Assembly (NCBI GenBank): GCA_003158735.1
Contig: PMLB01000226.1
Span: 687-64,686 of the forward strand
Direction: 5' to 3'
Source of the DNA: Myxococcales bacterium
GTDB taxonomy: Bacteria > Myxococcota_A > Polyangia > Fen-1088
Length of the DNA stretch: 64,000 nucleotides
In this document: piece by piece, positions 1 to 64,000 of the stretch
Layout of the letters: the number at the start of each line of letters is the position of its first letter
Position numbering within the stretch: position 1 is the stretch's first letter
Made by a program: the position numbers and the translations under genes
The notes under the pieces: generated by a model
What the model was told of the DNA's origin: nothing
Databases searched by the model: none
Seen by the model: only the letters and a program-made list of their open reading frames with translations

Positions 1-1
1 T

Positions 2-280
2 CCCGCGCGCCTGAGCAGCATCCCAGTCGGTGACCAATCCAGCCTTCACGCAGCGGCAGCCAAGGCCGCTGCTACTGCAAAGAATTGCCCCTACATTGAT
101 CTCACCGCCCTTTCGACGGCCTGGTACAATTCGCTTGGCATGAGCGCGTCGGCTGCGCAGACGATGTACCACCAAGGCGGCGCCACGCACACCAACCTCC
201 TGGGCGCTGACAAGCTCGCTGGCCTGTTGGCCAAGGCGATCAAAGATCAGAGCATCGGTCTGGCTAAGTACTTGAGATAG
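2..280 (+). CDS. C-terminal fragment of a CDS cut by the window edge; SGNH/GDSL-esterase-like (rhamnogalacturonan-acetylesterase-like) tail
   Basis: Frame 2 is open from the window edge to TAG at 278-280. The hand translation ends ...TAWYNSLGMSASAAQTMYHQGGATHTNLLGADKLAGLLAKAIKDQSIGLAKYLR, which resembles the block-V end (xxH..xGA..lA) of SGNH hydrolases. It is absent from the ORF track because no start codon lies in the window. Confidence 0.35.
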   Translation, partial: PARLSSIPVGDQSSLHAAAAKAAATAKNCPYIDLTALSTAWYNSLGMSASAAQTMYHQGGATHTNLLGADKLAGLLAKAIKDQSIGLAKYLR

Positions 281-333
281 TCGACGCGGAGTCCAGCGAG
301 CCTCGTAGCTAGCCACCACTGGACTGCACCGGT

Positions 334-2196
334 CTATCGATCTCCGCTGACCTCGAGAAGACGTGCGGCCAGCCGATCCAGCCGCCTGTCCCGCTGTGCC
401 CAACTGGTCGCGAGCGCGACGGCCTCCGGCGTGCGGTCCAGACGGAACAGGCACTTCGCGAGCGCGTAGCCCAGAGCGGGCTCTCGACTGCCCAGGGCTT
501 CAGCGCGCCGAAGCAACGGCTCTCCCTGCTCGGGGCGCCCGAACTCCACATCGAGGAGCCCAGCGCGCAGCAGGGCACTGGCATCGTTCTGCGAAGGAGG
601 AGGGCGTGCCAGGGCGCGAAAGGCGGCGGTTCCCGAGGCCGCCAGAAGTTCTCGTTCGGGTTGGGCGGGTTGCGGGCCTAGCCCGGCGGCGCGGAAGGCA
701 CGCAGCAAGGCGGCTTCATCGCCCGGTCCCCGGCGAAGGAAGACTTCAGCTCGCTCGTCGCGATAGATGGCAATCCAGCGACGACGGTCCCAGATTCCCT
801 CGGGAAAGAAGGGGCGTTTGGATGCGATTATCGTCACACCCAGGCGGTCGAAGTCAGCCTCCACCGCCGGGAGGAAGGAAGGAGCGGCGCCAGCGGCAAA
901 GGCACGGTGGCCCAGGTCGTGCAGTTGCGGAGGAAACAGCGTGGTGCGACCGTCCATGAATACTTGCTGCGCGGGCCAAAGGCGGAATATGAGGTAGCCG
1001 CCCCAATCCACGCTGTTCCACATGCGCCCGCCCAGCGCGGCCCGGGCGAGAAAATCCGCCATGCGTTCAGGAAATTCGCCTGCGCGAATCGGCCGACGCG
1101 CGTTGGTCAGTGCGTTGCGCAGACCTCCCTGTAGCGACCCCACGCCGTAGGCATAGCTAGACACGCCCAGGATGAGCGCCGCAATGACCATCACAGTGGC
1201 CCTCTTTGGTAGGCGTGAAACGCCAGGCGAAACCGCGGAGACTCGCGACTTCGGCGCCCCGGCCAGGAGAAGCAATGTCGCTGGAAAGACCAAGTACACA
1301 TGGCGCCCGGCGGACGCAGAGACCGCAGCAGCGACCAACGCCACTGCGACGGTGCCCGCTTCCAGCCTGGGACGGAGGAAGGCCCGCACGAGCAATGCCG
1401 CCAACGCCGCGAACGGCGCGAATGCGGCCACCACCTTGTGGAGCGTGCCATCAGGCGCCTGCAGATAACGCCATACGGGCGCCCATTCGGGAACATTGGC
1501 AGCCTGGGTGACGGCCCGTGTGGCGAGAGCTTCCCGGTAGATGCCCAGACCTGCCGGATTGCAGGCCACGGCCAGTATCGTACATGCGGCAAGAACCGCC
1601 GCGGTTCGGTTGCGTCGGGCCAGCGCGGCCGCGACGGCAAGGACCGGGGCCAGCACCGCTCCGCCGTGAAGGTTGGCCCACAGTACGGCAACTCCCGAGG
1701 CAACCAGTATTCGCCGTCGGTCAGGGGGAGCAAACAGCAGGGCGACGAAGGCAATCTCGCAGGGGAATGCCAGGACATGAGGGCGCGGCCGCATCCGATC
1801 GATGTAGAGAAGCAGCACGAGTGCAAAGATCAGGAAAACGGCCGGCGCGTTCCGACTGCGCAGCCACGCCAGCCGCACGAGAAGCCCGAGCCCCAAGAGC
1901 ACCGCCGCGCCACCCAGCGCGCGCACGCCGTCCCAGCCCGCGCAGCGAAAAGCGAGGTAGAAGGCCACTTCGGAGAGCCACTCGTGTGTGGTCCAGGGCA
2001 CGCCAGCTCGCGTCCAGGTGAAGGGATCAATCCTGGGAATCGCACGCGTGGTCGCGATGAGCTCACCAATCTTCACGTGCCAGAATTCGTCGATGTCCCA
2101 GATGGGCTGCAGGAGAACCAGCACCGCAACCCCGAAGAGGCAAGCCATCGCCGCCCAACACCAGACCGGCACCGCCTTCGCGCGCAGCTGGGTCAT
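334..2196 (-). CDS. polytopic membrane protein with C-terminal TPR-like domain (GT-C-type glycosyltransferase-like; function unproven)
   Basis: 620-aa ORF. Many hydrophobic helices fill the first ~420 aa, and a DIDEFWH motif follows TM1. The C-terminal ~150 aa are soluble helical repeats (LLRAGLLDVEFGRPEQGEPLLRRAEALGSREPALGYALAKCLFRL). Its ATG overlaps the upstream stop (ATGA at 2193-2196). Confidence 0.6.
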   Translation of the reverse strand: MTQLRAKAVPVWCWAAMACLFGVAVLVLLQPIWDIDEFWHVKIGELIATTRAIPRIDPFTWTRAGVPWTTHEWLSEVAFYLAFRCAGWDGVRALGGAAVLLGLGLLVRLAWLRSRNAPAVFLIFALVLLLYIDRMRPRPHVLAFPCEIAFVALLFAPPDRRRILVASGVAVLWANLHGGAVLAPVLAVAAALARRNRTAAVLAACTILAVACNPAGLGIYREALATRAVTQAANVPEWAPVWRYLQAPDGTLHKVVAAFAPFAALAALLVRAFLRPRLEAGTVAVALVAAAVSASAGRHVYLVFPATLLLLAGAPKSRVSAVSPGVSRLPKRATVMVIAALILGVSSYAYGVGSLQGGLRNALTNARRPIRAGEFPERMADFLARAALGGRMWNSVDWGGYLIFRLWPAQQVFMDGRTTLFPPQLHDLGHRAFAAGAAPSFLPAVEADFDRLGVTIIASKRPFFPEGIWDRRRWIAIYRDERAEVFLRRGPGDEAALLRAFRAAGLGPQPAQPERELLAASGTAAFRALARPPPSQNDASALLRAGLLDVEFGRPEQGEPLLRRAEALGSREPALGYALAKCLFRLDRTPEAVALATSWAQRDRRLDRLAARLLEVSGDR

Positions 2197-2546
2197 ACTG
2201 GAATCGGGCTTTTCGTCTTGAGTGATGGATCAGCCTCCTTTGCCAGACAAGATTGCCACCAACTCCGTCGCATGTGCAGCACGGCTAGGACACAAAAGCC
2301 AATCCACACCAAGTTTCGCCCCAACACCAGCAATGTAACCCGCAGGGTAGGCAGAAGGTAGGTCGCATTCGGACTGGAAGTCGGGCGCATCAGCTCCGCC
2401 CAGAACTTCCTTATTACGAAGGCATAGAGAGAATAGACTAGCGTATCGCTGATACCGTGCCTGGGGACGAGCGCGATAGTGGCCCGCGACCCTAGGAAAA
2501 GAGCCAGAACCACGATGACTGCGGCAACGCGTTTCGAGCTTTCCAC
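2193..2546 (-). CDS. small hydrophobic membrane protein, translationally coupled to 334..2196
   Basis: 117-aa ORF with 3-4 hydrophobic segments (VAAVIVVLALFLG, LLPTLRVTLLVLG, LVWIGFCVLAVL). There is a 4-nt ATGA stop/start overlap with the downstream gene. Visibly lower GC than the flanks. No family recognised. Confidence 0.45.
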   Translation of the reverse strand: MESSKRVAAVIVVLALFLGSRATIALVPRHGISDTLVYSLYAFVIRKFWAELMRPTSSPNATYLLPTLRVTLLVLGRNLVWIGFCVLAVLHMRRSWWQSCLAKEADPSLKTKSPIPV

Positions 2547-2702
2547 ACGGTGAGTATTGGCCGCCCATCGAGTGGCCGCAACCGCTACCCCGGTGTATTT
2601 CTTGTCGATCGCACTGGCGGTTGCGGGCGCCGCGGGCGAGTATCAGCTGGCCGGCCTTGCCGCCTGGATCGAACAGCAGTGCGAAAGATCGAACTGTCGC
2701 AG

Positions 2703-3176
2703 TTACCGCGCACGCGGGATCGGAAGCACGATGGTGCCGCATTTCACCGCGGTTGGCCGCTGATTCTTGGCGAACGTGTAGACCAACTGTCGGGTGCGCT
2801 CCTGCCCTGGATCGAAGGACTCGGATCTGTCGGCGGCCGAATTCACCTCCGTGTGGCGATCGACGACTGAAGGTTGGCGAGCCTCGCCTTTCCCGACCAG
2901 AACGCACGTCTCCCACGAAAACGTCTCTTCCTGACCGAGATTGCTTCGGACGGTCACCAGCGCCCAGATGAGTTTCTGGTAGTCTCCGGGGGCCACCAAG
3001 ACGCCCCCTTCGCCCACGTATTCGTCGGGAGCGTCCCTGACTTCGCCAAGGGTAATCGTCCACCCATCCGCGGTCTTGGACACCGGGGTGTTCATCAGGA
3101 CCGAGGAGCACGCGGAGAATCCGCTAAGCCACATGCCAACCAAGACGATCGTGCTGACAGAACGCATGGATTGCAT
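2703..3176 (-). CDS. secreted lipoprotein, unknown function
   Basis: 157-aa ORF with a signal peptide and lipobox (LVGMWLSGFSAC). The mature part looks like a small beta-rich domain. Confidence 0.6.
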   Translation of the reverse strand: MQSMRSVSTIVLVGMWLSGFSACSSVLMNTPVSKTADGWTITLGEVRDAPDEYVGEGGVLVAPGDYQKLIWALVTVRSNLGQEETFSWETCVLVGKGEARQPSVVDRHTEVNSAADRSESFDPGQERTRQLVYTFAKNQRPTAVKCGTIVLPIPRAR

Positions 3177-3577
3177 CTAGATTCCTCCAAGTTTCCGCAA
3201 TGGCCTTGCACCCGTTCTTGTAGGACAACGGTCGGCGAAAAACAAGACGCGAGGTGGTGGCGGGAGAATAGGCCGACCAGGCACGCGTCGGAGTGCTTGT
3301 TTGCCGTCGCAGGTGCCCTCCTGCGGACCATGGGTCGGACAAGTGCTAATTCCCGCGTGCGTCAAAATGTCCTATAGCAGCCTCGTGGTGGCTACCGTGT
3401 TGGTCCGTCGAGAACTTCATTGACTACGCGGCCCTCCGGTAGTCAGCATAGAAATCCGTGGTGGCTACCGAACGCATCCGCGCGAGATGATAGCTGAAAT
3501 CCTGGGAAACGGGCAGCTCCACTGGCCACCCTGCTCGCAAGGACGGGCTGCACCCGCGCGGGCGCGGCTGTAGTATC

Positions 3578-4453
3578 ATGCGCGCCATGCGCAAGTCGGT
3601 GTTTGCTCACGCTCGTCGAGAGCGGTCCTTCCTGGCGGCAGTGCTTGTCGCGGTTGCTCTTGGGGCTTGGGGCCCGGCGGCGGAGGCCGGCGACGCCAGC
3701 CGTGCGACGGCCAAGGCGCACTATGAAACCGCCACGCGCCTGTACGACATTCGCGAATATGACAAAGCGCTGGTCGAGTTCAAATCCGCCTATCTTGCTC
3801 AGCCCGATCCGGCCTTTCTGTTCAACGTCGGCCAGTGCTATCGAAAACTCGGCCAGAACCAGCAGGCGCTCAATTTCTTCCAGGAATACTTGAAGAAAGC
3901 GCCCCCGGACGATCCCAACCGCAGTCAGGTCGAGGCCCGTGTGCGAGACATCGAAGCCGAGGCCAAGCTCCAGGCCGAGACGGCCCAGGCGGCTGCCGCG
4001 CCTGTGCCGGCAGCAGAGGTTGTTCAACCTGCGCCGGTTGTCCAGACTGCGCCGGCAGCGGTCGTCGCGCCCACCAGCGCAGCGGCCTCGGTCGAACAGG
4101 CTGTCCCGGTCAGCACAACGCCCGGGGGGAACGAGCGCGGCCTGCGCATTGCGGGAATTGCCTGCGGCGCGGCTGGCCTGGCTTCGGTAGGAATCGCAAT
4201 CTACTACTACACCCGAGCCAGATCGCTTTCCGACAGCGTGACCAAGTCGCAAACTCCCAAGGCCTCTGACGATCAAGCGGGCCGGGATGCTCAGACCATG
4301 CAGTGGGTGTTCTACGGCATCGGGGCCGGGGCGTTGGCCACCGGCACCGTGCTCTATTTGCTCGGCTGGCCGCCCAACCCAGCCGGCCGCACGGTGGCCA
4401 CGCCGATAGTCGGACCTGGCCTGGTGGGAATTTCAGCGCAAGGGACATTCTGA
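3578..4453 (+). CDS. TPR-repeat protein with Ala/Pro-rich linker and C-terminal transmembrane anchor (copy 1)
   Basis: Signal-like N-terminus, then TPR-type sequence [63 protein letters not shown]. An AP-rich linker and two hydrophobic helices lie near the C-terminus. Its stop overlaps the next start (TGATG). Confidence 0.7.
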
Positions 4454-5946
4454 TGCGAAACCTGGTTGCCATTGTCGGCATTTTCGTGATGGTCCACATC
4501 GTGGCCTGTGGCTACGACCCGCATCCGATTAGTGGCAAATTGCCATGCACCTCGCATTGCCCGAACGGCTATGTGTGCACGAACAACTTCTGCTACCTCA
4601 CGGGTACAGGTCCTGATGGCGGCCCATCCTCCGGCACGACCGGAGGCGGTGGCGCGGCTGGCACAGGTGGTACCGCAGGGATGGACGCGGGCGACGCGAG
4701 TTACAGCGATGCACTGGCGCCTACCATCAGCAATTTCACTGCCGAGCCCGAATCGATTCTGACGGGCCAAAGCAGTACCCTCAGTTGGAGCGTGACTGGC
4801 GCGACGAGCTTGTCGATCGATCAGGGCATTGGCTCGGTCATGGGCCGAAACTCCCAACAAGTCACGCCCAACCAGACCACGACCTACACCCTGACGCTGA
4901 ATGATTCCGTGTCCGCGAGTGTGACGGTCACGGTGCTGAACGGAATTTTCACCGTAACGGGCAAGATGGTCACGCCGAGAGATAGCCACACAGCGATATC
5001 GCTGCAAGACGGAAGGGTTCTCATCGTCGGCGGGGTAGCCTTCAACCAGCCCATCGCCAGCGCGGAGATCTACGACCCCAACACGGGCACCTTCGCGGCC
5101 ACTGGGAACATGACTGTCGAGAGGCAGTATCACACCATGACCTTGTTGCCGGGCGGAAAAGTTCTGATCACAGGCGGGTTCGATGGCTCCAGCGATCTCG
5201 CAAGTGCGGAACTCTACGATCCCAATACCGGGACATTCTCCTCCACCGCTGGCAGCATGACCGTGCCAAGGTCGAGTCACGTGGCTGCCTTGTTGCAGAA
5301 TGGTCTGGTCCTTATCGCTGGCGGATGGGACGGGCTCACCGGCCTCACCAGCGCGGAGCTATACGACCCCAAGACCGGCAAGTTTGCTCCCACCGGCGGT
5401 ATGGAGGCGATCAGGCAGATCCCGAGCGCGACGGTGCTGCCCAGCGGGCAGGTTCTGGTCGCAGGGGGATACGACGGCGCCGACGATCTGGCGAGCGCAG
5501 AACTGTACGATCCCAAGAGCGCAGGATTTCTGTCCACCGGTACCATGCACGCGGCCAGGGAGACGCACACCGCGACCTTGCTGGGAAACGGGCAGGTTCT
5601 CATCGTGGGCGGCCAAAATGGCCCAGAGAGTCTCGCAAGCGCGGAACTGTACGACCCCAGCGCGGGAACATTCACGGCAATCGCCAGCATGACCTTGCCA
5701 AGGGATTCGCACACGGCGACCTTGCTGCAGAACGGGATGGTGCTCATTGCCGGGGGCGAGAACTTCACTTCGACGCTCGCCAGCGCGAAGGTATACGATC
5801 CGGCGACAGCGACCTTCGCGGCCACCGGCGGCATGTCCGTGCCAAGGCAGGGCCACACGGCGACCTTGCTGCCCAACGGGCAGGTGCTGATCGCCGGCGG
5901 ATTCGATCAGACCATAGACTTCGGGCCAGCTGAACTCTATCAGTAG
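4453..5946 (+). CDS. Kelch-repeat beta-propeller lipoprotein with Ig-like domain (copy 1)
   Basis: I picked the internal start [19 protein letters not shown] (lipobox) at the TGATG overlap, because the ORF-track N-terminal extension overlaps the upstream gene. About 9 repeats of [11 protein letters not shown](T/K)FxxTGxMxxxRxxHTATLLxNGxVLIAGG. The Ig-like segment is [34 protein letters not shown]. Confidence 0.8.
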
Positions 5947-6025
5947 CCTGGACGGGTACCGCGACGCCGCGCTGGCCAGAAGCTTGCGCCAGGCCAGTCA
6001 CCCGCGCGGGCGCGGCTGTAGTATC

Positions 6026-6907
6026 ATGCGCGCCATGCGCAAGTCGGTGTTCTCTCGCCCTCCTCAAGGGCGGTTCTTTGTGGCGGCCGTGCTGGTTGCG
6101 GTGTCCCTCCGGGTTTTCGGCCCGACGGCGGAGGCCGGCGACCGCCGGGCGACGGCCAAGGTGCACTACGAAACCGCTACGCGCCTGTACGACATTCGCG
6201 AATATGACAAAGCGCTGGTCGAGTTCAAATCCGCCTATCTTGCTCAGCCCGATCCGGCCTTTCTGTTCAACATCGGCCAGTGCTATCGAAAGCTCGGCCA
6301 GAACCAGCAGGCGCTCAATTTCTTCCAAAAATACTTGAAGAAAGCCTCCCCCGACGATCCCAACCGCAGCCAGGTCGAGGCCCGCGTACGAGACATTGAG
6401 GCCGAGGCCAAGCTCAAGGCCGAGGAGGCACAGGCTGCGGCCGCTGCCACGCCCGCGCCGGCACCAGCGCCCGAGGTTGTTCCGCCTGCGCCGACACCTG
6501 CGACGGCAGCGGTCGCCGCTGCGCCCACCGCCCCAGCGGCTTCGGTCGAACAGGCTGTGCCGGCCAGTGCAACGCCCGCGGGGAGCGGGCGCGGCCTGCG
6601 CATTGCGGGGATTGCCTGCGGGGCGGCCGGCCTGGCTTCCGTGGGGATCGGAATCTACTACTACACGCGGGCCAGATCGCTGTCCGACAGCGTGACCAAC
6701 TCGCAAACCCCCAAGGCCTCTGACGATCAAGCGGGCCGGGATGCTCAGACCATGCAGTGGGTGTTCTACGGCATCGGGGCCGGGGCGTTGGCCACCGGCA
6801 CCGTACTCTATTTGCTCGGCTGGCCGCCCAAAGAGTCCGGCCGCACGGTGGCCGTGCCGATAGTGGGACCTGGCCTGGCGGGAATTTCAGCGCAAGGAAC
6901 ATTCTGA
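6026..6907 (+). CDS. TPR-repeat protein with C-terminal membrane anchor (copy 2, paralog of 3578..4453)
   Basis: Start chosen at ATGCGCGCCATGCGCAAG, which is identical to the copy 1 start context. The protein is near-identical to copy 1 in the TPR and anchor regions. Confidence 0.7.
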   Translation: MRAMRKSVFSRPPQGRFFVAAVLVAVSLRVFGPTAEAGDRRATAKVHYETATRLYDIREYDKALVEFKSAYLAQPDPAFLFNIGQCYRKLGQNQQALNFFQKYLKKASPDDPNRSQVEARVRDIEAEAKLKAEEAQAAAAATPAPAPAPEVVPPAPTPATAAVAAAPTAPAASVEQAVPASATPAGSGRGLRIAGIACGAAGLASVGIGIYYYTRARSLSDSVTNSQTPKASDDQAGRDAQTMQWVFYGIGAGALATGTVLYLLGWPPKESGRTVAVPIVGPGLAGISAQGTF

Positions 6908-8385
6908 TGCGAAATCTAGTTGCCATTGTAGGCGTATTTGTGATTGCCGCCATCGCGGCCTGTGGTTACGACCCGCACCCCGAAAGTGGCGCCCTGCCAT
7001 GCACCTCGCATTGCCCGAACGGCTACGTGTGCACGAACAACTTCTGCTACCTCACGGGTACAGGTCCTGATGGCGGCCCATCCGCCGGCACGACTGGCGG
7101 CGCTGGCGCCGCCGGCACGGGTGGCATGGTCGGAAGCGATGCCGCTGCCGGCAGTGGCGGCACGGTCAGAAGTGATGCCGCCGCTGGCAGTGGCGGCACG
7201 GTCAGAAATGATGCCGCCGCTGGCAGTGGCGGCACGGTCGGAAGTGATGCCGCCGCTACACACGATGGCGCAGCTGACGTGGGGCTGGATGTTCCCTCTT
7301 CCATAGACTCCGATGGCGACGCGAGTCTGGCCGACAGCGAAGCGGGTGGCGCCGACGTGCTGGGCACCGGTGGCGCAACCGCAGGAGCCTTCAAGGCAAC
7401 CGGCAGCATGATCACGGGGAGGGACAATCACACAGCCACGTTGTTGCTCAACGGGAAGGTGCTCATCGCCGGCGGAAGCAATTTCGACACACCTCTCGCG
7501 ACCGCAGAGCTGTACGATCCCGCCACGGCGACCTTTTCGGGGACCGGCAAGATGGTCGCGGCAAGGTACGCCGCCACAGCGACCCTGCTGCAAGACGGAA
7601 GGGTTCTCGTGACCGGCGGATTCAGTGGCGAGGAGTACCTAGCGAGTGCGGAGCTGTACGACCCGGCGACCGCGAAATTCTCGGCCACCGGGGACATGGC
7701 GGCAGCAAGAAATTTCCACACGGCGACGCGGTTGCAGAATGGAAAGGTCTTCATCGCCGGCGGATTCGGTGGCAACCGTCTCGCGAGCGCGGAGCTCTAC
7801 GACCCAGCGACGGGAAAATTTACGACGGCCGGCTCCATGAAGGCGGTCAGGGTATCCCAGACTGCGACATTGTTGACCAACGGAAAGGTGCTCATCGCCG
7901 GCGGAATGAGCACCAAGGGTGCTGTCGCCAGTGCTGAGCTGTACGACCCGGCGAATGCGACATTTACGCCGACCGGTTCCCTAAAGGTGGCAAGGTACGC
8001 GCAGACGGCGACGCTGTTGCCGGGCGGGACGGTGCTCATGGTCGGCGGAGACGACCCCAATGATGCGCAACTTGCGAGCGCCGAAATCTACGATCCAACG
8101 GACGCATCGTTCACGGCAACTGGCAGCATTACCGGGGCGCGGGACAGCCACACCGCCACATTGTTGCCCAGCGGGGTCGTTCTGGTCGCTGGTGGATACA
8201 ACGGCTCGGCGCTCGGAAGCGCCAGGTTATACGACCCAACCTCTGGAACATTCACGGCCATCAGCGGCATGATCGACGAAAGGGAAGCCCACACCGCGAC
8301 CTTGCTGACGAATGGGGCGGTCCTCATGGCCGGCGGATTCGGCATGACCAACCAGGACCTCGCGAGCGCCGAGCTGTACCAATAG
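6907..8385 (+). CDS. Kelch-repeat beta-propeller lipoprotein (copy 2)
   Basis: Internal start [19 protein letters not shown] at a TGATG overlap. Same Kelch-type repeat as copy 1. The N-terminal stalk contains an in-frame 12-aa tandem repeat. Confidence 0.8.
   Translation: MRNLVAIVGVFVIAAIAACGYDPHPESGALPCTSHCPNGYVCTNNFCYLTGTGPDGGPSAGTTGGAGAAGTGGMVGSDAAAGSGGTVRSDAAAGSGGTVRNDAAAGSGGTVGSDAAATHDGAADVGLDVPSSIDSDGDASLADSEAGGADVLGTGGATAGAFKATGSMITGRDNHTATLLLNGKVLIAGGSNFDTPLATAELYDPATATFSGTGKMVAARYAATATLLQDGRVLVTGGFSGEEYLASAELYDPATAKFSATGDMAAARNFHTATRLQNGKVFIAGGFGGNRLASAELYDPATGKFTTAGSMKAVRVSQTATLLTNGKVLIAGGMSTKGAVASAELYDPANATFTPTGSLKVARYAQTATLLPGGTVLMVGGDDPNDAQLASAEIYDPTDASFTATGSITGARDSHTATLLPSGVVLVAGGYNGSALGSARLYDPTSGTFTAISGMIDEREAHTATLLTNGAVLMAGGFGMTNQDLASAELYQ
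7135..7257 (+). repeat. 36-bp in-frame tandem repeat, about 3.4 copies
   Basis: The unit AGTGATGCCGCCGCTGGCAGTGGCGGCACGGTCAGA is repeated head to tail. It encodes (S/N)DAAAGSGGTV(R/G) inside the stalk of the second Kelch lipoprotein. Confidence 0.8.
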
Positions 8386-8433
8386 CCGGACGGCTGCCGC
8401 CGCGAAGAGTGGGGCCTTTTCGCCCCGTGGCCA

Positions 8434-9285
8434 CTACAGCGATCCAAGAACGGCGCGCAACTCGGCAGCGTATCGGCCGTGCGGCGAAAGCCGCAGGTAG
8501 CGCTGGTAGGCGGCCTTGGCGGCTGCCCTGTGGCCGAAGGTTTGTTCGGCGCTGCCGAGAAAGACATAGGCATCGGCTCGGTTGGCGTCGAGTGCGATGG
8601 CCTTGGTCGCCCAATTGGAGGCGGGACCGGGGCGTCCGCGCTCGAACTCGGTCTTGGCCAGCATGACGGCGACATCCGCGGATGGCGGGCCACTGGCGAA
8701 CGCTTGTGCACACGCGGATACCACGTCCTTTGCCCGATGTTGCTCGTAGGCCTTCTGGCACGCGTCGAGGGCAGCGTCGTCAGCCGGGGCCGCAGCAGCC
8801 TTGGCCGCGGTTGGTGCAGGAGCAGGGGAATCGGTGAGGGCCGCAACCGCCCCGGCAGCGGCAGGTACAGGAGGAGGAGGAGGAGGGACGGGAAGATCCG
8901 CGGCCGGGGCTGCTGCGGGGATTAATGCGGGCGTCGGCGTCGTTTCTTGCCGGGACGCGGTCGGTTGGGGTAGCGACCGCGGCGCGTGGTCCGTGCGCGA
9001 AACAGCCAACGTGGCACACGCGGCGACCACGGCAGATAAGCCGAGCAGCGCCCAGTATGCGCGTCTGCGCAGCCAGGGGCGCGTTTTCCCGGCGGCAGAT
9101 GGCTCATCAAAGCTGTCGCCGGCGACTGGCGCAGCCGCCAAATCCTCCCCCGCTTGAAAGAAACTGGTTTCGACGGTGTCGAAGTGAGGAAGCTGTTCTA
9201 GGGGCAGGACCAGGACTTGGCACTTCAGTTCTCGGGGCGGCTGTGCGTTCTGAGGGTCGGCACGGCGCTCGGGTGCGCGGCTCAT
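8434..9285 (-). CDS. membrane-anchored TPR-like protein
   Basis: 283-aa ORF. It has one TM helix (YWALLGLSAVVAACATLAV), a Pro/Ala-rich linker and a C-terminal TPR-like region (ADAYVFLGSAEQTFGHRAAAKAAYQRYLRLSPHGRYAAELRAVL). Confidence 0.6.
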   Translation of the reverse strand: MSRAPERRADPQNAQPPRELKCQVLVLPLEQLPHFDTVETSFFQAGEDLAAAPVAGDSFDEPSAAGKTRPWLRRRAYWALLGLSAVVAACATLAVSRTDHAPRSLPQPTASRQETTPTPALIPAAAPAADLPVPPPPPPVPAAAGAVAALTDSPAPAPTAAKAAAAPADDAALDACQKAYEQHRAKDVVSACAQAFASGPPSADVAVMLAKTEFERGRPGPASNWATKAIALDANRADAYVFLGSAEQTFGHRAAAKAAYQRYLRLSPHGRYAAELRAVLGSL

Positions 9286-9755
9286 GGAAACCTCCGAGGA
9301 CTTAGAGTCGGCTGGCGCGCGGCGCAGGTCAAAGAATTGGACACGACTTGCTTAGTGTCGTGAGGCCCCCGGTTCCTTACGGCCCGATGTCTTTTCGCTT
9401 GGCGTCGAGACCACTGATGGATGTGACCTTCTGAATTTCTTCCCGGTGCTCAACATCTTGCCAATTTGGCCTGGCTGTGTGCCGGTGGCGGGTTGGGGCG
9501 ACATCGTCAAGCGCGTCTCGCTAGCAGGTCCTGCGCCGGCAGAGGACCGGACAACTCGGCGACGCAATAGGAATCTCGCGCGCTCGACCATTTGCTCGAC
9601 GTCACATTGGCTCGAGCTGGTCTTCATCTTGGCAGGCGTTCTGGTGGCGGCCTCAGCGCTCTTGCTCGGGCCGGCGGGGTTGCGCCGGCTCGCGGTCTTG
9701 GGCCGCGGGCGCTTGCTGTTCGCCGAAGTGTTGTCGCGACGAGCATGAACTTGGT

Positions 9756-10736
9756 ATGAATGCCCGGTTGAACTTCGCAGGCCTTTCCACCAGCGGCTTG
9801 GGCGTGATGGCCGGGCTGTCCACGGCGGTGCTGTGGACAGCCACCGCTGTGTGTTTCGAGGCGTCCAGTCGCCGCCTGGGAAGCCTGTCGGTCAATGTGT
9901 TGCGCCTGGCAGTGGCGGCTGTCCTGTTCAGCGCGCTTTCACTGCTGCGCACGCACCATTTCTTGTCCGTGGCCCTGTCCCAGGAGGCGTGGTTCTACCT
10001 GGGCCTTTCCGGACTCGTCGGGTTCGTGCTGGGCGACGTGCCCCTCTTCCAAGCCTTCGCGCTGATTGGCGCACGTCTGTCGATGCTGATTTACGCCTCA
10101 GTGCCGCTCATGACCGCTCTGTGCGGGTTTCTGTTTCTCGGCGAGAGCATGAGAGGCCGTGCTTTGGCTGGCATGGCCATCACTGTAGCTGGAATCGCCA
10201 TTGCTGTCGGCGCCAAACCAGGGACAGACAGGACAGGCACTGAGGCCCGTTCTCGTCGCACAACTGGTATCCTGATGGCCTTTGCCGGAGCCGCGGGACA
10301 GGCGGCGGGCCTGCTGCTCGGCAAGCGCGGCGCCATGGGACTGGACAGTTTTGCGGCGACGCAGATCCGCGTACTGGCCGGCCTGGTGGGTTTTCTTGTG
10401 GTGCTGGTAGCCGCCGGGCGAGTGCGCGCCTTGCGCGATCAGTTTCGCGAAGCAGTCGCACCTAGCGGGACTGCCGCAGATCTCGCGCAAAGGCGTTCTC
10501 TGCGGCGGGCCTTGCTTGTCCTGTGCGTGGGCGCCTTGCTTGGACCGTTTCTCGGGGTTTCGCTGGGCCTGCTTTCAACCCAGCTTCTGCCCGCAGGCAC
10601 GGCTGCCACTTTGATGTCCATCGTCCCTGTGCTGCTCATTCCTGTCTCGGCCCTGGCCTTTCGCGAGCGTACGTCATGGCTCGAAATCGTCGGCGCCGTG
10701 TTGGCCGTGGGTGGGGTGGCCGTGCTGGCGAGCTGA
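9756..10736 (+). CDS. DMT-superfamily (EamA-like) transporter
   Basis: 326 aa with about 10 hydrophobic helices arranged as two EamA-like halves, and Gly-rich helix ends (AVLAVGGVAVLAS). Confidence 0.75.
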   Translation: MNARLNFAGLSTSGLGVMAGLSTAVLWTATAVCFEASSRRLGSLSVNVLRLAVAAVLFSALSLLRTHHFLSVALSQEAWFYLGLSGLVGFVLGDVPLFQAFALIGARLSMLIYASVPLMTALCGFLFLGESMRGRALAGMAITVAGIAIAVGAKPGTDRTGTEARSRRTTGILMAFAGAAGQAAGLLLGKRGAMGLDSFAATQIRVLAGLVGFLVVLVAAGRVRALRDQFREAVAPSGTAADLAQRRSLRRALLVLCVGALLGPFLGVSLGLLSTQLLPAGTAATLMSIVPVLLIPVSALAFRERTSWLEIVGAVLAVGGVAVLAS

Positions 10737-10819
10737 CAGCCGTGGTCTCAGGCTGACAAGACTTCAAAGCTATGGCGGGCTGCCTCGGTCTTGAACCAGG
10801 CGAGGATCGACGACGATTG

Positions 10820-13126
10820 CTACAAGCTCTTGAGAAACTGCAAGAGATCGCGCTTTTCCTGCGCGGTCCAGTGCGTGCCGAACTCATGGCCCAGGTTGCG
10901 GTTGCCAGGCAGGCGGGTATCAAAGGTGAAGGCCCCCTGACCCTGGCCCAGCACGAAGCTGGCGGGTCGTTCATCAGACGGCTGCAACAGCGCCTCCAGG
11001 GTCGGCACTGAGCCGTTGTGCAGGTAGGGCGCCGAGGCCAACAAGGCAATCAGCGGCGGGGTGCGCACCCAGGGGCCGGCGATCTCAACCGCCTTGCCCG
11101 GCCCGCGACTGCTTAGCGCCGTGATGCACGTGATGGGCATGCGCACGTTCTTGTCGGCCAGCTTGCGCCGGTCGACCTCGAAGCCGAACAGGCTGTCGGT
11201 ACCAATTCCACCTGCCGCCAGGTCGTCGCGCTCGTCGCCCTGGGCGCGGCCGTCGCCATCGGCATCAAAGGGCAGAATGAGACAACTGGTGTAGGTTACG
11301 GGTTCAGCCAGGGCCGGGTGCCGGTCGTGGCAGCCACGGCAGGGCTCATCCTTCGCCAAACCGTTGCTGCGCGAAATGCCGAACTCGTCGAAGATCGAGG
11401 TGAAGCCGCCCGGACCTGCGCCCTTGCGCAGACCCAGCTTGGCCCAGAAGTCTTTGGGCCGGTGCGAATAGTGACAGTCGGTGCAGCGGGGGATGGCCAG
11501 GCCCTCAGTCGGAATGGGCTTCATCGTGCTCACTGTGGTCGCCGAGTGGCAGGTCACGCAGCGAACCGGGATGCGCGCGGTCAGCGGCCGCATCTCGTCG
11601 ATGGGCGCGAACAAGGGCGCCTCAACCCCGCTGTCCTGATAGGCGCGCGGTACGTCGACGAGAATCTGCTGGTTGATGATGCTGCCCGCGTTGGCGTCGA
11701 AGAACAAGCGGCGGCCTCGTTCCACAGCGGCCGCATCCAGCACTGGCTTTGTCACACTGGCCAAGGGCGTGTCGTAGAGTAACTTGCGGATGGCCGTGGC
11801 CTCGTAGGCCAGGCGCAGGCTGCGCACCAGCTCAGGCGGCGCAGGCGAATCGTGGCGCAGAACGCGCACCAGCATGATGCCGATAAAGGAATCGGCTTGC
11901 AGCCCAATGGCGCCCATGGAGCGGATATCGAGCACCATGGCGCGGTTGATTAGATCGAAGTCGCCCTCGAAACCGGCGGGCACCTCGATGCCCAACTCGG
12001 CCATGGCCTGACTGCGGCTCATTTCTGTGCGTGCGACGTAGCGGCCCAATAGGTCAGGCGCGCGCGTCGGATAGGTCGAGGCCCAATTGATGACTGAAAG
12101 TGAACGCACGCCCAGTGCCGTGGGAATGCTCTTGGGATTGAACACGCCTTCGGCGCCGGTGCGCATGGTGCCGGCGTCACTGTAGCGGCGCGAGTGCAAT
12201 CCCGGCACAGTCATGTCCAGGCCGAATTCATTGGTCAGATCAGCGCGGCCTGGTCCAGCCAAGAGCAGTGTGGCCAGAGTCTGCTGCGCGTCGGGCAGCT
12301 TGAGGGCCTTGCGATACTCGGCCACGGTCACGCGGCCATCGTGGTTGAGATCGAGCGCCAGCGAATCAGGCAAGCGCGTGCGGCGCCGGATCTCTTCCTC
12401 GCTGTCAGGCTGGCCGTCCTTGTCGAGGTCGATGACGTGTTTGGGATCGAAGAACGAAGAGGTGGCCAGCAGCAGGCCGTAGTCCAGCCGCGCGCTGGGC
12501 AGGCCCAGGATGGTCTTGCCGTCAACGGGATTGCGGCCACTGTGGCACAGCCAGCAGGTCATGCCGATGTCGCCGGTGGGCTTGCCGGTTTCCAGATCCA
12601 GTGCATCGCGCAGGCCCGAGAATCCCGTGCTCGCCGAAGTATAGCCGAGCGCGCCTGCCGGTTGGTCTGGGTCAGCGGCCAGGCCGAACACCTCGGGGTT
12701 GGCGAAGATTCCACCCTTCAGCGAGATGTGGCGCGTGACATGGGTGTCGATGGTTCCGTCTTGATCGAGATCAACCGGCACGTTGTCGAGGTGGATTTCG
12801 ATATCGCGATTCCAGGCCAGATCCGCCAGGCGCGACCAATAGTGGCCGTTGGTGTTGACCATGGGCGGGCCGGGCGCGGTCCAGTCTTGCCATTCATAGG
12901 TGCCGATGCTCTCGATGGCTTGCTGGCGCACCGAGGCGTTTTGCGCCGCGGGCAAGAAACGCGGGGCTAGCACGCCGGGCATCAGCTCGGGGCGCGGAGG
13001 ATCGAGCTTGCGCGCGGGACGATCGAGCAGCGGCGGCGGAGCGAACTTGTGCGTGCAAGCCAGGGTGAACGCGAGGCAAAGGGCGACGCGGGCGAGAAAG
13101 CTGACGCGGGCATTCGCGAGGATCAC
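10820..13126 (-). CDS. secreted tetrahaem c-type cytochrome, di-haem cytochrome-c-peroxidase/MauG-like C-terminus, with Ca-binding (DxDxDG/EF-hand-like) loops
   Basis: There are four CxxCH motifs (CWLCH, CVTCH, CTDCH, CRGCH). The C-terminal PYLHNGSVPTLEALL is typical of the CCP/MauG family. Ca-binding-type loops are DLDQDGTID, DLDKDGQPD, DLNHDGRVTVAEY and DADGDGRAQGDE. Signal-like N-terminus. Confidence 0.7.
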   Translation of the reverse strand: MILANARVSFLARVALCLAFTLACTHKFAPPPLLDRPARKLDPPRPELMPGVLAPRFLPAAQNASVRQQAIESIGTYEWQDWTAPGPPMVNTNGHYWSRLADLAWNRDIEIHLDNVPVDLDQDGTIDTHVTRHISLKGGIFANPEVFGLAADPDQPAGALGYTSASTGFSGLRDALDLETGKPTGDIGMTCWLCHSGRNPVDGKTILGLPSARLDYGLLLATSSFFDPKHVIDLDKDGQPDSEEEIRRRTRLPDSLALDLNHDGRVTVAEYRKALKLPDAQQTLATLLLAGPGRADLTNEFGLDMTVPGLHSRRYSDAGTMRTGAEGVFNPKSIPTALGVRSLSVINWASTYPTRAPDLLGRYVARTEMSRSQAMAELGIEVPAGFEGDFDLINRAMVLDIRSMGAIGLQADSFIGIMLVRVLRHDSPAPPELVRSLRLAYEATAIRKLLYDTPLASVTKPVLDAAAVERGRRLFFDANAGSIINQQILVDVPRAYQDSGVEAPLFAPIDEMRPLTARIPVRCVTCHSATTVSTMKPIPTEGLAIPRCTDCHYSHRPKDFWAKLGLRKGAGPGGFTSIFDEFGISRSNGLAKDEPCRGCHDRHPALAEPVTYTSCLILPFDADGDGRAQGDERDDLAAGGIGTDSLFGFEVDRRKLADKNVRMPITCITALSSRGPGKAVEIAGPWVRTPPLIALLASAPYLHNGSVPTLEALLQPSDERPASFVLGQGQGAFTFDTRLPGNRNLGHEFGTHWTAQEKRDLLQFLKSL

Positions 13127-13208
13127 GACGAGGATGAATCTACTCGCTTCGGAGGCGCGAGAGGAGGCGGGACGACCGGGACCATGGGCGGAATCTGGCC
13201 GTAGGCAT

Positions 13209-13937
13209 TCAGTGATTCCTCACTCGCAGTTGGCGTTTGTAGGCGTCCCGAATCGCCTTGCCAAGTCTGCTCGACACGACTTCGTACTTGTCAAAGTCGC
13301 GAATATTCTCCTGACGCAGATGGAGCTGGCCTTCGCCGGTGTTTCCGCGATGCTGGCCTTTTGAGTAGGCGCGGTGAGTCTTGAGCTCATGCGAGGACAG
13401 AATCCAATAGCGAATCCTGTCGCGCCAAACGGCAATCCACACGAAGACGTCACAGCAGGCTGGTTTCACCTGCTGAAAGTTCATCCAAAACGGTTGAGTG
13501 GACTCCGACGATAGCGCTTTGACATAGAGAGGTTCATCGCTGCTGGTGTCAACTGCGCGCGAGGCCTTCACCTCGATTCGAATTCGTCCGTCGAGTAGGA
13601 AGTCGTATTGCCCAGAGTAGTTGGGGTCGAATTTCTTGGACGGCTTGGACAGGTCCGGAACCAGTTCTTTCAGGTGCCCCTGCGCCCACGCTTCACCGAA
13701 GGTCCGAGGTGCACTGATCTCGAAGATGTAGAGAAACGCATTCCGTTCCAAGTAGCTGTCGCGCATCTCGTAGTACTGATCGAGCGACAGCACGTCGCGG
13801 CCAAGTAGTGTCGAGATGAGATACTCGAACTCATTGAATGGATAGACTGAATAGATCTCATCAATCCTTGCCCGAACGGCCTTGCCATCGGGCAGCTTGG
13901 CCACCAATTCGTCGAGCTGTTTCCGTAGCGTCTGCAT
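13209..13937 (-). CDS. putative Type II restriction endonuclease (PD-(D/E)xK-like)
   Basis: Internal start MQTLRKQL lies 4 nt after the methyltransferase stop; the ORF-track extension overlaps the MTase. Candidate catalytic signature is YDFLLDGRIRIEVKASR. AT-richer than the flanks. No family recognised beyond the motif. Confidence 0.5.
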   Translation of the reverse strand: MQTLRKQLDELVAKLPDGKAVRARIDEIYSVYPFNEFEYLISTLLGRDVLSLDQYYEMRDSYLERNAFLYIFEISAPRTFGEAWAQGHLKELVPDLSKPSKKFDPNYSGQYDFLLDGRIRIEVKASRAVDTSSDEPLYVKALSSESTQPFWMNFQQVKPACCDVFVWIAVWRDRIRYWILSSHELKTHRAYSKGQHRGNTGEGQLHLRQENIRDFDKYEVVSSRLGKAIRDAYKRQLRVRNH

Positions 13938-13941
13938 CTTC

Positions 13942-14934
13942 TCAGAATAGCGTTGGCTGGGTTGACCGATCCGCCGCCGTATCGGAAGGATGCGGTAGCA
14001 TACTGGCAGGAAGCTCCTTTTCAAACGCGTGGCCGTTCTGCCAGCCAGTCTTGCCGGACGTGCGAAAATGTTCGAGACGGCGAATAGCAATCTCGCAGTA
14101 GACCGGGTCGACGTCGGCCGTATAGCAACGGCGACCGGCGATCTCAGCCGCCAAGAGAGTGGTGCCGGAATGGGAGAAGAAGTCGACGACAAGATCCGCA
14201 GGGCGCGAACTTGCGCGGATAATGCGGTCGACGCTCTTCAGCGGTTTCTGAGCGTAGCAACCGGACACGTTCTCTTGGAGTCGATAGAAGACTTGCTGAA
14301 TATCAACCCAGACATTGCCAGCGCGGATCGTGTCGCGCTTGCCACGTTCCAGATTCTCGGTGCGCTCACCTCCAACGTCCTTGTAGTATCCACGAAGCGT
14401 TTTAGGGATGTCTGTGTACTCAGCTTCAATGTTGAATGCTGGGTTGCCACGGACGTAGTAGAGCAATTCCTGGCGTACGGCCATCCAGTTCTTCTGGGTT
14501 CCATATCCCCTTTGGTTCCGCACGGTGATGAAGCTTCGCGCCTGGATCGGAAATTCACGCATCAGGATCATGAACTCTGGGAGGGGCTGGAAGTGGTCTC
14601 GCTGGTCCGCTCCGAGCCAAACGTAGAGCGAACTGTCCGGCGCAAGGGCTCCCAGCGTGTTCGTAACCCAGCAGCGAGCCCACGCGATGTAGTCGCGGAC
14701 GCTCCGTGTCTCGAACGCCACGAGGTTGTAGGGCGGATCTTGGATCGCCAGGCTGGCAAGCTTGCGGTCCATGAGGGAAGACACCGCTGAAGCGTCGGCT
14801 GCATCAATGCATGCCACTCGGTGTCCGGATACTGAATCGGTCCACATGCCTCCAGGCTTGAGGCGACAAAGCGGAAGCAGTTTCGCCCGCACCTCCGGTT
14901 GCTCGTCAATTCTCGGCAAGGGGTTGTTGTGCAT
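13942..14934 (-). CDS. beta-class N6-adenine/N4-cytosine DNA methyltransferase
   Basis: Motif IV (IQDPPYN) lies near the N-terminus and motif I (VVDFFSHSGTTLLAAEIAGR) near the C-terminus. This is the permuted order of PF01555-type MTases. Confidence 0.85.
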   Translation of the reverse strand: MHNNPLPRIDEQPEVRAKLLPLCRLKPGGMWTDSVSGHRVACIDAADASAVSSLMDRKLASLAIQDPPYNLVAFETRSVRDYIAWARCWVTNTLGALAPDSSLYVWLGADQRDHFQPLPEFMILMREFPIQARSFITVRNQRGYGTQKNWMAVRQELLYYVRGNPAFNIEAEYTDIPKTLRGYYKDVGGERTENLERGKRDTIRAGNVWVDIQQVFYRLQENVSGCYAQKPLKSVDRIIRASSRPADLVVDFFSHSGTTLLAAEIAGRRCYTADVDPVYCEIAIRRLEHFRTSGKTGWQNGHAFEKELPASMLPHPSDTAADRSTQPTLF

Positions 14935-14954
14935 CGAGAGCCTTCATGACTGTC

Positions 14955-17270
14955 CTAACTGGCAAACTTGTCTTCCGCAACTCTAGATCTGCGCCGTCGA
15001 TCCAGCAGTACCATTGCCAGGCAAGCCAGCGCCGCCACCACGGACACCGCCAGCCCGGCAGCCAGCGCATCGTCGAAGTACTCGAATTCCACGCGATGCT
15101 GGCCCGGGGGCACCAGCACGCCAGACAGCGAGATGTCGGTGCGCACGACTGGCGCCAAGATTCCGTCCACGCGGGCACGCCAGCCCTGGTCCCAGGTCTG
15201 GTTCACCGCAATGAAAGAAGCCGCCGGCCCCGCAGCCTCGACCTCCAGCGCGAATTGCACGGGCGTGCGCGCGACCAGGCGCACGCGAGCGGGCGACGGC
15301 TGTTCGGGCAAGGCCAGCGACTGGCCGCCATCGACCAGGGCCACCTCCGGGATCTGGGAATCCAGCTCACGCACCGCCTGCAGCCAGCCATCTGGCCCGT
15401 CGACCACGCGAGTGCGGCGGATCGGAAAAACCAGGGGCTGGGGATTGCGGGTGATTTTTGCGTCGAGCGTGTAGGCGCCGGACGGCGACTTGATGTTCGC
15501 TTCCTCCGGGGAGGCCCCCGGGCGGAACTGGACCACGGCCGTCACTCCGCGTCGAGCGAGCACGGGAGCGGCCAGGCGGGGATCGGCCTCGAATGCCCTC
15601 CAGAACGCGGCCGTGGCTTCGGTGGTCCAGCGCAGTTGGGTGAGATCGAAGTCCCGCTCGTAGGTCATGGCCAGCCCCCACTCGACCGGGATGGGAGGTC
15701 GGGCGAGCCCGAGCGAGACATCGAAGCCAGGAGCCCAAGCCGCCATGTGAAAGATGACGTCGTCCTCTTTGCGCTGGACCAACGGCGTGAGAAAAGCCGG
15801 CGGCGTTGTCACCGATGCCACAGGTGTGGTCAGCAGCAAGCCACGGCCCACAGCGATCAGGTCGACCGCAAGCACCGCACACAGGGCAAGCGCGCGCCGC
15901 AGGCGCCCCAGGCGGCGTGCCAGCCACAGCGGCAGCAGCGAAGCCAGCGCCACCAGCGACACGCGCAAACAATCGCGCAGGGTCTGCCCCTCGGGGAAAT
16001 GGGCGGGCAAGTGTCTACGCGCAAGCCACACGGCACAGGCCGCGATCAGACCCAACACGACGAATTTCAGCAGCGCGCGTTTCATCCACAGGCGTGCGCG
16101 TGCCGGGCCCAACACCGCGTAGTCGAATCCATACGCTGCCAGCGTGACCAGGGAAAAGCAGAACAGCAGCGAGAACTTCTCGGGAAAACGAATCTGCGCG
16201 ACAAGAGGCAGTCTGCGCACCAGGTGCCAGACCGGAAAGTTGTGGCCCAGGGCCGTCACGAAGCCGAGCAGCGCGAGCGCGAGCCACGGCCACAAGAAAC
16301 GTCCGCGCACCACCAGCGCGAGGATCGCCAGCAGCGTGATCGCGAGACCCGGATAGAGCGAGTGGTAGAAGGGGAGCACGCGCGGGCTGTACAAGAAGCC
16401 GCCCCAGAACAGCTCCGGCTGGCCGGGAACCACGTGACCGAGCGGGTAGGGAGCGAACAGCTCGAAGGCCCGCCACGCCGGCATGGACCAAACGTCGGCC
16501 ATGGCTTCGGGCAGGCCCAAAGCTCGAACCGTCTTGCCCACGTGGTGCAAGCCAGGAATCAGGGTCACCGCCCCGAGCGCTAGGCCGAGCAGAAGGCTGG
16601 CCACCAGCGACGGAAGGGCGCGGCCAGCGACGTGCCTGCGCTCAGCCAGAATGGCGGCAAGGACCAGCAGCGGCATCATCAGCAGCGTGGAGGGCTCGCC
16701 AGTCAGGCATTGCGTCCCGACGACCAAGGCCAGTCCCACCGCATTCGTGCTTCCAGGCTTCCTTGCCAGGCGCACCGCGAAGCCCAGGGCCAGGGGAATG
16801 ACCGAGGCCGCGTGCAGGAAGGCCAGCTGGCAGGTGGTCGAGAGAAGGTAGCCGCCGCAACTCCACGACAACGAGCCCAGCAGCGAGGCCGGGCGGCTGC
16901 GGCGCAAGGTGCGTAGGAACCAGTACATGCCCACGGCCGCGACCAGCAGGGGTACGATGACCTGCAGCCGGAACGCCCACTCGAACGGCAGCAAGAAGAA
17001 CAGCGTGGTGAGCGGGTGAAATACCTCGTACGCGGGATTGCCGGCGAATGGCTGTCCCGAGGCGAAGAAGGGATTCCACAAAGGAAGGCCGCCCGAGGCC
17101 CGGGCCAGCGGCACGATCAGCGATCGGGTGGGGCGGTAGTAGGAAGCCAGGTCAACGTCGAAGAAGGTCTCGCCCACGAAGATCGCCCGCCAGAACAGCG
17201 CCAGTACGCAGCAGGCTGCCAGCGGCAACGCGACCACCCAGAAATGAGGCTGTCTTCGGCCGAAACTCAA
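14955..17270 (-). CDS. YfhO-family polytopic membrane protein (glycosyl-transfer-associated)
   Basis: 771 aa. The N-terminus FFDVDLASYYRPTRSLIVPLARASGGLPLWNPFFASGQPFAGNPAYEVFHP matches the YfhO signature. It has many TM helices and a large C-terminal extracytoplasmic domain followed by a final TM. Confidence 0.7.
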   Translation of the reverse strand: MSFGRRQPHFWVVALPLAACCVLALFWRAIFVGETFFDVDLASYYRPTRSLIVPLARASGGLPLWNPFFASGQPFAGNPAYEVFHPLTTLFFLLPFEWAFRLQVIVPLLVAAVGMYWFLRTLRRSRPASLLGSLSWSCGGYLLSTTCQLAFLHAASVIPLALGFAVRLARKPGSTNAVGLALVVGTQCLTGEPSTLLMMPLLVLAAILAERRHVAGRALPSLVASLLLGLALGAVTLIPGLHHVGKTVRALGLPEAMADVWSMPAWRAFELFAPYPLGHVVPGQPELFWGGFLYSPRVLPFYHSLYPGLAITLLAILALVVRGRFLWPWLALALLGFVTALGHNFPVWHLVRRLPLVAQIRFPEKFSLLFCFSLVTLAAYGFDYAVLGPARARLWMKRALLKFVVLGLIAACAVWLARRHLPAHFPEGQTLRDCLRVSLVALASLLPLWLARRLGRLRRALALCAVLAVDLIAVGRGLLLTTPVASVTTPPAFLTPLVQRKEDDVIFHMAAWAPGFDVSLGLARPPIPVEWGLAMTYERDFDLTQLRWTTEATAAFWRAFEADPRLAAPVLARRGVTAVVQFRPGASPEEANIKSPSGAYTLDAKITRNPQPLVFPIRRTRVVDGPDGWLQAVRELDSQIPEVALVDGGQSLALPEQPSPARVRLVARTPVQFALEVEAAGPAASFIAVNQTWDQGWRARVDGILAPVVRTDISLSGVLVPPGQHRVEFEYFDDALAAGLAVSVVAALACLAMVLLDRRRRSRVAEDKFAS

Positions 17271-17634
17271 GGCAGGTCCAGACGGCAGGGGCGCCGCATT
17301 GGCAGGAAGGGAGTCAACTCAGGCAGCATAGGCCCTGCCCGGACCGCTTGACAGTTTCCCTGCAACCGGTCGAAGGCGCCGCAATAAGACAAGGCGCGAC
17401 CCAACAAACTGCTTCTCGGGATGATATGTGCATCACAGTACGCGTCACACCATTTTGAAAAGACGCCTTTCCTCGCGGATGGGTGGGCTCTTTTTGAAGG
17501 CCGCCGCCTCCAGGATGAACTAAACTTGTATGGTTATCGCGCCAGTTGATTTCGTGCCCGCGCAGCAGTCTTCAGGGCGGCTGAATCAGTGGGGGGAGAT
17601 CCGATTCGTCATACGTGTTTTCAAGGAGGTCAAT

Positions 17635-18624
17635 ATGACCAGGTTCCAGATGCTCAGCCGAACCATGGGGGCTCTTGGGGGGGCCGCCCTCCTGGCCATC
17701 GTCGCCTTGGTGGCATGCGGGGGCCCTGTGCCGATCGCGGGCAGCAGCAGCCTGATCGGCTCCGGTGGGAGCCAGGGCACCCACACCGACTTGGGGCTCA
17801 ACACGAACCCGGGTACCTCGACCAACCCGGGGAGCGGGGGGGCGACTGCCCAGTGGCCTCCCGCGGGCTACACCAACGACACACCTGTGGCTGTTGGTCG
17901 CTATGCGCTGGGTCCAGAAATCACAGCGTCCACGGTCGACCCCACGACCGGAGACATTAATGGGACTGCAGCCAGCAACTGCGTGGCTTTCCTCGGCGTG
18001 GTACGCGATTTCAAGATGGGGAATCAAACCGGCGGGCACCCGGATTTCGAGACGGCGCCGACCGGAGACGAACCGGGGATCGTGGCCAGCACCCTGGGCG
18101 CAGACAACAAGCCGGTTTATGCGGCGACATTGCGGCAACCGACGGGGTCCACCACAGGCCCGGACAACTTCAACCAGTGGTACAACAGTGTTTCCGGGGT
18201 CAACATGCCGTATGTGTTGGCGTTGCAACTCGAGAACGTCGGCGGAGTAGCCTCTTTTCAAGCGACCCAGCCCACCTCTTTCTTTCCGCTAGACGGTGCT
18301 GGGTTTGGCAACGAGGGCCAAAACCACAACTTCTCTTTCACCACAGAGATTCACACCGCCTTCCAATACAGTGGGGGTGAGAACTTCTCATTCAGTGGCG
18401 ATGACGACGTGTGGGTCTTCATCAACAAGAAACTGGTCATTGATATGGGAGGGCGACACGCCCAGGAGACTAAGTCAGTCGCCATCGATTCGCTCGGGCT
18501 GACCAAGGGCAATGTCTACGACCTTGCGGTCTTCCATGCGGAGCGCCACACCAACCAGTCGAATTTCGAGATTCAGACCACGCTGGCTTTCACCAACTGC
18601 GGCGAAGCAATAATCGGCCGGTAA
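17635..18624 (+). CDS. fibro-slime (PA14-like) domain lipoprotein
   Basis: Start chosen at the ATG preceded by AAGGAGG. Lipobox LVAC. Fibro-slime signatures are VRDFKMGNQTGGHPDFE, FNQWYN, FFPLDGAGFGNEGQNHNFSFTTE, FSFSGDDDVWVFINKKLVIDMGG and VFHAERHTNQSNF. Confidence 0.8.
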   Translation: MTRFQMLSRTMGALGGAALLAIVALVACGGPVPIAGSSSLIGSGGSQGTHTDLGLNTNPGTSTNPGSGGATAQWPPAGYTNDTPVAVGRYALGPEITASTVDPTTGDINGTAASNCVAFLGVVRDFKMGNQTGGHPDFETAPTGDEPGIVASTLGADNKPVYAATLRQPTGSTTGPDNFNQWYNSVSGVNMPYVLALQLENVGGVASFQATQPTSFFPLDGAGFGNEGQNHNFSFTTEIHTAFQYSGGENFSFSGDDDVWVFINKKLVIDMGGRHAQETKSVAIDSLGLTKGNVYDLAVFHAERHTNQSNFEIQTTLAFTNCGEAIIGR

Positions 18625-18700
18625 AGGGGCTCGCGCCGCTAGCCGAGCGGCTCATAGGTGCTCTCTGGACTTTGACGGCGGCCCGCGCGATCCGGAGTCT

Positions 18701-18812
18701 CACCACAGAGGGCACAGAGGCCACAGAGGCCGGAAAGAAAGGGTTTCGGATCCGGATCCGAACCCTTCTTTCCTTCCGAGCTGTCTCTGTGAACTCTGTG
18801 CTCTCTGTGGTG
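18701..18812. repeat. 112-bp compound imperfect palindrome (REP/MITE-like) between convergent genes; likely bidirectional terminator
   Basis: The left arm is CACCACAGAGGGCACAGAGGCCACAGAGGCC, three CACAGAGGN units. The right arm is its complement, GCTGTCTCTGTGAACTCTGTGCTCTCTGTGGTG. The centre is a second hairpin, GGAAAGAAAGGGTTTCGGATCC/GGATCCGAACCCTTCTTTCC. Confidence 0.75.
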
Positions 18813-18843
18813 AAATCTGGAGCAAACCTGCGGAAAATTGTGG

Positions 18844-19467
18844 TTAGCACCTATGGCCGAGCGGTTGAGGGCACAGGTCGCGTCGCTTGCAGTCGGCGCA
18901 GGGCTGGCCCCGCCAGATGGCATCGAAAAAGGCCTGCACATCGTCCAGCAGCAGGTCGTCGCGGCTGAGCAGCCCCAGCTCGAAATTTCGCCGGCCCTCG
19001 CCCTTGGCGCCCAGGCCGGCTCCGGTCCAGTTGGCGCTGCCCAGATACACTATGGTGCCGTCGACAACAACGATCTTGCAGTGCACGCGCGGGCACAGGC
19101 GCAGATCGAACGATCCGCGCTGACCGCGGCTGGCTTTCAGGTGGGCGCAGCGGCGCAACTCCTGGCGAAACGGCAGCGAGGGTGGCGCTGCGTGCAGGAT
19201 GCGAATCTCCACGCCTGCGACCACCAGCTCGTCGAAGACCTGCAACACGGACCGATATTCGCCGTTGCGGGCGGTGCGGCGCCGTCCTGGCCGCACCCGC
19301 GCGTCCTCGACCATCAGCTCCTTCAGGTTCGCGGTGGCAATCCACACGCTGTGCTCGGCATTCATCACCGCCTGCACCACGGCTTCATAGTGTCCCCGCC
19401 CGCCAAGCAGGGCCAGCGACACCGGACGTGACACGCGAATGAAGTCCATGATCCGTACCGGACACAC
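18844..19467 (-). CDS. single-HKD phospholipase-D-family protein (Nuc-like nuclease candidate)
   Basis: HKD motif HCKIVVVDGTIVYLGSANWTGAG. About 200 aa is the size typical of dimeric PLD nucleases. An alternative start MDFIRV lies at 19449. Confidence 0.75.
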   Translation of the reverse strand: MCPVRIMDFIRVSRPVSLALLGGRGHYEAVVQAVMNAEHSVWIATANLKELMVEDARVRPGRRRTARNGEYRSVLQVFDELVVAGVEIRILHAAPPSLPFRQELRRCAHLKASRGQRGSFDLRLCPRVHCKIVVVDGTIVYLGSANWTGAGLGAKGEGRRNFELGLLSRDDLLLDDVQAFFDAIWRGQPCADCKRRDLCPQPLGHRC

Positions 19468-19601
19468 TATGTGAATGTCCGAGTGCGAAGCAAATTGCTC
19501 TCGCGGCGGCCTGCGCTGTAGACAGCGCGCGTGGGCCTGGGTAGCGTGCGGGCCATGGCATCCCTGGAATCAGAAACGCGTTTGCGCGAGGTCGGCGCCG
19601 G

Positions 19602-20237
19602 ATGACTGAGCCCACAACGCGCGAGCTGGTGGTCCTGGATTTCGAAACCACGGGCCTCATGCCGGCGCGCGATCGCACCATCGAGGTGGCGGCCACACTT
19701 CTCGTCGATCACCAGCCGGTCGATACCTTCTGTCGGCTGATGCACCCGGGGTTCGCCCTGCCGTCATTCATCACGTCGCTGACCGGGATCACCGACCAGA
19801 TGCTGCGCGGCCAGCCGCGGCCGGAGGATGTCATGCCCGCGTTGCACAGATTCGTGCGCGGCCTTCCCATCGTGGCGCACAACGCTTCCTTCGATCGCGC
19901 CTTCCTGCACGCCGAGTTGGCGCGCGCCGGTCTTCAGCCCGAGAGCGAATTCCTGTGCACCATGCGACTGGCACGCCGACTGGCGCCCGGACTGCCCAGC
20001 TATCGACTCGACACCCTGGTGGACGCCTTGCAAGTGCGCCCATCAAGCGCGCGGCAATTCCACCGCTCGCTGGCCGACGTGAACCACACAGTCGCCATCT
20101 GGAAAGAATTGCACGCGCGTTTCATCGAGCACACCGGCCTGGCCGCACCGCCCGTCGCTGTGCTGAGCACGCTGATGCGCAAATCGAAGAAGCAAGTGCC
20201 GAAGTATCTGGCCTCGCTGCAGGCGGGAAATGGTTGA
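19602..20237 (+). CDS. DEDDh 3'-5' exonuclease (DnaQ/epsilon-like)
   Basis: ExoI is VVLDFETTGL, ExoII is IVAHNASFDRAFL and ExoIII is HRSLADV. Confidence 0.85.
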   Translation: MTEPTTRELVVLDFETTGLMPARDRTIEVAATLLVDHQPVDTFCRLMHPGFALPSFITSLTGITDQMLRGQPRPEDVMPALHRFVRGLPIVAHNASFDRAFLHAELARAGLQPESEFLCTMRLARRLAPGLPSYRLDTLVDALQVRPSSARQFHRSLADVNHTVAIWKELHARFIEHTGLAAPPVAVLSTLMRKSKKQVPKYLASLQAGNG

Positions 20238-20728
20238 GTGACTTTGGTCGCGAGGGCCAAGGCAGCTTAGTCGGCGTCGCTCTGAAGGCAGAGCTTCGAC
20301 GAAAGATAACCACAGAAGTTGCAGGAAGGGTCGACGAAGCCATTGAAGCGCTGGGTTTAGACGACCTAAGGGTCGTCCAAAACCATCTCATTGCCTCGAG
20401 ATGGATTTACAACGAGATTGTCTCATATCTGGACAACTTCTTCCGTGTTGACAGGTCAAACCCCAGAGATTTCTCCATATACCCTGAATTTCAAAGCAGA
20501 ACGTTTCGGTCTCTCCTGATAGATCTTAAGAGTCTAGAGGACAAGGACGGCCAGAACTCCCTTGCTGGCCTTCTAAGGAAATTCGATAAACTCGCAGACT
20601 TAGCGTCCCTCGACGAGGATCCGGAGCGCTCTCCAGAAAGGAATGGCATGGTGGAGGCAATCAAGAAGACTAGGGAATTTCTCAAAGAGATCAGTGAAAA
20701 CCCATATCTTACTTTCGGTGGTCAATAG
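20234..20728 (+). CDS. hypothetical helical protein, possibly coupled to the exonuclease gene
   Basis: The open frame continues through an AT-richer stretch. The only plausible start is TTG at 20234, which overlaps the exonuclease stop (TTGA). The protein sequence (…RWIYNEIVSYLDNFFRVDRSNPRDFSIYPEFQSRTFRSLLIDLKSLEDKDGQ…) looks like genuine coding sequence, but I recognise no family. Confidence 0.35.
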   Translation: MSDFGREGQGSLVGVALKAELRRKITTEVAGRVDEAIEALGLDDLRVVQNHLIASRWIYNEIVSYLDNFFRVDRSNPRDFSIYPEFQSRTFRSLLIDLKSLEDKDGQNSLAGLLRKFDKLADLASLDEDPERSPERNGMVEAIKKTREFLKEISENPYLTFGGQ

Positions 20729-20842
20729 TACCCATAACAAGCCGTTGCAGTGGATGTGGTCACCGCAGTGACATCGTGTAGAATGGTGCGGCCGGCTTGG
20801 CGGCGCCCACACCGGTGAACGTCAAACCGTTAGACGCTCGGA

Positions 20843-21073
20843 ATGGAAGTCAGCATCGACGCACGAAATCTCCGACGCTATTCGGAACGCGAGGCTTTGG
20901 CATTTGTGGACTCGGTCTTGGGCTTTCCCGAAAGCTGGCCGCCCTCGCTCATTGCATTTCGACTCTCTTCGGATTTCCAAGCCGAGTGGAAGTGCGAAGT
21001 TGGCAACTGGCTTCTCCTCGCCCGCGACCACGGCTTTCTCGATCAATTGTTGGGCCGAACCAATCGAGCCTGA
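20843..21073 (+). CDS. hypothetical 76-aa protein
   Basis: ATG-initiated ORF in the AT-richer islet with protein-like composition. No recognisable motif. Confidence 0.3.
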   Translation: MEVSIDARNLRRYSEREALAFVDSVLGFPESWPPSLIAFRLSSDFQAEWKCEVGNWLLLARDHGFLDQLLGRTNRA

Positions 21074-21074
21074 C

Positions 21075-21312
21075 ATGAAGCCTCAAACCTCTCCGTCACA
21101 GGCCCGAATGGCACATGGGATCCTTGCGCAGGAGCTCGCTCCTGCCATGGTCGCGCACTACTTTTCGGGGCTGGGGTGGCGCGCCTCATGGACTGGGAGC
21201 CGTCAACGCCGGGGGTGACGTAGATGTTCGTTTCCAGACTCCGTCGGGTTTGGCTATCGACATACAGGTGAAGACACCTGACCAGCTGGTGAAATCGTCC
21301 CCGGGCGCATAG
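21075..21312 (+). pseudogene. possible frameshifted remnant of a small PD-(D/E)xK-like gene
   Basis: The ATG at 21075 lies 1 nt after the previous stop and gives MKPQTSPSQARMAHGILAQELAPAMVAHYFSGLGW. The coding-like sequence then continues in another frame (GDVDVRFQTPSGLAIDIQVKTPDQLV) after an apparent shift near 21180. Confidence 0.2.
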
Positions 21313-21366
21313 TGCGTGGCGAGAAGAATACAAAGGCTGACATTCAGAAGCCGGCAGGTCGCATCT

Positions 21367-21393
21367 GTTATCACGATGTGATATGGTGATAAC
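21367..21393 (+). promoter_or_regulatory. nested inverted repeat (probable VapB operator) abutting the vapB start
   Basis: GTTATCAC-N11-GTGATAAC, with an inner ATCACgatGTGAT, ends at the vapB ATG (21394). Confidence 0.5.
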
Positions 21394-21621
21394 ATGATCC
21401 GGACGCAGATCTCACTGGATGTCGATGTGTACGCCAGGGCCAAGCGGGTAGCTCGTCGCATGGGTATTTCCGTGGCAGAGCTGGTTAGGCGCGGCTTGGA
21501 GGAGACGATTGCGCGACAGCCCACATCGAAGCCGTGGATGGCGTATGCGGGTAGTATCGAAGGCCGTCCCGAAGACAGCAGCACCGTGGACGAGATTGTC
21601 TACGGGCGAGCGGAGCCGTGA
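21394..21621 (+). CDS. vapB: ribbon-helix-helix antitoxin (VapB-type)
   Basis: 75 aa. N-terminus MIRTQISLDVDVYARAKRVARRMGISVAELVRRGLE. Overlaps the PIN gene by 4 nt. Confidence 0.75.
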   Translation: MIRTQISLDVDVYARAKRVARRMGISVAELVRRGLEETIARQPTSKPWMAYAGSIEGRPEDSSTVDEIVYGRAEP

Positions 21622-22028
21622 CTGAAGCGGTTTTTCTGGATTCGGGAATCTTCATTGCGTTCCTGAACCGCCACGACCAGTGGCATACGCAGGCCGTAGC
21701 TCTGTTTAGCCTGGCGCGGCCACGCTGGAGCACGTCGTATCTGGTTATTGGCGAGGCCTACTCCTGGTTCTTGCATCGGTATGGCGAGGAAGCAGCTCGA
21801 TCCTTCCGGGCCTTCGTGGACAAACTCGACGGTCTCAAGATCCACGACGTGACGGCCGAACATCACCGACAAGTGGGCAGAATGCTCGATCGCCTTCGCG
21901 GTGCGAAGGTTTCGTACGTGGACGCTTCCAGCCTTTGCCTGCTCGAACGACACAAGATCAGGAAGGTCTGGTCGACGGACTTTCACCTTAGTCTCACGGG
22001 TGCGGAAGTGGCGCCTCGCCGATCCTGA
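21618..22028 (+). CDS. vapC: PIN-domain toxin (VapC-type)
   Basis: GTG start overlapping the vapB stop. Acidic PIN residues sit in FLDSGIF, VIGEAY, YVDASS and STDFH contexts. Confidence 0.8.
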   Translation: MTEAVFLDSGIFIAFLNRHDQWHTQAVALFSLARPRWSTSYLVIGEAYSWFLHRYGEEAARSFRAFVDKLDGLKIHDVTAEHHRQVGRMLDRLRGAKVSYVDASSLCLLERHKIRKVWSTDFHLSLTGAEVAPRRS

Positions 22029-22055
22029 AGATGCGAGCCAAACTTCCGATCAGAC

Positions 22056-22472
22056 ATGCGCAGCGTTCCCGTCATCCTCCCACTCCGGCACCATGCAGCC
22101 GCGCTGGCCTTGGTGCTGGTGGCCGCTTGCGCGGGGCCGGCGGCCAACTTGGTGCCCTCGCCGGGGGAGAGCGTCGAGATTCGGGCCAGCTACTACAGTC
22201 GCGCGCTTGTCGGTCGCAAGACGGCCTCGGGCGAGCCCTATGACCCGGCGCTGTTTACGGCGTCGCACGCGACCCTGCCAATGGGAACCATCCTGCGGGT
22301 CACCCGCCTGCCCGACGGTCCATCGGTGGAGGTGCGAGTGAACGATCGCTGTGCCTGCACGCACGGGCGGCAACTGGACCTATCCGAGGCGGCTGCGCGC
22401 CAGCTGAACATGCTGCGACTGGGAACGGTGAAGGTCCGCATCGAGATTCTGGACCGTCGCCCCGGCCGGTGA
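22056..22472 (+). CDS. rlpA: RlpA-like septal-ring lytic transglycosylase (DPBB) lipoprotein
   Basis: Lipobox LVAAC. DPBB signature ASYYSRALVGRKTASGEPYDPALFTASHATLPMGTILRVTRLPDGPSVEVRVNDR. Confidence 0.85.
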   Translation: MRSVPVILPLRHHAAALALVLVAACAGPAANLVPSPGESVEIRASYYSRALVGRKTASGEPYDPALFTASHATLPMGTILRVTRLPDGPSVEVRVNDRCACTHGRQLDLSEAAARQLNMLRLGTVKVRIEILDRRPGR

Positions 22473-22484
22473 GCGGGTATCGAG

Positions 22485-23489
22485 CTACTGCGCGGGCTGC
22501 TGGAAGATCGTGTCGTCTGGGCCGACCGCGGTGTAGCTGCCATCGGGGTTGACCCACACATCCCACAGGAACTCGTGCACGCCGATCGACTGTTCACTCC
22601 AGCTGGTGCCGTCGAAGCGGAAAACCCCCGCGCTGATGCTGTCGCCAGTGCGCTTGGCACCCACGGCGTAGACGCGGTCGGCGCTCGCGCCGTGAATTCC
22701 CAGCAGGGCCGTTTCACCCTCGTGCACGGTGGTCACACTGGTGCCATCGAACCGAAGGATCACGTGTGAGACCTCGGACATCACCTCGCCCACGATAAAC
22801 ACGTTGTCAGGCGAGGAGCCCCACACCGCCCTGAGATTCGCCTGAGTAGGCGTGGGCAGGATCGACCAAGCCGTCCCGTCGTAGCGCAACACGGTGCCCT
22901 GCTCGCCGACCGCCAGCACATTGTCATGCGCCGTTCCCCAAAGGGCGGTCAGTCTGGCTTGGGTGGGGCTGCTCATCGGCTGCCACGAGGTTCCATCGAA
23001 ATGCAGGATGATGCCGAGCGAGCCGGCCAGGAAGACATCGTCGGAGGCCACGCCCCAGAGCGCCCGGCCTTGCCCACCGTTGGGCTCGCTCTCGCGGAAG
23101 CTTTCGCCCAAATCCCACGCCTGCCATTCCCCGCCAAGGCAGCGCTGCACAGTGGTGCCGTTGAATCCGCCGGAAACAAAGAAGTCCTGCGAGCTTTGGC
23201 CCCAGATGTTTGCCAGGGGATACCCGCCTTGGTACAGGGTGACCCAGTTGCCCGTTTCCAGCCGCCGGACCAGCCCGTTTTGACCGCGGTAGCCCGCGAT
23301 GAACAGCTCGCCGTCGGGCGAGCCCCAGATGTGAGCGTTCACAACGAAATTGTCGCCGCAGGGATCGCATCCTTGGCCGCCAATGGTGTCACAGCCCGCC
23401 GCCGAGATCTGCGCGGCAACCGCAACCACCAAAAGTCTTCGATACGCCGTCAACACAAGGTCAGAGTAGTGCACCGCGCCCGCCGACAC
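22485..23489 (-). CDS. beta-propeller lipoprotein (WGxSxxDV-AVG-xILHFDGTxW repeat type)
   Basis: Lipobox ISAAGC. About 6 repeats such as ALWGVASDDVFLAGSLGIILHFDGTSWQ and AVWGSSPDNVFIVGE..VILRFDGTS. Confidence 0.7.
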   Translation of the reverse strand: MSAGAVHYSDLVLTAYRRLLVVAVAAQISAAGCDTIGGQGCDPCGDNFVVNAHIWGSPDGELFIAGYRGQNGLVRRLETGNWVTLYQGGYPLANIWGQSSQDFFVSGGFNGTTVQRCLGGEWQAWDLGESFRESEPNGGQGRALWGVASDDVFLAGSLGIILHFDGTSWQPMSSPTQARLTALWGTAHDNVLAVGEQGTVLRYDGTAWSILPTPTQANLRAVWGSSPDNVFIVGEVMSEVSHVILRFDGTSVTTVHEGETALLGIHGASADRVYAVGAKRTGDSISAGVFRFDGTSWSEQSIGVHEFLWDVWVNPDGSYTAVGPDDTIFQQPAQ

Positions 23490-23504
23490 AACCGAGGTGG
23501 CCCG

Positions 23505-23930
23505 TCAGTTACCCACAATGCGCAGGCTGGACGTGATGCGCGTCCCGCCTTTCAACATGGCCCACACCGGGCAAATTTGTTCCTCGGATTGCGCCAGGGC
23601 CCGCGCCACCACATCGGGGTCCAGCCCCGTGCCGCGCACGACGAATTCCATAGCGATCTCGGTCAGCAGCGTCGGGTGTTGATCGCGCCGTACGGCCCGC
23701 ACGTTCACTTCCACGCCTTGCGCGGGTTGCTTCAACTTGCGCAGCAGCACCACCATCGATCCGCCGGCGCAACTGGCCAGGCTGGCCAGCAAGAGTTCGA
23801 GAGACCGCATGCCCGCGCCCGACTCGCCCGGCTGCAAAGGGTAGTCGGTGGTGACGGTGTGCTCGCGGGCGGTCATGGAAAAGCGCAGACCGTCTTCTTG
23901 GGTCGCGCGGACTGAGAGTTCGGTGGGCAT
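23505..23930 (-). CDS. OsmC/Ohr-family peroxiredoxin-like protein
   Basis: Internal start MPTELSV preceded by AAAGGAAA. The two family cysteines sit in LASLASCAGG and EEQICPVW. Confidence 0.8.
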   Translation of the reverse strand: MPTELSVRATQEDGLRFSMTAREHTVTTDYPLQPGESGAGMRSLELLLASLASCAGGSMVVLLRKLKQPAQGVEVNVRAVRRDQHPTLLTEIAMEFVVRGTGLDPDVVARALAQSEEQICPVWAMLKGGTRITSSLRIVGN

Positions 23931-23946
23931 GGGGATTTCCTTTGTT

Positions 23947-24045
23947 GGTATCGTGGTGAAGCAGGTCCGCCAGGGTGCCCGCCTGATCCGCCAGGCGGGC
24001 GGCCTCGTTTTCGGTGTAGCCGTGCACATAGTCGAGCGACGTCAT
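23947..24045 (-). pseudogene. 5' stub (about 33 codons) of a class I SAM-dependent methyltransferase
   Basis: MTSLDYVHGYTENEAARLADQAGTLADLLHHDT resembles the N-terminus of UbiE/SAM-MTase-like proteins. The GxGxG SAM-binding region never follows. The frame instead runs into the osmC-family gene's RBS and body. Confidence 0.3.
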
Positions 24046-24083
24046 GGACAGAGAATCTACCAGGAACCAGGGCGGGCATTTCT

Positions 24084-24557
24084 ATGCCAAGATGTCGATC
24101 CATGAGCCAATCCATTGACGTATTTTCGCAGTGTCGGCGCCTGGCCGTGGTGGGCGTGTCACGGGCGCGCCGCAAGTACGGGAACTTCGCCTATCGCGAG
24201 CTCAAGGCCCGCGGGCTGGATGTGATGGCGGTGCACCCCGAATTGGCGAGCGTGGAGGGCGATGCTTGTTTCAAGTCGCTGGCCGAGCTGCCGCGCCCGG
24301 TTGACGGCGTGCTGGTGTGTGTGCGGCCGGAGAAAGTGCCCGAAGTCCTGCGCCAGGCAGCGGCCGCCGGAATTCGCCGTGCATGGCTGCAGCAGGGCGC
24401 TGAGAGCGATGCCGCGGCCAAGCTGGCGGCCCAGCTGGGTATCGATCTGGTCCAAGGCGAATGCATTCTGATGCACGCATCGCCGGTGCGCGGATTCCAT
24501 CGTCTGCACCGCGGATTGTGGCGGCTGCTCGGCCGGCTGACTGCCGCAAGAAGCTGA
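24084..24557 (+). CDS. CoA-binding domain protein (YccU/YneT-like)
   Basis: RRLAVVGVSRARRKYGNFAYRELKARGLDVMAVHP…VDGVLVCVRPEKVPEVLRQAAAAGIRRAWLQQGAES. An alternative start is at 24102. Confidence 0.8.
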   Translation: MPRCRSMSQSIDVFSQCRRLAVVGVSRARRKYGNFAYRELKARGLDVMAVHPELASVEGDACFKSLAELPRPVDGVLVCVRPEKVPEVLRQAAAAGIRRAWLQQGAESDAAAKLAAQLGIDLVQGECILMHASPVRGFHRLHRGLWRLLGRLTAARS

Positions 24558-24561
24558 GCCA

Positions 24562-26244
24562 CTACTGCGGCAGGATGGCCAGCCTGGTGCCCGGCCCTGG
24601 CGCCAGATCGGTATCGAGGATGGTGAAGCATCCAGTGGGATCGATGGGATAGATGTAGGGCAGCGTCCCATAGTAACTGGAATAGGGGATGGGCAAAAGC
24701 TGCGAGGTTAGCCACTCGCCCAGCACCACCGACTGATTTGCCGACACGAACCGCAGCTGGTCTGGACTCTGCGATCGGTATTCGATGATCGCCAACCCGT
24801 TGTGGTTGGGTGAAAAGCCGACGGCCCCGATCGCGCCATTTGAATCGTATCCGAAGACTTCAGTTCCCGATGCGAGGTCCACCAGCCGCAGACGCGACGT
24901 CCCGGACGTTGCAAACACCGGCTCGACCAGCACTACTTGATCCAGCCGTGGTGTCTCCAAGAAGGACGCGCCTGTCGACCACGCCGTGGGTGCGCTTCCG
25001 TCCAAAGCCACCGACGCAACACCGAAGGAGTGGCCTGTGTCGTCGTAGTTGTAGATGACATGGCCGCCGGCGTTGAATGCGAAAACGCGCTTCGCGAGCG
25101 GATCCATCAAGTAGTCGTAGAGGTTCGAGGCGAGCAGCCGCTCGCCGCTTCCGTCCACGCGTATGGCGTACAACTCGTCGGGCTGGCCGGTGATCTCGGT
25201 GGCGCCCAGCACCCACGTCTTGTCCGGCGAGACCTGAAATCCAAACAGACCCGGATGGCGGTCGGCGGCGACCAAGTACGAGGTGTCGCCTGTCCCTGGG
25301 ACATGGCCGCGAATGTCGCCGATCTGGAGCAGGTCGCCAGCCGCGAACAGCAACAGGTCATCCGACACAAACGCCGGATCGCGACCACCGGGCTGCGAGC
25401 CAAGGCGCTCAAGCAGACCATCCGCACCCGCGACCACGACCACGCTGTCGCTCCAGCCGGCATCCGGGATTCTGGTCATAAAAGCCACCCAGCGTCCGTC
25501 AGGCGATACCGCCATCGCGAGGGCTGGCATCGGCGTCCCGAAAGTCGCCGCGTCCGCCAGGTTCGTGCTGGCCCCCGACGCCACCTCGATCACGGCCATG
25601 GTGCCCGTGTTGTTCGAGTCGCAGTCGTGAATGGCGTACACGCGACTGCCGTCGGGCGCGGCGACATGGCTGCACACACTTTGCATCAGCGTGCGAATTC
25701 CGCTGCCGTCGGAGTTGACCACCATTAGGTCGGTCCTCCCGTCCTGCGTCGCCTTCACAAGAAGGGTCGCCCCGGGCTGAAGCCACTCGGCGCTAGAGAT
25801 CGAATTCATGATGGGCGAGACGTCGCCCGACGGCAGGCGCACCAGCAGCAGGTCATCCTGCACGCCGCTGTCGGGTGGCCCTTCGCCTTTCACGCGCAAG
25901 ACCAGCGAGCTGCGATCCGGGGCGAACAGCGCGTGCACCACATGGCGTGGCGTCAGCACGCCATCGGCCAAGGCCTGCAAGGCGGCGCATGGAAACGGGG
26001 ACGCAAGGTCCGGCGGCACTTGTGCGTCCTTGGGCAACCAACTGTCGCTGGGGAACTGGGCGTCGGCGGGTAGTTGAGAGTCTGTCGGAACCCGGGCATC
26101 CAGCGGTGCTCCACCATCGACTGCCGGGTGCAGGTTGCCCATGGCGGTCCGGCCGCACGCCGGAGCCAGGACGATCGTGAGCAAGACGAGCGCAGCCTGT
26201 CGAAGCACGAGATCGATTCTCCATCTTGGCTTGGCCGCACACAA
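24562..26244 (-). CDS. beta-propeller (TolB/PD40-like) lipoprotein, paralog 1
   Basis: Lipobox VLAPAC. Repeated SPDG(R/S)…V motifs. The N-terminal about 110 aa and C-terminal about 60 aa are near-identical to the next gene. Confidence 0.65.
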   Translation of the reverse strand: MCAAKPRWRIDLVLRQAALVLLTIVLAPACGRTAMGNLHPAVDGGAPLDARVPTDSQLPADAQFPSDSWLPKDAQVPPDLASPFPCAALQALADGVLTPRHVVHALFAPDRSSLVLRVKGEGPPDSGVQDDLLLVRLPSGDVSPIMNSISSAEWLQPGATLLVKATQDGRTDLMVVNSDGSGIRTLMQSVCSHVAAPDGSRVYAIHDCDSNNTGTMAVIEVASGASTNLADAATFGTPMPALAMAVSPDGRWVAFMTRIPDAGWSDSVVVVAGADGLLERLGSQPGGRDPAFVSDDLLLFAAGDLLQIGDIRGHVPGTGDTSYLVAADRHPGLFGFQVSPDKTWVLGATEITGQPDELYAIRVDGSGERLLASNLYDYLMDPLAKRVFAFNAGGHVIYNYDDTGHSFGVASVALDGSAPTAWSTGASFLETPRLDQVVLVEPVFATSGTSRLRLVDLASGTEVFGYDSNGAIGAVGFSPNHNGLAIIEYRSQSPDQLRFVSANQSVVLGEWLTSQLLPIPYSSYYGTLPYIYPIDPTGCFTILDTDLAPGPGTRLAILPQ

Positions 26245-26265
26245 GGCTCACAGGGGGCTAACGAA

Positions 26266-27927
26266 CTACTGCGGAAGAATGGCCAGCCTGGTGCCCGGCC
26301 CTGGCGCCAAATCGGTGTCGAAGACGGTGAAGCAGCCGGTGGGATCGACAGGATAGGTGTAGATCAGGGTTCCGTAGTAGTCGGACAATGAGTCGTGCTG
26401 GAACTGCGTGGTCTGCCATTCGCCCAGCACCACAGATTGATCGGCCGACGCATACCGCAGTCGGGTCGAATCCGGTGATCGGGATTCGACAAACACCATG
26501 CCGTCGCGGTTGGGTGGGAATCCGACGGTTCCGATCGCACCGCTCGGATCGTAGGCGAAGACGTCAGTTCCGGATGCGAGGTCCACCAGCCGCAGGCGCG
26601 AGAGCGAGAAGGTCGAGCCCGACAACTCGACTAGAGCCACCTGGTCCAGCTGTGGTGCTTCCAAGAACGTCGCACCACCTGAAAGCACAGTCGGCGTGCC
26701 TCCGTCCAGGCCGACGAAGGCAACACCCAGGTTGCGACCTGTGTTGTAGATGATCCGGCCGCTGGCACTGAAGGCGAAGACGCGCAGGGCGAGCTGATTC
26801 ATAAGGTAGTCGTAAAGGTCCGAGGCGAGTAGCTGCTCGCCGCTGCCGTCCAGGCGTATGGCGTACAGTTCGTCCATGTGGTCGGTGGCCTCGGTGGCGC
26901 CCAGCACCCACGTCTTGTCCGGCGACACCTGATATCCGAACAGACCCTGATCGCGCTTGGCCGCGACCAAGTACGAGGTGTCGCCGGTCCCTGGCGCATG
27001 GCCGCGAATGTCGCCCATGTGGTATGAGCTGCCAGTAGCGAACAGCAACAAGTCATCCGACACGAACGCCGGATCGTGGGCGCCGGGCTGTGATGTCAGG
27101 GTCTCAACCTGGCCATCCGCACTGGCGACCGCCAGAAGGCTCTGGCCAGACCCGCCATCCGACGGGGTGCTGATCAAGAAGGTTACCCAGCGGCCGTCAG
27201 GCGACACGGCTGCCGAGCGGGTTGGTGTCGGCGTCGCGAAAGTCGCCCCGACCGCCAGGCGCGTGCTGGTTCCCGACGCCACATCGATCACGTCCATGGT
27301 GCCGTTGTTGTGCGAGTCGCAGTTGTGAATGACGTACACGCGACTGCCATCAGGGGCGACGACATGTTGACATTCGCCCTGGACCAGCGTGCCCCATCTT
27401 ATGCTGTCGGTGCTGACGGCCACCAGGTCGCTACTGCCGGTCTGCACGGTACGCACGAGAAGGGTGGATCCCGGCTGCAACCACTCGGCGCTGAAGACCG
27501 ACATGGCGATGTCTGAGACCTGGCCTGACGGCAGCCGCACAAGTAGAAGATCATAGGCCGAGTTTCCGTACGGTCCTTGGTTTGTCACCATCAAGACCAG
27601 CGAGCTGCGATCCGGGGTGAACAGGGCGCGCACCACGTGGCGCTCAGTCAGCACGCCATCGGCCAGCGGCTGCAAGGCGGCGCATGGAAACGGGGACGCA
27701 AGGTCCGGCGGCACCTGTGCGTCCTTGGGCAACCAACTGTCGCTGGGGAACTGGGCGTCGGCGAGCCCTTGCGCGTCGGTGGAAACCGGGGCGTCGGCTG
27801 GCGCCCCAGCATCGGGGTGCGGAACGCCCATGGCGGTCCGGCCGCACGCCGGAGCCAGGCCGATCGTGAGCAAGACGAGCCTACCCTGTCGGAGCACGGA
27901 TTCGATTTTCCACCCTGGCGTCGCCAC
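26266..27927 (-). CDS. beta-propeller (TolB/PD40-like) lipoprotein, paralog 2
   Basis: Same architecture as 24562..26244. Shared C-terminus DPTGCFT(I/V)(L/F)DTDLAPGPGTRLAILPQ. Confidence 0.65.
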   Translation of the reverse strand: MATPGWKIESVLRQGRLVLLTIGLAPACGRTAMGVPHPDAGAPADAPVSTDAQGLADAQFPSDSWLPKDAQVPPDLASPFPCAALQPLADGVLTERHVVRALFTPDRSSLVLMVTNQGPYGNSAYDLLLVRLPSGQVSDIAMSVFSAEWLQPGSTLLVRTVQTGSSDLVAVSTDSIRWGTLVQGECQHVVAPDGSRVYVIHNCDSHNNGTMDVIDVASGTSTRLAVGATFATPTPTRSAAVSPDGRWVTFLISTPSDGGSGQSLLAVASADGQVETLTSQPGAHDPAFVSDDLLLFATGSSYHMGDIRGHAPGTGDTSYLVAAKRDQGLFGYQVSPDKTWVLGATEATDHMDELYAIRLDGSGEQLLASDLYDYLMNQLALRVFAFSASGRIIYNTGRNLGVAFVGLDGGTPTVLSGGATFLEAPQLDQVALVELSGSTFSLSRLRLVDLASGTDVFAYDPSGAIGTVGFPPNRDGMVFVESRSPDSTRLRYASADQSVVLGEWQTTQFQHDSLSDYYGTLIYTYPVDPTGCFTVFDTDLAPGPGTRLAILPQ

Positions 27928-28141
27928 CTACAAGCGGCACCGTCGTTGTTCGCCACAGTGCACAGCTGGTTTCAGCCTTACCGCCGGTGACCAGGGAAAG
28001 CACGCGCCGGGCGTGCGAACCGGCACTGGTTTGCCCCGAACGCGGCGCAAGAGTGCTACAACTGGCATCGAACCAAGGCGCCGCCGCACGAGGCCGCAAA
28101 TCCGCGGCCATCAGGCGGAACGCGGCGCGAGAGGAGATCCG

Positions 28142-28555
28142 ATGAAACGCAACGCGAGCGCAACTTGGAACGGGGGCCTGAAAGACGGCCATGGCAAATT
28201 CAGCGTCGGGAGCGGCGTGCTCAAAGATGTGAAGTACAGCTTCCGCACGCGCTTCGAGGACGAGCCGGGCACCAACCCGGAAGAGTTGATCGCCGCGGCT
28301 CATGCGAGCTGTTTCAGCATGGCCCTGAGCGCGCAACTCGGCGAGCGGGGCATCACGCCCCAGGCCATCGACACGACATGTGCCATCACTTTCGAGAACG
28401 GGACGCTGAGCAAGAGCGCACTGCAAACCACCGTCAAGGCCCGCGGCGCGGACAAGGCCAAGGTCGAAGAGGCAGCCGCTGCCGCCAAGGCTGGTTGCCC
28501 GATTTCCAAAGTCCTCAAGCTCGAGATCGCCTTGGAACTGATGGTTGAAGTCTAG
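28142..28555 (+). CDS. osmC: OsmC peroxiredoxin
   Basis: Internal start MKRNASATWNGGLKDGHGKF. Motifs NPEELIAAAHASCFSMAL and AKAGCPISK. The long ORF-track extension upstream is antisense to the preceding gene. Confidence 0.85.
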   Translation: MKRNASATWNGGLKDGHGKFSVGSGVLKDVKYSFRTRFEDEPGTNPEELIAAAHASCFSMALSAQLGERGITPQAIDTTCAITFENGTLSKSALQTTVKARGADKAKVEEAAAAAKAGCPISKVLKLEIALELMVEV

Positions 28556-28561
28556 AGATCC

Positions 28562-30007
28562 ATGAAGGGAACCGGCAGTCAGCCAGGCTGGTGGCGCCCG
28601 GGCGTGGTCGCGGCAATCGTAGCGGGCGCGCTTTCGATGGGCGCGTGCAGCCGTTCGGGTGGCACTGCGCCCTTGGACGCAGGTGGCGCGACGGCCGGCA
28701 CTGGAGCGGTGGGTGGCGTTGCCAGCACCGGCGGCGGCGTGGCCGCCGGCAGCAGCGCGAGTTCCGCAGAAACTGGTGGCACAGGCGGCTCCTCGGCATC
28801 CGGCGGCACGCTTTCCACCGCTGGCAGCGCGACCGGCGGTTTTGCGACCGGTGGCTCAGCGACGGGTGGCGCGTCTTCGTCAGGTGGAACTGCAGCCGGC
28901 GGCGTGCGTGCGACCGGCGGTTCGGCGCTGGGCGGTGTGGGCGCGACGGGTGGCTCGGCAACCGGCGGCGTGCTTTCGTCAGGCGGAACCGCAGTCGGAG
29001 GATCGAGCGCGACTGGTGGTTCGCCGACGGGCGGCGTGTCGTCGTCAGGCGGAATTGCCACCGCAGGCGTGAGCGCGACCGGCGGTTCTGCGACCGGTGG
29101 CTCGGCGAGAGGTGGCAGCGTGTCTTCCACAGGTGGCAGCGGGACCGCAGGCGTGAGCGCGACTGGTGGTTCGGCGACGGGCGGCACCGGCGGGATCACC
29201 ACGACCGTGGATCGCTTCGGCATTCGCATGCTCTACCCGACACTGGCCAGCGGCAAGCAGTGGTACGCCCAGTGGGACACGCCGGCGCGGACCTTTACGG
29301 GCAAAGATCCGAACGACCCCTGGTTCGACGCCGATCACGGCGATGCCAGCTACAAGGTGGAGGGCACCGGCATCCTGAAGATCACTGGCGGCGTGCCGCG
29401 CATGTATGTCCACGATCCGGCCTTGCTCGACCAGTGGCGAGACGTGGAGATCACCATGTACTTCCAGCGCGTGGCTGACAGCAACATAGCCTGGGGTGGA
29501 ATGGTGGCCATGGCCCGCACCAATCACGGAACCATCGGGCAGGAGACGGTGAACCTATGCGATACCCGCGGCATCGACGCGCGCATGCGCTACGATGGGC
29601 ACATCGATTTCGAGAAGGAGACCAGTCATCCGCAGTCGACCGCCATTCTCAACCAGACCCAGTGGGCCGGCGGAATGCCCTTCAATCAATGGATCGGCTA
29701 CAAACACGTGGTCTACGACCTGCCTGATGGCACTGTGAAACAGGAGCTCTATCTGGACAACAGCGATGGCGCCGGCGGCGGAAGCTGGGTGAAAATCAAT
29801 GAGCACATCGATGCCGGCAGCGATTTCGGCGTAAATGGCACCGCCTGCGCCGCCGGCATCGATCCGGCCATGAAGCTCACCCACGACCCGACCCGCACCG
29901 GTTCGGAAAGCGGCAAGCCCAACATCACCGTGTATTTTCGCAGCGACGGGGTGGGCAGCGACGGACTTTGGTACAAGAAGGGCAGCATCAGGGAAATCGC
30001 GCCCTAG
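28562..30007 (+). CDS. lipoprotein with about 190-aa Gly/Thr/Ser/Ala stalk and C-terminal beta-sandwich-like domain (possible polysaccharide lyase/binding; unknown)
   Basis: Lipobox LSMGAC. Degenerate (S/A)(A/S)TGG repeats span aa ~40-225. The globular C-terminus (…[13 protein letters not shown]…[21 protein letters not shown]) is vaguely reminiscent of jelly-roll lyases but not diagnostic. Confidence 0.6.
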
Positions 30008-30019
30008 GCAGGCAGTCGC

Positions 30020-30625
30020 GTGAAAGGATTTCTTCTCGGCCTCTTGGTGGCTGCGCTGGCATTCGCTGGCTACCTGTACTGGCAGCACCAGCGCGGCCAG
30101 GCGGCCCGACCCGCGGTGACGACCGCGGATACCAGCCCGGCTCCAGCAAGCAAGAAGGTCAAGCGACGCATGCGCGGCGCCGTGCGCGTGGCGCGAGCGC
30201 CCGTCGCGCCCGAGACCAGCGAGCCCGAGCCCGAACCGGTGCGGCTGTCAGCCGCGGATCTGCGTTCGGTGGCCCAGGGCGACGATCTATCCACGCCCGA
30301 CGTTTTGCGCCTGGACATGTCGAACGCGAAGGAGCTGCCCGAGTTGAGCCAGGATCAGATCGACGAGCGTTTCCGTAGCGAGGAATCCGCCATTTTGGCG
30401 TGCATCTCGCACGCACGGCCGGACCCTGAAACCTATGTGCCCGGCCGCGTGACCATCAAGTTTCGTATCCAGCGCGCCGGCACGGTGCGCGGGGTGCGCG
30501 TCGAGGCGCCAGCCATTTTGCAGAAGGGTGGCCTGTTCGGCTGCATAAAGGGTGTAGTCGGCCCGCTGCGCTTTCCGCCGGCCGGTACCAGCCAGATCGT
30601 GAGCTACCCGTTCTCGCTGAGCTGA
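30020..30625 (+). CDS. membrane-anchored AgmX/PglI-type C-terminal-domain protein
   Basis: GTG start, one N-terminal TM helix and a charged linker. C-terminus ILACISHARPD…GRVTIKFRIQRAGTVRGVRVEAP…GCIKGVVGPLRFPPAGTSQIVSYPFSL. Confidence 0.6.
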   Translation: MKGFLLGLLVAALAFAGYLYWQHQRGQAARPAVTTADTSPAPASKKVKRRMRGAVRVARAPVAPETSEPEPEPVRLSAADLRSVAQGDDLSTPDVLRLDMSNAKELPELSQDQIDERFRSEESAILACISHARPDPETYVPGRVTIKFRIQRAGTVRGVRVEAPAILQKGGLFGCIKGVVGPLRFPPAGTSQIVSYPFSLS

Positions 30626-30785
30626 AGCACGCGCGTCGCGGTTCGTGACGAGCTGACAGGCAGCGCGTCCTGTGCTAAGCACAGCGAGTCTGGGAAGGTC
30701 ACATGAGCCCTCGGTCAGAGGTTGAGAAGTCAAAGCGGCGTGGGCGCTTGCGCCCACCGGCGCTTGCGATGGCCGAGGAGGGCTC

Positions 30786-32618
30786 ATGAGCGCTCGCAAC
30801 AAGCGCGGAAAGCGGGCGGCCGGCAAGCCTGGGCCGGCGCTGGTCAGCGGCGACGAGAAAGACGCGCCCGTCCGCGAGCCGGAAGTGCAAGCGGCCGAGC
30901 CCGAGTCGGGCGGCGACAAGGGCGGAGCCCAGACCGGTGCGGTGATCACCGAAGCCAGGCCAGCCGAGGAGACGCTTCGCGAGACCGAGCAGCCTGCCAA
31001 GGCCCTTCCTGACGTCCGCGAGAGGCAAGCCGCTGAGCTGGAGGCTGTCGTCGAAGGCCAGCCGCTTCGCGATGCCAAGCAGCGATTGCAATCCCTGCTT
31101 GATAATTCTCCGCTGGCGCTCATCGAGTGGTCGTCAGTCGACTACCGAATCGTGCAGTGGTCGGATGCGGCCAGCAAAGTCTTTGGCTGGACCGCCGAGG
31201 AGACCATCGGCAAGCGCATCGACGAACTGAACTGGATTCATCCCGCGGACCGGCCGCTGGTGGATCAGGTCGTGGCCGACCTACTCAGCGGCCAATGTCC
31301 GCGCAACGCCCACAAGAACCGCAACGTGCGCAAAGACGGCTCGGTGATTTTCTGCGAATGGTACAACTCCACGCTGCCTGATCCGTCAGGCGGATTCTCG
31401 GTATTGTCACTGGTGCTTGATGCCACCGAGCGCAAGCTGGCCGAGGCATCAGTGCGCGTGGCCGACTTGCAACTGGCCGAGGCCGATCAGCGCAAGAATG
31501 AGTTCTTGGCTGCGCTCGCGCACGAGATGAAGACCCCGCTGGCTCCCATCAAGAACAGCCTGTACGTCCTGGGCCACGCAACCTTGGGGAATGATCCGGC
31601 GCGCCGGGCTCAGGCTGTCATCGAAAGACAGGTGATTCGGCTGGCCCGGCTGGCCAGCGACCTCCTCGACGTGACTCGCATCGCGCGAAACAAAATCAAG
31701 CTTCAGTGCCAACTGCTGGAGCTAAACGGACTGGTGCGGGACACCATAGAGGATCAACGCTCGCTCTTCGACCGGACCGAGGTGCATCTCGAATTCCATC
31801 CCGCGCCCAGACCCGTGCTGGTCAACGCTGACTGGAATCGCCTGGCCCAAGTCATGGTCAACCTTCTGCAGAACGCGGCCAAGTTCACCGGCCGCGGTGG
31901 CGCCACCCTGGTCACTGTCCACGCCGAAAAGGCGGAGAAGCTGGCGGTGGTCCAGGTCGTGGATACGGGAGTGGGCATGGCGCCAGAAATGGTGGCGCGC
32001 TTGTTCCAGCCCTTCAGTCAGGTGGACTCCGCTTTGGACCGCAGCAAGGGCGGACTTGGGCTCGGGCTGGCGCTGATCAATGGGCTGGTCGAATTGCACG
32101 GGGGCAACGTGACGGTCTGCAGTGCGGGACTGGGCCACGGGACGGAGTTCACGGTTCAGCTTCCGCTGCTGACGGAGGAAGCCGCCGCCTCGCCAGCGGA
32201 GAGCGAGCGCGCCGCGAAAGCCCGGCGGCGCGTACTGGTCATCAAGGACGACATCGAAGCGGCCGACAGTCTGCGCGACGGGCTCGCGTCGGGCGAGTAT
32301 GAGGTTGAGGTGGCGTACAACGGCCCGGAAGGAATTGCCAAGGCGCGGGAGTTTAGCCCCGAGGTCGTGCTGTGTGACATGGGGTTGTCGGGAATGGATG
32401 GCTTCGAGGTTGCGCGCGCCTTCAAGGCAGACGAATCACTGAAGGACGTCTTGCTGGTGGCTTTGAGTGACTACGCACTCCCCGAAGATCTGCTGCGAGT
32501 CTCGCAGGCAGGCTTCGCGCACCACATGGCCAAGCCAGCCAGCCTCGAGAAACTGAAAGAGATCTTGGCAGCCCCGCCTGTCCCCAGCGTGCCAGAGGTG
32601 CCAGAGAAAGAAAACTGA
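30786..32618 (+). CDS. hybrid sensor histidine kinase / response regulator (PAS-HisKA-HATPase-REC)
   Basis: PAS region (LALIEWS…), H-box LAALAHEMKTPLAPI, G-boxes DTGVGM and GGLGLGLAL, and a receiver domain RRVLVIKDD…VLCDMGLSGMDG…KP. Confidence 0.9.
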   Translation: MSARNKRGKRAAGKPGPALVSGDEKDAPVREPEVQAAEPESGGDKGGAQTGAVITEARPAEETLRETEQPAKALPDVRERQAAELEAVVEGQPLRDAKQRLQSLLDNSPLALIEWSSVDYRIVQWSDAASKVFGWTAEETIGKRIDELNWIHPADRPLVDQVVADLLSGQCPRNAHKNRNVRKDGSVIFCEWYNSTLPDPSGGFSVLSLVLDATERKLAEASVRVADLQLAEADQRKNEFLAALAHEMKTPLAPIKNSLYVLGHATLGNDPARRAQAVIERQVIRLARLASDLLDVTRIARNKIKLQCQLLELNGLVRDTIEDQRSLFDRTEVHLEFHPAPRPVLVNADWNRLAQVMVNLLQNAAKFTGRGGATLVTVHAEKAEKLAVVQVVDTGVGMAPEMVARLFQPFSQVDSALDRSKGGLGLGLALINGLVELHGGNVTVCSAGLGHGTEFTVQLPLLTEEAAASPAESERAAKARRRVLVIKDDIEAADSLRDGLASGEYEVEVAYNGPEGIAKAREFSPEVVLCDMGLSGMDGFEVARAFKADESLKDVLLVALSDYALPEDLLRVSQAGFAHHMAKPASLEKLKEILAAPPVPSVPEVPEKEN

Positions 32619-33076
32619 TGGCGCATAGTCTTTGTCGCCGGTGGCTGGGATATCTGCTGGCGTCTCCGGTGCGGCGCTTGTTCCAGAATAGATAGAGTTC
32701 CGCCGCTGTCGATGGTGAGCGGGCCCATCCGCTGCCATCTCTGAATGGGTACCACCGCCATACTTGAAAGAGGTCACGCTGTCGTAGACCCAGTTCTTTG
32801 CTCAGGAACACCAACGTTGTCTCGCCTGTTCGAGGTTGGACGCTGATGACGCCCCTGCCTACTGCTGCGCTTCGACGCCTCGGTTTGCCGATCGAGCACG
32901 CCCTGGGCCAGGTGCCGCAGGATGCACTCGACAAAGGCTGCCAGCGGCTGTCGCGCCGCCTCGCGCCAGAGGGACACGCGAAACTACTAGTCTGCCCGCG
33001 TTCCCGGCAGATGTAGGCAAGAATGGCCCCTATCCGGGGACCGCGTTGACCCATTTCGTCGAGTCGCTGTCCCATA

Positions 33077-33112
33077 TATAATGTCAGCCACGCCTTGCAA
33101 GGGCCGTGGCTG
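33077..33112 (+). promoter_or_regulatory. perfect TATAAT hexamer followed by an 8-bp-stem hairpin upstream of the first lyase gene
   Basis: TATAAT lies at 33077-33082. It is followed by CAGCCACG-N12-CGTGGCTG (33085-33112), about 65 nt before the ATG at 33179. I found no convincing -35 at 17-bp spacing. Confidence 0.3.
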
Positions 33113-33178
33113 CATGATGGTCCGGGCCACCGATGCCGGAATCATAACGGCGCCGGCCAGGTCGTAAAGGAGACTCCG

Positions 33179-35191
33179 ATGAATTCCGCAGAACGCTTGT
33201 CGAAGAAGGTTCGCTGTCATTCGCTGATGTCTTGGCTGGCGCTCGGCGTGGGCCTGTTCGCCGCCAGGGGTGCATTGGCCGCGGAGTACTACGTGTCCCC
33301 CACGGGCAGCGATTCGAATCCTGGCACCCAAGCCAGCCCCTGGGGCACCGTGCAGAAAGCGGCCAGCACGGCAGCGGCTGGAGACACGGTCTGGCTGCGT
33401 GGCGGAACCTACAGCCCCAGCGCCGGCATCACGTTTTCGAAGAGCGGAACGTCGGACACTAACCGAATCAACTACTTTGCCTACCAAGGCGAAGTCCCGA
33501 AGATCGACTTCTCCAATATGAACGTATCAAGCAGCGGCTACAGCATGGGTATCACGGTCTCGGGTAACTGGCTGCATTTCAAGGGGATCGAGGAATGCTG
33601 CCTCAAGGAGACCACGTACGCCAACAACGGTTGGGATGTGAGCGGCAGCAACGATATTTTTGAGTTGCTGAACAATCACCACAACCAGGGCAACGGGATC
33701 TTCATGGGCACCAAGACTGGGGGGGGCAACCTCATCCTCAATTGTGATGGACACGACAATTACGATCCGACAACGACCCAAGGCGACGGACAGAATGCCG
33801 ACGGCTTCGGCGTTCACTACCAAACCAGCGGCGCCACCACCATCATCAGGGGCTGCCGATCGTGGTGGAACTCGGACGATGGCTACGATCTGATTAACCA
33901 AGAGGTTCCGGTCACGGTTGAAAACTCTTGGGCCTTTGGCTGTGGGTACTCCAATTACGGTACCGGCAGGCCCGCAGACGGAAATGGCAACGGCTTCAAG
34001 ATGGGGAGCAGCAAGACCGGTATCAGGCACCTCGTCCAGAACAATGTTGCCTGGGGAAACAAAGCGAACGGGTTCTATGCCAACCACTCCTCGGGCGGAA
34101 ACACTTGGTACAACAATACCTCGTTTCAGAACGGGACCCAATTCAACATGCTGGCCAGCACTTGGGATTCCGCCGGCAATCGAACGGACGGCGTGACCCT
34201 GACAGGAACCAAAGTCCACATTATGCGGAACAACATCGGTTTTCCCAACAAGAACACCGACATGAATGGCGTCGACACCCAATTCAACAGCTGGGACTTG
34301 AATATCACTCCGAAGGTCAGTGATTTTCTCAGCACAACAGATCCGAGCGTATCGGGTACGGGAGCGACGATAGAGACGAGTTCACCGGCACTCGGACCCC
34401 GTCAGGCCGACGGCAGTCTGCCCAATGTGGACTTCATGAAGCTGGCTGCTGGCAGCCAGATGATCGACAAGGGCACGGATGTTCAACTTCCATTCGTGGG
34501 CGCGGCTCCGGACCTCGGCGCCTACGAATATGGAGCCACTGGCGGCACGCCAACAGGCGGTGTCACTGCGGCCGGCGGGGCGACGGCAACCGGCGGAGCC
34601 ACCGGAGCCGGCGGCGCAACCACAGCAACCGGCGGCAAGACCGGGGGCGGCGGCGCAACCACGGCAACCGGCGGCTCGACCACGCCAACCGGTGGCGCAA
34701 CCACGGCAACCGGTGGCAAGACCGGAGGCGGCGGCGCAACCACTGCAACCGGCGGGAAGACTGCAGGTGGCGGCAGCACAGGAGCTGGCGGGGTCACGGC
34801 ACTCGGCGGCGCGCCGGGAACCGGTGGCGACACCGGAGCTGGCGGTGTGACAGAAACAGGTGGCACCAGTGGCGTGGTTCAGTCTGGGGGCGCCGTCCCA
34901 GTGGGCGGCACGGAGGAGACCGGCGGCAGCGTCGTGACCGGCGGAGAGACAGCAACTGGCGGAGTGCCGGGCGGCGCCGGCGCCAGTGGCCCAGGTGAGA
35001 GCGGGGGCAATGTGGTCACCGGCGGAACTCCGCACCCCGGCAGCACAGGTGGCGCCACGACCTCGACGGAAGCCGGCCAGACCAGTAGCGGCTGCTCCTG
35101 TCGGATGGCCGGACGCCAGGCTGCGGGCTATCCCGGCTTCGCCCTGCTTGGGCTTCTGGTTTTCGCTCTTCGTCTTCGCAAGAGGCGCTAG
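33179..35191 (+). CDS. secreted right-handed beta-helix lyase (pectate lyase family 9-like) with Gly/Thr stalk and MYXO-CTERM-type tail, copy A
   Basis: Start at the ATG after AAAGGAG, followed by a signal peptide. N-terminal module AEYYVSPTGSDSNPGT…GDTVWLRGGTY. Beta-helix motifs NADGFGVH, GCRSWWNSDDGYD, ENSWAFG and GNGNGFKMGSSKTG. About 200-aa (A/T)TGG stalk. Tail SGCSCRMAGRQAAGYPGFALLGLLVFALRLRKRR. Confidence 0.7.
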   Translation: MNSAERLSKKVRCHSLMSWLALGVGLFAARGALAAEYYVSPTGSDSNPGTQASPWGTVQKAASTAAAGDTVWLRGGTYSPSAGITFSKSGTSDTNRINYFAYQGEVPKIDFSNMNVSSSGYSMGITVSGNWLHFKGIEECCLKETTYANNGWDVSGSNDIFELLNNHHNQGNGIFMGTKTGGGNLILNCDGHDNYDPTTTQGDGQNADGFGVHYQTSGATTIIRGCRSWWNSDDGYDLINQEVPVTVENSWAFGCGYSNYGTGRPADGNGNGFKMGSSKTGIRHLVQNNVAWGNKANGFYANHSSGGNTWYNNTSFQNGTQFNMLASTWDSAGNRTDGVTLTGTKVHIMRNNIGFPNKNTDMNGVDTQFNSWDLNITPKVSDFLSTTDPSVSGTGATIETSSPALGPRQADGSLPNVDFMKLAAGSQMIDKGTDVQLPFVGAAPDLGAYEYGATGGTPTGGVTAAGGATATGGATGAGGATTATGGKTGGGGATTATGGSTTPTGGATTATGGKTGGGGATTATGGKTAGGGSTGAGGVTALGGAPGTGGDTGAGGVTETGGTSGVVQSGGAVPVGGTEETGGSVVTGGETATGGVPGGAGASGPGESGGNVVTGGTPHPGSTGGATTSTEAGQTSSGCSCRMAGRQAAGYPGFALLGLLVFALRLRKRR

Positions 35192-35407
35192 CGGCCCTGC
35201 TGCGTCAGTTCTTCGATTCACCGGCGGGCAAGTGGGCCCCGCTCGGCGGGGCAACCTGTGACCGCGCCAATCTTCCGATCCGCGTTAGCCATTTGTCGGG
35301 CCACCGCTGACTCGATTGATGGTGCCCCTTCCCCTATACTGATGGGATCCGTCTGTGAGCAGCAGCCCAAGCCGTTGGATTCCCGTAGCGCACCAAAGGA
35401 GCCCTTG

Positions 35408-37414
35408 ATGAAAGCCGCAAGAAGACTGTCCACCAAGGTGAAGCGACTCTCGCTGCTGTTCGCTCTTGTGTTCGGCCTGGGCCTTTTCGCCGCCAGCCAA
35501 GCGCTAGCCACGGAGTACTACGTGGCCACCACCGGCAGCGATTCGAATCCCGGCACTCTTGCCGCGCCCTTTGCCACCTTGCAGAAGGGGGCCGACACAG
35601 CGGTGGCTGGAGACACCGTCTGGATCCGTGGCGGGACGTACAAAATCACGACGCCCAAAACCAGTGGCGCTGGCATCGAGCTCTCGAAGAGCGGAACATC
35701 GGATACCAACCGCATCAAATACTGGGCCTATCCAGGTGAGACCCCGCTTTTCGACTTCTCCAACCTGCAGATCTCAACCAGCGGCTATACCTTTGGCTTC
35801 GTGATCAGCGGCAGCTGGGTACATCTCAAGGGAATCGAAGAGTGCTGCGTCCCGATGAACAGTTACGCCAACAACGGGTTTGCGAGCGATGGCACCAACA
35901 ACATCTATGAGTTGTTGAACGCGCACAACAACCAAGGCAGCGGGATTCAAATCGGTGGCGGGAACCAAGCCATCAATTGTGATTCGCACGACAACTACGA
36001 TCCGACTTCGCCACAGGGCGATGGGCAGAATGCCGATGGCTTCGGTGTCCACGGCCAGACCAGCGGTCCCAGCACGATTATTAGGGGCTGCCGGGCGTGG
36101 TGGAACTCGGACGATGGTTACGACTTCATCAACCAGGAAGTTCCGGTCACCATCGAAAACTCCTGGGCCTTCGGCGCTGGGTTCGCCAATTACGGTACCA
36201 CCCGGCCCTCATCGGGGAATGGCAACGGCTTCAAGATGGGGAGCAGCAAGACAGGCATCAGGCACCTCATCCAGAACAACGTTGCCTGGGGGAACAAGGC
36301 CAACGGTTTCTATGCCAACCACTCCTCGGGTGGGAATACTTGGTACAACAATACATCGTTCCAAAATGGAACTCAGTACAACATGCTGGCGAGCACGTGG
36401 AGTGAACCCAACGGCAAAGGTACAAGAACGGACGGCGTCAAGCTGACCGGGGACAAGGCCCACATACTGAGGAACAACGTTGGCTATCCTAACAAGAACG
36501 AGTACATGGACGCTGCCACTTATGGGGTCGACAGCCAATTCAACGCTTGGGATCTGAATATCACACCCAAGGCCAGTGATTTCCTTAGCATCACCGATCC
36601 GAGCGTGTCGGGTACGGGACAGGCCATAGAAACGACTTCACCCGCGCTGGGCCCCCGCCAGGCCGACGGCAGCCTTCCGAACGTGGATTTTCTGAAACTC
36701 GCGGCTGGCAGCCAGATGATCGATAAGGGCACGAACGTTCAACTTCCATTTGTGGGTGCGGCTCCGGACCTGGGTGCCTATGAATATGGAGCCACCGGCG
36801 GCACGCCAACCGGCGGTGTCACCGGGGCCGGCGGGACGACGGCGACCGGCGGAGCCACGGGAGCTGCCGGAGCGACGGGAACTGGCGGCAAGAGCGGAAG
36901 CGGCGGAACTACGGGAACCGGTGGCAAGACCGGGGGCGGCGGTGCAACTGCGGCAACCGGCGGGAAGACCGCAAGCAGCAGCGCACCGGGAGCCGGCGGC
37001 AGTCTAGCAACTGGCGGAGTCACGCTCCTCGGTGGCACACCGGGAATCGGTGGCGACACGGGAGCCGGCGGCGTGACAGAAACAGGCGGAACCAGTGGCG
37101 TGGTTGACACCGGGGGCGCGGTCGCACCGGGCGGCGCGGAGAACGGCGGCAGCGCCGTGATCGGCGGAGTTATCGCCACTGGTGGAGTGCCAGGAGGCGC
37201 CGGTGTCACTGCCCCGGTCGAGACGGGGGGAGCGGTGGTCACGGGCGGAACTCCGCAGCCCGGCAGCACAGGTGGCACGACGACTTCGACGGAAGCCGGC
37301 CAGACGAGCAGCGGCTGCTCCTGTCGGATTGCCGGGCGCCAGGCCACGGGTTCCACCGGGTTCGCCCTGCTCGGGCTTCTGGTGTTCGCCCTCCGGCTGC
37401 GCAGACGGCGCTAG
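35408..37414 (+). CDS. PL9-like beta-helix lyase with Gly/Thr stalk and MYXO-CTERM-type tail, copy B
   Basis: Start MKAARRLS after AAAGGAG. Same motifs as copy A. Tail SGCSCRIAGRQATGSTGFALLGLLVFALRLRRRR. Confidence 0.7.
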   Translation: MKAARRLSTKVKRLSLLFALVFGLGLFAASQALATEYYVATTGSDSNPGTLAAPFATLQKGADTAVAGDTVWIRGGTYKITTPKTSGAGIELSKSGTSDTNRIKYWAYPGETPLFDFSNLQISTSGYTFGFVISGSWVHLKGIEECCVPMNSYANNGFASDGTNNIYELLNAHNNQGSGIQIGGGNQAINCDSHDNYDPTSPQGDGQNADGFGVHGQTSGPSTIIRGCRAWWNSDDGYDFINQEVPVTIENSWAFGAGFANYGTTRPSSGNGNGFKMGSSKTGIRHLIQNNVAWGNKANGFYANHSSGGNTWYNNTSFQNGTQYNMLASTWSEPNGKGTRTDGVKLTGDKAHILRNNVGYPNKNEYMDAATYGVDSQFNAWDLNITPKASDFLSITDPSVSGTGQAIETTSPALGPRQADGSLPNVDFLKLAAGSQMIDKGTNVQLPFVGAAPDLGAYEYGATGGTPTGGVTGAGGTTATGGATGAAGATGTGGKSGSGGTTGTGGKTGGGGATAATGGKTASSSAPGAGGSLATGGVTLLGGTPGIGGDTGAGGVTETGGTSGVVDTGGAVAPGGAENGGSAVIGGVIATGGVPGGAGVTAPVETGGAVVTGGTPQPGSTGGTTTSTEAGQTSSGCSCRIAGRQATGSTGFALLGLLVFALRLRRRR

Positions 37415-37626
37415 CGCTTCGGCGTCAGTTTTTCGATTCAGCGGCGGGCAAGCGGGCCCGTCTGCGGGGCAACTTGCGGCTGGGCCAAACTTCCGGTTCG
37501 CGTTAGCCGTTTCGTCGGGCCAGCGCTGACCCGATTGAGGCAGTCCTTTCCCCTATGTCCTTAGGAACTGTCTGTGAGCAGCTGCCCAAGCTGTTGGATT
37601 CCCGTAGCGCACCAAAGGAGCCCTTG

Positions 37627-39615
37627 ATGAAATCCGCAAGAAAGCTGTCCGCCAAGGTTGAGCGACTCTCGCTGCTGTTCGGTCTTGTGTTCGGCCTGGG
37701 CCTTTTCGCCGCCAAGCAAGCACTGGCCACGGAATACTACGTGGCCCCCACGGGCAGCGATTCAAATCCCGGCACCCAAGCCAGCCCCTTTGCCACCCTG
37801 CAGAAGGGGGCCGACACAGCGGTGGCTGGAGACACCGTCTGGCTCCGCGGCGGGACGTACAAGACCACGACGCCCAAATCGAGTGGCGCTGGAATCGAGC
37901 TCTCGAAGAGCGGCACGTCGGATACCAACCGAATCAAGTACTGGGCCTATGCAGGTGAGACCCCGCTTTTCGACTTCTCCAACCTGCAGATAGCAAACGG
38001 CGCCTATACCTTTGGCATCGTGATCGGCGGCAGCTGGGTGCATCTCAAAGGGCTCGAGGAGTGCTGCGTCCCGATGAACACTAAGGCCAACAACGGGATT
38101 GCGAACAACGGCAGTAACAACATTCTCGAGTTGTTGAACGCGCACAACAACCAAGGCAGCGGGATTCAGGTCGGTAGCGGGTCGGGGAACCAAGCCATCA
38201 ATTGCGATTCGCACGACAACTACGATCCGGGTTCACAAAACGGAGGCGGCGCCGGAGAGGATGCCGACGGCTTCGGTGTGCACGGCGGGAGCGGGACCGT
38301 CGGCACCACAATCAGGGGCTGCCGGTCGTGGTGGAACTCTGACGATGGTTACGATTTCCTCAGCGACGAATCTCCGGTCACCATCGAGAACTCCTGGGCC
38401 ATGGGCGCTGGATACTTCAATTATGGTACCGGCTCGGCAGGAAATGGCAATGGCTTCAAGATCGGCAGCAGCAAGACCGGCATCAGGCACACCGTCATGA
38501 ACTGCGTCGCCTGGAAAAATAAGGCAAACGGATTTTACGCCAATCACTCCTCGGGTGGGAACACCTGGTACAACAACACGTCGTTTCAGAATGGAACCCA
38601 GTACAACATGATGGCCAGTACTTGGAGTGAACCCAACGGCGGCGGCACCAGAACGGACGGCGTCATCCTGACGGGGGACAAGGTACACATAATGAGGAAC
38701 AACATCGGGTATCCCAACAAGAACCAGTACATTACCGGGTACGGGGTGGACACGGCATTCAACACCTGGGATCTGAATATCACGCCAGCAGCCAAGGATT
38801 TCCTCAGCATCACCGATCCAAGCCTGACGGTGACGGGTAAGGCCTTGGAGACGGTTTCACCGGCGATGGGACCCCGCCAAGCCGACGGCAGTTTGCCCAA
38901 TGTTGACTTTCTGAAACTGGCTGCGGGCAGCGCCATGATCGACAAAGGCACGAACGTCCAACTTCCATTTGTGGGTGCGGCTCCGGACCTGGGTGCCTAC
39001 GAATATGGAGCCACTGGCGGTTCGGCAACCGGCGGAACGACAGGGGCTGGCGGAGCCACGGGAGCTGCCGGAGCGACGGGAACTGGCGGCAAGAGCGGAA
39101 GCGGCGGAACTACGGGAACCGTTGGCAAGACCGGCAGCGGCGGTGCAACCACGGCCACCGGCGGGAAGACCGCAAGCAGCAGCGCACCGGGAGCCGGCGG
39201 CAGTCTAGCAACTGGCGGAGTCACGCTCCTCGGTGGCACACCGGGAATCGGTGGCGACACAGGAGCCGGCGGCGTGACAGAAACAGGCGGAACCAGTGGC
39301 GTGGTTGACACCGGGGGCGCGGTCGCACCGGGCGGCGCGGAGAACGGCGGCAGCGCCGTGATCGGCGGAGTTATCGCCACTGGTGGAGTGCCAGGAGGCG
39401 CCGGTGTCACTGCCCCGGTCGAGACGGGGGGAGCGGTGGTCACGGGCGGAACTCCGCAGCCCGGCAGCACAGGTGGCACGACGACTTCGACGGAAGCCGG
39501 CCAGACGAGCAGCGGCTGCTCCTGTCGGATTGCCGGGCGCCAGGCCACGGGCTCCACCGGGTTCGCCCTGCTCGGGCTTCTGGTGTTCGCCCTCCGGCTG
39601 CGCAGACGGCGCTAG
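37627..39615 (+). CDS. PL9-like beta-helix lyase with Gly/Thr stalk and MYXO-CTERM-type tail, copy C
   Basis: Start MKSARKLS after AAAGGAG. Same motifs as copy A. The C-terminal about 200 aa are essentially identical to copy B. Confidence 0.7.
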   Translation: MKSARKLSAKVERLSLLFGLVFGLGLFAAKQALATEYYVAPTGSDSNPGTQASPFATLQKGADTAVAGDTVWLRGGTYKTTTPKSSGAGIELSKSGTSDTNRIKYWAYAGETPLFDFSNLQIANGAYTFGIVIGGSWVHLKGLEECCVPMNTKANNGIANNGSNNILELLNAHNNQGSGIQVGSGSGNQAINCDSHDNYDPGSQNGGGAGEDADGFGVHGGSGTVGTTIRGCRSWWNSDDGYDFLSDESPVTIENSWAMGAGYFNYGTGSAGNGNGFKIGSSKTGIRHTVMNCVAWKNKANGFYANHSSGGNTWYNNTSFQNGTQYNMMASTWSEPNGGGTRTDGVILTGDKVHIMRNNIGYPNKNQYITGYGVDTAFNTWDLNITPAAKDFLSITDPSLTVTGKALETVSPAMGPRQADGSLPNVDFLKLAAGSAMIDKGTNVQLPFVGAAPDLGAYEYGATGGSATGGTTGAGGATGAAGATGTGGKSGSGGTTGTVGKTGSGGATTATGGKTASSSAPGAGGSLATGGVTLLGGTPGIGGDTGAGGVTETGGTSGVVDTGGAVAPGGAENGGSAVIGGVIATGGVPGGAGVTAPVETGGAVVTGGTPQPGSTGGTTTSTEAGQTSSGCSCRIAGRQATGSTGFALLGLLVFALRLRRRR

Positions 39616-39827
39616 CGCTTCGGCGTCAGTCTTTCGATTCAGCGGCGGGCAAGCGAGCCCGTCTGCGGGGCAACTTGCGGCTGGGCCAAGCTTCCGGTTC
39701 GCGTTAGCCGTTTCGTCGGGCCAGCGCTGACCCGATTGAGGCAGTCCTTTCCCCTATGTCCCTAGGAACTGTCTGTGAGCAGCTGCCCAAGCCGTTGGAT
39801 TCCCGTAGCGCACCAAAGGAGCCCCTG

Positions 39828-41852
39828 ATGAAATCCGCAAGAAAGCTGTCCGCCAAGGTGGAGCGACTCTCGCTGCTGTCGGGTCTTGTGTTCGCCCTGG
39901 GACTTTTGGCCGCCAAGCAAGCACTGGCCGCGGAGTACTACGTGGCCACCACGGGCAGCGATTCGAATCCTGGCACCCAAGCCAGCCCTTTTGCCACCCT
40001 GAGCAAGGGGGCCAGCACCGCGGGTCCGGGAGACACGGTCTACATCGGCGGAGGAACCTACTATCCCGGCGGTGGCTTCACGTTCTCGAAGAGCGGAACC
40101 TCGGACACCAACCGGATCAAGTACTGGGCCTCCCCGGGTGAGAAACCGGTCTTCGACTTTTCCAAAGCCAGCGGTCATCCCAACGGGTTCACTGTCACGG
40201 GTAGCTGGCTGCATTTCAAAGGAATCGAGATCTGCAATCTCACGGAGGACACCAGCGCCATCAACGCCATAGTGATCAGTAACGCCAGCAACGACATCAT
40301 GGAGTTGATGAACACGCATCACAATGCCGGCAGCGGGATATTCATCAGCCACGGAAGTGGGGGGCACCTGTACCTCAATTGCGATTCGCACGACAACTAC
40401 GATCCGACCTCAGCGCAAGGCGACGGACAGAATGCCGATGGCTTCGGTGTCCACTACCAAGCAGCCGGGGACGGGACCAGCACGACTATCAGGGGCTGCC
40501 GGGCGTGGTGGAACTCGGACGATGGTTACGATTTCATCAACCAGGAATTTCCGGTCACCATTGAAAACTCCTGGGCCTTTGGTTCTGGGTTCTCCAATTA
40601 CGGTGCTGGCAGGCCCGCCGACGGAAATGGCAACGGCTTCAAGATAGGGAGTAGCAAGACCGGCATCAGGCATCTGGTTCAGAACAACGTTGCCTGGGGG
40701 TGCAAGGCCAGCGGGTTCTATGCCAATCACTCCTCGGGCGGGAACACCTGGTACAACAATACGTCGTTCCAAAATGGAACCCAATTCAACCTGCTGGCGA
40801 GTACTTGGAGTGAACCCAACGGCGGCGGCACAAGAACGGACGGCGTCACCCTGACGGGGGCGAAAGCGCACATCATGAGGAACAACATCGCCTTCCCCAA
40901 CAAGAACGAATACATCACCGGGTACGGGGTCGACACCCAGTTCAACAGTTGGGATCTGAATATCACTCCAGCGGCCAAGGATTTTCTCAGCATCGTGGAT
41001 CCCAGCGTCTCGGGGACGGGAGCGACGATAGAGACGACTTCACCCGCGCTGGGCCCGCGCCAGGCAGACGGCAGCTTGCCCAATGTGGACTTCATGAAAC
41101 TGGCTGCTGGCAGCGCCATGATCGACAAAGGCACGGACGTCAAACTGCCATTTGTGGGTTCGGCCCCGGACTTGGGCGCCTATGAATATGGAGCCACGGG
41201 CGGCACCGCAACCGGTGGTGTCACCGGGGCCGGCGGAGCCACGGGCGCTGCCGGAGCTACGGGAGCGGCTGGAGCCACGGGAACCGGCGGAACCACGGGC
41301 GCTGCCGGAGCTACGGGAACTGGCGGCAAGACCGGGAGCGGCGGCGCCACGGTGACCGGCGGGAAGACTGGGAGCGGCGGTGCAACCACGAGAACCGGCG
41401 GAAACACCGGGAGCGCAGGTGCACCGGGAACCGGCGGCACTCCGGGAACGGGCGGGGGCGCGGTACTCGGCGGAGCACCGGGAACCGGTGGCAACACGGG
41501 AGCAGGCGGCGTGACAGAAACAGGTGGAACAACTGGCGTGGTTGACAGCGGGGGCATGGTCCCACTCGGCGGAGCGGAGACCGGCGGCAGCGTCGTCATT
41601 GGCGGAGAAACAGCGACCGGCGGTGTGCCGGGAGGCGCCGGCGACACTGGCCCGGCCGAGACCGGGGGCGCAGCGATCACGGGCGGAACTCCGCAACCTG
41701 GCAGCACGGGCGGCACGACGGGCTCGACCGAAGCCGGCCAGACCAGTGGCGGCTGCTCCTGTCGGATCGCCGGACGACCGGCTACGGGCTCAACTGGGTT
41801 AGCCCTGCTCGGGCTACTCGTGTTCGCCCTTCGGTTTCGGAGAAGACGCTAA
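39828..41852 (+). CDS. PL9-like beta-helix lyase with Gly/Thr stalk and MYXO-CTERM-type tail, copy D
   Basis: Start MKSARKLS after AAAGGAG. This is the most divergent catalytic region of the four. Tail GGCSCRIAGRPATGSTGLALLGLLVFALRFRRRR. Confidence 0.7.
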   Translation: MKSARKLSAKVERLSLLSGLVFALGLLAAKQALAAEYYVATTGSDSNPGTQASPFATLSKGASTAGPGDTVYIGGGTYYPGGGFTFSKSGTSDTNRIKYWASPGEKPVFDFSKASGHPNGFTVTGSWLHFKGIEICNLTEDTSAINAIVISNASNDIMELMNTHHNAGSGIFISHGSGGHLYLNCDSHDNYDPTSAQGDGQNADGFGVHYQAAGDGTSTTIRGCRAWWNSDDGYDFINQEFPVTIENSWAFGSGFSNYGAGRPADGNGNGFKIGSSKTGIRHLVQNNVAWGCKASGFYANHSSGGNTWYNNTSFQNGTQFNLLASTWSEPNGGGTRTDGVTLTGAKAHIMRNNIAFPNKNEYITGYGVDTQFNSWDLNITPAAKDFLSIVDPSVSGTGATIETTSPALGPRQADGSLPNVDFMKLAAGSAMIDKGTDVKLPFVGSAPDLGAYEYGATGGTATGGVTGAGGATGAAGATGAAGATGTGGTTGAAGATGTGGKTGSGGATVTGGKTGSGGATTRTGGNTGSAGAPGTGGTPGTGGGAVLGGAPGTGGNTGAGGVTETGGTTGVVDSGGMVPLGGAETGGSVVIGGETATGGVPGGAGDTGPAETGGAAITGGTPQPGSTGGTTGSTEAGQTSGGCSCRIAGRPATGSTGLALLGLLVFALRFRRRR

Positions 41853-41929
41853 CTGCGACCGGTGCGCAGGCCACATTCCACGGGGCAAAGCAAGGCGCTC
41901 GCTGCTCAAGGCTGCTACACTGCCGGGCT

Positions 41930-43099
41930 ATGCCGGGCTCGCGCAGCGGGCGCCCCGAGGCGCCCTTCCAGATTGCCCAAGTCGACGGGGCCGACGCCAG
42001 CGATCTCTTCGTGCACGCCATTCCTGAGTCGGCCGCCAAGGGTGATCGAGCCCAGTTTCGAGCCATGGCGCAAACCTCCTTGGAGGGTCTGCGTGCCTTG
42101 GGAGCTGTTCCGGCGGACGTGGCGGCCGGCTGGGTGTACTTGCGGGAGCAGCCTTGCTGGAGCATGCGCCACGAGTTGGCCGCGGCTTGGAACGAACCTG
42201 ACGCGGAACGGTTGCCGCTGACTTTCCTGATCCAGCCCCCGGCCGCAGGCCATCGCTTTTGCGAGATGCAGCTGCACGCTTCGCGGCGTCGCTCCGACCG
42301 TTGCAGCGTGGTGTGGAAGGGATCCCTGCCCGGGCCGCTGTGCACCACGGTGTTGCGCGCCGGCGCCCGCCACCTGCGCATGCTGTCGCTGACACCGCGC
42401 TTGAGCACCGGCGGGAACATCGCGCTGGCCGATCTGGCCTACGACATGTTCGCCTCCGCGTCGCATGCGCTCACCGATCGGGGACTCTCCTTCCTCGATG
42501 TGGTGCGGACCTGGATCTACCTGCGGGATATCGATCGCGACTACGCGGCCTTCAACCAAGGCCGCCGACGCTTTTTCGAAGCCGCGGGTCTGGTTCGCTT
42601 TCCCGCCAGCACAGGGATCCAGGCTGCCCTCGCCGGTAGCGGGTACCCCTTGGCCATGGACTTGTACGTGGTAGGTGGAGGCGGCGAAACCACCATCCAT
42701 GCGATGAACCCCGCGTCTATGGGTGAGGCTCGGGACTATGGTTCGTTTTTCGCCCGCGGCTCGCTCTTGCGCGACTCCCGGCACAGCCTGGTATTTCTGT
42801 CGGGGACAGCCAGCATCGATCGGCAGGGGCGCATCGTGGCCCCCGGCGATGCCAACGGGCAGTTGCGCTGCATGCTCGCTCACGCGGCTGGGGTGCTGGA
42901 GCAGGCTGGACTTGGCTTGGCCGACGCCGTGAGCGTGACCGCCTACCTCAAACGGGCATCCCTGCTGTCGGAGTTTCGTGGGGCCGCGCAGGCCGCGGGC
43001 CTGCCGGCATCCGTGCCGACCGCCATTGTGGTCGCGGATATTTGTCGGCCCGAATGGCTGTGCGAGATCGAGCTAGTCGCCGGCCGGCCTCTGGGATGA
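41930..43099 (+). CDS. RidA/YjgF-superfamily protein with tandem YjgF-like halves; FkbO/Hyg5/XanB2-type chorismatase candidate
   Basis: 389 aa. Two RidA-like segments are present: LSFLDVVRTWIYLRDIDRDYAAFNQGRRRFF, and LGLADAVSVTAYLKRASLLSEF…CEIELVA. Size and layout resemble XanB2-type enzymes. Confidence 0.45.
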   Translation: MPGSRSGRPEAPFQIAQVDGADASDLFVHAIPESAAKGDRAQFRAMAQTSLEGLRALGAVPADVAAGWVYLREQPCWSMRHELAAAWNEPDAERLPLTFLIQPPAAGHRFCEMQLHASRRRSDRCSVVWKGSLPGPLCTTVLRAGARHLRMLSLTPRLSTGGNIALADLAYDMFASASHALTDRGLSFLDVVRTWIYLRDIDRDYAAFNQGRRRFFEAAGLVRFPASTGIQAALAGSGYPLAMDLYVVGGGGETTIHAMNPASMGEARDYGSFFARGSLLRDSRHSLVFLSGTASIDRQGRIVAPGDANGQLRCMLAHAAGVLEQAGLGLADAVSVTAYLKRASLLSEFRGAAQAAGLPASVPTAIVVADICRPEWLCEIELVAGRPLG

Positions 43100-43307
43100 A
43101 CCGAAAGCCTGGCGACGGCGATTGGTGCGCTATCACGGTGCGCCACTAGCATTGATAGCCCTACTATACCAGTCGGGTTAGCGCGAAATGTCTTGCGCAA
43201 TTGCTAGGGAATTGCTACTCGCAAAGGGCCACTATCTCGCTCGGGATAGAGTAACTTGGTAATGAAACTCCGCCATCGTCATCTCTGATCGACAAGGAGC
43301 TAAGACC

Positions 43308-46271
43308 ATGAGGGTAGGCGCTGCACTCGGATATCTGACACTCGCCGCGGCGGTTCTTGCGGCGGCATGTACTGGCGACAATGGCAAGGCGGGCCAGGCA
43401 GGAACCTCCTGCACTGTCACCACCTATGCTGACGGGACCGAGACGATCAGGTGTGGTGCCGACGGCGGAATTGCCACGGTGTCGAACGGCAAGTCGTGCA
43501 CCGTCACGGAGGTCGATGGCGGCACCCAGATTGAGTGCGAAGATGGCACCTCGTCGTTCGTGGCCAGCGGGGCGGACGGGACCAACGGCACCAACGGAGC
43601 GCCAGGCCAGTCCTGCAACGTCGTGAGCAATGGCGACGGAACCCGGACCGTAACCTGCCCGGCTGGCGATGGCGGCACGGTCACGTTCAACGTCAAAGAC
43701 GCCCTGGTCAGCTTCGCTACCATGAGCGCCGACAGCAAGGCCGCGCTTGACCTTCAGATCACTGTCACCAGCGTCACCGTCCCCGCCAGTGGCCAGCCCG
43801 TGGTTGCCTTCAGGGTCACTGACGGCAGTGGCAATGTAGTGACGAAGTTGCCTCCGGCTGACATGCGTTTTGCGCTGCTCAAGCTGGTTCCCGCCACCAC
43901 CAAGGTGGCCGCCAACCTTGCGCTTGTCGGAGTGAATGGCAGCGCCAACGACACCTGGGTCAGCTACATGGCGGCCAATGCCACCAGCACCGCCGGAACG
44001 GAGTCCGCGGCCACTGCAACTGCCACCGGCGGCACGCTCACCGACAACGGCGATGGAACCTATTCCTACGCCTTCCTCAAGAAGGTCACCGATCCAGTCA
44101 ACGCGGGGACCACCTACGATCCGGCCGCCACGCACCGCCTGACCATGATTGTGTCCGAGTCGGGCAACCCGTTTGCCCCGGTTAACGTGGTCAAGGACTT
44201 CATTCCCGCCACGGGCAAGGACGTCACCGGTCAGGCCGAGAACACCGACGGCGCTTCCTGCCTCGAGTGCCACAGCTCGTTCCGCGCCAAGGCTGGCGGG
44301 ACCGGTGCCTTCCACGGCGGAGCTCGCTACGACCTGCGCATCTGTGTGACCTGCCACAACGATCAGCGGCGCTTCACCGCGATCCCGGGAACCGCGACCA
44401 CCCCGGCGGTTGACCTGGACGGGGCCGGTGTGGTGGACGCCACAACCGGCGCATGGGCGGGCAATGCCGTCAAGGTGAACGGCGAGGCGTACATCAACCT
44501 GCCGGTCTTCGTTCACAAGATCCACATGGGTGACCAGCTCACGCTCAACGGCGGCCAGTACACGGCCATGGCAACCCCCTACGATGTAACTTTTCCGCAG
44601 GACGCGGGCAACTGCGCCAAGTGCCACCGCGGCGTGGCCCAGGCCAACAACTTCCAGAACAAGCCCAGCCGACGCGCCTGTGGCGCCTGTCACGATGACA
44701 TCAGCTTCCTGGCAGCGGCGGCGGTGCCTGCCAAGCGCAAGGCGCACGATGGCGGCCCGATGGCGGACGACTCGAATTGCACGCTTTGCCACCCGCCGAC
44801 TGGACCTGCGACCAAGGCGGGAGTCAGCGTGGTCGATGCCCACATGACTGTCGCAGCGCCTGACCCGCTGGCCACCTGGCTGGGCGGCAGCAACGCCAAC
44901 ACCAACGCTGGCTATGTCCCGGCCGCGGGCTTCACGCCGACCGGAGAGGCCGCGCTCAGCTACTTCGTGAAGAGCGTCACCCGTGATGCCAACAGCAATC
45001 CCAGCATCGTGTTCCGCTTCCTCCTCAACGGCACCACGCCGGTGGTGTTCAATGACCCAAGCGCGGCGACAGAAATCATGGACGGCTTCGTGGGATCGCC
45101 CAGCGTGTACTTCGTGTTTGCCGTGCCCCAGGATAGCATCACGGCGCCGGCTGACTTCAACGCCAGTGCCAGTGGCTATATCAAGACCATCTGGAACGGG
45201 ACCGCGACGGGCACGGGTGCTGGGACCATGACCTTCGACGCGACCACCGGCTTTTACACCATCACGCTCACTGGTGTGACTGTCCCCGACAACGCGACCA
45301 TGCTGACCGGTGGGGTCGGATACACCTACAGCCTGGGCAGTGCCCCGCCGCTCACTCAGATCAACTTGCCGGCCTTCCCGTACGGCGACTCCACAGTCAT
45401 CAAGGGCTGCATTGTCGGCCAGAAGTGCGGCGGTCTTGTTCTGCCGACTCCCGACGTCTCGGCGGTGGCGACCGATGCGGCCAGCGGCAAGGCCTACGCC
45501 GCCCGACGCCTGATCGTCAAGAATTCCAACTGCAACGCTTGCCACGCGCAGTTGGGCGTCAATCCGACCTTCCACTCTGGTCAGCGCAACGATGCGCCGA
45601 CCTGCGCCTTCTGCCATAAGCCGAACCTGACCGACGGCGGCTGGTCCGTCAGTTCGTCGACGTTCATTCACAGCATTCACGGGGCTTCCGAACGGACCGT
45701 GGGCTTCAACTGGGAGGCGGCCTGCCCGACCGGGACCACCTATCCGACCACCTGTACGACCGCCAATGCCGATCCGTACTTCGCCAACGTGACCTACCCG
45801 GGCATCCTCAACAACTGCGAGCAGTGCCACCTTCCCGGCACCTACGACTTCAGCGCCGCGGCGTCGGCTTCTGCGGTTTCCAATCTGCTGATGTCCACAG
45901 TGGCCGCGGGCGTGATCAAGCCGAACATTTCCACCTCGCCCTATGTGAAGACCGACGGCACTGATTACGGGAATGTGTTCGCAACGGCCAATGTGACCAG
46001 CGGAACCCTTGGTACCACCGCTTGCACGAGCACAGCTCCTTGCGTGTGTTCGCCCACGGCGCCCTGTGTGGCCGCTGCCACGACCCTGGTGAAGTCGCCC
46101 ATCGCTGCCGCCTGTTCTTCGTGCCACGATGCCCCCACCGCGATCTCGCACATGCAGATGATGGGCGGATCGTTCTACGAGACGCGCGCCGTGGCCCAGA
46201 CCAAGGCCGAGCAGTGCCTGATGTGCCATGGTCCCGGCACCGTGGCAGCCATCGCCCTGGTCCATCAGTAG
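43308..46271 (+). CDS. decahaem c-type cytochrome lipoprotein (MtrC/OmcA-family-like)
   Basis: AAGGAG RBS. Lipobox LAAAC. There are ten CxxCH motifs: CLECH, CVTCH, CAKCH, CGACH, CTLCH, CNACH, CAFCH, CEQCH, CSSCH and CLMCH. 987 aa. Confidence 0.85.
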   Translation: MRVGAALGYLTLAAAVLAAACTGDNGKAGQAGTSCTVTTYADGTETIRCGADGGIATVSNGKSCTVTEVDGGTQIECEDGTSSFVASGADGTNGTNGAPGQSCNVVSNGDGTRTVTCPAGDGGTVTFNVKDALVSFATMSADSKAALDLQITVTSVTVPASGQPVVAFRVTDGSGNVVTKLPPADMRFALLKLVPATTKVAANLALVGVNGSANDTWVSYMAANATSTAGTESAATATATGGTLTDNGDGTYSYAFLKKVTDPVNAGTTYDPAATHRLTMIVSESGNPFAPVNVVKDFIPATGKDVTGQAENTDGASCLECHSSFRAKAGGTGAFHGGARYDLRICVTCHNDQRRFTAIPGTATTPAVDLDGAGVVDATTGAWAGNAVKVNGEAYINLPVFVHKIHMGDQLTLNGGQYTAMATPYDVTFPQDAGNCAKCHRGVAQANNFQNKPSRRACGACHDDISFLAAAAVPAKRKAHDGGPMADDSNCTLCHPPTGPATKAGVSVVDAHMTVAAPDPLATWLGGSNANTNAGYVPAAGFTPTGEAALSYFVKSVTRDANSNPSIVFRFLLNGTTPVVFNDPSAATEIMDGFVGSPSVYFVFAVPQDSITAPADFNASASGYIKTIWNGTATGTGAGTMTFDATTGFYTITLTGVTVPDNATMLTGGVGYTYSLGSAPPLTQINLPAFPYGDSTVIKGCIVGQKCGGLVLPTPDVSAVATDAASGKAYAARRLIVKNSNCNACHAQLGVNPTFHSGQRNDAPTCAFCHKPNLTDGGWSVSSSTFIHSIHGASERTVGFNWEAACPTGTTYPTTCTTANADPYFANVTYPGILNNCEQCHLPGTYDFSAAASASAVSNLLMSTVAAGVIKPNISTSPYVKTDGTDYGNVFATANVTSGTLGTTACTSTAPCVCSPTAPCVAAATTLVKSPIAAACSSCHDAPTAISHMQMMGGSFYETRAVAQTKAEQCLMCHGPGTVAAIALVHQ

Positions 46272-46421
46272 GCCAGCCAGTCACACTAGCGGCAGTCCGG
46301 TTTGCGTCGCTATCGCAGCCGCCGCCGTGCGATCCAGACGAGCGCCACAAACGCGCCGAAGACAAGCGTGGCGCATCTATCCAGCACAATGGACATAATA
46401 TGATAGTATTGGTCCATCACG

Positions 46422-47783
46422 ATGGACATAACCCCGATATTGCACGACCAGAACCGCTGGTGGTCGAACCCCCACCATAGGGAAACCCTGCGGGTTAGGC
46501 GTCGAAGGCAGGCCTTCAGCCGGATTCTTGAGTACCTGGGGGATCTCCACGGTGGCCGCGCGGCGGCGCTGCTAGGGCCTCGCCAGGTGGGCAAGACCAC
46601 GCTTCTTCTGCAACTAGTCGACGACCTTCTGGGGCGGGGCTGGTCAGCCGGCAATATCACGTTCTTCGACTTCTCCGACGAGCGGCTGGTTTCCGCCGTG
46701 TCACCGCGGGAGGTCGTCACGGTTCGTCCGGTGGGATTGTCCGCGGACCAGCCTCGCGCCTTCTTCTTTGACGAGATTCAAAATGCCCTCGGCTGGCAGA
46801 AGTGGCTCAAGGGCGCGGTCGACGAGTCACGGCGAGCCGCTGGGCCTGGGTCGCGCTTCATCGTAACCGGCTCGGCCGCGACATCGCTACGCCAAGGCGG
46901 CGTCGAGTCGGGTCAGGGTCGCTGGGACGCGATCCCCATCGAAGGTCTCACCCTGGCTGAGTTTCTCAGACTCGGATCGCTGCGGGACGAAGACGCGGTG
47001 CCAACCACCGTCAGCGATCCCCAGGCGTTCGAGCGGTACTTGGAGGTGGGCGGCTTTCCAGAACACATCCAGGCCATGGTGCCGGTCCGCGAGGCTCGTC
47101 AGAGAATTCGCGAGGACATCTCCGACAGAGCCATCCTTCGGGATCTGCGCCAGACGGGCGTGGACATCGAGCGCATTCGTCGGCTGTTCGTCTACCTGAT
47201 CAACGGCTCAGGCAACGCCTGGAACCAGGCAAAACGTGCCGACGATCTGGAAGCCAATCGGAAATCAGTGGCCGACTGGCTTTCGGTGCTGGAAGGGACC
47301 CGTCTGATTGCCAGGCTCGACCGGGATCGCCCTGTCCGAGCCAAAGCGCACACGCAACTTCGCGCCCAGCCCAAGATCTTCGCCAGCGACCACGGGCTCA
47401 TCACTGCCTTCGCGTCGGCCCCCGAACCGCTTGGGGTTGCCGATATCCGCGCGCGCGTGTTCGAGGCGGCGGTGTTCCGTCATTTGCGGGAGGTGGCCCG
47501 GTCCGAACATGGAGTGCTCAGCTTCGGCCGCCTGGACGAGGATCTCGAGATCGACTTTGTCGTCCGCTATTCCGGCCATGCCGTAGGCATTGAAGTCACG
47601 TCCAGCATTGATGCAAAGCCTCGCAAGCTGGCGCGGGCGGGACAGGCCATGAGCAAGCTGGGCATCGACCGAAAAGTTCTCGTCCATGGTGGCCTCGTGT
47701 CCCATGCAACCGGCGACATCAAGATCGTTCCCTTGCACGAGTTCCTGCTGGCACCAGAACGATACGCGGGCGGTGAAGCATGA
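46422..47783 (+). CDS. AAA ATPase (AAA_14/DUF4143-type) with C-terminal PD-(D/E)xK-like nuclease signature
   Basis: Walker A is LLGPRQVGKTT and Walker B is AFFFDEIQ. A DUF4143-like middle region follows. C-terminus EDLEIDFVVRYSGHAVGIEVTSS. Confidence 0.8.
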   Translation: MDITPILHDQNRWWSNPHHRETLRVRRRRQAFSRILEYLGDLHGGRAAALLGPRQVGKTTLLLQLVDDLLGRGWSAGNITFFDFSDERLVSAVSPREVVTVRPVGLSADQPRAFFFDEIQNALGWQKWLKGAVDESRRAAGPGSRFIVTGSAATSLRQGGVESGQGRWDAIPIEGLTLAEFLRLGSLRDEDAVPTTVSDPQAFERYLEVGGFPEHIQAMVPVREARQRIREDISDRAILRDLRQTGVDIERIRRLFVYLINGSGNAWNQAKRADDLEANRKSVADWLSVLEGTRLIARLDRDRPVRAKAHTQLRAQPKIFASDHGLITAFASAPEPLGVADIRARVFEAAVFRHLREVARSEHGVLSFGRLDEDLEIDFVVRYSGHAVGIEVTSSIDAKPRKLARAGQAMSKLGIDRKVLVHGGLVSHATGDIKIVPLHEFLLAPERYAGGEA

Positions 47784-48958
47784 GTGGTTTCGATCCGAAG
47801 AGCTTGCTGGGGAAGGACGAGAACGATCGCCGCGAATTCAAGGAGGCGGAGGCACTGCGAAGGCCTGCGAACATCGGTAGGGAAGTCGTGGGTTTTCTGA
47901 ATGCCGGTGGGGGCGACATCTGGATCGGGGTCGAAGAGAAGGAGGGCAGAGCGGTCGGATTCCAACAAATCGCCGACATCGATCGATCTCTGATCTCGCT
48001 GCGGGACCACCTGATCGAAACCGTCGAGCCACAGCATCAGACGGATGAGGTCAAGCTCGATGCCAAGGGCGGATTGATTCACGTGACCGTCGAAAAGGGA
48101 AAGAATCCTCCGTACGCCCAACGGGACGGTGGCCGACGCTTTTGGATCCGCATTGGTGCTCGACTGCGGGAGATGTCGCGCGAGGAGATTGGCAGGAAAT
48201 TTGCCGAGGCCCTCAAGGCTCATTCGACAAGAGAAGACCGCGTGGCCGAGATCGCGGAGAAGCTACGGAAGGATCAAGCCAGCGTCGCACTCGAAAAACC
48301 CCAGCTCTGGCTCCGGCTCGTGCCGACTGAGTCGCTGGACATCGACTTCAACGACGAGCAGAACAAGCAGCAGTTTCGGACCTGGCTAACCGACCCGAGT
48401 GCAACCGGTAACCGTCGTTCGGGGTGGGACTTCGTTCACGACATGGCGCCACGCTTTCTTGGCGATCAGGTCAGGCACGGAAACGACGATGACTACATGA
48501 GGACTCAGATCACGGAACAGGGTCAGATAACTTTCAGGGTCCACAGCGATAGCCTGCGGCAGCTCGTTGGAGCCGTCTCCAGTTTCGCGCCGTACGCGCT
48601 GGTCGAGTACCCGGTGTCAGTCTTTCGTCTGATGGCCGCGATCCTTGGGCGCCATGCTGAGGCGCATGCAAACCTGCAGGTGGTCGCCGGTCTCGTCATC
48701 AGCGGCATTCGAGGCTGGTCGCTGTCGCCAGGCTCGCCGCGAGAGCCAGCTCGATTGTCGGAGGGACCAAAGACGTTCGAGAATGACGTGCTGGAGATCG
48801 ATCCCGAGCGGCTCGTGTTCGCAGCCAACGATCTGAAAGAGAACCCTGACCGCTGCGGGCTGCGCGTCGCTCGCCTGATCTATGGAAGATTTGGCTTTGA
48901 AAGCGGAGCAATCCCACCTGAATTCGACCAGCAACAGGGACGTTTGCTTCTGGGATGA
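47780..48958 (+). CDS. AlbA_2 (Schlafen-like divergent-AAA nucleic-acid-binding) domain protein with unknown about 250-aa C-terminal region
   Basis: ATGA overlap with the ATPase gene. N-terminal signatures DENDRREFKEAE, VVGFLNAGGGDIWIGVEEKEGRAVGF and PPYAQRDGGRRFWIRIGARLREMSREEI. Confidence 0.7.
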   Translation: MSGFDPKSLLGKDENDRREFKEAEALRRPANIGREVVGFLNAGGGDIWIGVEEKEGRAVGFQQIADIDRSLISLRDHLIETVEPQHQTDEVKLDAKGGLIHVTVEKGKNPPYAQRDGGRRFWIRIGARLREMSREEIGRKFAEALKAHSTREDRVAEIAEKLRKDQASVALEKPQLWLRLVPTESLDIDFNDEQNKQQFRTWLTDPSATGNRRSGWDFVHDMAPRFLGDQVRHGNDDDYMRTQITEQGQITFRVHSDSLRQLVGAVSSFAPYALVEYPVSVFRLMAAILGRHAEAHANLQVVAGLVISGIRGWSLSPGSPREPARLSEGPKTFENDVLEIDPERLVFAANDLKENPDRCGLRVARLIYGRFGFESGAIPPEFDQQQGRLLLG

Positions 48959-49077
48959 ACTGTCCTTCAATGACCTCGCCCAGTCGGTCCATCAGAAAAC
49001 TGAGGGACTCGTCAGCTAACCACGCGGTATCAGCGGAACAGTCGGTTGGCGCGACCCTTGCTAGACTCAACCTAGCC

Positions 49078-50478
49078 ATGCGCAAAGGCTTCTACGCTGC
49101 TTTGGTACTATCCCTTTCGGCCTGCGGCGGCCGGCATCCTCTGCAGCCCGGTTCCGGACGAGCTGGCGATGCGGCTGCAAGCGATGTTCAACTCGCTTCC
49201 TACGGCGACGCGGCCACCGACACCGGCCTGGACACGCGCCATTGCACTTTCATGGGGTTCGCACCAGCCGTGAGCTACCCGACCACCCACGAACCGATGT
49301 CCATCCTCGCCGTCGATCGTACAGGCAACGGACATCTCGACCTCGTGGTTAGCGAGCGCGGTGACAACAAGGCGACGTCCGAGTTCCTGGCAAATGCGGG
49401 CAACGGCACGTTCGCACTGTCGGCATCGTACGGTGTCAGCAGCAACAATCTCGGCAGCCTGGTGGCCGCCGACTTCAACGGCGACGGCAAGATCGATCTC
49501 GCGAGCCAAGTGGACAGCTTCTACGGGATCGACGTCGGAACCGGCAACGGCGTGCTCGCGATCGACTTCGGGGCCGGCAACGGCCCGTTCGCTTCGCAGG
49601 TGGTCACGTACTCCAGTCCCCAATCCTACGGTTACCTTACGGTGGGCGACTTCAATGGCGACGGCCACCCCGACCTCGCATTTGCAGGCTACGACTACGT
49701 CATGGCTGGCGGCTATATCACCCCAGACGGCCTCATCGCTTTGCCCGCGCCCGAGCCGACCGATTTCGCGTTGAACGTGTTTTTCAACGCGGGCGACGGC
49801 ACCCTCGCGGCGCCCGTGATCTATGCGAATCCGAATGGGTTTGAAGACATCGCGAGCGGCGACTTCGACGGTGACGGCCACCTCGATATCGCGGAACTCA
49901 GCACCTCAGGGAGCGCTGGCGGGATTGGCGTCTTCTTCAACGCGGGCGACGGCACCCTACGCAGCGAAGTCACCTACGTCGCGAGCCCCGACTGGATCGC
50001 CTACGGCCTTGCCGTCGCTGACTTCAATGGCGATGGCAAAGACGATGTCGCAACCACGACCATCCTGAACCCCAACGCGGCCAGCGAAGCCACCGTCCTG
50101 CAGGTGTTTACCGGCGCGAGCAATGGCAGCCTCAACGGGCCGGTCAGCTATCCCATCGCCAACATCCCAAGCGTGTATCAGATTGTCACCGGCGACTTCA
50201 ATGGCGACGGCAAACCCGACCTCGCGATGGTGATCGGGCACACCTCGCAGGGCGCGCTGGTCGACCCCGTGCCCGTGGCGGTGTTTGAGAACCTCGGCGA
50301 CGGAACGTTCGGCGCACCGGTGACCTACGGCGTGGCTGGCGGGGCTATGGACTACGGGACGTCCATTGCAGCGGGCGATTTCAATGGTGACGGCGTGACT
50401 GACATCGCGGTGACGACGAGCAGTGAGGATCCCCCGTATCCTGTGGCCGTGAACGTGCTGCTGTCGAAGTGCGAGTAG
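49078..50478 (+). CDS. FG-GAP/VCBS-repeat beta-propeller lipoprotein
   Basis: Internal start MRKGFYAALVLSLSAC (lipobox). Repeats include ADFNGDGKIDLA, GDFNGDGHPDLA, GDFDGDGHLDIA, ADFNGDGKDDVA, GDFNGDGKPDLA and GDFNGDGVTDIA. Confidence 0.8.
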   Translation: MRKGFYAALVLSLSACGGRHPLQPGSGRAGDAAASDVQLASYGDAATDTGLDTRHCTFMGFAPAVSYPTTHEPMSILAVDRTGNGHLDLVVSERGDNKATSEFLANAGNGTFALSASYGVSSNNLGSLVAADFNGDGKIDLASQVDSFYGIDVGTGNGVLAIDFGAGNGPFASQVVTYSSPQSYGYLTVGDFNGDGHPDLAFAGYDYVMAGGYITPDGLIALPAPEPTDFALNVFFNAGDGTLAAPVIYANPNGFEDIASGDFDGDGHLDIAELSTSGSAGGIGVFFNAGDGTLRSEVTYVASPDWIAYGLAVADFNGDGKDDVATTTILNPNAASEATVLQVFTGASNGSLNGPVSYPIANIPSVYQIVTGDFNGDGKPDLAMVIGHTSQGALVDPVPVAVFENLGDGTFGAPVTYGVAGGAMDYGTSIAAGDFNGDGVTDIAVTTSSEDPPYPVAVNVLLSKCE

Positions 50479-50743
50479 CACCCCATGGTGCCAAATGGGC
50501 TCCCACTCCAACGCTCGATACCGTCCAGGACATGGTCTCGCAGATCCCCGAAGTGGGGCAAATGGTGCTGGCGCAATCGGGGTGGCGTGCGGCGGTACTC
50601 GGACAGGTGCCTTCCTACTTCAACGACTTGATGGTTGTGTGGCCAACGACGGTGAGCCCGGCCGTTTCGTTCGATTACGCGTCTACCGGCCTTGAATGAT
50701 AGGTGACCGGGGATTGGCGCACCCGCCGCTGTTGTGACACGTC

Positions 50744-51607
50744 CTAAAGCGGTTCCAGTTGCGCGACCACGCTGGCCAGGTTCTTCCGCCAGTCGGGCAT
50801 GGGACCGAGGATGGCCTCGGTCGGCGCGAGATCCAGCACACTGTAGGCGGGCCGCGGCGCAGAACGGGGGAAATCGGCCGTGGTGCAGGGACGAATGATC
50901 GCGCTGCGCGCGAGCAGGCGCGCGATCTCGACGGTGAATTCGTACCAGGTGCATTCGCCGCCGTCGGTGACGTGCAAGGTCCCGTGCGTCCCGCGGTCGA
51001 CCAGGGCCAGGGTAGTCGCGACCAGGTGTTGCGCGCTGGTGGGCCGGCCGCGCTGATCGCTGACCACTTTCAGTTCGGGCTTGTCGCGCGTCAGGCGAGC
51101 CATGGTGCGCACGAAGTTGTTGGCCCAGGGGGCGTACAGCCAGCTTGTGCGCACGATGAGAAACTCGGCACCGCTTTTTCGGATGGCGATCTCGCCGGCG
51201 GCTTTGCTCCGGCCGTAGGCGCCCAGAGGTTGCAGAGGCGCATCCACGGCATACGGTGTGCTGGCGTTGCCCGCGAAGACGTAGTCGGTGCTGAAATGGA
51301 CCAGCGGGATGCGGGCACGCGCGCAGGCCGCGGCCACCACCCCGGGAGCGGTGCCGTTGGCGCGCAGGGCGGCCGGCTCGTCGGCTTCCGCGCCGTCCAC
51401 GTTGGTGTAGGCCGCGCAGTTGATGACCGCGGACCAGGGCTTCTCGAAGATCGGCCCGACTTGCCTCGGCTCAGCGATGTCCAGCCCGGGCAGATCGAAA
51501 CCCGTGAACGGTCGTTGCCTGGCAGTGAGCAGCTCGCGAAAAGCTCGGCCCAGCATGCCCCGATCGCCGAGCAGCAGGACAGGGGCAGACACGACTAGCC
51601 TTTCCAC
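50744..51607 (-). CDS. rfbD: dTDP-4-dehydrorhamnose reductase
   Basis: 287 aa. Motifs LLLGDRGMLG, VINCAAYTNVDGAE, STDYVF and YGRSKAAGE. Last gene of the rfbBACD run. Confidence 0.85.
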   Translation of the reverse strand: MERLVVSAPVLLLGDRGMLGRAFRELLTARQRPFTGFDLPGLDIAEPRQVGPIFEKPWSAVINCAAYTNVDGAEADEPAALRANGTAPGVVAAACARARIPLVHFSTDYVFAGNASTPYAVDAPLQPLGAYGRSKAAGEIAIRKSGAEFLIVRTSWLYAPWANNFVRTMARLTRDKPELKVVSDQRGRPTSAQHLVATTLALVDRGTHGTLHVTDGGECTWYEFTVEIARLLARSAIIRPCTTADFPRSAPRPAYSVLDLAPTEAILGPMPDWRKNLASVVAQLEPL

Positions 51608-52152
51608 CGCGGCAAGCGCGCCGGATCAATCTGGGCCAAAGGCAAGAAGCGCTGGTCCTTCTCGCTGATTATGGGCTGACTGACCGGCCACGGGATGCCC
51701 AGCGCGGGATCGTTCCACGCCACGCCCAGCTCCTGCTGAGGCAGGTAGACATCGGTGCACTTGTACGCGAACAGGGCGTGCTCGCTCACCACGCAGAAGC
51801 CATGGGCAAAGCCGGGCGGGATGTACATCTGGCGATGGTCGCGCGACGACAGGCGCGTGCCGGCCCACTTGCCGAAGCTGGGCGAACCCACCCGCACATC
51901 AACGGCCGCGTCGAAGACCTCGCCCTCGACGACATATACCAGCTTGCCTTGACCTCTGGGATGCTGCAGGTGCAGGCCGCGCAGGGTGCCGCGGGTGGAG
52001 CGAGACAGGTTGTCCTGCACGAAGCGCTCGCGGATGCCCACCTCGGCGTAGCGCTCGGCCTGGAAGGTCTCGACGAAGTAGCCGCGCATATCGCCGAACA
52101 CCTTGGGTTCGACCAGCAAGATCTCGGGGATCTCTAGGTGCGTGACCTTCAC
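51595..52152 (-). CDS. rfbC: dTDP-4-dehydrorhamnose 3,5-epimerase
   Basis: 185 aa. Motifs [34 protein letters not shown] and PPGFAHGF. Confidence 0.9.
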
Positions 52153-53030
52153 TGCTGGCCCCTTTCCAGGAGCTGCAGCAGATACTGCCCGTAGTTGGTC
52201 TTGCCGAGAGGCTCGGCCAGCCGGCGCAGGTGGTCCCTGTCAATCCAGCCCTTGTGGAATGCAATCTCCTCTGGGCACGCCACCATCAGGCCCTGGCGCG
52301 CCTGAATGGTCTGGATGAACTGGGCCGCCTGCAGCAAGGAATCGTGTGTGCCAGTGTCCAGCCAGGCCACGCCGCGCCCGAGTTTTTCCAAGTGAAGCTG
52401 TCCCCGGTGCATGTACAAACGATTGAGATCGGTGATTTCCAATTCGCCGCGCGGGCTGGGGCGCAGCATCTCGGCCAGCTCAACCACGCGCCCGTCATAG
52501 AAGTACAGGCCCGTCACCGCATAGTGGCCGCGCGGCTGCTGGGGTTTCTCCTCGATGCTGAGCACGCGTCCCTCACGGTCCAGCTCGGCCACGCCATAGG
52601 CCTCGGGATTCTGCACGAAGTAGCCAAACACGGTGGCCCCGGACTCGCGACAGGCCACGTCTTCGAACAGGCCGCCCAACCCCGTGCCGTAGAAGATGTT
52701 GTCGCCCAGCACCAGGGCGCAGGGATCGCCGGAGATGAACCCGCGACCGATGAGAAAAGCCTGGGCCAGCCCGTCGGGGCTGGGTTGCACGGCGTATTGA
52801 ATCTGCAGACCCCAGGCCGAGCCATCGCCCAAAAGTTGCTGAAACTGGGACGCGTCGTGCGGCGTGGTGATGACCAGGACCCGGCGAATTCCCGCCAGCA
52901 TCAGAGTCGCGAGCGGGTAGTAGACGAGAGGCTTGTCGTACACCGGCATGAGCTGCTTGCTCACCGCACGCGTGAGCGGGTGCAAGCGCGTGCCCGATCC
53001 TCCGGCCAGGATGATTCCCTTCTTCACCAT
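52149..53030 (-). CDS. rfbA: glucose-1-phosphate thymidylyltransferase
   Basis: Starts [34 protein letters not shown]. Only the 3' 882 nt of the 698-aa track ORF is real; the upstream part overlaps rfbB out of frame. Start placed by frame arithmetic from the track. Confidence 0.9.
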
Positions 53031-53032
53031 GG

Positions 53033-54076
53033 TCAGCGGCTCCCGTAGTTGAGTTCGATCCAGCGTCGATATTCGCCGGTGCGCACGGAATCGATCCAGG
53101 CGCGATTGGCGAGATACCAGCGCACCGTCTTGCGCAGTCCGCTCTCGAAACTCTCGCGCGGTTTCCAGCCCAGCTCCGCCTCGATGCGAGAGGAATCGAT
53201 GGCGTAGCGCAGATCGTGTCCCGGCCGGTCGGGGACATGACGGACCAGTCCCACAAGTTCTGCCTCGGGCGCCCCGCTTTCCTCGGCGATGAGAAGGCAC
53301 AGCTTTTTCACTACGTCGATATTGCGCTGCTCGCTGCGGCCGCCGACGTTGTAGGTGCGGCCGTTCTGGCCCGCGTTGATGATGACCCAGATGGCCTCGC
53401 AGTGATCCTCGACGTAGAGCCAGTCGCGCACGTTGAGTCCCTGGCCGTAGACCGGCAAGGGTTTGCGTTCCAGCAGATTCAGGATCAACAGGGGAATCAA
53501 TTTCTCGGGAAACTGCAGCGGCCCGTAGTTGTTCGAGCAGTTGCTCACCCGCACCGGCAGGCCGAAGGTGCGGTGCCAGGCGCGCACCAGGTGATCGCTC
53601 GATGCCTTGGACGCGGAATAGGGGCTCGACGGATCGTAGCGGGTTTCTTCGTGGAACAGGCCGGTCGCTCCCAGCGAGCCAAACACCTCGTCGGTAGAGA
53701 CGTGATGCAAAAGTCCCTGGCCGGGCGGCCACAGTTCGCGGCAGGCTTCCAGCAGATTGAAGGTGCCTTCGACGTTGGTGCGCAGGAAGGCCCGCGGTCC
53801 CGTGATCGAGCGATCCACGTGGCTCTCGGCCGCAAAATGCACCACCACGTCGGGCTTGTGCTGGGCAAACACGGCCCGCAGCGCCGAGAAATCGCACAGG
53901 TCGACCCGTTCGAAGGTGTAGTTGGGCCGGTTGGCCACCGCCTCCAGGCTGCCCAGATTGGCCGCGTAGGTCAGCGCGTCCAGGTTGACGAAGTGGTGTT
54001 CGGGGTGTCGCGGCACCAAGAGATTGAGGAAGTTCGCGCCGATGAAGCCAGCGCCGCCAGTTACCAGGATTCGCAT
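53033..54076 (-). CDS. rfbB: dTDP-glucose 4,6-dehydratase
   Basis: Motifs [37 protein letters not shown] and NNYGP. Confidence 0.9.
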
Positions 54077-54416
54077 GTTTGGGGGGTGGGGGAGTCAATC
54101 TCCCAAGCCCACACCATAACTCATGCCGCGTGGACTGGGTACCTACGGCTTGTCTGGAAATTCGGGGGCGCTGGCTAGGTCGAATCGCGGCTAGCGGGTC
54201 GCGGCTAGCGAGAGCGTGAGCGGGACGGGGGCGCTCACCCCACAAGGGGGCTTCGGGACGGACAACCCACCCTGCCCACCCCTCGCGCTTCGCGCTCGCC
54301 CGTCGCCCTCACGCAAGTCCCGCACGCTAGCCGCTGCACGCAGCCCGCTCCCGCTCCCGCTACCGCTACCGCTCACGCGGGCCGATCTGCGCCGGGAATT
54401 TCCCGACAAGCCGTAC

Positions 54417-55883
54417 CTAGCGCTTGTCTCCCGGCGAGCCCTCAAGCGGCACCCGGACCGTGACCGAGGTTCCCTGCCCGGGCGTGCCCTTCACTTCGAC
54501 CACGCCGCCGAGAAGCGCCGCGCGTTCGCGCATGCCGAGCAGGCCCAGCGAATCGGGACGGCGGATCTCCTCCTCGGTAATGCCGCGACCATTGTCGCGT
54601 ACCTCCAGAGTCAGGCAGGCGTCCTCGTCGATCATCAGATCGATGCTGACGTGGGTGGCCCCAGCGTGGCGGGCCACGTTGGTCAAAGCTTCCTGACACA
54701 TGCGGAACACGACCGTGCCTCGTTCCGCCGCAACCATGACGTTGCTGGGCACTGACACCGCGCATTCGATGCCGGTGCGGGTTGCGAAGTCGTGTGCGAG
54801 CCATTCCATCGCGGCGCCCAGACCCAAATCATCCAGGATGCTGGGGCGCAGTTCCGCGGAGATGCGGCGTACCGTCTTGACAGTCTCCTTGACCAGGGTC
54901 ACCAGCGCCGACACCCGCGCGGCGGCCTGCGCATTGTCTTTGGGGAGCTGCTTCTCCAGAAACGCAAGGTCCATGCTCATGCAAGTGAGAGCCTGGCCCA
55001 GCTCGTCGTGGATCTCTCGCGCAATACGCACCCGCTCTTCTTCGCGCACGGATTCTACGTGGGCGGCCAGGGCGCGAAGCTGTTCGCGCTGGGCCCGCAG
55101 TTGCTCGTCGAGGCGCTGGCGCTCGGTGATGTCGCGCGAGAAGCCGGTGGTGCCGAGCACGTTGTCCCGCTTGTCGAGAACCGGCGTCTTGAAGGTCTCG
55201 AACCAACGGGAGGCGCTCTGAATGAAGATGGGCTCCTCCACGTCCTTTTGTTTGCGGGTCGCCATCACGCTGCGGTCGTCGTCGACATAGCGCTGCGCCA
55301 GTTCTATCGGCCATACATCGAAGTCGGTCAGGCCCACCACATCGCCTGAGCGCGCCCGGCCGCACGCGCGCGCGAAGGCCTCGTTGACAGCCAGGAAGCG
55401 GCCTTCGACGTCCTTCAGCCACACCAGGAAGGGGAAGTTGTCCAGCACGGCTCTCAGGTAGGCCTCGCGTTCGGCCAAGGCCTCCTGGGCGCGCACGCGA
55501 ACGCTCACGTCGCGAATGATGCCGACCACGGCCCGCACCTCGCCGCCCGCGGCCTTGAGCGGAACCAGGCGCGAGTCGATCCACACCGGCGTCTTGTGCA
55601 GTTCCTGATGCGTCTCGGTCACGACAATCTCGCCCGTGCGAAAGACCTGCTGGATGAAGCGACTGTGCCTCTCGGCCAGAGGGGGAGGAAACAGGGTGTT
55701 CAGCTTGCGCCCGATGAACTCGTCGGACGTTCCGCCCAAGGCGCGCGCAGCCAGGGCGTTGGCGTGCAGGACGCGTTCCTCCTGGTCGACGACGAAAATC
55801 ATGTCCGGGAAGATCTCGAGCACCGCTCCCAGCGAGCCGTCGCGCTTGCCCAGGTGTTCGGTCAGGTCGGCAATGGTGGCCAT
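54417..55883 (-). CDS. cytoplasmic PAS-PAS sensor histidine kinase (HisKA_3/NarL-partner type), no adjacent response regulator
   Basis: Two PAS-like segments. H-box ERVRIAREIHDELGQALT. HATPase motifs LTNVARHAGA, DNGRGI and GLLGMRERA. Confidence 0.85.
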   Translation of the reverse strand: MATIADLTEHLGKRDGSLGAVLEIFPDMIFVVDQEERVLHANALAARALGGTSDEFIGRKLNTLFPPPLAERHSRFIQQVFRTGEIVVTETHQELHKTPVWIDSRLVPLKAAGGEVRAVVGIIRDVSVRVRAQEALAEREAYLRAVLDNFPFLVWLKDVEGRFLAVNEAFARACGRARSGDVVGLTDFDVWPIELAQRYVDDDRSVMATRKQKDVEEPIFIQSASRWFETFKTPVLDKRDNVLGTTGFSRDITERQRLDEQLRAQREQLRALAAHVESVREEERVRIAREIHDELGQALTCMSMDLAFLEKQLPKDNAQAAARVSALVTLVKETVKTVRRISAELRPSILDDLGLGAAMEWLAHDFATRTGIECAVSVPSNVMVAAERGTVVFRMCQEALTNVARHAGATHVSIDLMIDEDACLTLEVRDNGRGITEEEIRRPDSLGLLGMRERAALLGGVVEVKGTPGQGTSVTVRVPLEGSPGDKR

Positions 55884-55913
55884 GGAAATTGTCCTGCCAT
55901 CCTGGGACTATTC

Positions 55914-56666
55914 CTATCGGCGCAAGGACGACAGCGCGGCAGCCGTGCGTTGGTAGATCTCTTCCGGCGCGCCCGCGGCCGACAGGGACACCAGCAGGCC
56001 CGCCTTCTGGTAGTAGTCCGTCAGGGGCGCGGTGCTGGTTTGGTAGGCCTGCATGCGCACCCGGATCGATTCCGGGCGATCATCCTCCCGCAGGACGAGC
56101 TGACCGCCACAGTTGTCGCACACGTCCGGGACTTTGGGGGGGCGGCCGGTGACGTGAAACACCGCCTTGCAGCCTGCGCAGGTGCGTCGGCCCGACAGCC
56201 GCGCGATCACCTGTTCGAGAGGCATATCGTAGCTCAAGACAGCGTCCAGTTTCACCCCCAGCTGAGTCAGCAGAACGTCCAGGGCCTCGGCCTGGCGCAC
56301 GGTGCGCGGAAAGCCGTCGAGGAGAAAGCCGGCCGGGCAGGTCATGCACCGGCTGCGCTCACGCACGATATTGATGACCGTGTCGTCGGGCACCAACTCG
56401 CCCCGCTGCATGCACGCCAGGGCCTGGGTGATGGCCGGCGTGCGCTCGCTGGCGGGCAGCGACTTGGCGGCGCGAAACACATCTCCTGTCGACAGGTGAC
56501 AGGGCCGCAGGCGCTGGCTTATGAGTTCGGCCTGGGTGCCCTTGCCGACACCCGGAGCCCCGAGCAAGACCAGGCGAAAAGGCCGATCGGGTGGCGACGA
56601 GTCGATGCTGCACTCGACGCTTGCACCCTTAAACCACGCGGCGCGATCCAAGTCTTGCGCTGTCAT
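55914..56666 (-). CDS. adk: adenylate kinase (zinc-lid type) with about 30-aa N-terminal extension
   Basis: P-loop LLGAPGVGKGTQ. Motifs LSTGDVFR and GFPRT. Lid cysteines CAGC…CDNCG. Confidence 0.85.
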   Translation of the reverse strand: MTAQDLDRAAWFKGASVECSIDSSPPDRPFRLVLLGAPGVGKGTQAELISQRLRPCHLSTGDVFRAAKSLPASERTPAITQALACMQRGELVPDDTVINIVRERSRCMTCPAGFLLDGFPRTVRQAEALDVLLTQLGVKLDAVLSYDMPLEQVIARLSGRRTCAGCKAVFHVTGRPPKVPDVCDNCGGQLVLREDDRPESIRVRMQAYQTSTAPLTDYYQKAGLLVSLSAAGAPEEIYQRTAAALSSLRR

Positions 56667-56687
56667 CTTGGCCGGAAGGATACCGCA

Positions 56688-57650
56688 TTAGTGTCCGGGC
56701 GTCGCGGGAGCTGGCGGAGGCGCGCCCGGACTTGGGCCTGGGCTGCGCTTGTCCGGGGCGGCGGTCGATGGGCCGGAACTTGGCAGGGGCAGCGTTAGCT
56801 TTGCCAGCTGCGCCTCATCAATCTCGATATTCGCCCTTTTTCGGACGTCTGCGATGAGGGCGTTGCGTTTTTGTTGGCGGCCTTCGTAGGTCAGGCGCGA
56901 CTGAATATCCGACTTGGCCTCGGCCAGCGATCTGGAAAAGCCCGGCTGCTTTTGGTGGAGGACAACGATGGTGTAGCCGCTCTCCGTCTGAATGGGATCG
57001 GACACGTCATTGACCTGGGCCAGCGCGAAAGCGGCGTCCTCCACGGCCTTGGGCAAGCTGGAGGCGTTGCGCTCGATGAGACCCGAGTCGCCGCCGCGCG
57101 CGCGCGCGGCTTCGTCTTCGGAGTCCTTGGCCACCAGTGCCCGCAGGGCAGACATATTTCCTTTGGGCAGAGCCTTGGCTTCTGCGGCGACTTTCACGGC
57201 CTTGTTCCGGTCTTTCACCACGATCTGTGTGAACCTCACCTGCTCGAGCCGCGAGAACTCCTTGGGATGGGCCAGGTAGTACTGTTCCACGTCGGTGTCG
57301 CTGATATCCTGTGTGTTCACCCGCGAATCGACCTCTTTCATCAGCATGCGATTCACCACATCACGCTTCACAGCCGGGTCGCGGTCGTAGCCCAGCCGGC
57401 GGGCCTCCTGATAGAGCGCCTCGGCTTGGATCAGGCCGTTGAGCACCTCCTTCTTCTTTTCGGGTTTTGAGTAGTGCTCCATGAGGTACTTGGAGTGGCC
57501 GAAGAAGGTGACCTGCGCTTCCAAATCACGGGCGGTAATGACACTATCGCCCACCCGTGCCAGAACCGCGGTACCGTCCCCCGGGGACCGGTTGTGGCAG
57601 CCGAAGGTTAGCGTCAGGGTGAGGGAAAGGCAGAAATGGAATGGTCGCAT
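56688..57650 (-). CDS. parvulin-type peptidyl-prolyl isomerase lipoprotein (SurA/PrsA-like)
   Basis: Lipobox LTFGC. SurA-N-like region followed by the PpiC segment ARARGGDSGLIERNASSLPKAVEDAAFAL…SGYTIVVLHQ. Confidence 0.8.
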   Translation of the reverse strand: MRPFHFCLSLTLTLTFGCHNRSPGDGTAVLARVGDSVITARDLEAQVTFFGHSKYLMEHYSKPEKKKEVLNGLIQAEALYQEARRLGYDRDPAVKRDVVNRMLMKEVDSRVNTQDISDTDVEQYYLAHPKEFSRLEQVRFTQIVVKDRNKAVKVAAEAKALPKGNMSALRALVAKDSEDEAARARGGDSGLIERNASSLPKAVEDAAFALAQVNDVSDPIQTESGYTIVVLHQKQPGFSRSLAEAKSDIQSRLTYEGRQQKRNALIADVRKRANIEIDEAQLAKLTLPLPSSGPSTAAPDKRSPGPSPGAPPPAPATPGH

Positions 57651-57883
57651 GGCCCCGCATGATACACGGACCAGAGCCTGTTGGCGCTAGGCATAGCCTT
57701 AACAAGCGGCGGAAGCCTTGTCGGCCTATTATCAAGGGGTGAGCCTGGCCTTTCTCATCTCGGCTGTCACGCCAGCCGCCGATGCTGGCGCCGCGGTTCG
57801 GTTAGCTGCCGAGGTGTCGATCTGGACTGTCGGAGATCTCGCAGACCCATGGGTGGATGGCGCGATCGCTCGCATGACGTTCG

Positions 57884-58603
57884 GTGCCTGCGAAAGGTGA
57901 CGGCGTGAGCGAGAAGTCTCGACCGCGCCTTGCGGGTGCGCAGTCCCCGCTTCTGATTGCCTGGCTGGCAGGCCTGGGGCTGGTGCTGACAACCCAGGCA
58001 GCGGTCGGGGAAGAGGCAGGCAGCGGGGCAGGGGACGCACCGACGTCGCCGTCACTGGAAGGAAGCACAGCGCCCAGGACTTCCAGGGACCGCTTGGGCA
58101 AGCGACATGGGCGGCGCAGACAGCGGACAGCGGTCGCCCCGCGCCTGGCCGGCCTGGCAGCGACGCGCGGAGAGGTCGCGGACGTGGCCCATCTTCACGG
58201 TGTGGCGCCCATCGAACCGGCTGACCGCGTGGCTGCGGCGTCCGAGCACCGGGTCAGGATCTTGAAGCCGGACAAGCCGCCCGAATCGGCGCCCCCGGCC
58301 GCGCCTGCGGTCGCGGCGGCCCCGTCGACGCTGGACGAGAGTATCGTAAAGGAGATATCCCAGCGCAAGATTCTGTTCCGCATGTGCTATGAGCCGGCCC
58401 GGCGGCGGGGCGTGACGGCAACCCGCGCTGATGTGAAATGGATCTTGGTGGCCGACGGAAGCGTGCGCGATGTCGAGGTCGCGGTGGCCCAGGATGCGCA
58501 GTTGGCGAATTGCATCCGCGCTGTCGCCTCGCGCCCCTTTCCTAGCGGCGTCGGGCAGGACATACCGGTGGCGATTCCGTTGCTCTTCGTGGGGATGCGG
58601 TAG
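57884..58603 (+). CDS. secreted/anchored AgmX/PglI-type C-terminal-domain protein
   Basis: GTG start per the track; the start is uncertain. C-terminus ILFRMCYEPARRRGVTATRADVKWILVADGSVRDVEVAVAQDAQLANCIRAVASRPFPSGVGQDIPVAIPLLF, paralogous in type to 30020..30625. Confidence 0.55.
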   Translation: MPAKGDGVSEKSRPRLAGAQSPLLIAWLAGLGLVLTTQAAVGEEAGSGAGDAPTSPSLEGSTAPRTSRDRLGKRHGRRRQRTAVAPRLAGLAATRGEVADVAHLHGVAPIEPADRVAAASEHRVRILKPDKPPESAPPAAPAVAAAPSTLDESIVKEISQRKILFRMCYEPARRRGVTATRADVKWILVADGSVRDVEVAVAQDAQLANCIRAVASRPFPSGVGQDIPVAIPLLFVGMR

Positions 58604-61090
<2,487 letters not shown>

Positions 61091-61176
61091 GATCGGCTAC
61101 CACGCTAGCACGGAGACCCGTGCGCCGCAGCAAGCGCTGCAACAGCTTGTTCTGCTGTTCGTGCACCAGGGATGGA

Positions 61177-61195
61177 GTATGATATATTGTCATAC
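61177..61195 (+). promoter_or_regulatory. inverted repeat (probable antitoxin operator) over an AT-rich -10-like stretch
   Basis: GTATGA-TATATTG-TCATAC ends 1 nt before the antitoxin ATG (61197). Confidence 0.45.
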
Positions 61196-61196
61196 C

Positions 61197-61439
61197 ATGG
61201 CAAAGGCAAAAGTGGCCGTGACAATCGACGCTCGGATTCTCGGAGATCTGGATGCCCTCATCGCCGCGGACCGATTCCCAAATCGAAGCCAAGCCGTCGA
61301 GGCAGCTCTGGCCGACAAGATCAATCGACTCAAACATACCAGGCTGGCGCGTGAGGCGGCAAAGCTGGATGTAAAACAGGAACAGGCAGAGGCCGATGAA
61401 GGTCTCGCAATGGATGCGGCGGCATGGCCCAAATACTGA
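61197..61439 (+). CDS. ribbon-helix-helix antitoxin partner of the MazF/PemK toxin
   Basis: Internal start MAKAKVAVTIDARILGDLDALIAADRFPNRSQAVEAAL. Overlaps the toxin gene by 16 nt. Confidence 0.7.
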   Translation: MAKAKVAVTIDARILGDLDALIAADRFPNRSQAVEAALADKINRLKHTRLAREAAKLDVKQEQAEADEGLAMDAAAWPKY

Positions 61440-61762
61440 GAGGCGACATCCGCTGGGCGGAACTGAACCCCGTCCGCGGTCATGAGCAAGCGGGCACGCG
61501 TCCCGTCTTGATCCTGAGCCACGATGTGTTCAACGAGCGATCCGGCACGGTGATCGCTATGGCCATGACCAGCCAAGAACCTCGCGCCGGTTTTCCATTG
61601 ACCTTGGAATGCAAGGCACCGGGGCTCGCAAAACGTTCGTGGATCAAGATCAGTCAAGTGCGCACGCTCTCGGTGGCGAGAATCGGGAAGAAACTGGCTC
61701 GCGCTTCGGAGGAAGAAATGGCGCAAGTGATCGAGGGGCTCAACGAAATCATCGCCGAGTGA
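61424..61762 (+). CDS. mazF: MazF/PemK-family endoribonuclease toxin
   Basis: LRGDIRWAELNPVRGHEQAGTRPVLILSHDVFNERSGTVIAMAMTSQ is a typical family signature. Confidence 0.85.
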   Translation: MAQILRGDIRWAELNPVRGHEQAGTRPVLILSHDVFNERSGTVIAMAMTSQEPRAGFPLTLECKAPGLAKRSWIKISQVRTLSVARIGKKLARASEEEMAQVIEGLNEIIAE

Positions 61763-61781
61763 ATCGGCATCACGATTTGCC

Positions 61782-61818
61782 GTTGACCCGCGGGCCGAAG
61801 GGCCGTCGGGTTCAAGCC
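61782..61818. repeat. REP-like GC-rich hairpin, copy 1; probable bidirectional terminator between convergent mazF and vapC
   Basis: GTTGACCCGCGGGCCGAAGGGCCGTCGGGTTCAAGCC. The stem is AACCCGCGGGCC/GGCCGtCGGGTT. It nearly fills the 57-nt gap between the two stop codons. Confidence 0.7.
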
Positions 61819-61819
61819 T

Positions 61820-62251
61820 TCATGGAACCAATTCAAGGGCCTGAGAAAGGCGAGGGCCAATTCGTATGGCACCAAGGTCGCGGCGATCGGTCGTCAAGAC
61901 TCGGTAAACGCGCCGTCGTTCGGCAACTGCGGCAACGGTGCCATCAACCAAGCCGAGGTCGAGCCCTGCGAATCTTGCATCCAGTTCTAGGGATCTGGCG
62001 ATGTCGGCCGGAAGCGGTAGTTCATACTCGTATCGTGTTCCTGGATCGAAGATATCTGCGACCAGCCTTCTCATGGCTGCACGGTTGTCTCTGAGAAAGT
62101 AGTCAACCTCGGCGAGAACGAGCCCGGGAACGATCACCGAACTCGCTGACGTTAGCGCCTCCTGGTACTCCGGAAAGCTTGGCGCGCCCTCTCGGTCGCA
62201 GGCGAGTGCGCGGAGGAGTCCACCGGTATCTGCGACAAGCGCCGATTTCAA
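61820..62251 (-). CDS. vapC: PIN-domain toxin (VapC-type)
   Basis: 143 aa. Motifs LVADTGGLL, VLAEVDYF, LVDGTVAAVAE and VLTTDRRD. 4-nt overlap with the upstream antitoxin gene. Confidence 0.8.
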   Translation of the reverse strand: MKSALVADTGGLLRALACDREGAPSFPEYQEALTSASSVIVPGLVLAEVDYFLRDNRAAMRRLVADIFDPGTRYEYELPLPADIARSLELDARFAGLDLGLVDGTVAAVAERRRVYRVLTTDRRDLGAIRIGPRLSQALELVP

Positions 62252-62475
62252 TCCTTGAGATCCTTGAAAAGTAGAGACTCGTCGCCGAGTTTGCTGTCGG
62301 TCGACTCGAATAGACCGGTCGTGGGGGGCCGGCGGCCCGAGTAGTACCGTGAGGCCACAACGCGCAACCCCTTTCGGACAAGCTCGGAAGCCGTATGCCC
62401 TGCAGCACGAGCCTTCTTCAAAGCCCGGACATCATCCTCTTCTAGTCGAACCGTGGTCGAAGTAAGACGCGCCAT
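62248..62475 (-). CDS. vapB: ribbon-helix-helix antitoxin (VapB-type)
   Basis: Internal start MARLTSTTVRLEEDDVRALKKARAAGHTASELVRKGL. Confidence 0.7.
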   Translation of the reverse strand: MARLTSTTVRLEEDDVRALKKARAAGHTASELVRKGLRVVASRYYSGRRPPTTGLFESTDSKLGDESLLFKDLKD

Positions 62476-62593
62476 ACACTCACCATACAGCGCAAAGGCA
62501 GCCAAGGCAACGCTTCGTCGCATCGGCCTACTTGCCAAACTCGGATTCGTTCAAGTCCGTCAACGTCGACCGCTAAGAAAACAGGCTCGTCGT

Positions 62594-62824
62594 TCATTTC
62601 GCGAGCTTGCGGAATGTCTCAGCATGGCGGCGCAACGCGCGCGCTTGCACCTTCGCTAGTCGTCCGCGTCCCGAGCGCTCGCTCTCAAGCGGCGTGATGA
62701 TGAGGCGCTTTCCGTCAGTCTTGAGGTCCAGGTCGGTCTCCTGCGTGATCCCGAGCAGGTCCAAAATGGGCCGATCGATGATAATCCCTGCACTGTTTCC
62801 GATGGCCTGCAAGCGCTTCGTCAT
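62594..62824 (-). CDS. AbrB/MazE/SpoVT-type DNA-binding antitoxin-like protein, no recognisable toxin partner
   Basis: Internal start MTKRLQAIGNSAGIIIDRPILDLLGI (swapped-hairpin motif). 76 aa. Confidence 0.65.
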   Translation of the reverse strand: MTKRLQAIGNSAGIIIDRPILDLLGITQETDLDLKTDGKRLIITPLESERSGRGRLAKVQARALRRHAETFRKLAK

Positions 62825-62941
62825 GACGTGAGTATGAACGATGTTCACAACATCGTCCAGCGCGGCGTCTGCCGAACGCTTTGCCGATAAGCGGCGGGCG
62901 TAGCCCGTCCGCTTCATCGGCATGTTATGCGGTGCGCCTAG

Positions 62942-63625
62942 TCAAACACCGCCATTCCGTCTCCGGTGAAGGAAGGTGCTGCGTTGAAATGCAGGATTAT
63001 GCGGTTCGTGGGTAACTCGCTGACATCGAGCACAGTTCCTTCGACCAAGTGATCGATGGCCTCGCGGTATGGGTTGACCGTACCACTTTGAACATCTCCG
63101 GCAAACCGGTGATGATCGAAGCGGGACATGCACCCGCGAGCTACGAATCTGCAACGGCGAACACGTGATGTTCACGAACCTGGCTTCGAGCTCGCGGGTG
63201 TGCCTTTGCCCGTAACGAATACTCAGGAAAGCCGCTCCACCGGCTCTCCATATTGCCTTCGCTGGGCGCGGCTCTGCATGTCCCGACCCGATCCTAAATC
63301 CTGGAGGTCCCCATGCAAGAAGAAGCGTTTCCGTCTTGATGCGGGCAACAATCTCTGGGCGACGGTCGCGCGCCCAGGCGGGATACTCCTGCCGCGCTTC
63401 CTCGGACGCAAAGTAGATTATGTGGTGGGCGGGGCCCACCAGCATCTCGCCGTCGATTGGAATTCGCTGCCACTTCCCGTCGACAAGTTCTTCATAGTAC
63501 ATCCCGTCCCGCCCGACATGTCCCACGCGCCATCCACGGTGTCGGGATGTAGAGGCGCGAAAACCGGTTCTCACGATGACGAAGAGAATCACTCCAGCAG
63601 CGAGAATCAGAAATGTGGTCTTCAT
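62942..63625 (-). CDS. hypothetical N-terminally anchored protein; 3' part uncertain (possible frameshift or two genes)
   Basis: MKTTFLILAAGVILFVIVRTG forms a TM helix, followed by protein-like sequence up to about EIVARIKTE. The last about 90 codons are Arg/Cys-rich and unconvincing. A different frame (62938..63129) encodes a protein-like 63-aa ORF. Confidence 0.35.
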   Translation of the reverse strand: MKTTFLILAAGVILFVIVRTGFRASTSRHRGWRVGHVGRDGMYYEELVDGKWQRIPIDGEMLVGPAHHIIYFASEEARQEYPAWARDRRPEIVARIKTETLLLAWGPPGFRIGSGHAEPRPAKAIWRAGGAAFLSIRYGQRHTRELEARFVNITCSPLQIRSSRVHVPLRSSPVCRRCSKWYGQPIPRGHRSLGRRNCARCQRVTHEPHNPAFQRSTFLHRRRNGGV

Positions 63626-63659
63626 CGAAAAGTCACGGCTGTCTGTCCGACGGCCTGGC

Positions 63660-63697
63660 GTTAACCCGCGGGCCGAAGGCCCGTCGGGTTCAACGCC
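63660..63697. repeat. REP-like GC-rich hairpin, copy 2 (same orientation as copy 1)
   Basis: GTTAACCCGCGGGCCGAAGGCCCGTCGGGTTCAACGCC. It overlaps the stop codon of the RHH antitoxin gene. Confidence 0.7.
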
Positions 63698-63977
63698 GGG
63701 TTAGCCCGCCCTTCTTGTGTATGCGCTTCAAGTACGCCGGGGGAATCTCATCACCGGCAATCGGGGGACCCTTCGGAATCCTCGCCAGTACGCCGTCGAA
63801 CTTGTCTCGCGACGCGCGGCTCGCTCGACCGAGCAGGTATTCTTGAGTCATCAACGCGGCCGCCTTCTCGGCGGCAGCCGAGCTGATCAACTGGTTCAAC
63901 GACACCCCCTCGCTCTCGGCAAGATCGGACAGTTTGCGGTGAAGCGATACAGGAAGCCTGAGACTGAGCGTGGACAT
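63690..63977 (-). CDS. ribbon-helix-helix antitoxin (HicB/Arc-like C-terminal type)
   Basis: MSTLSLRLPVSLHRKLSDLAESEGVSLNQLISSAAAEKAA. Any partner would lie beyond the window end. Confidence 0.65.
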   Translation of the reverse strand: MSTLSLRLPVSLHRKLSDLAESEGVSLNQLISSAAAEKAAALMTQEYLLGRASRASRDKFDGVLARIPKGPPIAGDEIPPAYLKRIHKKGGLTRR

Positions 63978-64000
63978 GAACCTATCTCCGTGAAAGGTGA

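Follow-up and report, generated by a model that had tools for sequence, protein, structure and literature searches.

Hotspots of gene content that are flanked by core genes are known from bacterial genomes, such as cDHS1 and cDHS2 of Pseudomonas aeruginosa (PMC10250203), and the defence islands of E. coli are another described case (PMC10121019). [quoted passage not shown] The locus considered here lies in a 64-kb stretch of DNA (the window) from a Fen-1088 strain of the Myxococcales, and it shares with the cDHS1/cDHS2 type of hotspot the conserved-gene borders and a cargo that differs among strains and includes a type II restriction-modification (R-M) system and toxin-antitoxin pairs. It is unlike them in that its slot is tiny (0-2.6 kb) and known from about seven informative metagenomic contigs, and in that much of the cargo is non-defence (Cys-rich secreted proteins, debris). 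With the second type it shares an intact vapBC pair at a high-turnover spot, a 3' stub of vapC that persists in relatives, and, in the window, a leftover stub of another antitoxin gene, although this vapBC has no linked recombinase.

The original prediction viewed a phospholipase D (PLD) family gene, a DEDDh exonuclease gene, two unknown ORFs of 164 and 76 codons, a broken ORF and vapBC as one candidate defence module in an AT-rich setting. All of these components exist, as does the low-GC patch, yet they do not appear to form one module. With a probability of roughly three in four, the locus consists of three separate things, namely two conserved enzymes, a variable slot, and whatever the slot contains; at the same level of confidence, the site is of a known kind, a variable hotspot with a toxin-antitoxin pair and gene debris, reflecting ordinary genome turnover and nothing new. 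The comparison drew on fragmentary MAG and metagenome contigs, all from similar peat habitats.

Table 1. Positions of the features of the locus in the window.
Feature	Position	Strand	Basis or remark
MITE-like insertion	18653..18856		alignment, terminal repeats, fold
PLD-superfamily enzyme, single HKD, 201 aa	18844..19449	-	Pfam PLDc_2 and PLDc
Inverted repeat GCGCTGT-AG-ACAGCGC	19513..19528		PLD/exonuclease spacer
DinB_2 gene relic, 16-codon ORF MASLESETRLREVGAG*	19555..19605	+	full gene in relatives
Stand-alone DnaQ-like DEDDh 3'-5' exonuclease, 211 aa	19602..20237	+	RNase_T E 7.5e-28
ORF164, 164 codons, TTG start	20234..20728	+	apparently truncated member of ~220-aa family
Conserved 3' flank of exonuclease	20238..20280		blastn against relatives
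Strain-specific lower-GC cargo patch, 1,058 bp	20281..21338		GC 0.539
Shared element, 75 bp	20730..20804	+	77% identical in L015
ORF76, orphan	20843..21073	+	ORF present; no homologue
Broken ORF, two frames	21076..21312	+	readable only with frame change
Inverted repeat TGTTATCACGAT/ATGGTGATAACA	21366..21394		ends on vapB ATG
vapB, ribbon-helix-helix antitoxin, 75 aa	21394..21621	+	RHH_1 22.5 bits, cut-off 20.5
vapC, PIN-domain toxin, 136 aa	21618..22028	+	PIN 40.9 bits, cut-off 23.6
RlpA-like lytic transglycosylase (DPBB)	22056..22472	+	TIGR00413, 96.6 bits

The slot lies directly 3' of the exonuclease gene, which is its left anchor, and its right border is rlpA/osmC, the RlpA-like gene (retained in L014, L016, L019 and L076) being the right anchor. 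On the left, blastn homology to relatives stops at 20279-20280 in L016, L017, L023, L055 and L076, at 20266 in L014 and at 20249 in L015, and the last positions of the conserved flank (20267-20280), read in reverse complement, are a stub (...DAD*) of the AF2212-like antitoxin gene still found in relatives. On the right, homology picks up at 21339-21363 in strains bearing vapBC (L014, L023, L028) and at 21982-21993, inside the 3' end of vapC, in strains lacking it; metatranscriptome contigs from other strains part exactly at 21334 and 21345. Between these borders L019 holds a type II R-M system (REase_II, E 1e-83, and MTase_II), L014 a PIN/AF2212 pair, DUF6946, a 224-aa ORF and vapBC, and L016 and L076 Cys-rich secreted proteins, while L022 and L025 are empty. 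Recombination would have swapped the cargo repeatedly, leaving gene stubs at the borders. The search for an integrase, tRNA or att site at the slot came up empty, and in the ~8 kb to each side no CRISPR/cas genes were called. At 13209-14934, 4 kb upstream of the PLD/exonuclease locus, there is also a type II R-M system.

In the Fen-1088 strain the slot appears to contain one intact type II vapBC and 1,058 bp of imported, lower-GC gene debris, made up of a truncated fragment (ORF164), an orphan ORF and a frameshifted remnant. The patch is the lowest-GC kilobase in the 64 kb (window median 0.638) and holds no intact gene of known family; GC3 of ORF164 is 0.54 as against 0.80-0.82 for the PLD and exonuclease genes. 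The AT-rich stretch of the original prediction is real, with its extent now set by the alignment of relatives rather than at 20240-21400. Of the 37 non-identical exonuclease loci followed by 700 bp or more of sequence, none had ORF164 or ORF76 and two had vapC.

The alternative that fares best concerns ORF164, which may be functional: a soluble, shortened protein exapted from a membrane-anchored family, with translation starting at the TTG in the overlap with the exonuclease stop, and perhaps a modulator of the exonuclease or accessory or defence cargo. The overlap was correctly noted (TTGA, 20234-20237), GGCGGG stands 6 nt ahead of the TTG, the frame stays open for 164 codons in DNA of 47.5% GC, YLDNFF, NPRDFSIYPE and other motifs of the family are kept, the sequence is identical across 57 metagenome blocks, and the helical nature that had been predicted is borne out by a confident all-helical model (AF2 pLDDT 79). 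The region is also transcribed in six of eight metatranscriptomes, and nowhere in the locus is RNA coverage higher (in X25, contig depth, which is a poor measure of expression in these strandless assemblies, was 33 over ORF164 but 3.3 over the exonuclease and 2.3 over PLD). Nevertheless, we regard a working gene as unlikely. From about residue 18 onward ORF164 aligns to residue ~75 of homologues of ~220 aa, so that its family's N-terminal helix and TM anchor are missing; a TM-like segment is present in 51 of the 57 members of at least 200 aa and absent here. The first 14 codons are conserved exonuclease flank, including the antisense of the antitoxin stub; this flank is also found in strains with other cargo, most of which read CTG rather than TTG at the overlapping codon. 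Elsewhere the family has neither a conserved partner nor a nuclease neighbour. Searches of Pfam, NCBIfam and PHROGs gave no match, PADLOC gave weak ones (E 0.007-0.05) and no confident defence model, no fold match was found in the PDB, and nothing matched on plasmids or phages. There is zero within-population variation by which selection could be gauged. Judged from these alignments, ORF164 is best described as a 5'-truncated, anchor-less fragment of a membrane-anchored family that came by chance to be joined in frame to a TTG and codons of the flank, and its transcription would most simply stem from read-through or from AT-rich foreign DNA acting as a promoter.

The remainder of the patch is likewise consistent with debris. 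The patch has a single sigma-70-like site (TGGTCA-16-TAGAAT, 20757-20784), and it falls in the 75-bp element, which in L015 is preceded by different cargo. The 76-codon ORF is present as predicted; among 5.8 billion protein clusters it matches itself only, and profile searches (Pfam, PADLOC, NCBIfam, PHROGs) assign it to no family. It is thus an orphan, in contrast to ORF164 with its homologues and transcription. Gene callers switch between ORF76 and an opposite-strand ORF of 84 codons (20822-21076), with calls that differ between L001/L004 and L002/L003. The broken ORF is real, and its reading as a PD-(D/E)xK-like remnant is unsupported: Pfam returned nothing, the sole PHROGs match was phrog_5335 (E 0.037), and BLASTP against a look-alike 161-aa protein in L035 found no match.

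To the left of the slot stand the two enzymes, which appear to be chromosomal and conserved independently of each other. The single-HKD PLD gene that had been claimed is intact, with all HKD residues in place (PLDc_2 E 6e-13; PLDc motif E 7e-8), and its start, formerly placed at GTG 19467, is moved to ATG 19449, where all homologues begin (MDFIRV...). H123, K125, D130 and GSAN137-140 are invariant across 22 homologues, as are four cysteines (C119, C184, C187, C193), three of which form a C-terminal CxxC...C tail; mean column identity is 75%, which marks a slow-evolving family. There were 4,142 homologues, the best 120 of them 64-93% identical and ~198 aa long, and one of 72,556 plasmid records carried the gene. 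PLD, whose gene is chromosomal and conserved, is presumed to be a phosphodiesterase or nuclease. With Nuc, NucT and Zucchini/PLD6 it has in common one HKD motif, a length of ~200 aa and the PLD fold (Foldseek probability 1.0), and by analogy it presumably acts as a homodimeric nuclease, although the sequence likeness is limited to the motif region (E 0.03-0.5), the AF2 model resembles NucT, Zucchini, PLD3/4 and F13 at a TM of only ~0.5, and the four cysteines have no verifiable counterpart in Nuc, NucT or Zucchini/PLD6. At its 3' end a MITE-like insertion, missing from the aligned L016, L076, L062, L017 and L054, has landed on the stop codon and appended HRC to the C-terminus, making the protein 201 aa long as against 198 aa in relatives. 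Inverted repeats of 10 bp (CATAGGTGCT/AGCACCTATG) form the termini of the insertion, the target is duplicated over ~10 bp (CCGAGCGGCT/CCGAGCGGTT), and the interior folds into a long hairpin (dG -114 kcal/mol, z -9.8).

The assignment of the second enzyme to the DEDDh exonucleases held up. It possesses the five catalytic residues of DnaQ/PolC-type domains (D13, E15, D98, H154, D159), and among solved structures the exonuclease domain of PolC, 2p1j, comes nearest to it (E 4e-22). The PADLOC DEDDh model matches it at E 3e-36, Cas2-DEDDh and PDC-S48 being among the systems to which it is likened; the protein stands alone, however, without the extra domains of PDC-S48, DinG or PolC, and falls under all NCBIfam equivalog cut-offs, dnaQ included. 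Forty-seven loci were found, at 74-96% identity.

The two genes are indeed transcribed divergently, across a spacer of 152 bp rather than the 134 bp given before the PLD start was moved. Six relatives (L014, L015, L022, L026, L027, L028) have a full DinB_2 gene (PF12867, E 3.7e-11) whose end overlaps the exonuclease start by ATGA; here the first ~7 and last 10 codons of that gene are joined, and the overlap with the exonuclease ATG persists. An in-frame internal deletion would have removed DinB_2, formerly the first gene of a DinB_2-exonuclease pair, and it is apparently because of this deletion that PLD and the exonuclease now stand head-to-head. The inverted repeat singled out in the spacer is present, but at chance level, as equally good perfect repeats with 7-nt arms occur in 14% of 152-bp windows of the 64-kb DNA, and it is not conserved: L016 and L054 retain it, L018 and L021 have a degraded copy, and L076, L017 and L014 have its left arm replaced.

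It might still be argued that PLD and the exonuclease are linked housekeeping enzymes of DNA repair or recombination, possibly together with RmuC and DinB_2, and that the slot is irrelevant. In the closest clade the two lie no more than 3 kb apart in three different arrangements, as divergent neighbours, 2.6 kb apart in L077, and flanking vapBC on either side in L028, which might mean a weak link in function and not simply that too little time has passed; RmuC adjoins PLD in L011 and L028, and DinB_2 is the overlapping partner noted above. Recent common ancestry accounts for the linkage equally well, however, and past ~87% exonuclease identity PLD is nearby in only one of 22 loci. PLD homologues of 70-78% identity have no adjoining exonuclease, the neighbours of PLD in L011-L013 are kinases, RmuC or serpin and never the exonuclease, and RmuC is absent from the 64-kb window, so that this reading is slightly less probable even than a functional ORF164.

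That PLD, the exonuclease, the unknown ORFs and vapBC form one defence or DNA-processing system driven from the divergent spacer is very improbable: both kinds of nuclease domain occur in defence systems, PLD weakly matches the DrmC and MkoB models and the exonuclease matches those of DEDDh and PDC-S48, the relatives' slot holds R-M and toxin-antitoxin systems, and an R-M system lies upstream, but the PADLOC/NCBIfam matches to DrmC (36.8 bits against a cut-off of 133), MkoB and PDC-S48 (model positions 5-169 of 411, the exonuclease domain alone) are sub-threshold and domain-level, PLD belongs to a slowly evolving family, the divergent layout is the product of the DinB_2 deletion, the spacer palindrome is at chance level, and synteny contradicts a common history of the components, eight of 11 close relatives with enough flank keeping PLD and the exonuclease as neighbours without the unknown ORFs. 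What stands of the supposed defence islet is the high gene turnover and the R-M and toxin-antitoxin cargo of sister strains.

Within the reading of two enzymes, a slot and its content, vapBC is the sole complete cargo and the sole part with a predictable mechanism. The pair had been recognized correctly: both domains score above their Pfam cut-offs, antitoxin precedes toxin with a 4-bp overlap (GTGA), and D8, E46, D102 and D121 supply the four acidic PIN residues, as in described VapBC systems, although the pair reaches no NCBIfam equivalog. The vapB copies are 96% identical in L014 and 83% in L028, while vapC is reduced to its last ~40 bp in L016, L055, L076 and L061. The inverted repeat at the vapB start, like those of VapBC promoters, has a sequence common to the vapBC-bearing relatives and is likely the VapB operator. 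By analogy with studied pairs, VapB would bind and neutralise the VapC RNase and repress its own promoter at this repeat; in a cell that lost VapB, the freed VapC would cleave RNA and halt growth. By the same analogy, vapBC could serve as a selfish or stabilising element at this site of high turnover.

The locus is, at the level of sequence, two conserved genes followed by a small recombination-prone slot that holds a toxin-antitoxin pair and gene fragments, and it is the comparison with sister strains that leads to this reading rather than to a defence islet. The original prediction had joined a PLD-family gene, an exonuclease gene, unknown ORFs and vapBC into a candidate defence or DNA-processing module; the individual features are real, and the single module did not stand. 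The domain identities, the intact catalytic motifs, the borders, the presence or absence of genes across relatives, and transcription are established here. The window sequence is also matched by contig PNBR01000584 (assembly GCA_003136135.1) and by numerous metagenome contigs from peat, fen, and permafrost.

Genes of the locus and its flanks, in map order (positions within the window)
Feature	Position	Strand	Domain match
YfhO gene	upstream of PLD	-	
PA14 gene	between YfhO and PLD	+	
PLD (single-HKD gene, 201 aa)	18844-19449	-	PLDc_2, PLDc
Exonuclease (DEDDh gene, 211 aa)	19602-20237	+	RNase_T
ORF164 (164 codons)	20234-20728	+	
ORF76 (76 codons)	20843-21073	+	
Broken ORF	21076-21312		
vapB	21394-21621		RHH_1
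vapC	21618-22028		PIN
rlpA-like gene	22056-22472		
334-aa gene	after rlpA-like gene	-	
OsmC gene	after 334-aa gene	-	

The PLD protein belongs to the Nuc-like single-HKD family, as had been supposed, with a PLD fold, the length of the ~150-200 aa class, matches to both Pfam PLD models, and one intact HxK(x)4D(x)6GSxN motif (H123, K125, D130, GSAN). Single-HKD PLD proteins are homodimers that build one active site, and are frequently nucleases; among the structure matches of this protein, nucleases (NucT, Zucchini, PLD3/4) and lipid-related PLDs (F13, PLD1/2) score alike. A search for homologues returned 4,142 matches, the best 120 of which are 64-93% identical and ~198 aa long, and an alignment of 22 homologues has a mean column identity of 75% with 80 invariant positions, so that the family is, by these alignments, large and slowly evolving. 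Four of the invariant residues are cysteines, one immediately before the HKD motif (C119) and three in a C-terminal CxxC...C tail (C184, C187, C193), an arrangement that suggests a metal site. The gene was found in one of 72,556 plasmid records. On long contigs with PLD at 70-78% identity the gene lies beside RmuC and kinases, kinases, or a serpin, and never beside a DEDDh exonuclease; RmuC adjoins PLD in two relatives, L011 and L028. At 18653-18856 lies a MITE-like element of 204 bp. It has terminal inverted repeats of 10 bp, a target duplication of ~10 bp, and an internal hairpin of high stability (dG -114 kcal/mol, z -9.8), and its insertion point is the stop codon of PLD, which changes the end of the protein from ...PLG* to ...PLGHRC*. 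The element is missing from five relatives, and the short RNA contigs with unrelated continuations that stack on it suggest a dispersed repeat family.

The exonuclease likewise proved to be the DEDDh enzyme it was taken for, with all of D13, E15, D98, H154, and D159 in place. Enzymes of this type strip 3' nucleotides off DNA or RNA. That it might be the replicative DnaQ (Pol III epsilon) was rejected, as it scores 89.7 bits against the TIGR01406 cut-off of 222.7. Among 47 recovered exonuclease loci (74-96% identity), PLD lies nearby in 8 of the 11 that are at least 87% identical and have enough upstream flank, and in only 1 of 22 below 87%; even the close clade has three arrangements, with the two genes as divergent neighbours, 2.6 kb apart (L077), or flanking vapBC (L028). 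On this distribution, PLD and the exonuclease are to be regarded as independent conserved genes. In L035 and L057 (also L034, L053, L058) an exonuclease homologue of ~83% identity has nuclease-type and mobile-element-type surroundings that include an MBL-fold protein, a phrog_29029-like 161-aa protein, an ERCC4-domain protein, an ArdC-N/IrrE-like metallopeptidase, and 337-aa and 413-aa proteins with D...E-x-K-like motifs, and which may be a larger island.

In six relatives (L014, L015, L022, L026, L027, L028) the 3' end of a DinB_2-family gene (PF12867) overlaps the exonuclease start by ATGA, and the window and its closest relatives retain only a 16-codon relic ORF, MASLESETRLREVGAG*, at 19555-19605, in which the first ~7 and last 10 DinB_2 codons are joined in frame and which overlaps the exonuclease ATG by the same ATGA. 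An in-frame internal deletion of the DinB_2 gene left this relic and brought PLD and the exonuclease into their present head-to-head arrangement. The presumed divergent promoter region thus consists of the former PLD/DinB_2 spacer and the scar of the deletion, and is not a designed bidirectional control region. Its length was also misjudged: all PLD homologues begin with MDF(I/V)R, which places the start at the ATG at 19449 and gives a spacer of 152 bp instead of 134 bp. The palindrome within it (19513-19528) was discarded as an operator, since an equally good one occurs in 14% of 152-bp windows and it is not conserved among relatives.

The variable slot is the interval from the exonuclease to rlpA/osmC. 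In blastn comparisons with relatives, homology on the left ends at 20249 (L015), 20266 (L014), or 20279-20280 (L016, L017, L023, L055, L076, and others), and resumes at 21339-21363 in strains that carry vapBC (L014, L023, L028) or, where vapBC is missing (L016, L055, L076, L061), at 21982-21993, within the final ~40 bp of vapC. RNA contigs of other strains part from the window at 21334 and 21345, an independent confirmation of the right border. Five contents have been found in the slot, between flanking genes that are conserved, as expected of a hotspot. The window has vapBC and debris; L014 has a PIN/AF2212-like pair, DUF6946, a 224-aa ORF, and vapBC, and L028 also has a toxin-antitoxin pair; L016 and L076 have Cys-rich secreted proteins; and in L022 and L025 the slot is empty, with OsmC directly next. 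In L019 (5980-8105) a type II restriction-modification (R-M) pair, composed of a 283-aa REase (REase_II PDLC03512, E 1e-83) and a 425-aa MTase (MTase_II), occupies the exact slot of ORF164, ORF76, and vapBC; these contents come from few strains. No integrase or att-like repeat was found at the slot, and the window contains no tRNA as a possible integration site; the simplest mechanism would be replacement of the cargo by homologous recombination in the flanks. The strains without vapBC keep only the final ~40 bp of vapC beside rlpA (L016 7266-7301, L076 6611-6650, L055 1403-1440), and this stub is the footprint of toxin-antitoxin loss through replacement. [quoted passage not shown]

The vapBC assignment was upheld. 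VapC exceeds the PIN cut-off (PF01850, 40.9 bits versus 23.6) and has D8, E46, D102, and D121, VapB exceeds that of RHH_1 (22.5 versus 20.5 bits), and the antitoxin gene lies directly upstream of the toxin gene with a GTGA overlap (21618-21621). By analogy with the family, VapB would neutralise VapC and regulate its own expression at an inverted repeat (21366-21394) that sits on the vapB start, and free VapC, as a PIN RNase, would cut a cellular RNA and arrest growth. Nothing indicates any coupling between vapBC and the activities of PLD and the exonuclease.

The most serious alternative is that ORF164 is a working gene. The main evidence for it is transcription. When contigs of eight public metatranscriptomes were placed on 18500-22600, the ORF164 region was present in six, and the cargo patch is therefore transcribed; the exonuclease appeared in three runs and PLD in one. 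In run X25 the contig over ORF164 (20219-20763) has a depth of 33, compared with 3.3 at the exonuclease 3' end, 2.3 at the PLD 5' end, and 6-8 over vapBC, contig depth being a poor measure of expression. In a GC-rich genome, foreign DNA of high AT content can be transcribed spuriously, and the patch is, as had been noticed, AT-richer than its surroundings, being the lowest-GC kilobase of the window.

The structure of ORF164 argues for a fragment. Word search found 9 homologues and exhaustive HMMER found 80 clusters (at 50% identity). Their typical length is ~220 aa (median 222), and they carry an amphipathic helix at the N-terminus as well as a hydrophobic segment, a TM-like window being present in 51 of 57 long members. 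ORF164 has no such segment, and its alignment begins only at its residue ~18, against residue ~75 of the homologues. The first 14 codons of ORF164 (LSDFGREGQGSLVGV) belong to the exonuclease flank, whose sequence is conserved where the slot holds other cargo; in most of those strains the codon overlapping the exonuclease stop is CTG and not TTG. Positions 20267-20280 are the antisense of the final codons (...DAD*) of an AF2212-like antitoxin gene that relatives have kept. The late-starting homology and the flank-encoded first codons mark ORF164 as a 5'-truncated gene fragment that is in frame with the flank by chance. The helical 164-codon ORF and its TTGA overlap were correctly described, and the translational coupling read from them is, from the conserved flank, most likely fortuitous. 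ORF164 and three full-length homologues matched no family in Pfam, NCBIfam, PHROGs, and PADLOC scans (weak PADLOC matches of ORF164 had E 0.007-0.05); an AF2 model of ORF164 found no PDB match at E <= 0.001; tblastn of a full-length homologue against plasmids and phages gave no match; and no conserved partner was seen in L007-L009 and L086, where the neighbours are unrelated and mostly housekeeping. Two apparent diverged copies, L065 and L067, were of no use for a selection test because they represent the same strain, apart from numerous indel errors (39 and 108 gap openings). A broader proposal holds that ORF164 is an expressed, exapted soluble derivative of the membrane-anchored family, translationally coupled to and modulating the exonuclease or forming new defence-type cargo, and, separately, that the four-Cys PLD represents a new family of housekeeping nucleases in Myxococcota-like bacteria; taken jointly, this is very improbable.

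The rest of the patch (20281-21338) is consistent with debris. Among 5.8 billion clusters ORF76 matches only itself, gene callers switch between it and an antisense 84-aa ORF, and neither gave a family in Pfam, NCBIfam, PADLOC, and PHROGs scans. The PD-(D/E)xK label once given to the broken ORF lacks statistical support: reading through it needs frame changes (two as we read it), Pfam had nothing relevant, NCBIfam and PADLOC yielded no family, PHROGs went no further than E 0.037 with an uncharacterised family, and tblastn of the remnant against plasmids had no match. A likeness by eye to the phrog_29029-like protein of L035 gave no BLASTP alignment. A 75-bp element (20730-20804) is shared with L015 (1174-1246, 77% identical), and as it follows unrelated cargo in the two strains the patch is itself a mosaic. 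Within it lies a sigma-70-like site that has an extended -10-like GTGTAGAAT, and the element may serve as a portable promoter or mark a recombination joint. A promoter and terminator scan did no better than shuffles, and an Rfam scan of 18000-23000 had nothing meaningful.

Nor does the locus match a known defence system: DISARM fails because PLD reaches 36.8 bits against the DrmC equivalog cut-off of 133 (NF038319), its PADLOC DrmC matches are limited to the HKD motif region, and the called genes within ~±8 kb (YfhO, PA14, exonuclease, vapBC, rlpA, OsmC, and others) include no helicase (drmA/drmB) or DUF1998 protein; Mokosh fails because MkoB/MkoC is a large helicase with a PLD domain, of which the 201-aa protein matches only the PLD end (model positions 465-592 of 610); and the PADLOC candidate PDC-S48 fails because it is a 411-512 aa exonuclease with a C-terminal domain, of which the 211-aa protein matches only the exonuclease domain (positions 5-169 of 411). 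The only recognised defence system found near the locus is a complete type II R-M pair at 13209-14934 (-), outside the proposed islet, ~4 kb upstream of PLD in another lower-GC patch, with a 242-aa REase (REase_II PDLC03414, E 1.6e-74) and a 330-aa N6/N4 DNA methylase (PF01555, E 1.9e-23).

The locus is thus a fresh instance of a known pattern and not a new system, and it serves as a caution, as a pair of nuclease genes next to unusual ORFs and a toxin-antitoxin module mimicked a defence islet. The remaining points of interest are the transcribed ORF164 fragment and two uncharacterised families, the four-Cys single-HKD PLD and the ~220-aa membrane-anchored proteins to which ORF164 belongs, both of which might merit biochemical work. 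For uncultured peat Myxococcales, the 3' end of the exonuclease gene is a site that receives R-M and toxin-antitoxin cargo, and this could help in the mining of their MAGs.

Follow-up and report, generated by a model that had tools for sequence, protein, structure and literature searches.

PL9 lyases with different destinations have been described. Pel9A/PelL and PelN of Dickeya (Erwinia chrysanthemi) reportedly leave the cell through the Out type II system as free enzymes, and are said to have no stalk and no sorting tag at the C-terminus. BT4170 of Bacteroides thetaiotaomicron reportedly uses an N-terminal lipoprotein signal as its anchor and belongs to a Sus-like PUL. It is a surface-exposed outer-membrane lyase, which starts the breakdown of rhamnogalacturonan I (RG-I) at the cell surface (PMC8002723). 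In the PL9 active site, the Ca-1 site lies on coils 5-6 and the Lys base on coil 7 (PMC6627557). For the MYXO-CTERM sorting signal, myxosortase cleavage and surface localisation were demonstrated only for TraA and MXAN_4924 of M. xanthus, and lipidation of the Cys is a hypothesis even for this species (PMC11980579). The myxosortase literature that we searched names adhesins, hydrolases and proteases as cargo, and mentions no lyase.

We analysed a stretch of 64,000 nucleotides (the window) from an uncultured soil or peat myxobacterium, whose source genome is a MAG (82% complete, 6% contamination, 467 contigs). Four neighbouring paralogs, P1 to P4, lie there in tandem. The four proteins are likely to be MYXO-CTERM-anchored, Ca2+-dependent PL9 lyases, which are held at the cell surface and act most likely on pectic backbones (homogalacturonan and/or RG-I).

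Layout of the array and its PL9 cores

The original prediction described four co-directional paralogs that share a set of motifs, and all of these motifs were found in proteins of 662-674 aa (Table 1). The repeat unit is ~2.2 kb, with a copy-to-copy spacing of 2177-2256 nt, and P2-P4 are 72-77% identical to P1. An invariant AAAGGAG lies 6-7 nt upstream of each of the likely starts, and the start of P2 is the same in the database gene calls. Each copy consists of a 35-aa signal peptide with an A-x-A end, a core of 417-426 aa, a stalk of 168-186 aa and a 33-aa tail. The leader of P2 is kept across the three spacers and in a sister-species locus (L003:9786-10000).

Table 1. Positions of the array features in the window (starts are the likely ones; motif columns give the first position)
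Feature	Position	Strand	Length	Signal peptide	PL9 core	ADGFG	NSDDG	GNGNGFK	Gly/Thr stalk	MYXO-CTERM tail	Remark
P1	33179..35191	+	670 aa	33179-33283	33284-34534	33797	33869	33980	34535-35089	35090-35188	
Leader/spacer before P2	35192..35407	+	~215 nt								3' end AAAGGAG N6 ATG; within the repeated unit
P2	35408..37414	+	668 aa	35408-35512	35513-36790	36032	36104	36215	36791-37312	37313-37411	
Leader/spacer before P3	37415..37626	+									
P3	37627..39615	+	662 aa	37627-37731	37732-39009	38263	38335	38440	39010-39513	39514-39612	
Leader/spacer before P4	39616..39827	+									
P4	39828..41852	+	674 aa	39828-39932	39933-41192	40434	40512	40623	41193-41750	41751-41849	

The assignment of the cores to PL9-type lyases was borne out. 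Pfam PF22842 matched all four copies (E 1e-32 to 2e-40), and the solved relatives ranked best by sequence were 1RU4 (E 6e-47) and 5OLQ (E 3e-44), both of PL9. The PelN model (NF041899) aligned end to end (model positions 8-435 of 437) with 305-346 bits, and its equivalog cut-off of 740 bits was missed by a wide margin by all four copies. The four proteins are homologs, and not orthologs, of PelN. Five residues fall in conserved columns of the alignment with 1RU4, namely the ADGFG Asp, the two NSDDG Asp, the YD(F/L) Asp and the GNGNGFK Lys. All five are matched by the identical residue in 1RU4, and they do not vary among the four copies and 30 homologs. The predicted Ca-1 site aspartates and the predicted coil-7 lysine base of PL9 are present in all copies.

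The AlphaFold2 model of P2 contained a beta-helix at residues 36-330 (block pLDDT mostly 75-96), while the C-terminal third of the core (residues 330-460) was of low confidence and the stalk had a pLDDT of 21-30. The C-terminal helix at 650-667 had a pLDDT below 50 up to 655 and in 663-668, with block means of 47-48. When this model was searched with Foldseek, the top matches were 5OLR/5OLQ (TM by target 0.73) and 1RU4 (0.66). PL9 specificity is not readable from the sequence; by sequence score, the two solved relatives, one a pectate lyase and the other an RG-I lyase, are nearly level. The N-terminus had been called DUF1565-like. The resemblance is there, but PF07602 (DUF1565) reached E 0.01 in none of the four copies; in Fibrobacter homologs it scored above its cut-off.

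Stalk, tail and sorting machinery

The stalk is composed of 35-39% G, 20-24% T and 14-15% A. The tail that follows reads GCSCR(I/M)AGR...ALLGLLVFALR(L/F)R(K/R)RR, in which the hydrophobic stretch FALLGLLVFAL (best 15-residue window, Kyte-Doolittle 1.95-2.05) precedes R(K/R)RR, and both Cys are invariant across 30 homologs. The proposed match to the MYXO-CTERM HMM (TIGR03901, cut-off 20 bits) was obtained for P2-P4 in both scans and for P1 in one of them. In the whole-protein scan, P2-P4 scored 20.4, 20.5 and 21.5 bits, and P1 stayed under the cut-off with 16.5 bits. In the six-frame genome scan, the four copies scored 22.5, 26.9, 26.9 and 28 bits, with 0 residues past the match. None of the rival sorting-signal models matched the four proteins at E <= 1. 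The predicted tripartite MYXO-CTERM build (Cys signature, TM helix and Arg end), with a signal peptide at the N-terminus, is present.

In the whole genome, TIGR03901 gave 34 matches over its cut-off, and ~29 of them are credible terminal tails. This set includes at least 10 pectin-type lyases (6 PL9 and 4 PL11), and also esterases and a fucosidase; the array belongs to a set of MYXO-CTERM-anchored pectinolytic enzymes that extends across the genome. As had been noted originally, the window contains no myxosortase gene. The search elsewhere in the genome gave matches only on contigs C4 and C152, and the myxosortase core model (Mrt_core) scored 134-136 bits (cut-off 100). The subfamily cut-offs were all missed (MrtX, 143.8 vs 180; MrtC, 145 vs 195; MrtP, 167.5 vs 250; MrtZ, 105.2 vs 325). 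GspD, the type II secretion secretin, was detected at 443 bits (cut-off 351). The array, the myxosortase and GspD are located on different contigs of the MAG.

As read from the sequence, the lyases would be exported by Sec across the inner membrane via the A-x-A signal peptide. The steps after Sec are modelled for this organism on TraA of M. xanthus (PMC11980579). The C-terminal helix of the tag would retain the proteins at the inner membrane, the invariant Cys would be modified, and the proteins would be cut by the myxosortase-family CPBP protease of the genome. The disordered Gly/Thr stalk may then hold the beta-helix off the membrane at the cell surface, and with this spacing the polymer would be cut beside the cell. 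The unsaturated oligomers would be taken up and then processed by the products of GH88/GH105, GH28, CE8 and KduI genes at other loci of the genome.

The complete tripartite tag with both Cys invariant in the 30 homologs, the P2 and P3 tails kept identical by gene conversion, and the ~29 tagged proteins encoded together with a myxosortase in this genome argue against a release of the lyases into the medium, in which case the tail would be removed by clipping or would keep the protein at the inner membrane only for a time. We consider such a release quite unlikely, although the type II system of M. xanthus releases untagged TraA, and surface localisation defects and shedding were also discussed for this species (PMC11980579), and although the long stalk could serve as a protease-sensitive linker.

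Pectin genes and the probable substrate

Other pectin genes in the genome are ~5 GH88/GH105, 3 GH28 and 1 CE8, and two PL11 + MYXO-CTERM genes in tandem adjoin an MFS transporter and KduI. At the same locus, sister species have arrays of 2-3 PL9 genes, and a PL11 rhamnogalacturonan lyase gene adjoins the array in L003, L009 and L036. This PL11 neighbour is missing at the present locus, and no pectin-related gene was found among the neighbours of the array within the window. GH105 or PL11 genes also adjoin the homologs in loci of Chitinispirillaceae and Fibrobacter, and the closest non-myxobacterial cores come from these plant-fibre degraders. The wider pectin or rhamnogalacturonan theme of the original prediction is supported, by genes on further contigs of the genome and by the loci of relatives. 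The SGNH-esterase-like fragment at 2-280, which had been taken as a hint of it, was not upheld: GDSL_2 scored 20.9 bits, under the cut-off of 32.9, and the fragment is unlinked, 33 kb from the array with unrelated genes between.

Predation is frequent among myxobacteria, and a thiopeptidoglycan lyase, which acts on a bacterial sheath polymer, also belongs to PL9. Both points would suit anchored true PL9 lyases whose substrate is a microbial uronic-acid polymer, with a role in predation or biofilm remodelling; this polymer could come from prey or neighbours, as their exopolysaccharide or sheath, or could form the matrix of the cell itself. The absence of pectin genes beside the array in the window and the failure of homology to discriminate PL9 specificity would agree with such a substrate, as would the MYXO-CTERM cargo of M. 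xanthus, which is described as adhesins and hydrolases that serve social interactions and predation (PMC11980579). On the other hand, the PL11 rhamnogalacturonan lyase adjoining in three sister-species loci, the GH105 or PL11 genes adjoining in other phyla, the full downstream pectin set of the genome (GH28, CE8, GH88/105, KduI), and the nearest non-myxobacterial cores from Fibrobacter and Chitinispirillaceae argue against it, and we regard a microbial polymer as an unlikely substrate. Pectic backbones are the more probable substrate.

History of the array and comparison with known systems

In the tree, P1, P4 and the P2/P3 pair were placed in three separate ortholog clades, which are common to the sister species. 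P1 has its closest ortholog (L007) in a fen Myxococcales MAG, with 94% identity over the core, and the ortholog of P4 (L003_12197) has 89% core identity. The array is old. The dN/dS values were 0.10-0.30 across all paralog and ortholog pairs, and all copies are under purifying selection. That three ortholog lineages have been kept under this selection suggests divided substrate preferences. The last ~500 nt of P3 are 95-100% identical to P2, the tails of these two proteins are identical, and the leader of P4 is 94-97% identical to the leader and 5' end of P3. Leaders, stalks and tails have been homogenised by gene conversion and are nearly identical.

These long identical tracts, the fragmentation and contamination of the MAG, and other PL9 paralogs broken at contig ends could also be expected if the fourfold array were an assembly artefact, in which strain variants of one or two genes were chimerically joined. 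This is very improbable, since the copies belong to three different ortholog clades and are not strain-level variants, and the core dS between copies is 0.50-0.87, with cores clearly distinct. Moreover, an independently assembled sister species has a collinear three-copy array with the same flanks on a 433-kb contig, and two fen_1158 contigs (L009 and L008) have the same ends.

JGI gives many of the best 120 homologs listed the label 'MYXO-CTERM domain-containing protein', and nearly all of the Polyangia loci examined that reach a stop codon have the Cys + hydrophobic + Arg tail. The architecture is shared by many close homologs in Polyangia MAGs. Surface tethering of pectin-type lyases through this pathway, in a fourfold array, had been called unusual. 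This view is not supported: the tail and its JGI label recur in many homologs from Polyangia MAGs, two to three copies occupy the same locus in sister species, and the Bacteroides outer-membrane enzyme BT4170 is a precedent for a surface-tethered PL9 lyase (PMC8002723).

The PL9-like proteins of Fibrobacter and Chitinispirillaceae have cores 46-63% identical to those of the array, are nested among Polyangia in the tree, and have PL11 or GH105 neighbours in some loci. However, they lack the Cys + helix + Arg tail, and have other, often basic tails with no Pfam/NCBIfam match. In one of these homologs, the protein also includes a fused GH43 domain. Pel9A/PelL and PelN of Dickeya (1RU4) share full-length core homology, the right-handed beta-helix, the Ca-1 Asp ligands and the Lys base with the array proteins, but the identity is only ~30-40%. 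BT4170 (5OLQ/5OLR) is the best structural match and has the cell-surface logic that is proposed for the array. In the array, however, a Gly/Thr stalk leads to a MYXO-CTERM tag at the C-terminus, SusC/D genes are absent, and the enzymes are amplified in tandem. With the MYXO-CTERM/myxosortase system (MrtX of M. xanthus; TraA, MepA), the locus and its genome share the signal peptide, the tripartite tail at the extreme C-terminus, dozens of tagged proteins per genome, a myxosortase-core CPBP protease and a type II secretin (PMC11980579). The differences are that the tagged proteins here are polysaccharide lyases, and that the protease falls outside MrtX, MrtC, MrtP and MrtZ. The locus is a tidy, real example built of known parts, and not a new kind of system.

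The lyase array and its catalytic core

Four co-directional open reading frames (ORFs), P1–P4, were found at the positions assigned to them by the original prediction, on contig C171 (window at 687–64686) of a metagenome-assembled genome (MAG) of 6.49 Mb in 467 contigs that is 82% complete and 6% contaminated. An invariant AAAGGAG lies 6–7 nt upstream of each likeliest start. The products have 662–674 aa, and P2 is called as a 668-aa form in public collections. P2–P4 are 72–77% identical to P1, with a mean column identity of 83% over all four, and one unit of the repeat spans about 2.2 kb, including a spacer of about 210 nt. Each protein consists of a 35-aa signal peptide (basic n-region, hydrophobic core and A-x-A), a core of 417–426 aa, a stalk of 168–186 aa (G 35–39%, T 20–24%, A 14–15%) encoded by degenerate 18/36-nt repeats, and a 33-aa tail, GCSCR(I/M)AGR...ALLGLLVFALR(L/F)R(K/R)RR. 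By visual inspection, lipoprotein export and Tat export were ruled out, as the signal peptides contain neither a lipobox Cys nor a twin-arginine motif. In a scan of 32600–42100, all five promoter-like sites were on the minus strand and none was usable, and terminator-like sites were no more common than in shuffled sequence. The GC3 of P1–P4 (0.72–0.73) is slightly lower than that of the neighbours (0.74–0.87), a gap too small to argue for a recent foreign origin.

Coordinates of the features discussed (left coordinates of P1–P4 are the likeliest starts)
Feature	Location	Strand	Remarks
P1, PL9 lyase	33179-35191	+	
P2, PL9 lyase	35408-37414	+	
P3, PL9 lyase	37627-39615	+	
P4, PL9 lyase	39828-41852	+	
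389-aa protein	41930-43099	+	two RidA/L-PSP-like matches, weak FkbO/Hyg5 chorismatase N-terminal match
MtrC/OmcA-like multihaem cytochrome, 987 aa	43308-46271	+	PF22113, PF22112
Two tandem 553-560-aa paralogs	24562-27927	-	
481-aa protein	28562-30007	+	
Interval with the PL11 gene, sister-species locus L009	L009:5511-9670		PL11 product 839 aa
Interval with the PL11 gene, sister-species locus L003	L003:3165-7385		
Tandem PL11 pair, same genome	C395:111-119.6 kb (L083:8373-16620)		
Myxosortase-core protein, 257 aa, same genome	contig C4, L001:1489-2262	-	NF040914
PL9 core, planctomycete-binned contig	L004:285-1892		
PL9-GH43 fusion, Fibrobacter sp. MAG	L037:8327-11359		1010 aa

The assignment of the cores as PL9-type lyases was supported by profile and structure matches. 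Pfam PF22842 (Pel9A-like beta-helix) matched all four copies with E-values from 1e-32 to 2e-40. The NCBIfam PelN model matched them nearly end to end with 305–346 bits, far under its equivalog cut-off of 740 bits, and therefore P1–P4 are PelN homologs, not PelN orthologs. The only strong solved relatives were two PL9 structures, 1RU4 (pectate lyase Pel9A of Dickeya, E 6e-47) and 5OLQ (rhamnogalacturonan lyase BT4170 of Bacteroides, E 3e-44), whose scores are so nearly equal that homology does not discriminate between pectate and rhamnogalacturonan I (RG-I) specificity. An AlphaFold2 model of P2, built from an alignment of 30 sequences, gave a confident beta-helix at residues 36–330 (block pLDDT mostly 75–96). 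Confidence was low for residues 330–460 and for the C-terminal helix at 650–667, and the stalk was disordered (pLDDT 21–30) and had no secondary structure. The top Foldseek matches of the model were 5OLR/5OLQ and 1RU4, with TM by target of 0.73 and 0.66, respectively.

The PL9 active site comprises a Ca-1 site on coils 5–6 and a lysine base on coil 7 (PMC6627557). Five residues, namely the Asp of ADGFG, the two Asp of NSDDG, the Asp of YD(F/L) and the Lys of GNGNGFK, are identical to 1RU4 in the alignment, and these active-site-type residues are invariant in P1–P4 and in 30 homologs. We take them to match the published Pel9A numbering of Jenkins et al. 2004. The dN/dS of the core was 0.17–0.30 for paralog pairs and 0.10–0.22 for ortholog pairs, which indicates that all four copies are maintained as functional enzymes. 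A role as non-catalytic adhesins was ruled out by the complete invariance of the catalytic residues together with this dN/dS range of 0.10–0.30.

Sorting tails and the myxosortase machinery

The tails had been read as MYXO-CTERM sorting signals, and the TIGR03901 model indeed matched the last 33–35 residues of P1–P4. In the whole-protein scan, P1 scored 16.5 bits, under the cut-off of 20 bits, and the other three scored 20.4, 20.5 and 21.5; in a six-frame scan of the genome, all four copies exceeded the cut-off with 22.5–28 bits. No other sorting-signal model matched P1–P4 at E <= 1. The two tail cysteines are invariant in 30 homologs. Over the whole genome, 34 MYXO-CTERM matches exceed the cut-off, and about 29 of these are located at a real C-terminus.

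In line with the original prediction, a myxosortase gene is absent from the window and its contig and present elsewhere in the genome. A 257-aa CPBP protease ORF on contig C4, the sole strong myxosortase-core protein in the genome, scored 134–136 bits with the core model (cut-off 100). It falls under the cut-offs of the MrtX, MrtC, MrtP and MrtZ subfamily models, and could be an additional subtype of myxosortase in this Polyangia lineage. A GspD secretin was also detected (443 bits; cut-off 351). For P1–P4 we adopt the sorting route proposed for M. xanthus (PMC11980579), in which the proteins would be exported through Sec and retained by the helix of the tag, the Cys of the tag would be modified before cleavage by the myxosortase, and type II secretion would take the protein to the surface. 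What has been demonstrated in M. xanthus is confined to TraA and MXAN_4924, for which cleavage and anchoring at the surface were shown, and lipidation of the MYXO-CTERM Cys is still a hypothesis (PMC11980579).

History, neighbourhood and distribution of the array

The unit-to-unit identity within the array is a mosaic. P3 and P4 are 94–97% identical over the leader and first codons, and P2 and P3 are 95–100% identical over the last ~500 nt, covering stalk and tail; identity in the catalytic core ranges between copies from about 61% to 90% (150-nt windows). By gene conversion, the export and anchoring ends evolve together. In a midpoint-rooted maximum-likelihood tree built from 79 cores, P1 clustered with copies of three fen MAGs (94% to L007), P4 with L003_12197 (89%), L008 and L014, and P2 and P3 with L003_10106, L005 and L004. 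Each of these three clades was starred, and the whole 14-member array clade had 100/100 support. The dS values were 0.50–0.87 between paralogs, and 0.36–0.47 (P1, P3 and P4) and 0.50–0.54 (P2) between orthologs. Because paralog dS exceeds ortholog dS except in the youngest pair, P2/P3, the duplications are older than the species, with the P1, P2/P3 and P4 lineages retained as distinct types. Their retention is compatible with a divided specificity. The sister species represented by L003 has, on a contig of 433 kb, a collinear array of three copies, which argues against an assembly artefact.

The window genes around the array (PAS/hybrid histidine kinase, FkbO/RidA-like, MtrC/OmcA-like multihaem cytochrome, AAA/DUF4143 and FG-GAP) are not pectin-related. 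An SGNH fragment at 2–280, previously considered a sign of a pectin theme, is sub-threshold (20.9 bits against 32.9) and was dropped as local pectin evidence. The syntenic order in the sister species is kinase, PL9 array, FkbO-like gene and cytochrome, and a PL11 rhamnogalacturonan lyase gene lies between kinase and array at L009, L003 and L036. No PL11 gene accompanies the array in the window, where the kinase-to-P1 interval (32618–33179) is only ~560 nt. The PL11 gene of L003 is split into two overlapping ORFs, probably by a frameshift or an assembly error. The position of the cytochrome downstream of the array is conserved in L003 and L008, in which the 389-aa protein is also syntenic with 82–93% identity. 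The tandem 553–560-aa paralogs and the 481-aa protein had no Pfam match at E <= 0.001.

A protein search gave 3208 matches at E <= 1e-10, and many of the best 120 are labelled 'MYXO-CTERM domain-containing protein' by JGI. The set of 80 genome loci was dominated by fen, peat and soil MAGs of Polyangia, Myxococcales and Polyangiaceae, and nearly all of their loci with an ORF reaching a stop have a Cys, hydrophobic and Arg tail. PF22842 was present in 8 of 11 same-genus genomes (1–5 copies). Within the family it occurred in 3 of 8 other genera, and elsewhere in the class none of 12 genomes from other families had it. Cores from Fibrobacter and Chitinispirillaceae are 46–63% identical. As the Fibrobacter clade is nested among Polyangia in the core tree, transfer between phyla is implied; the midpoint root gives no direction. 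No MYXO-CTERM tail was found in the Fibrobacter, Chitinispirillaceae or planctomycete-binned homologs. A T9SS-type tail was suspected on these from its appearance, but every NCBIfam and Pfam model stayed below significance; the best tail match, Por_Secre_tail in one protein, reached 13.7 bits against a cut-off of 23. Our statement on the tails outside Polyangia is therefore limited to their lack of MYXO-CTERM. On a rather unlikely reading, the same lyase core with other tails in Fibrobacterota would be a natural swap of sorting tags after inter-phylum transfer.

Two homologs differ in architecture. The L004 core, on a 4.2-kb contig binned as an uncultured planctomycete, is 82% identical to P2 and falls inside the P2/P3 clade, and it has no stalk and a non-Cys tail (...GVYIEKHLMEAGR); either the contig is mis-binned, or a recent transfer was accompanied by tail replacement. 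The L037 protein from Fibrobacter is a fusion of the same PL9 core with GH43 and a basic C-terminal tail.

Substrate theme and significance of tagged lyases

Wider sequence evidence points to pectin or RG-I as the substrate. The pectin genes in the genome include KduI, about five GH88/GH105, three GH28 and one CE8 pectinesterase, and the Chitinispirillaceae and Fibrobacter homologs have GH105 or PL11 genes as neighbours. A tandem pair of PL11 lyases on contig C395, both ending in a MYXO-CTERM tail of their own, lies beside an MFS transporter and KduI; it gives the genome a second tandem array, again of tagged pectin lyases. The MYXO-CTERM inventory comprises six PL9 (P1–P4 and fragments at the ends of contigs C457 and C327), four PL11, a SASA-type esterase, a GH29 fucosidase with a discoidin domain, a PHB-depolymerase-type esterase and a weak GH43; the remainder carry repeats of the TSP3, kelch or Cys-rich type, or are unassigned. 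From these pectin/RG-I genes and tagged proteins, the array is a module within a pectinolytic set that is genome-wide and putatively surface-anchored.

The N-terminal halves of the two PL9 fragments are probably the two ends of contig C367. The two PL9 and MYXO-CTERM paralogs concerned are broken at contig ends (end of C457, both ends of C367, start of C327) and seem to make up a divergent pair. Their tails match those of L031 and L034/L035, and L031 and L035 share one fen_1158 MAG contig.

In sum, PL9 lyases with MYXO-CTERM tails, and a myxosortase elsewhere in the genome, stand as the core interpretation. The architecture had been called unusual, and this was not supported: it is typical of the lineage, automatic annotation already covers it, relatives have arrays at the same locus, and surface-tethered PL9 has precedent. 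Three points are added. In this genus, lyases are a major class among the predicted cargo of the myxosortase pathway. The myxosortase literature searched makes no mention of lyase cargo, and a literature search on Myxococcota pectate lyases in peat found nothing relevant. The other two points are the divergent cores beside homogenised ends and the tails that differ between phyla. Polysaccharide lyases as cargo of the myxosortase pathway, itself characterised recently, find a clean natural example in the array. It is also a small model in which tandem paralogs can diverge in the core while gene conversion holds export and anchoring modules uniform. In practical terms its yield is modest: four related PL9 cores that could be screened for specificity, and natural tails usable as reporters for myxosortase specificity.

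The host genus, an uncultured myxobacterial one, is commonly met in metagenomes of fen, peat and soil. Should its enzymes be surface-bound pectin/RG-I lyases, its members would degrade plant polymers rather than live by predation alone, and would keep the products near the cell. In Myxococcus the MYXO-CTERM pathway is known for adhesins and proteases. We consider it rather unlikely that in this Polyangia genus the pathway became the main display system for saprotrophic enzymes. Pectin/RG-I lyases, esterases and glycosidases account for about a third to half of the tagged proteins of the genome. Under such a display, these enzymes, on long, possibly glycosylated Gly/Thr-rich stalks, would cover the outer membrane with a pectinolytic brush. 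With a lipid anchor, outer-membrane exchange could also carry the enzymes from one kin cell to another. The nearest functional parallel to the array is BT4170 of Bacteroides, an outer-membrane lyase that opens RG-I degradation (PMC8002723).

Follow-up and report, generated by a model that had tools for sequence, protein, structure and literature searches.

An OmcA/MtrC-type decahaem lipoprotein with a CFSR-like stalk in an uncultured peat myxobacterium that has a Pcc-like module and no MtrAB match

The locus and its gene product

The window, by which we mean the whole 64,000-nucleotide stretch of DNA analysed, comes from an uncultured peat myxobacterium and carries, at 43308–46271 on the forward strand, an open reading frame of 987 residues whose product is an OmcA/MtrC-type ten-haem lipoprotein. 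The start codon is supported by a ribosome-binding site, the Shine–Dalgarno sequence AAGGAG at 43294–43299 of the same strand, which lies 8 nt before the ATG and which an alignment shows to be kept in the four closest relatives. The relative at 68% identity has a GAGGAG of its own, further upstream. Scans for sigma-70 promoters and terminators found nothing, and a 1016-aa open reading frame on the minus strand, a GC-rich shadow with no haem motifs, was rejected as a real gene. Upstream lie a RidA/FkbO-like gene and, farther away, three Pel9A-like β-helix genes, while an AAA_14/DUF4143 ATPase gene and an AlbA_2 gene follow downstream. No cytochrome or porin gene adjoins the decahaem gene, and the first-pass annotation had described the surroundings in the same terms (a RidA/chorismatase-like gene and an ATPase operon).

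Translation of residues 1–21 (43308–43370, +) gives a predicted signal peptide, modelled by AF2 as a helix at residues 6–20, and a lipobox, LAAAC, that ends in the putative lipidated residue Cys21. A stalk follows at residues 22–135 (43371–43712, +), and beyond it the AF2 model (pLDDT 74.8) has the four-domain arrangement of β-barrel I, pentahaem II, β-barrel III and pentahaem IV. Domain I, a β-barrel of the OmcA-like_N type (residues ~153–304; 43764–44219, +), matches PF22112 at 33.5 bits and has strands with pLDDT 80–92. Domain II (44220–44852, +) carries CxxCH motifs at residues 318, 346, 436, 458 and 491 with distal histidines 336, 403, 406, 480 and 512, and domain III (residues ~535–720; 44910–45467, +) is again a β-barrel, with strands at pLDDT ~90. 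The remaining motifs, which bring the protein to exactly ten, lie at residues 742, 766, 837, 936 and 970 in domain IV (45507–46271, +), with distal histidines 756, 788, 791, 948 and 986; this domain matches PF22113 at 151.8 bits over residues 734–987, bears Cys-rich inserts at 806/816 and 906–920 and is ended by the stop codon. Across 35 homologues of 39–91% identity all ten CxxCH motifs, Cys21 and every one of these distal histidines other than H512 are invariant, and H512 is retained in 90% or more. Judged from this conservation, each of the ten haems appears to have bis-His ligation.

Family and fold agree with this. The TIGR03507 model matches at 378.2 bits (cut-off 209.3) over positions 3–672 of 672, in agreement with the genome-wide search, and all 14 Foldseek matches at E ≤ 0.001 are OmcA, MtrC, UndA or MtrF, with target TM-scores of up to 0.66. 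The product is thus a c-type cytochrome of the OmcA/MtrC family, anchored by a lipid and carrying its ten haems in two pentahaem domains that alternate with two β-barrel domains. The first-pass annotation had proposed this class from the ten motifs and the lipobox, and both the family model it named and the predicted structure bear it out, with no different fold among the significant matches.

The protein shares with Shewanella MtrC, OmcA, MtrF and UndA the 5+5 distribution of CxxCH motifs, ten conserved distal histidines, the four-domain fold and a lipoprotein signal, but it is only 15–19% identical to the crystallised Shewanella-type proteins. It is also ~230–320 residues longer than the crystallised chains (MtrF 669, MtrC 671 and OmcA 760 residues), close to the excess of 250–300 residues estimated earlier, because it has a CFSR/collagen-like stalk of ~115 residues and further inserts within the chain that add disulfide-type Cys pairs. 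A further difference concerns domain III. The Shewanella disulfide there has the form CX8-15C, whereas the candidate counterpart, C701/C707 at the C-terminal edge of the domain, is a CX5C that is not conserved beyond the clade of the window protein and lies within ~10 residues of the aligned CX8C of MtrF.

A stalk that resembles a collagen-flanked surface repeat

The stalk of ~115 residues contains three Cys-bounded repeats (residues 35–49, 64–77 and 103–117) separated by collagen-like G-x-y spacers, among them GTNGTNGAPG at residues 92–101, all of which are present as first described. AF2 models the repeats as β-hairpins at pLDDT ~60–68. They had been left unexplained, and in this respect the earlier account can be replaced: the stalk resembles the Pfam repeat PF19079 (CFSR, collagen-flanked surface repeat), in that it appears to combine disulfide-bounded hairpins with collagen-like spacers, although the window copy scores 16.9 bits, below the cut-off of 27. 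Another member of the MtrC family (P0067) reaches 30.7 bits, and non-cytochrome proteins of Myxococcota that share the stalk region score 50–98 bits. Among the proteins with this region, P0123 reaches 97.6, P0128 50 and P0125 28.9 bits. Within its own genome, a loose regular expression found the stalk repeat in the 987-aa protein only.

Surface placement would be favoured by the CFSR-like stalk, by the presence of a GspD secretin in the same genome (443 bits; cut-off 351) and by the divergence of the protein, which is faster than that of the periplasmic parts of a porin–cytochrome module described below. Between this genome and its sister metagenome-assembled genome (MAG) fen_1158, the window protein is 87% identical and an 850-aa lipoprotein 89%, while the barrel and the periplasmic parts are 94–97% identical.

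No MtrAB match, and an unlinked porin–cytochrome module

The usual partners of an MtrC-type cytochrome were sought with family models. For MtrB (TIGR03509, the MtrB/PioB-type porin of 26–28 strands) none of the genomes searched gave a match, whether the MAG that contains the window (82% complete, 6% contaminated), three near relatives or 151 genomes of the class. As a positive control, two Ramlibacter genomes score 350–356 bits with this model, and in at least one of them the match adjoins an MtrC gene. For MtrA (TIGR03508, the MtrA/DmsE-type periplasmic decahaem cytochrome) the best score in the window's own genome was 38.8 bits (cut-off 192.2). The arrangement is in this respect unlike that of Shewanella, with neither mtrA nor mtrB found in the genome or in the 151 genomes of the class.

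Two other contigs of the same MAG (C370 and C218) encode a NapC-like quinol dehydrogenase, a haem lipoprotein with 11 motifs, a 420-aa barrel and a 13-haem cytochrome. The product of the barrel gene (L093, 15877–17139) starts with a signal peptide and is modelled with 22 strands (pLDDT 78), and all fold matches among those listed for the protein are outer-membrane barrels. The gene for the 13-haem cytochrome comes after it and spans the ends of the two contigs. The lipoprotein, of 499 residues, matches TIGR01904 (the Geobacter CxxxxCH/CxxCH domain) at 73.7 bits, and the 850-aa lipoprotein, which is nonahaem and has an MtrC II/IV domain, is encoded on the same contig as the module. A porin-like gene thus adjoins a periplasmic multihaem gene, as in porin–cytochrome (Pcc) clusters, where such partners have 18–22 strands and 5–14 haems. 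We regard the module as Pcc-like on the strength of this architecture. The window gene is not itself a member of the cluster, being unlinked to it here and throughout its 12-member clade. A regulatory tie between the window gene and the sigma-54 activator that neighbours the module was considered and rejected, since no sigma-54 motif was found upstream of the gene and matches across the window are at chance level.

The first-pass description of the gene as an orphan therefore needs qualification. It holds for MtrA and MtrB, which are missing both next to the gene and from the genome, but not for conduits in general, since a search of the genome for partners turns up a porin–cytochrome module on other contigs whose counterparts stand beside MtrC-type genes in other lineages.

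Linkage and co-occurrence in relatives

The clearest case is a relative in which genes for a NapC protein, a cytochrome c, a 10-haem protein, the barrel, the 13-haem protein and MtrC-type proteins of 1050 and 966 residues stand in a row. The C370/C218 proteins are homologous to those of this operon at 35–55% identity, and the window protein shares 48% identity with its 966-aa product. With an alignment of the 13-haem protein as the query for the module, 79 loci were found; of these, 75 have the barrel gene as a neighbour, 63 have the 10-haem gene and about 20 have a strong MtrC-type gene. Seen from the other side, a tree with 75 full-length MtrC-type genes (drawn from 80 loci) has 11 that adjoin the module, on at least four branches. 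In another linked arrangement, seen for instance in L046 and L047, the sole MtrC-type gene is of the orthologous type and stands immediately upstream of the module. The two parts also tend to occur together: the 13-haem gene is held by 21 of the 26 MtrC-positive genomes of the class, compared with 32 of the 125 MtrC-negative ones (odds ratio 12.2, p = 2e-7). Three independent sister MAGs (fen_1158, fen_1103 and MFD01689) hold both the module and an MtrC-type gene, and the fact that the two are again on separate contigs in fen_1158 and fen_1103 argues against a binning artefact.

Closer to the window the picture is less uniform. Nowhere in the 12-member clade does the module lie within 8–10 kb of the window-type gene, and nine of the twelve genomes, long-read MAGs with megabase contigs among them, have no homologue of the 13-haem protein at E ≤ 1e-40; their best matches are weak and fall on a protein of ~170 residues. 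Five of the 26 MtrC-positive genomes of the class likewise have no module. Obligatory coupling of the window-type gene to the module, which we had considered, thus failed within the clade itself and our confidence was lowered accordingly: the coupling is not obligatory and the cytochrome can persist without the module.

This distribution, with the 13-haem gene missing from most of the clade, is also what would be seen if the window protein were a peripheral, OmcA-like surface cytochrome that is not docked to the C370/C218 module and receives electrons from another surface cytochrome or by an unrecognised route across the outer membrane, a route that could also exist in the nine module-less relatives. 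The module brings its own 11-motif lipoprotein, the 850-aa cytochrome is encoded near it, and in the operon that unites all the parts the orthologue follows another MtrC-type gene. We nevertheless consider this account rather improbable. The placement of the only MtrC-type gene directly upstream of the module in L046 and L047 speaks for a closer association, and no alternative conduit emerged from searches of the module-less genomes with MtrB and with PF22113, the latter finding little beyond the orthologue itself.

One module-less genome (L018) offers a different clue. Its MtrC-type gene is followed directly by a NapC-like gene, 69% identical to the C370 copy of the window's own genome, and is also flanked by a gene for a protein that joins 11 haems to a cytochrome b561 domain. 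Such company would suit an outer-membrane lipoprotein that faces the periplasm, receives electrons straight from quinol dehydrogenases of the inner membrane and acts as a hub or capacitor for them, so that none would cross the outer membrane, and lipobox residues do not separate lipoproteins of the inner leaflet from those of the surface. This orientation seems unlikely to us, however. The stalk resembles a repeat that Pfam names for the surface and that recurs in non-cytochrome proteins of Myxococcota, divergence has been faster in the window protein than in the periplasmic parts, and MtrC-type genes are linked to barrel genes in several lineages. To our knowledge the characterised members of the family (MtrC, OmcA, UndA and MtrF) are all extracellular, which also counts against it.

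Since nine of the twelve clade genomes have neither MtrAB nor a Pcc-like module, it is conceivable, and we put it forward only tentatively, that a stalked cytochrome of the MtrC type may work with no dedicated porin–cytochrome conduit, either as a hub or through an unrecognised outer-membrane route. If true, such conduit-independent use, whether as a lipoprotein hub fed by NapC- or CbcL-like proteins or as a surface cytochrome, would be a new use of the MtrC fold.

The first-pass annotation had offered two readings of the gene, an unrecognised electron conduit or a non-respiratory role. The former comes close to the data, and the latter is not favoured, as module-less relatives keep the gene next to inner-membrane cytochromes of the quinol-dehydrogenase type. 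A role in peroxide or metal detoxification, or a relic unwired from respiration, would sit well with local neighbours unrelated to respiration and with a closely related copy (L023) that is split into two open reading frames. Against this, the window frame is intact, its ribosome-binding site is conserved, the haem ligands are conserved in homologues down to 39% identity and the linkage to electron-transfer genes recurs among relatives. We consider such a role very improbable.

Proposed role and comparison with known systems

The reading we prefer, at a probability of roughly 0.55, is that the window protein is the last component of a respiratory chain for extracellular electron transfer that uses a non-Mtr conduit, and acts as its outermost cytochrome. 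The oxidation of quinol would fall to the NapC/CymA-like pentahaem protein or else to a CbcL-like one, which has 11 haem motifs and is fused to a cytochrome b, and electrons would pass to the 13-haem cytochrome threaded into the 22-strand barrel, so that the outer membrane is most likely crossed by the unlinked Pcc-type module on C370/C218 and not by MtrAB. The window protein is most likely located on the external side of the outer membrane, and there electrons would reach the surface cytochromes, namely the window protein and possibly also the 850-aa nonahaem and 499-aa 11-motif lipoproteins, and most likely pass from them to acceptors that are insoluble or polymeric, for example Fe(III), Mn(IV) or the humics of peat. 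On this reading the window protein would dock to the module, yet the docked partner may instead be the module's own lipoprotein cytochrome or the 850-aa cytochrome.

The direction of electron flow is not fixed by the sequence. The nearest relatives of the protein outside the myxobacteria are betaproteobacterial MtrC proteins, which would fit flow in the opposite sense, an oxidative form of extracellular electron transfer in which Fe(II), Mn(II) or reduced humics would be the electron donors. This appears quite unlikely, given that NapC/CymA-like and CbcL-like quinol dehydrogenases are associated with the gene. The fen origin of related MAGs and the Fe(III) reduction known from Anaeromyxobacter spp. 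(PMC4245776) also point towards reduction.

Iron and humic respiration compete with methanogenesis in fens, and MtrC-type cytochromes, the textbook outer reductases of Shewanella, are usually taken as markers of an MtrCAB conduit. Uncultured myxobacteria of peat and soil use the same fold without MtrAB; the protein is mounted on a CFSR-like stalk, and in several lineages the gene is joined into operons with a barrel–cytochrome pair of the Pcc type. If our reading is true, outer cytochromes and trans-membrane conduits could be exchanged as modules, surveys based on hidden Markov models, for example MtrCAB calls in the style of FeGenie, would miss or misread such organisms, and Polyangia would join the candidates for iron and humic respiration in fens. 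Our literature search found no paper on such an arrangement in Polyangia, the closest being PMC4245776 and PMC12133095; MtrC in MAGs of Myxococcota is mentioned in passing in bioRxiv 10.1101/2022.03.26.485925, and a peat study (bioRxiv 10.64898/2026.05.27.727921) is limited to Acidobacteriota and Verrucomicrobiota.

Individual features of the arrangement do recur in several known systems. Desulfuromonas acetexigens, another former deltaproteobacterium, encodes MtrC apart from mtrAB (PMC12133095), and in both organisms a gene of the MtrC family thus stands in a different locus from the presumed conduit, although true MtrA and MtrB are present there and absent here. The OmaB-OmbB-OmcB Pcc system of Geobacter follows the same porin–cytochrome logic, and the module lipoprotein has the TIGR01904 domain, but haem numbers and gene order differ and the proposed likeness is one of architecture.

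A further resemblance is to the Anaeromyxobacter-type Pcc clusters (Group IV, PMC4245776), which likewise pair a porin-like protein of ~420 residues with a cytochrome of ~330–370 residues and 12–13 haems; the 22 strands predicted for the barrel fall within the 18–22 given for Pcc porins (Shi et al. 2014, PMC4245776). The equivalence of the 13-haem module to Adeh_3392 would rest on this architecture. No gene for an outer-membrane cytochrome was reported from those clusters, and it was proposed that the long periplasmic cytochrome might be enough by itself (PMC4245776), whereas Polyangia and other myxobacteria attach to the module genes of the MtrC family and a lipoprotein cytochrome of the TIGR01904 type. 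The homologues that we recovered from Anaeromyxobacteraceae carry 12 CxxCH motifs in 339–377 residues, and the 10-haem gene is there either absent or a weak match, as that study describes.

Results

An OmcA/MtrC-family decahaem cytochrome on a stalk

The cytochrome gene (43308-46271, forward strand) is an intact reading frame of 987 codons, preceded 8 nt ahead of its ATG by a ribosome-binding site, AAGGAG, which the four closest relatives in the alignment share; a 68% identical relative has its own GAGGAG instead, further upstream of the start. A longer opposite-strand frame, devoid of haem motifs, was rejected as a high-GC shadow. Two possible operator sites lie in the AT-richer 5′ region of the gene: the direct repeat AATTGCTA-N3-AATTGCTA at 43199-43217 and, at 43232-43249, a short inverted repeat (CTATC-N8-GATAG) whose surroundings are mostly kept in relatives.

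The first-pass annotation described an MtrC/OmcA-like lipoprotein with ten CxxCH motifs, a lipobox, three Cys-bounded repeats and the run GTNGTNGAPG, all of which are borne out by the translation: exactly ten CxxCH motifs are present, in two sets of five (residues 318-495 and 742-974), and LAAAC closes the signal peptide. The protein covers the NCBIfam model TIGR03507 (OmcA/MtrC family) in full with a score of 378 bits (curated cut-off 209), and Pfam recognises an MtrC/MtrF II/IV domain (152 bits) and an OmcA-like N domain. All 35 homologues aligned (39-91% identity) share the ten CxxCH motifs, Cys21 and nine other histidines, and at least 90% of them also have H512 as a tenth; judged from this alignment, the histidine pattern is that expected of ten bis-His haems. 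Structure prediction, also proposed in the annotation, agrees with this assignment, in that an AlphaFold2 model built on the same alignment (pLDDT 74.8) places barrel, haem domain, barrel and haem domain in order, and all 14 Foldseek matches at E ≤ 0.001 are OmcA, MtrC, UndA or MtrF, the same proteins found by sequence and profile searches of the PDB. The excess over the Shewanella prototypes, put at about 250-300 aa, is real but spans a wider range (230-320 aa against PDB chains), and is explained in part by an N-terminal stalk of ~115 aa and for the rest by inserts with extra paired cysteines (806/816, 906-920). In a long-read MAG the 86% identical orthologue occupies two overlapping frames (L023 9986-12965; 620 and 473 aa, five haem motifs each), reflecting either a frameshift or an assembly error.

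Searches with residues 22-150 recover the same region in non-cytochrome proteins of Myxococcota, such as SUMF1/FGE-sulfatase-type enzymes, where Pfam names it CFSR, ‘collagen-flanked surface repeat’ (PF19079, 29-98 bits). The family member P0067 scores above threshold (30.7 bits) and the window protein below it (16.9 bits against 27). The stalk is modelled with moderate confidence as three small β-hairpin units, and we read it as a spacer keeping the cytochrome off the membrane. From the name of the repeat and the company it keeps we infer a location at the cell surface; that the protein is instead a hub facing the periplasm seems improbable.

Local isolation and the absence of MtrAB

The neighbours are as first annotated, a RidA/FkbO-like gene upstream and, downstream, an AAA_14/DUF4143 ATPase and a Schlafen/AlbA_2 gene overlapping by 4 nt (46422-48958, forward). 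A 91% identical homologue has identical non-respiratory neighbours, including the ATPase and AlbA_2 pair, which could be defensive or regulatory, and a 59% homologue lies in another neighbourhood equally unrelated to respiration. An FG-GAP repeat gene (48955-50478, forward) separates the AlbA_2 gene from the rml sugar genes; it looks like a local insertion, since it is missing at that position in the 91% relative (L008). Three tandem paralogues of ~700 aa each (35258-41852, forward) resemble the Pel9A right-handed β-helix (131-139 bits each); a fourth frame of similar size (33095-35191) may possibly start the array, and the 91% relative has two genes only at this position. A 768-aa protein with four CxxCH motifs (10820-13126, reverse) has no evident tie to the decahaem gene.

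In the MAG to which the window belongs (467 contigs, 82% complete, 6% contaminated), MtrB gave zero matches and the best MtrA-type protein reached at most 39 bits (cut-off 192). A sample of 151 genomes of the class likewise yielded no MtrB, a meaningful negative because the same search detects MtrB at ~350 bits in two Ramlibacter genomes, adjoining MtrC genes in at least one. MtrAB is wholly absent from the class as sampled, a sixth of whose sampled genomes carry the MtrC family. The label ‘orphan’ given to the gene holds locally but not for the MAG as a whole, which carries a haem and barrel cluster elsewhere.

A tree was built from 75 full-length MtrC-type genes, drawn from 80 loci in species-representative genomes. 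Betaproteobacterial MtrC proteins with a true MtrB adjoining (e.g., L058 in G151, Ramlibacter monticola) nest among the myxobacterial MtrC-type proteins. The betaproteobacterial clade includes a single sequence from Myxococcaceae and another from Anaeromyxobacter, a pattern suggesting that the outer cytochrome alone was transferred horizontally.

A porin-cytochrome module in the same MAG

A CxxCH census of the MAG revealed a cluster on contig C370 (L093 1-17405) that runs on into the end of contig C218 (L094 11500-12309). The join falls within one gene, a 13-haem cytochrome, the last C370 frame ending in KECGYCH and the first C218 frame starting with CGYCHTDP. The cluster also encodes the haem biosynthesis gene hemA; a membrane-anchored pentahaem NapC/NirT-like protein (501 aa); a histidine kinase and sigma-54 activator, upstream of the 13-haem gene, which may regulate the module; a 499-aa lipoprotein with nine CxxCH and two CxxxxCH motifs (TIGR01904, 73.7 bits); and a 420-aa protein without family match. 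The latter carries a signal peptide and is predicted to form 22 antiparallel strands (pLDDT 78), and its fold matches, among those listed, are all outer-membrane barrels (usher pores, porins and TonB-dependent receptor barrels). An 850-aa lipoprotein (L093 3402-5954, reverse) with nine CxxCH motifs, a collagen-like GPPGPPGPP run, a PKD domain and an MtrC/MtrF II/IV domain (53 bits) is a second candidate surface cytochrome, 78-89% identical in the fen MAGs. Elsewhere in the MAG, contig C55 (~3.1-5.3 kb, forward) encodes a CbcL-like fusion of a cytochrome carrying 11 haem motifs with a cytochrome b561 (Ni_hydr_CYTB) membrane domain, and C414 (~82.4-84.5 kb, forward) a 695-aa frame with 27 CxxCH motifs, ~3 kb downstream of a four-motif cytochrome.

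Linkage between the module and MtrC-type genes

The operon of P0092 (47-48% identical to the window protein) runs NapC-like protein, cytochrome c, 10-haem lipoprotein, 443-aa barrel homologue, 13-haem cytochrome, 1050-aa MtrC-type protein and 966-aa orthologue-type protein, and the best matches of its partner proteins in our MAG all lie on C370/C218 (35-55% identity). In the tree, the module lies within 10 kb of 11 of the 75 MtrC-type genes, on at least four separate branches. Conversely, 79 loci with the 13-haem gene have an adjoining barrel gene in 75 cases, a 10-haem lipoprotein in 63 and a strong MtrC-family gene in ~20. Within the class, the 13-haem gene occurs in 21 of 26 MtrC-positive and 32 of 125 MtrC-negative genomes (odds ratio 12.2, Fisher p = 2e-7). 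Binning error is an unlikely cause of the co-occurrence in our MAG, since the independent sister MAGs fen_1158 and fen_1103 both hold an MtrC-type gene and the module on separate contigs. Between fen_1158 and our MAG (L013, L136) the putative surface cytochromes are 87-89% identical (87% for the window protein), against 94-97% for the barrel, 13-haem and 499-aa proteins, which fits faster evolution of exposed proteins.

The coupling is frequent but not obligatory. The window protein falls in a 12-member clade with good support, in none of which the module is near the gene. Besides our MAG, only the three closest members (68-87% identity) have the 13-haem gene in their genomes; it was not found in the other nine (58-63%), including long-read MAGs with contigs of 0.9-1.5 Mb, where the best match is a weak one, to a small cytochrome of ~170 aa. 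MtrB was also not found in the module-less relatives examined, and almost no other MtrC-domain proteins in the module-less genomes searched. The module does not account for the crossing of the outer membrane in such genomes, and that the window protein is a peripheral surface cytochrome, or is fed by an unknown outer-membrane route, is a possible but distinctly less favoured reading.

In one of the module-less genomes (L018), a NapC-like gene comes after the MtrC-type gene and shares 69% identity with the C370 copy. The MtrC-type gene also faces a fusion of an 11-haem protein with a cytochrome b561 domain, which we take to be the architecture of Geobacter CbcL; its homologue in our MAG, on C55, is 37% identical. 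The tie to respiratory quinol dehydrogenases thus persists without the module, which counts against a non-respiratory role; such a role, or a relic, is very unlikely. Of the two roles first proposed, an unrecognised electron conduit or a non-respiratory function, the former is favoured, as a non-Mtr barrel and 13-haem module on C370/C218.

Discussion

The module matches the porin-cytochrome (Pcc) type of Anaeromyxobacter in its architecture of a barrel and a long multihaem cytochrome, Adeh_3392 being compared by its description. That type comprises a porin-like protein, with 18-22 strands predicted for Pcc porins, and a periplasmic cytochrome of 338-344 aa with 12-14 haem motifs, and its clusters lack an outer-membrane cytochrome gene (Shi et al., PMC4245776). 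Anaeromyxobacteraceae homologues among our 13-haem loci have 12 CxxCH motifs in 339-377 aa. MtrC has been noted briefly in MAGs of Myxococcota (bioRxiv 10.1101/2022.03.26.485925), and a 2026 peat preprint reports porin-cytochrome clusters in Acidobacteriota and Verrucomicrobiota only (bioRxiv 10.64898/2026.05.27.727921). In Desulfuromonas the MtrC gene also lies apart from mtrAB, but there MtrAB exist (PMC12133095). In the literature we found no description of MtrC-family genes attached to an Anaeromyxobacter-type Pcc pair, of a CFSR-like stalk on MtrC-family proteins, or of an MtrAB-free class with the MtrC family in a sixth of sampled genomes.

We tentatively propose, with a probability of roughly 0.55 for the chain as a whole, the following route. 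NapC-like or CbcL-like proteins would oxidise quinol, and periplasmic cytochromes would carry the electrons to the 13-haem cytochrome within the 22-strand barrel. Surface cytochromes, the stalked window decahaem among them, would then receive them and pass them to Fe(III), Mn(IV) or humics as the presumed final acceptors. Electron flow in the reverse direction through these components appears improbable, more so than a periplasmic hub. The window protein may dock on the barrel like MtrC or be an OmcA-like peripheral partner; if peripheral, its place on the barrel would be taken by the 499-aa or the 850-aa lipoprotein. The GspD secretin, the route by which MtrC and OmcA reach the cell surface in Shewanella, is present in our MAG.

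Follow-up and report, generated by a model that had tools for sequence, protein, structure and literature searches.

A conserved, overlapping ATPase–Schlafen gene pair: a probable two-component antiviral system, new in combining parts catalogued separately before

Bacterial Schlafens with fused variable sensor domains defend against phages by cleaving tRNA (PMC13056530, 2026; PMC13462974). They were established as antiviral tRNases only recently, and those tested so far are single proteins with fused sensors. Examples of these prokaryotic Schlafens (pSlfns) are RorSlfn5, which carries an Ig-like sensor, and EcoSlfn7, which carries DUF262 (Perez Taboada et al., Nat Microbiol 2026, PMC13056530). 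'TBP-like' fusions account for 1.5% of pSlfns, and for 69.6% of pSlfns a known defence gene is located no more than 10 kb away (PMC13056530). The catalytic motif Ex4(E/D)xK, defined in PMC13056530 and PMC13462974, is essential in SLFN11, RorSlfn5 and CbCash. A second catalogued component, PDC-S01, has been described as a fusion of an ATPase with a PD-(D/E)xK domain (PMC12988326). It is a PADLOC candidate without validated function; in the one published test found, its representative failed to protect against T4, T5 or T7 (bioRxiv 10.1101/2024.09.26.614923). Among candidate defence genes of prokaryotes, PDC-S01-type ATPases reportedly rank fourth in frequency. For nuclease-NTPase systems, complex formation has been reported as a general feature (bioRxiv 10.1101/2025.07.10.664194). 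Soil and peat Myxococcota, Thermoanaerobaculia and Planctomycetota are hardly represented in defence-system studies.

The window, the whole 64,000-nucleotide stretch of DNA analysed here, carries two ORFs on its + strand (the strand of every feature described below) where the original prediction had placed them, joined by an ATGA stop/start overlap. Gene 1 (46422..47783, 453 aa) encodes an AAA_14/DUF4143 P-loop ATPase (COG1373, PADLOC PDC-S01-type) with a C-terminal PD-(D/E)xK-like domain, and gene 2 (47780..48958, 392 aa) a prokaryotic Schlafen (AlbA_2) whose long linker helix leads to a C-terminal domain outside Pfam families. Of the two flanking genes, which had been called unrelated secreted-protein genes, one encodes an MtrC/OmcA-like multihaem cytochrome, the other an FG-GAP lipoprotein. 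Whether the two families recur as overlapping neighbours had been posed as a check on the pairing, and they do so in several phyla. Of 116 gene 2 loci, essentially every one with sufficient upstream sequence (about 100) has a gene 1 homologue immediately before gene 2 and in the same orientation, and the 4-bp overlap is present in the great majority of loci. The single-gene arrangement of PDC-S01 does not apply to gene 1, which is always followed by the Schlafen gene save in decayed loci. No consistent third gene was found 3' of gene 2 across loci. Together, these comparisons indicate that the two genes are an obligate pair, translationally coupled via the ATGA overlap. The pair was found in 39 of 185,579 species-representative genomes, scattered over unrelated phyla. 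By record title, the loci come from Myxococcota, Thermoanaerobaculia and other Acidobacteriota, Planctomycetota and Ca. Xenobia, among others. Neither phages nor plasmids yielded a full-length homologue: there were no phage matches, plasmid matches covered the AlbA_2 domain of unrelated proteins only, and a PHROGs search returned only a generic AlbA_2-containing 'DNA helicase' family.

Profile searches bore out the domain assignments for both proteins. In gene 1, AAA_14 (residues 46-182; Pfam E 1.6e-23, 83.6 bits against a cut-off of 27) is followed by DUF4143 (residues 243-394; E 9.5e-20, 71.4 bits against a cut-off of 28.1), both above the curated Pfam cut-offs. The Walker motifs named in the original prediction are present and conserved across 76 relatives: Walker A, GPRQVGKTT (46575..46601, residues 52-60), is also kept in stand-alone plasmid homologues, and in Walker B, FFFDEIQ (46761..46781, residues 114-120), the DE (D117, E118) is also kept in outgroups. 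Gene 1 matched the PADLOC PDC-S01 model PDLC04787 almost end to end (E 2.5e-45; protein residues 31-444, profile 16-408 of 412), and six more PDC-S01 models matched as well; beyond these, PADLOC gave only a weak mad8 match (E 1e-4). A sequence search of solved structures with gene 1 returned nothing useful.

The nuclease-like signature EIDFVV...GIEVTSS at the end of gene 1 (E376-I-D378 ... E391-V-T393; 47547..47600) is likewise present, although threonine takes the canonical lysine position. Among the 76 relatives, D378 is found in all, E391 in 75 and T393 in 71, with lysine at that position in two. Ten stand-alone plasmid homologues sampled for comparison have E[VI]K in eight cases and QVT in two, and in both K-less homologues a putative Fic-family effector gene comes next. 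We also considered that loss of the nuclease lysine might be specific to the paired ATPases; with a comparison sample of 10 plasmid homologues this is only weakly supported, and the idea was not retained. A further lysine, K402, occurs in 72/76 relatives and might substitute for the lost one. This possibility would favour a reversal of roles, in which gene 1 would be the executing ATP-dependent DNA nuclease and gene 2 a nucleic-acid sensor or specificity subunit, AlbA_2 and TBP-like domains both being binders. The invariance of D378 and near-invariance of E391 point the same way, as does the description of PDC-S01 as an ATPase-PD-(D/E)xK fusion (PMC12988326), the single-gene form being assumed to be a nuclease. 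Against such a reversal, threonine replaces the canonical lysine in the great majority of paired ATPases, whereas most stand-alone homologues keep E[VI]K.

The N-terminus of gene 2 proved to be a SLFN_AlbA_2 domain (PF04326; 47819..48175, residues 14-132), identified by Pfam (E 1.8e-14, 54.7 bits against a cut-off of 25.3, profile 1-117 of 118) and by Foldseek. Its Schlafen catalytic motif, E14-x4-E19-x-K21 (ENDRREFK; 47819..47842), is invariant in 67/67 relatives, and its two glutamates, E14 and E19, line up with the ExxxxE motif in SLFN12. The AlphaFold model (pLDDT 91) matched SLFN12, SLFN5, SLFN11, SLFN13, the SAMD9 tRNase domain and DIP2311 in Foldseek with probability 1.0 (E 2e-5 to 1e-3). 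A sequence search of solved structures gave a marginal SLFN12 match only, and a PADLOC search with gene 2 found no match to any model. An invariant Schlafen triad would be unexpected in a pure binding module, and with the threonine in gene 1 it makes the reversal of roles unlikely in our judgement.

Downstream of the AlbA_2 domain, a long linker helix is predicted at residues 134-167 (48179..48280; helix H134-167 in DSSP on the model), followed by a C-terminal 225-aa domain (48281..48955). The remaining ~250 aa of gene 2 match no Pfam family, as the original prediction had reported, and the predicted fold of the C-terminal domain is confident (pLDDT 91.9, pTM 0.91). No PDB structure matched this domain with E <= 0.001. 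Matches to TBP recur in the PDB at low scores (probability 0.1-0.33, TM 0.2-0.3), and in BFVD the domain matched giant-virus TBP-like proteins (best E 4.2e-4, TM 0.29), so that it may be called weakly TBP-like. A search of protein clusters yielded 631 at 50% identity, and the full-length proteins among the best 150 of them share this architecture, with the C-terminal domain at ~residues 170-390. Two other assignments were set aside. A WCX domain match fell below the cut-off and is ascribed to chance because only 1/22 family members show it, and a reading of the C-terminal domain as a degenerate second AlbA_2 lobe is unsupported by sequence (hhalign of the N- against the C-terminal profile, probability 2.3%).

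The two genes differ markedly in how they vary. In locus pairs with a gene 1 difference of 4-9%, gene 2 differs by 20-60%. Comparison of loci L068 and L022 showed a sharp breakpoint after ~residue 60 of gene 2, within flanks that are 85-90% identical, and between the window and locus L073 dS was 0.80 in gene 2 and 0.17 in gene 1. These patterns indicate that gene 2 alleles are repeatedly exchanged by recombination just past the catalytic motif while gene 1 stays constant, and that the hypervariable part of the system comprises AlbA_2 residues ~60-135, the linker and the C-terminal domain. Hypervariability of gene 2 would also suit a specificity subunit and so counts in favour of the reversed roles discussed above. 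Both genes are under purifying selection, with dN/dS of 0.08-0.14 in gene 1 and 0.25-0.27 in gene 2. The earlier impression that the pair is AT-richer than its flanks applies to gene 2 (GC 0.594, the 9.5th percentile among 1.2-kb windows) and fails for gene 1, whose GC of 0.634 equals the window mean. Decayed copies were also found: gene 1 is truncated in L121, gene 2 is missing from L127, and L010 has no gene 1 and a truncated gene 2 without the catalytic N-terminus. Judged by these copies, the pair appears to be dispensable, which we count in favour of the antiviral reading set out below.

To describe the genomic context, we searched ~394 ORFs within ±8 kb of 55 non-redundant loci with PADLOC and Pfam. 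The enrichment near defence genes that a defence role had led one to look for gave no signal: the neighbouring ORFs were mostly housekeeping genes with few PADLOC matches, which in an internal near/far comparison across the 55 loci were equally rare adjacent to the pair and 4-8 kb away. The SspA/DndA matches among the neighbours are probably cross-matches from PLP-dependent enzymes. PD-T4-6 matches corresponded to the kinase domain of large Ser/Thr-kinase-like proteins, and MqsA-like or UPF0175 ORFs adjoin the pair in a few Thermoanaerobaculia loci. In Thermoanaerobaculia the pair keeps a conserved chromosomal position, in the order Lactamase_B, pair, DUF1499 and MbtH/thioesterase; within this group and within the window's genus it is syntenic and apparently vertically inherited. 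Such synteny, the housekeeping neighbours and purifying selection on both genes would fit a housekeeping nucleic-acid-processing pair, for example in tRNA/rRNA quality control or repair, that is vertical in some soil lineages. We consider a role of this kind very unlikely: so few species in unrelated phyla carry the pair, some copies are decayed or incomplete, recombination replaces gene 2 alleles but leaves gene 1 and the flanks unchanged, and both families are otherwise tied to conflict systems.

We next turn to the region upstream of gene 1. A palindromic, operator-like motif A (46380..46392) has the consensus taCATtggAATGc at -42..-30 and reads TCCAGCACAATGG in the window. As an exact CATnnnnATG at -40 it occurs in 21/34 non-redundant loci, which represent several phyla, with motif B following 33 nt later in every case, and in the window it is included in a 19-nt direct repeat (46380-46398, 46413-46431). 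Motif B (46413..46424; consensus CATtgcGATG) extends over both the ribosome-binding region and the start codon of gene 1; 28/34 loci have CATnnnnATG with CAT at -7 and ATG as the start codon. Between the two motifs lies a putative extended -10-like element, TGATAGTAT (46401..46409), as the putative promoter of the pair, and TGnTAnnnT is found within -29 to -17 in 24/34 loci. A strict sigma-70 scan found no full promoter, so that the promoter role of TGATAGTAT is inferred only. An RNA hairpin between motifs A and B was considered and rejected, as the central bases are noncomplementary by eye.

Motif B contains most of the upstream copy of the 9-bp repeat GGTCCATCA, whose copies at 46411-46419 and 48986-48994 had been taken as a possible insertion scar. 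The window contains three copies of GGTCCATCA, at 46259, 46411 and 48986. The copy at 46411 sits inside a ~45-nt leader that is kept with the pair in L002 and L041 despite their differing upstream flanks, and the copy at 48986 is missing from L073 and L002; for these reasons GGTCCATCA is not a target-site duplication, and the scar interpretation is withdrawn. Signs of a mobile element around the pair (longer flanking direct or inverted repeats, tRNA genes, integrases) were not found. Together, the alignments indicate that a conserved promoter/operator-like leader with two palindromic sites moves with the gene pair.

This layout recalls toxin-antitoxin (TA) operons, and one may ask whether the pair is an addiction or stress module without a dedicated antiviral role, gene 2 being an RNase toxin and gene 1 a large DNA-binding, ATP-dependent, autorepressing antitoxin or regulator. 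Two palindromes over the promoter region and start codon, a feature of type II TA operators, the 4-bp overlap joining an upstream regulator to a downstream RNase, the isolated, non-island contexts and the occasional small MqsA-like or UPF0175 ORFs next to the pair would all agree with it. Yet at 453 aa and with conserved Walker motifs, the ATPase is atypical as a labile antitoxin, and hypervariable gene 2 alleles point to an external, changing target. The decayed loci also speak against it: in L127 gene 1 has stayed intact although gene 2, the presumed toxin, is lost, and L010 retains a truncated gene 2 without gene 1. We therefore regard an addiction module as rather improbable, although the boundary between TA and abortive infection is blurred and the TA-like reading therefore overlaps with the antiviral one.

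The explanation that we find most likely, and hold with about even confidence, is that the pair is a self-contained, horizontally spread and locally stable two-gene module serving as an abortive-infection or anti-mobile-element system. In its favour we count the fixed pairing and overlap, the invariant catalytic motif and Schlafen fold of gene 2, the published precedent of Schlafen tRNases in phage defence, the full-length PDC-S01 match, selection on both genes, the hypervariability of gene 2, the conserved leader and the loss of the nuclease lysine in gene 1. Counted against it are the lack of a defence-island signal, synteny with apparently vertical inheritance, the lack of full-length phage or plasmid homologues and the negative PDC-S01 phage test. 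By analogy with characterised bacterial and human Schlafens, gene 2 would act as the effector, being an endoribonuclease of the Schlafen type with tRNA as its probable target. Its variable part, from ~residue 60 through the TBP-like C-terminal domain, would set recognition, of either a phage-derived trigger or an RNA substrate. Gene 1 would be a P-loop ATPase that combines a DNA-binding region with a nuclease-like domain from which the canonical catalytic lysine is missing. It may form a complex with gene 2 and keep it inactive or license it in an ATP-dependent manner, as the ATPase does in PARIS and other nuclease-NTPase systems, and would probably act as repressor of the operon at the two palindromes. 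The division into a sensing and an executing protein is an inference.

A broader reading, which we put forward tentatively, is that PDC-S01-type ATPases are DNA-binding, ATP-driven control subunits and not stand-alone nucleases, able to lose the nuclease lysine and acquire exchangeable effectors. Here the effector would be a Schlafen tRNase whose post-motif part is swapped between strains, so that the pair would be an immune locus fixed in the chromosome, its 'engine' constant and its recognition alleles numerous. If so, the pair would be a natural handle on the function of PDC-S01, which is very widespread and functionally blank, and the conserved operon would offer both families a testable mechanism, an ATPase-controlled Schlafen nuclease. 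A constant ATPase beside a recombining Schlafen gene would also clearly exemplify allelic diversification at a bacterial immune locus. Should the pair instead be TA-like or housekeeping, it would caution against a default defence reading of PADLOC PDC-S01 calls or AlbA_2 domains.

How new is the pair compared with known systems? The original prediction had called it uncharacterised. This is only partly true, because PADLOC would already call gene 1 PDC-S01 and Schlafens with the same motif are published anti-phage tRNases; what stands is that the obligate pairing is undescribed in the literature searched. Like pSlfns, gene 2 has an AlbA_2/Schlafen domain with Ex4(E/D)xK fused to a non-nuclease domain that is presumably a sensor, and the TBP-like fold weakly suggested for its C-terminal domain recalls the TBP-like class. 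Unlike the pSlfns tested, which are single proteins, gene 2 forms an obligate pair with the AAA_14/DUF4143 ATPase encoded before it, a partner unmentioned in the text of PMC13056530. The pair's loci also mostly lack nearby known defence genes; this is not strictly defining, because 30.4% of pSlfns lack them too. With PDC-S01, gene 1 shares a full-length profile match and the ATPase plus PD-(D/E)xK-like architecture, but PDC-S01 is defined as a single gene, whereas gene 1 is paired and has Thr for the nuclease lysine.

Other systems resemble the pair in organization. PARIS (AriA ATPase and AriB Toprim nuclease), Gabija, Septu and Hachiman are likewise two-gene operons of an NTPase and a nuclease, and in PARIS the released AriB nuclease cleaves host tRNA. 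The pair differs from them in both ATPase class (AAA_14) and nuclease fold (Schlafen) and is not related to them in sequence: PADLOC gave it no matches to AriA/B, GajA/B or similar models. Type II TA systems also have an upstream regulator gene overlapping a downstream RNase gene by 4 bp and palindromic sites over promoter and start codon, but here a 453-aa P-loop ATPase takes the place of the small labile antitoxin. In Cash (CRISPR-associated Schlafen-Csx15; PMC13462974) and in SLFN-pAgo fusions (bioRxiv 10.64898/2026.05.29.728809), a Schlafen tRNase is again under a separate sensing module, and the N-terminal catalytic triad of CbCash (E17, D22, K24) corresponds to E14, E19 and K21 of gene 2. 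However, Cash is linked to type III CRISPR and activated by cA4 via fused Csx15, and SLFN-pAgo is guided by nucleic acids; both partner types, Csx15 and pAgo, are absent from the pair. Overall, the pair probably represents a two-component antiviral system that is new in its combination, its components, a PDC-S01-type ATPase and a Schlafen, having each been catalogued before.

The pair consists of two overlapping forward-strand genes. Gene 1 (46422-47783; 453 aa) encodes an AAA_14 + DUF4143 ATPase and gene 2 (47780-48958; 392 aa) a protein with an SLFN_AlbA_2 domain at residues 14-132; both positions and the ATGA stop/start overlap were as the original prediction had them. The domains it proposed were matched in Pfam far above the curated cut-offs (gene 1: AAA_14, E 1.6e-23, and DUF4143, E 9.5e-20; gene 2: SLFN_AlbA_2, E 1.8e-14). 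Among PADLOC models, the PDC-S01 profile covered all of gene 1 (E 2.5e-45) and none matched gene 2, while NCBIfam gave no significant match for either. Judged by its nearest relatives, the window derives from an uncultured Myxococcota/Polyangia bacterium of peat or fen metagenomes. The pair's neighbours in the window are a gene for an MtrC/OmcA-like multihaem cytochrome, one for an FG-GAP lipoprotein, and rml genes. The cytochrome gene (43308-46271, + strand) encodes 987 aa with MtrC/OmcA-like domains; a 1016-aa ORF antisense to it (43215-46265, - strand) was dismissed as an artefact typical of high-GC DNA rather than a true gene.

The pair had also been described as AT-richer than its flanks and as bracketed by a 9-bp direct repeat, GGTCCATCA, consistent with insertion. 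Higher AT content than the window holds for gene 2 (GC 0.594, 9.5th percentile) but not for gene 1, whose GC of 0.634 equals the window mean. The repeat has three copies in the window and is not an insertion scar, because the upstream copy is part of a ~45-nt leader that relatives keep with the pair where their upstream flanks differ, and the downstream copy is absent from two other loci carrying the pair (L073 and L002). A tRNA gene, an integrase and longer flanking repeats were all looked for around the pair in the window and not found. Downstream, the FG-GAP gene (507-aa ORF, 48955-50478) begins with an ATG that shares a second ATGA with the stop codon of gene 2. An alternative start lies at 49078, where a lipoprotein-like signal, MRKGFYAALVLSLSACGG, begins, and gene callers differ on the length (507 versus 466 aa). 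This gene is wholly absent from L073 and, judged by spacing, from L043, and L041 has unrelated sequence in its place; the stretch downstream of gene 2 therefore varies among close relatives.

Gene 1 and gene 2 are obligately paired, coupled in translation and maintained by selection, and a conserved leader of their own accompanies them. A word-indexed protein search returned 59 cluster-level relatives of gene 2, and scans of genome and metagenome contigs yielded 116 loci. Where loci extended far enough upstream, essentially all had a homologue of gene 1 directly 5' of gene 2 on the same strand, and the great majority had an overlap of exactly 4 bp. Co-occurrence as overlapping neighbours across phyla, which had been proposed as a check, was thus borne out by strict conservation at such loci in several phyla, with hosts named in the records as Myxococcota, Thermoanaerobaculia and other Acidobacteriota, Planctomycetota, Ca. 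Xenobia, Bdellovibrionales and others. Carriers are rare (39 of 185,579 species-representative genomes), and all 39 are MAGs. When the search was started from gene 1 homologues, two of three sampled long contigs held the pair and one had lost gene 2. Decayed versions comprised a gene 1 cut to its C-terminal 180 aa beside an intact gene 2 (L121, remnant at 9453-9992, and L122), a gene 1 without gene 2 (L127, 8001-9404), and a gene 2 homologue lacking both gene 1 and the catalytic Ex4ExK N-terminus (L010, 7593-9116, and L054). Purifying selection acts on both gene 1 (dN/dS 0.08-0.14) and gene 2 (dN/dS 0.25-0.27).

To characterize the leader, we compared the 70 nt 5' of gene 1 at 34 non-redundant loci from several phyla (the window and 33 others, for example L014, L024, L079 and L086). 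A palindromic motif with the consensus taCATtggAATGc (motif A; 46380-46392 in the window) matches CATnnnnATG exactly at -40 in 21 of the 34 loci, and a second CATnnnnATG (motif B; 46413-46424), with its CAT at -7, overlaps the start codon in 28. The spacing from the first to the second is always 33 nt. Between them lies a putative extended -10-like element, TGnTAnnnT (46401-46409), found between -29 and -17 in 24 of 34 loci; an AGG is present near -12, and a strict sigma-70 scan returned no promoter. Several stand-alone ATPase genes, namely plasmid DUF4143 genes of Rhodobacterales and Rhizobiales (L131, L134, L137, L138 and L139), have CCTTGCA ... TGCAAGG as an inverted repeat at about -40 and -9, within 45 nt 5' of their start codons. 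Several of the genes with this repeat adjoin repABC replication genes or recombinase genes. Because stand-alone genes carry an analogous inverted repeat at like positions, the ATPase protein is the likely binder of the leader palindromes, and the CATnnnnATG palindromes may be autoregulatory operators. They might instead form an RNA hairpin that would occlude the gene 1 start codon. As operators, they would probably serve gene 1 in repressing its own operon.

The N-terminal domain of gene 2 retains the hallmarks of a Schlafen nuclease. E14, E19 and K21 are invariant in all 67 distinct sequences and form E-x4-E-x-K, which PMC13056530 defines as the catalytic motif of SLFN11 and prokaryotic Schlafens; they are equivalent to E17/D22/K24 of CbCash (PMC13462974), and ExxxxE of SLFN12 aligned with E14 and E19 in a profile search. 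These comparisons show the predicted catalytic site to be intact. A confident AlphaFold model (pLDDT 91) placed this domain with SLFN12, SLFN5, SLFN11, SLFN13, the SAMD9 tRNase domain and DIP2311 (Foldseek probability 1.0 to each), and a long helix (residues 134-167) runs from it into a 225-aa C-terminal domain. The latter, which had been noted to match nothing recognizable, indeed falls outside any Pfam family and shows no detectable sequence similarity to the N-terminal domain. Modelled alone (pLDDT 91.9, pTM 0.91), it matched no PDB structure at E <= 0.001; weak matches to TATA-binding-protein-like folds recurred in the PDB (probability up to 0.33) and, in BFVD, to TBP-like proteins of giant viruses (best E 4.2e-4, TM 0.29). 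As 'TBP-like' fusions are a listed class, at 1.5% of prokaryotic Schlafen nucleases (pSlfns; PMC13056530), these weak fold matches suggest that gene 2 may belong to it. An exhaustive profile search found the C-terminal domain in 631 clusters at 50% identity. Among the best 150 of these, full-length proteins measure about 380-410 aa and carry the domain at about 170-390, and shorter matches appear to be incomplete proteins. The family thus combines a fixed architecture with very high diversity.

Protein distances of gene 1 and gene 2 were correlated across loci (r 0.76; 0 of 999 permutations reached the observed value). However, in locus pairs whose gene 1 proteins were almost the same (4-9% different), the gene 2 proteins differed by 20-60%. 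In the syntenic Thermoanaerobaculia loci L068 and L022, DNA identity is 85-90% across the flanks and gene 1, drops to ~50% from about residue 60 of gene 2 to ~800 nt past the gene end, and then recovers, whereas the first ~60 residues of gene 2, catalytic motif included, are 86-93% identical. L023 and L024 show the same pattern. Across the divergent alleles (L068 versus L022 and L096, and L023 versus L024, with gene 2 at about 8001-9200 in each; and the window versus L073), overall gene 2 identity falls to ~40%, with 16-46% per block past residue 60 against 85-99% for gene 1 and flanks. Identity between the window and L073 is 91-99% from the cytochrome 3' end through gene 1, and 69-81% across gene 2 (47851-48900). 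Because dS is 0.80 in gene 2 compared with 0.17 in gene 1 and 0.19-0.25 in the flanks, this indicates allele replacement and not faster local evolution. Overall, the alignments show gene 2 to have diversified by recombination behind its predicted catalytic site.

In gene 1, the Walker A and Walker B motifs recognized initially are both conserved among relatives. The PD-(D/E)xK-like signature proposed for its C-terminus survived in part: D378 is invariant and E391 present in 75 of 76 relatives, but Thr takes the place of the canonical E-x-K lysine in 71 of the 76, and 72 of the 76 retain K402. A reversal of roles, in which gene 1 would be the nuclease and gene 2 the sensor, strikes us as improbable. 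Among ten stand-alone plasmid DUF4143 homologues (L130-L139), the eight without an evident partner have E[VI]K and the other two have QVT (L132, Moraxella, 2438-4869; L133, Sulfurimonas, 2489-5705). Because both QVT-type genes precede a co-directional Fic-family (Fic/DUF4172) gene, lysine-less forms may work with a separate effector, perhaps as a general rule, although the sample is small (n=10). The literature presents PDC-S01 as an ATPase with a fused PD-(D/E)xK domain, a very common, unvalidated candidate (PMC12988326), and one representative did not protect against T4, T5 or T7 (bioRxiv 10.1101/2024.09.26.614923).

We next considered genomic context, using ~394 ORFs at 55 non-redundant loci: 248 within three genes of the pair, and 146 (each >=110 aa) that lie past the third gene, up to about 8 kb away. 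Most neighbours belonged to housekeeping families; a housekeeping function of the pair itself appears unlikely to us. PADLOC matches were few and included two SduA-like per set, one IetA, one PglX (L018), one PDC-S27, a PDC-S01 paralogue (L086) and some MADS-like. PD-T4-6 matches covered the kinase domain of large Ser/Thr-kinase-like proteins, and SspA/DndA matches were set aside as probable cross-matches from PLP-dependent enzymes. Defence-island enrichment, which had been proposed as a check, was not seen, as the PADLOC match rate beside the pair was no higher than 4-8 kb away. One of the few loci with an obvious defence gene nearby is L018, from a Ca. Xenobia MAG, where a full-length BREX PglX-like methyltransferase (13402-17073, - strand) lies ~4 kb downstream of the pair. 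Small ORFs directly follow gene 2 at a few Thermoanaerobaculia loci: a convergent MqsA-like zinc ribbon (L015, 9242-9463; L096, 9189-9416) or a UPF0175 ORF (L129, 10478-10696).

Slots are conserved. In Thermoanaerobaculia the order is Lactamase_B, pair, DUF1499, MbtH/thioesterase, with ACPS (L123, L127, L128, L129 and many of L014-L032), and in the window's genus the pair is always 3' of the cytochrome gene. No homologues were found on phages, and plasmid matches were to unrelated AlbA_2 proteins only. Given the housekeeping neighbours, fixed slots and lack of phage or plasmid carriage, the pair has the character of a rare chromosomal module, spread laterally but stable locally, and not of a typical defence-island gene. 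It is mainly this missing island signal, together with the negative PDC-S01 test, that calls for caution about an antiviral mechanism. A TA-like module without an antiviral role seems rather unlikely.

Both component families are already catalogued: pSlfns have been experimentally validated as anti-phage effectors (PMC13056530), and PDC-S01 is a listed candidate. The obligate ATPase-Schlafen pairing, proposed to lack a described function, was not found in the literature searched, and the text of the pSlfn paper (PMC13056530) does not mention an ATPase partner. The pair is chiefly of value as a handle on PDC-S01 function and as a case in which alleles are swapped at a Schlafen locus. We favour, with middling confidence, a mechanism in which gene 2 would cut RNA, probably tRNA, as a Schlafen-type nuclease, its variable body and TBP-like domain would determine what is recognized, and gene 1 would be its ATP-dependent control or scaffold subunit. 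This model is drawn by analogy with the characterized prokaryotic Schlafens RorSlfn5 and Cash, with nuclease-NTPase operons and with PARIS.
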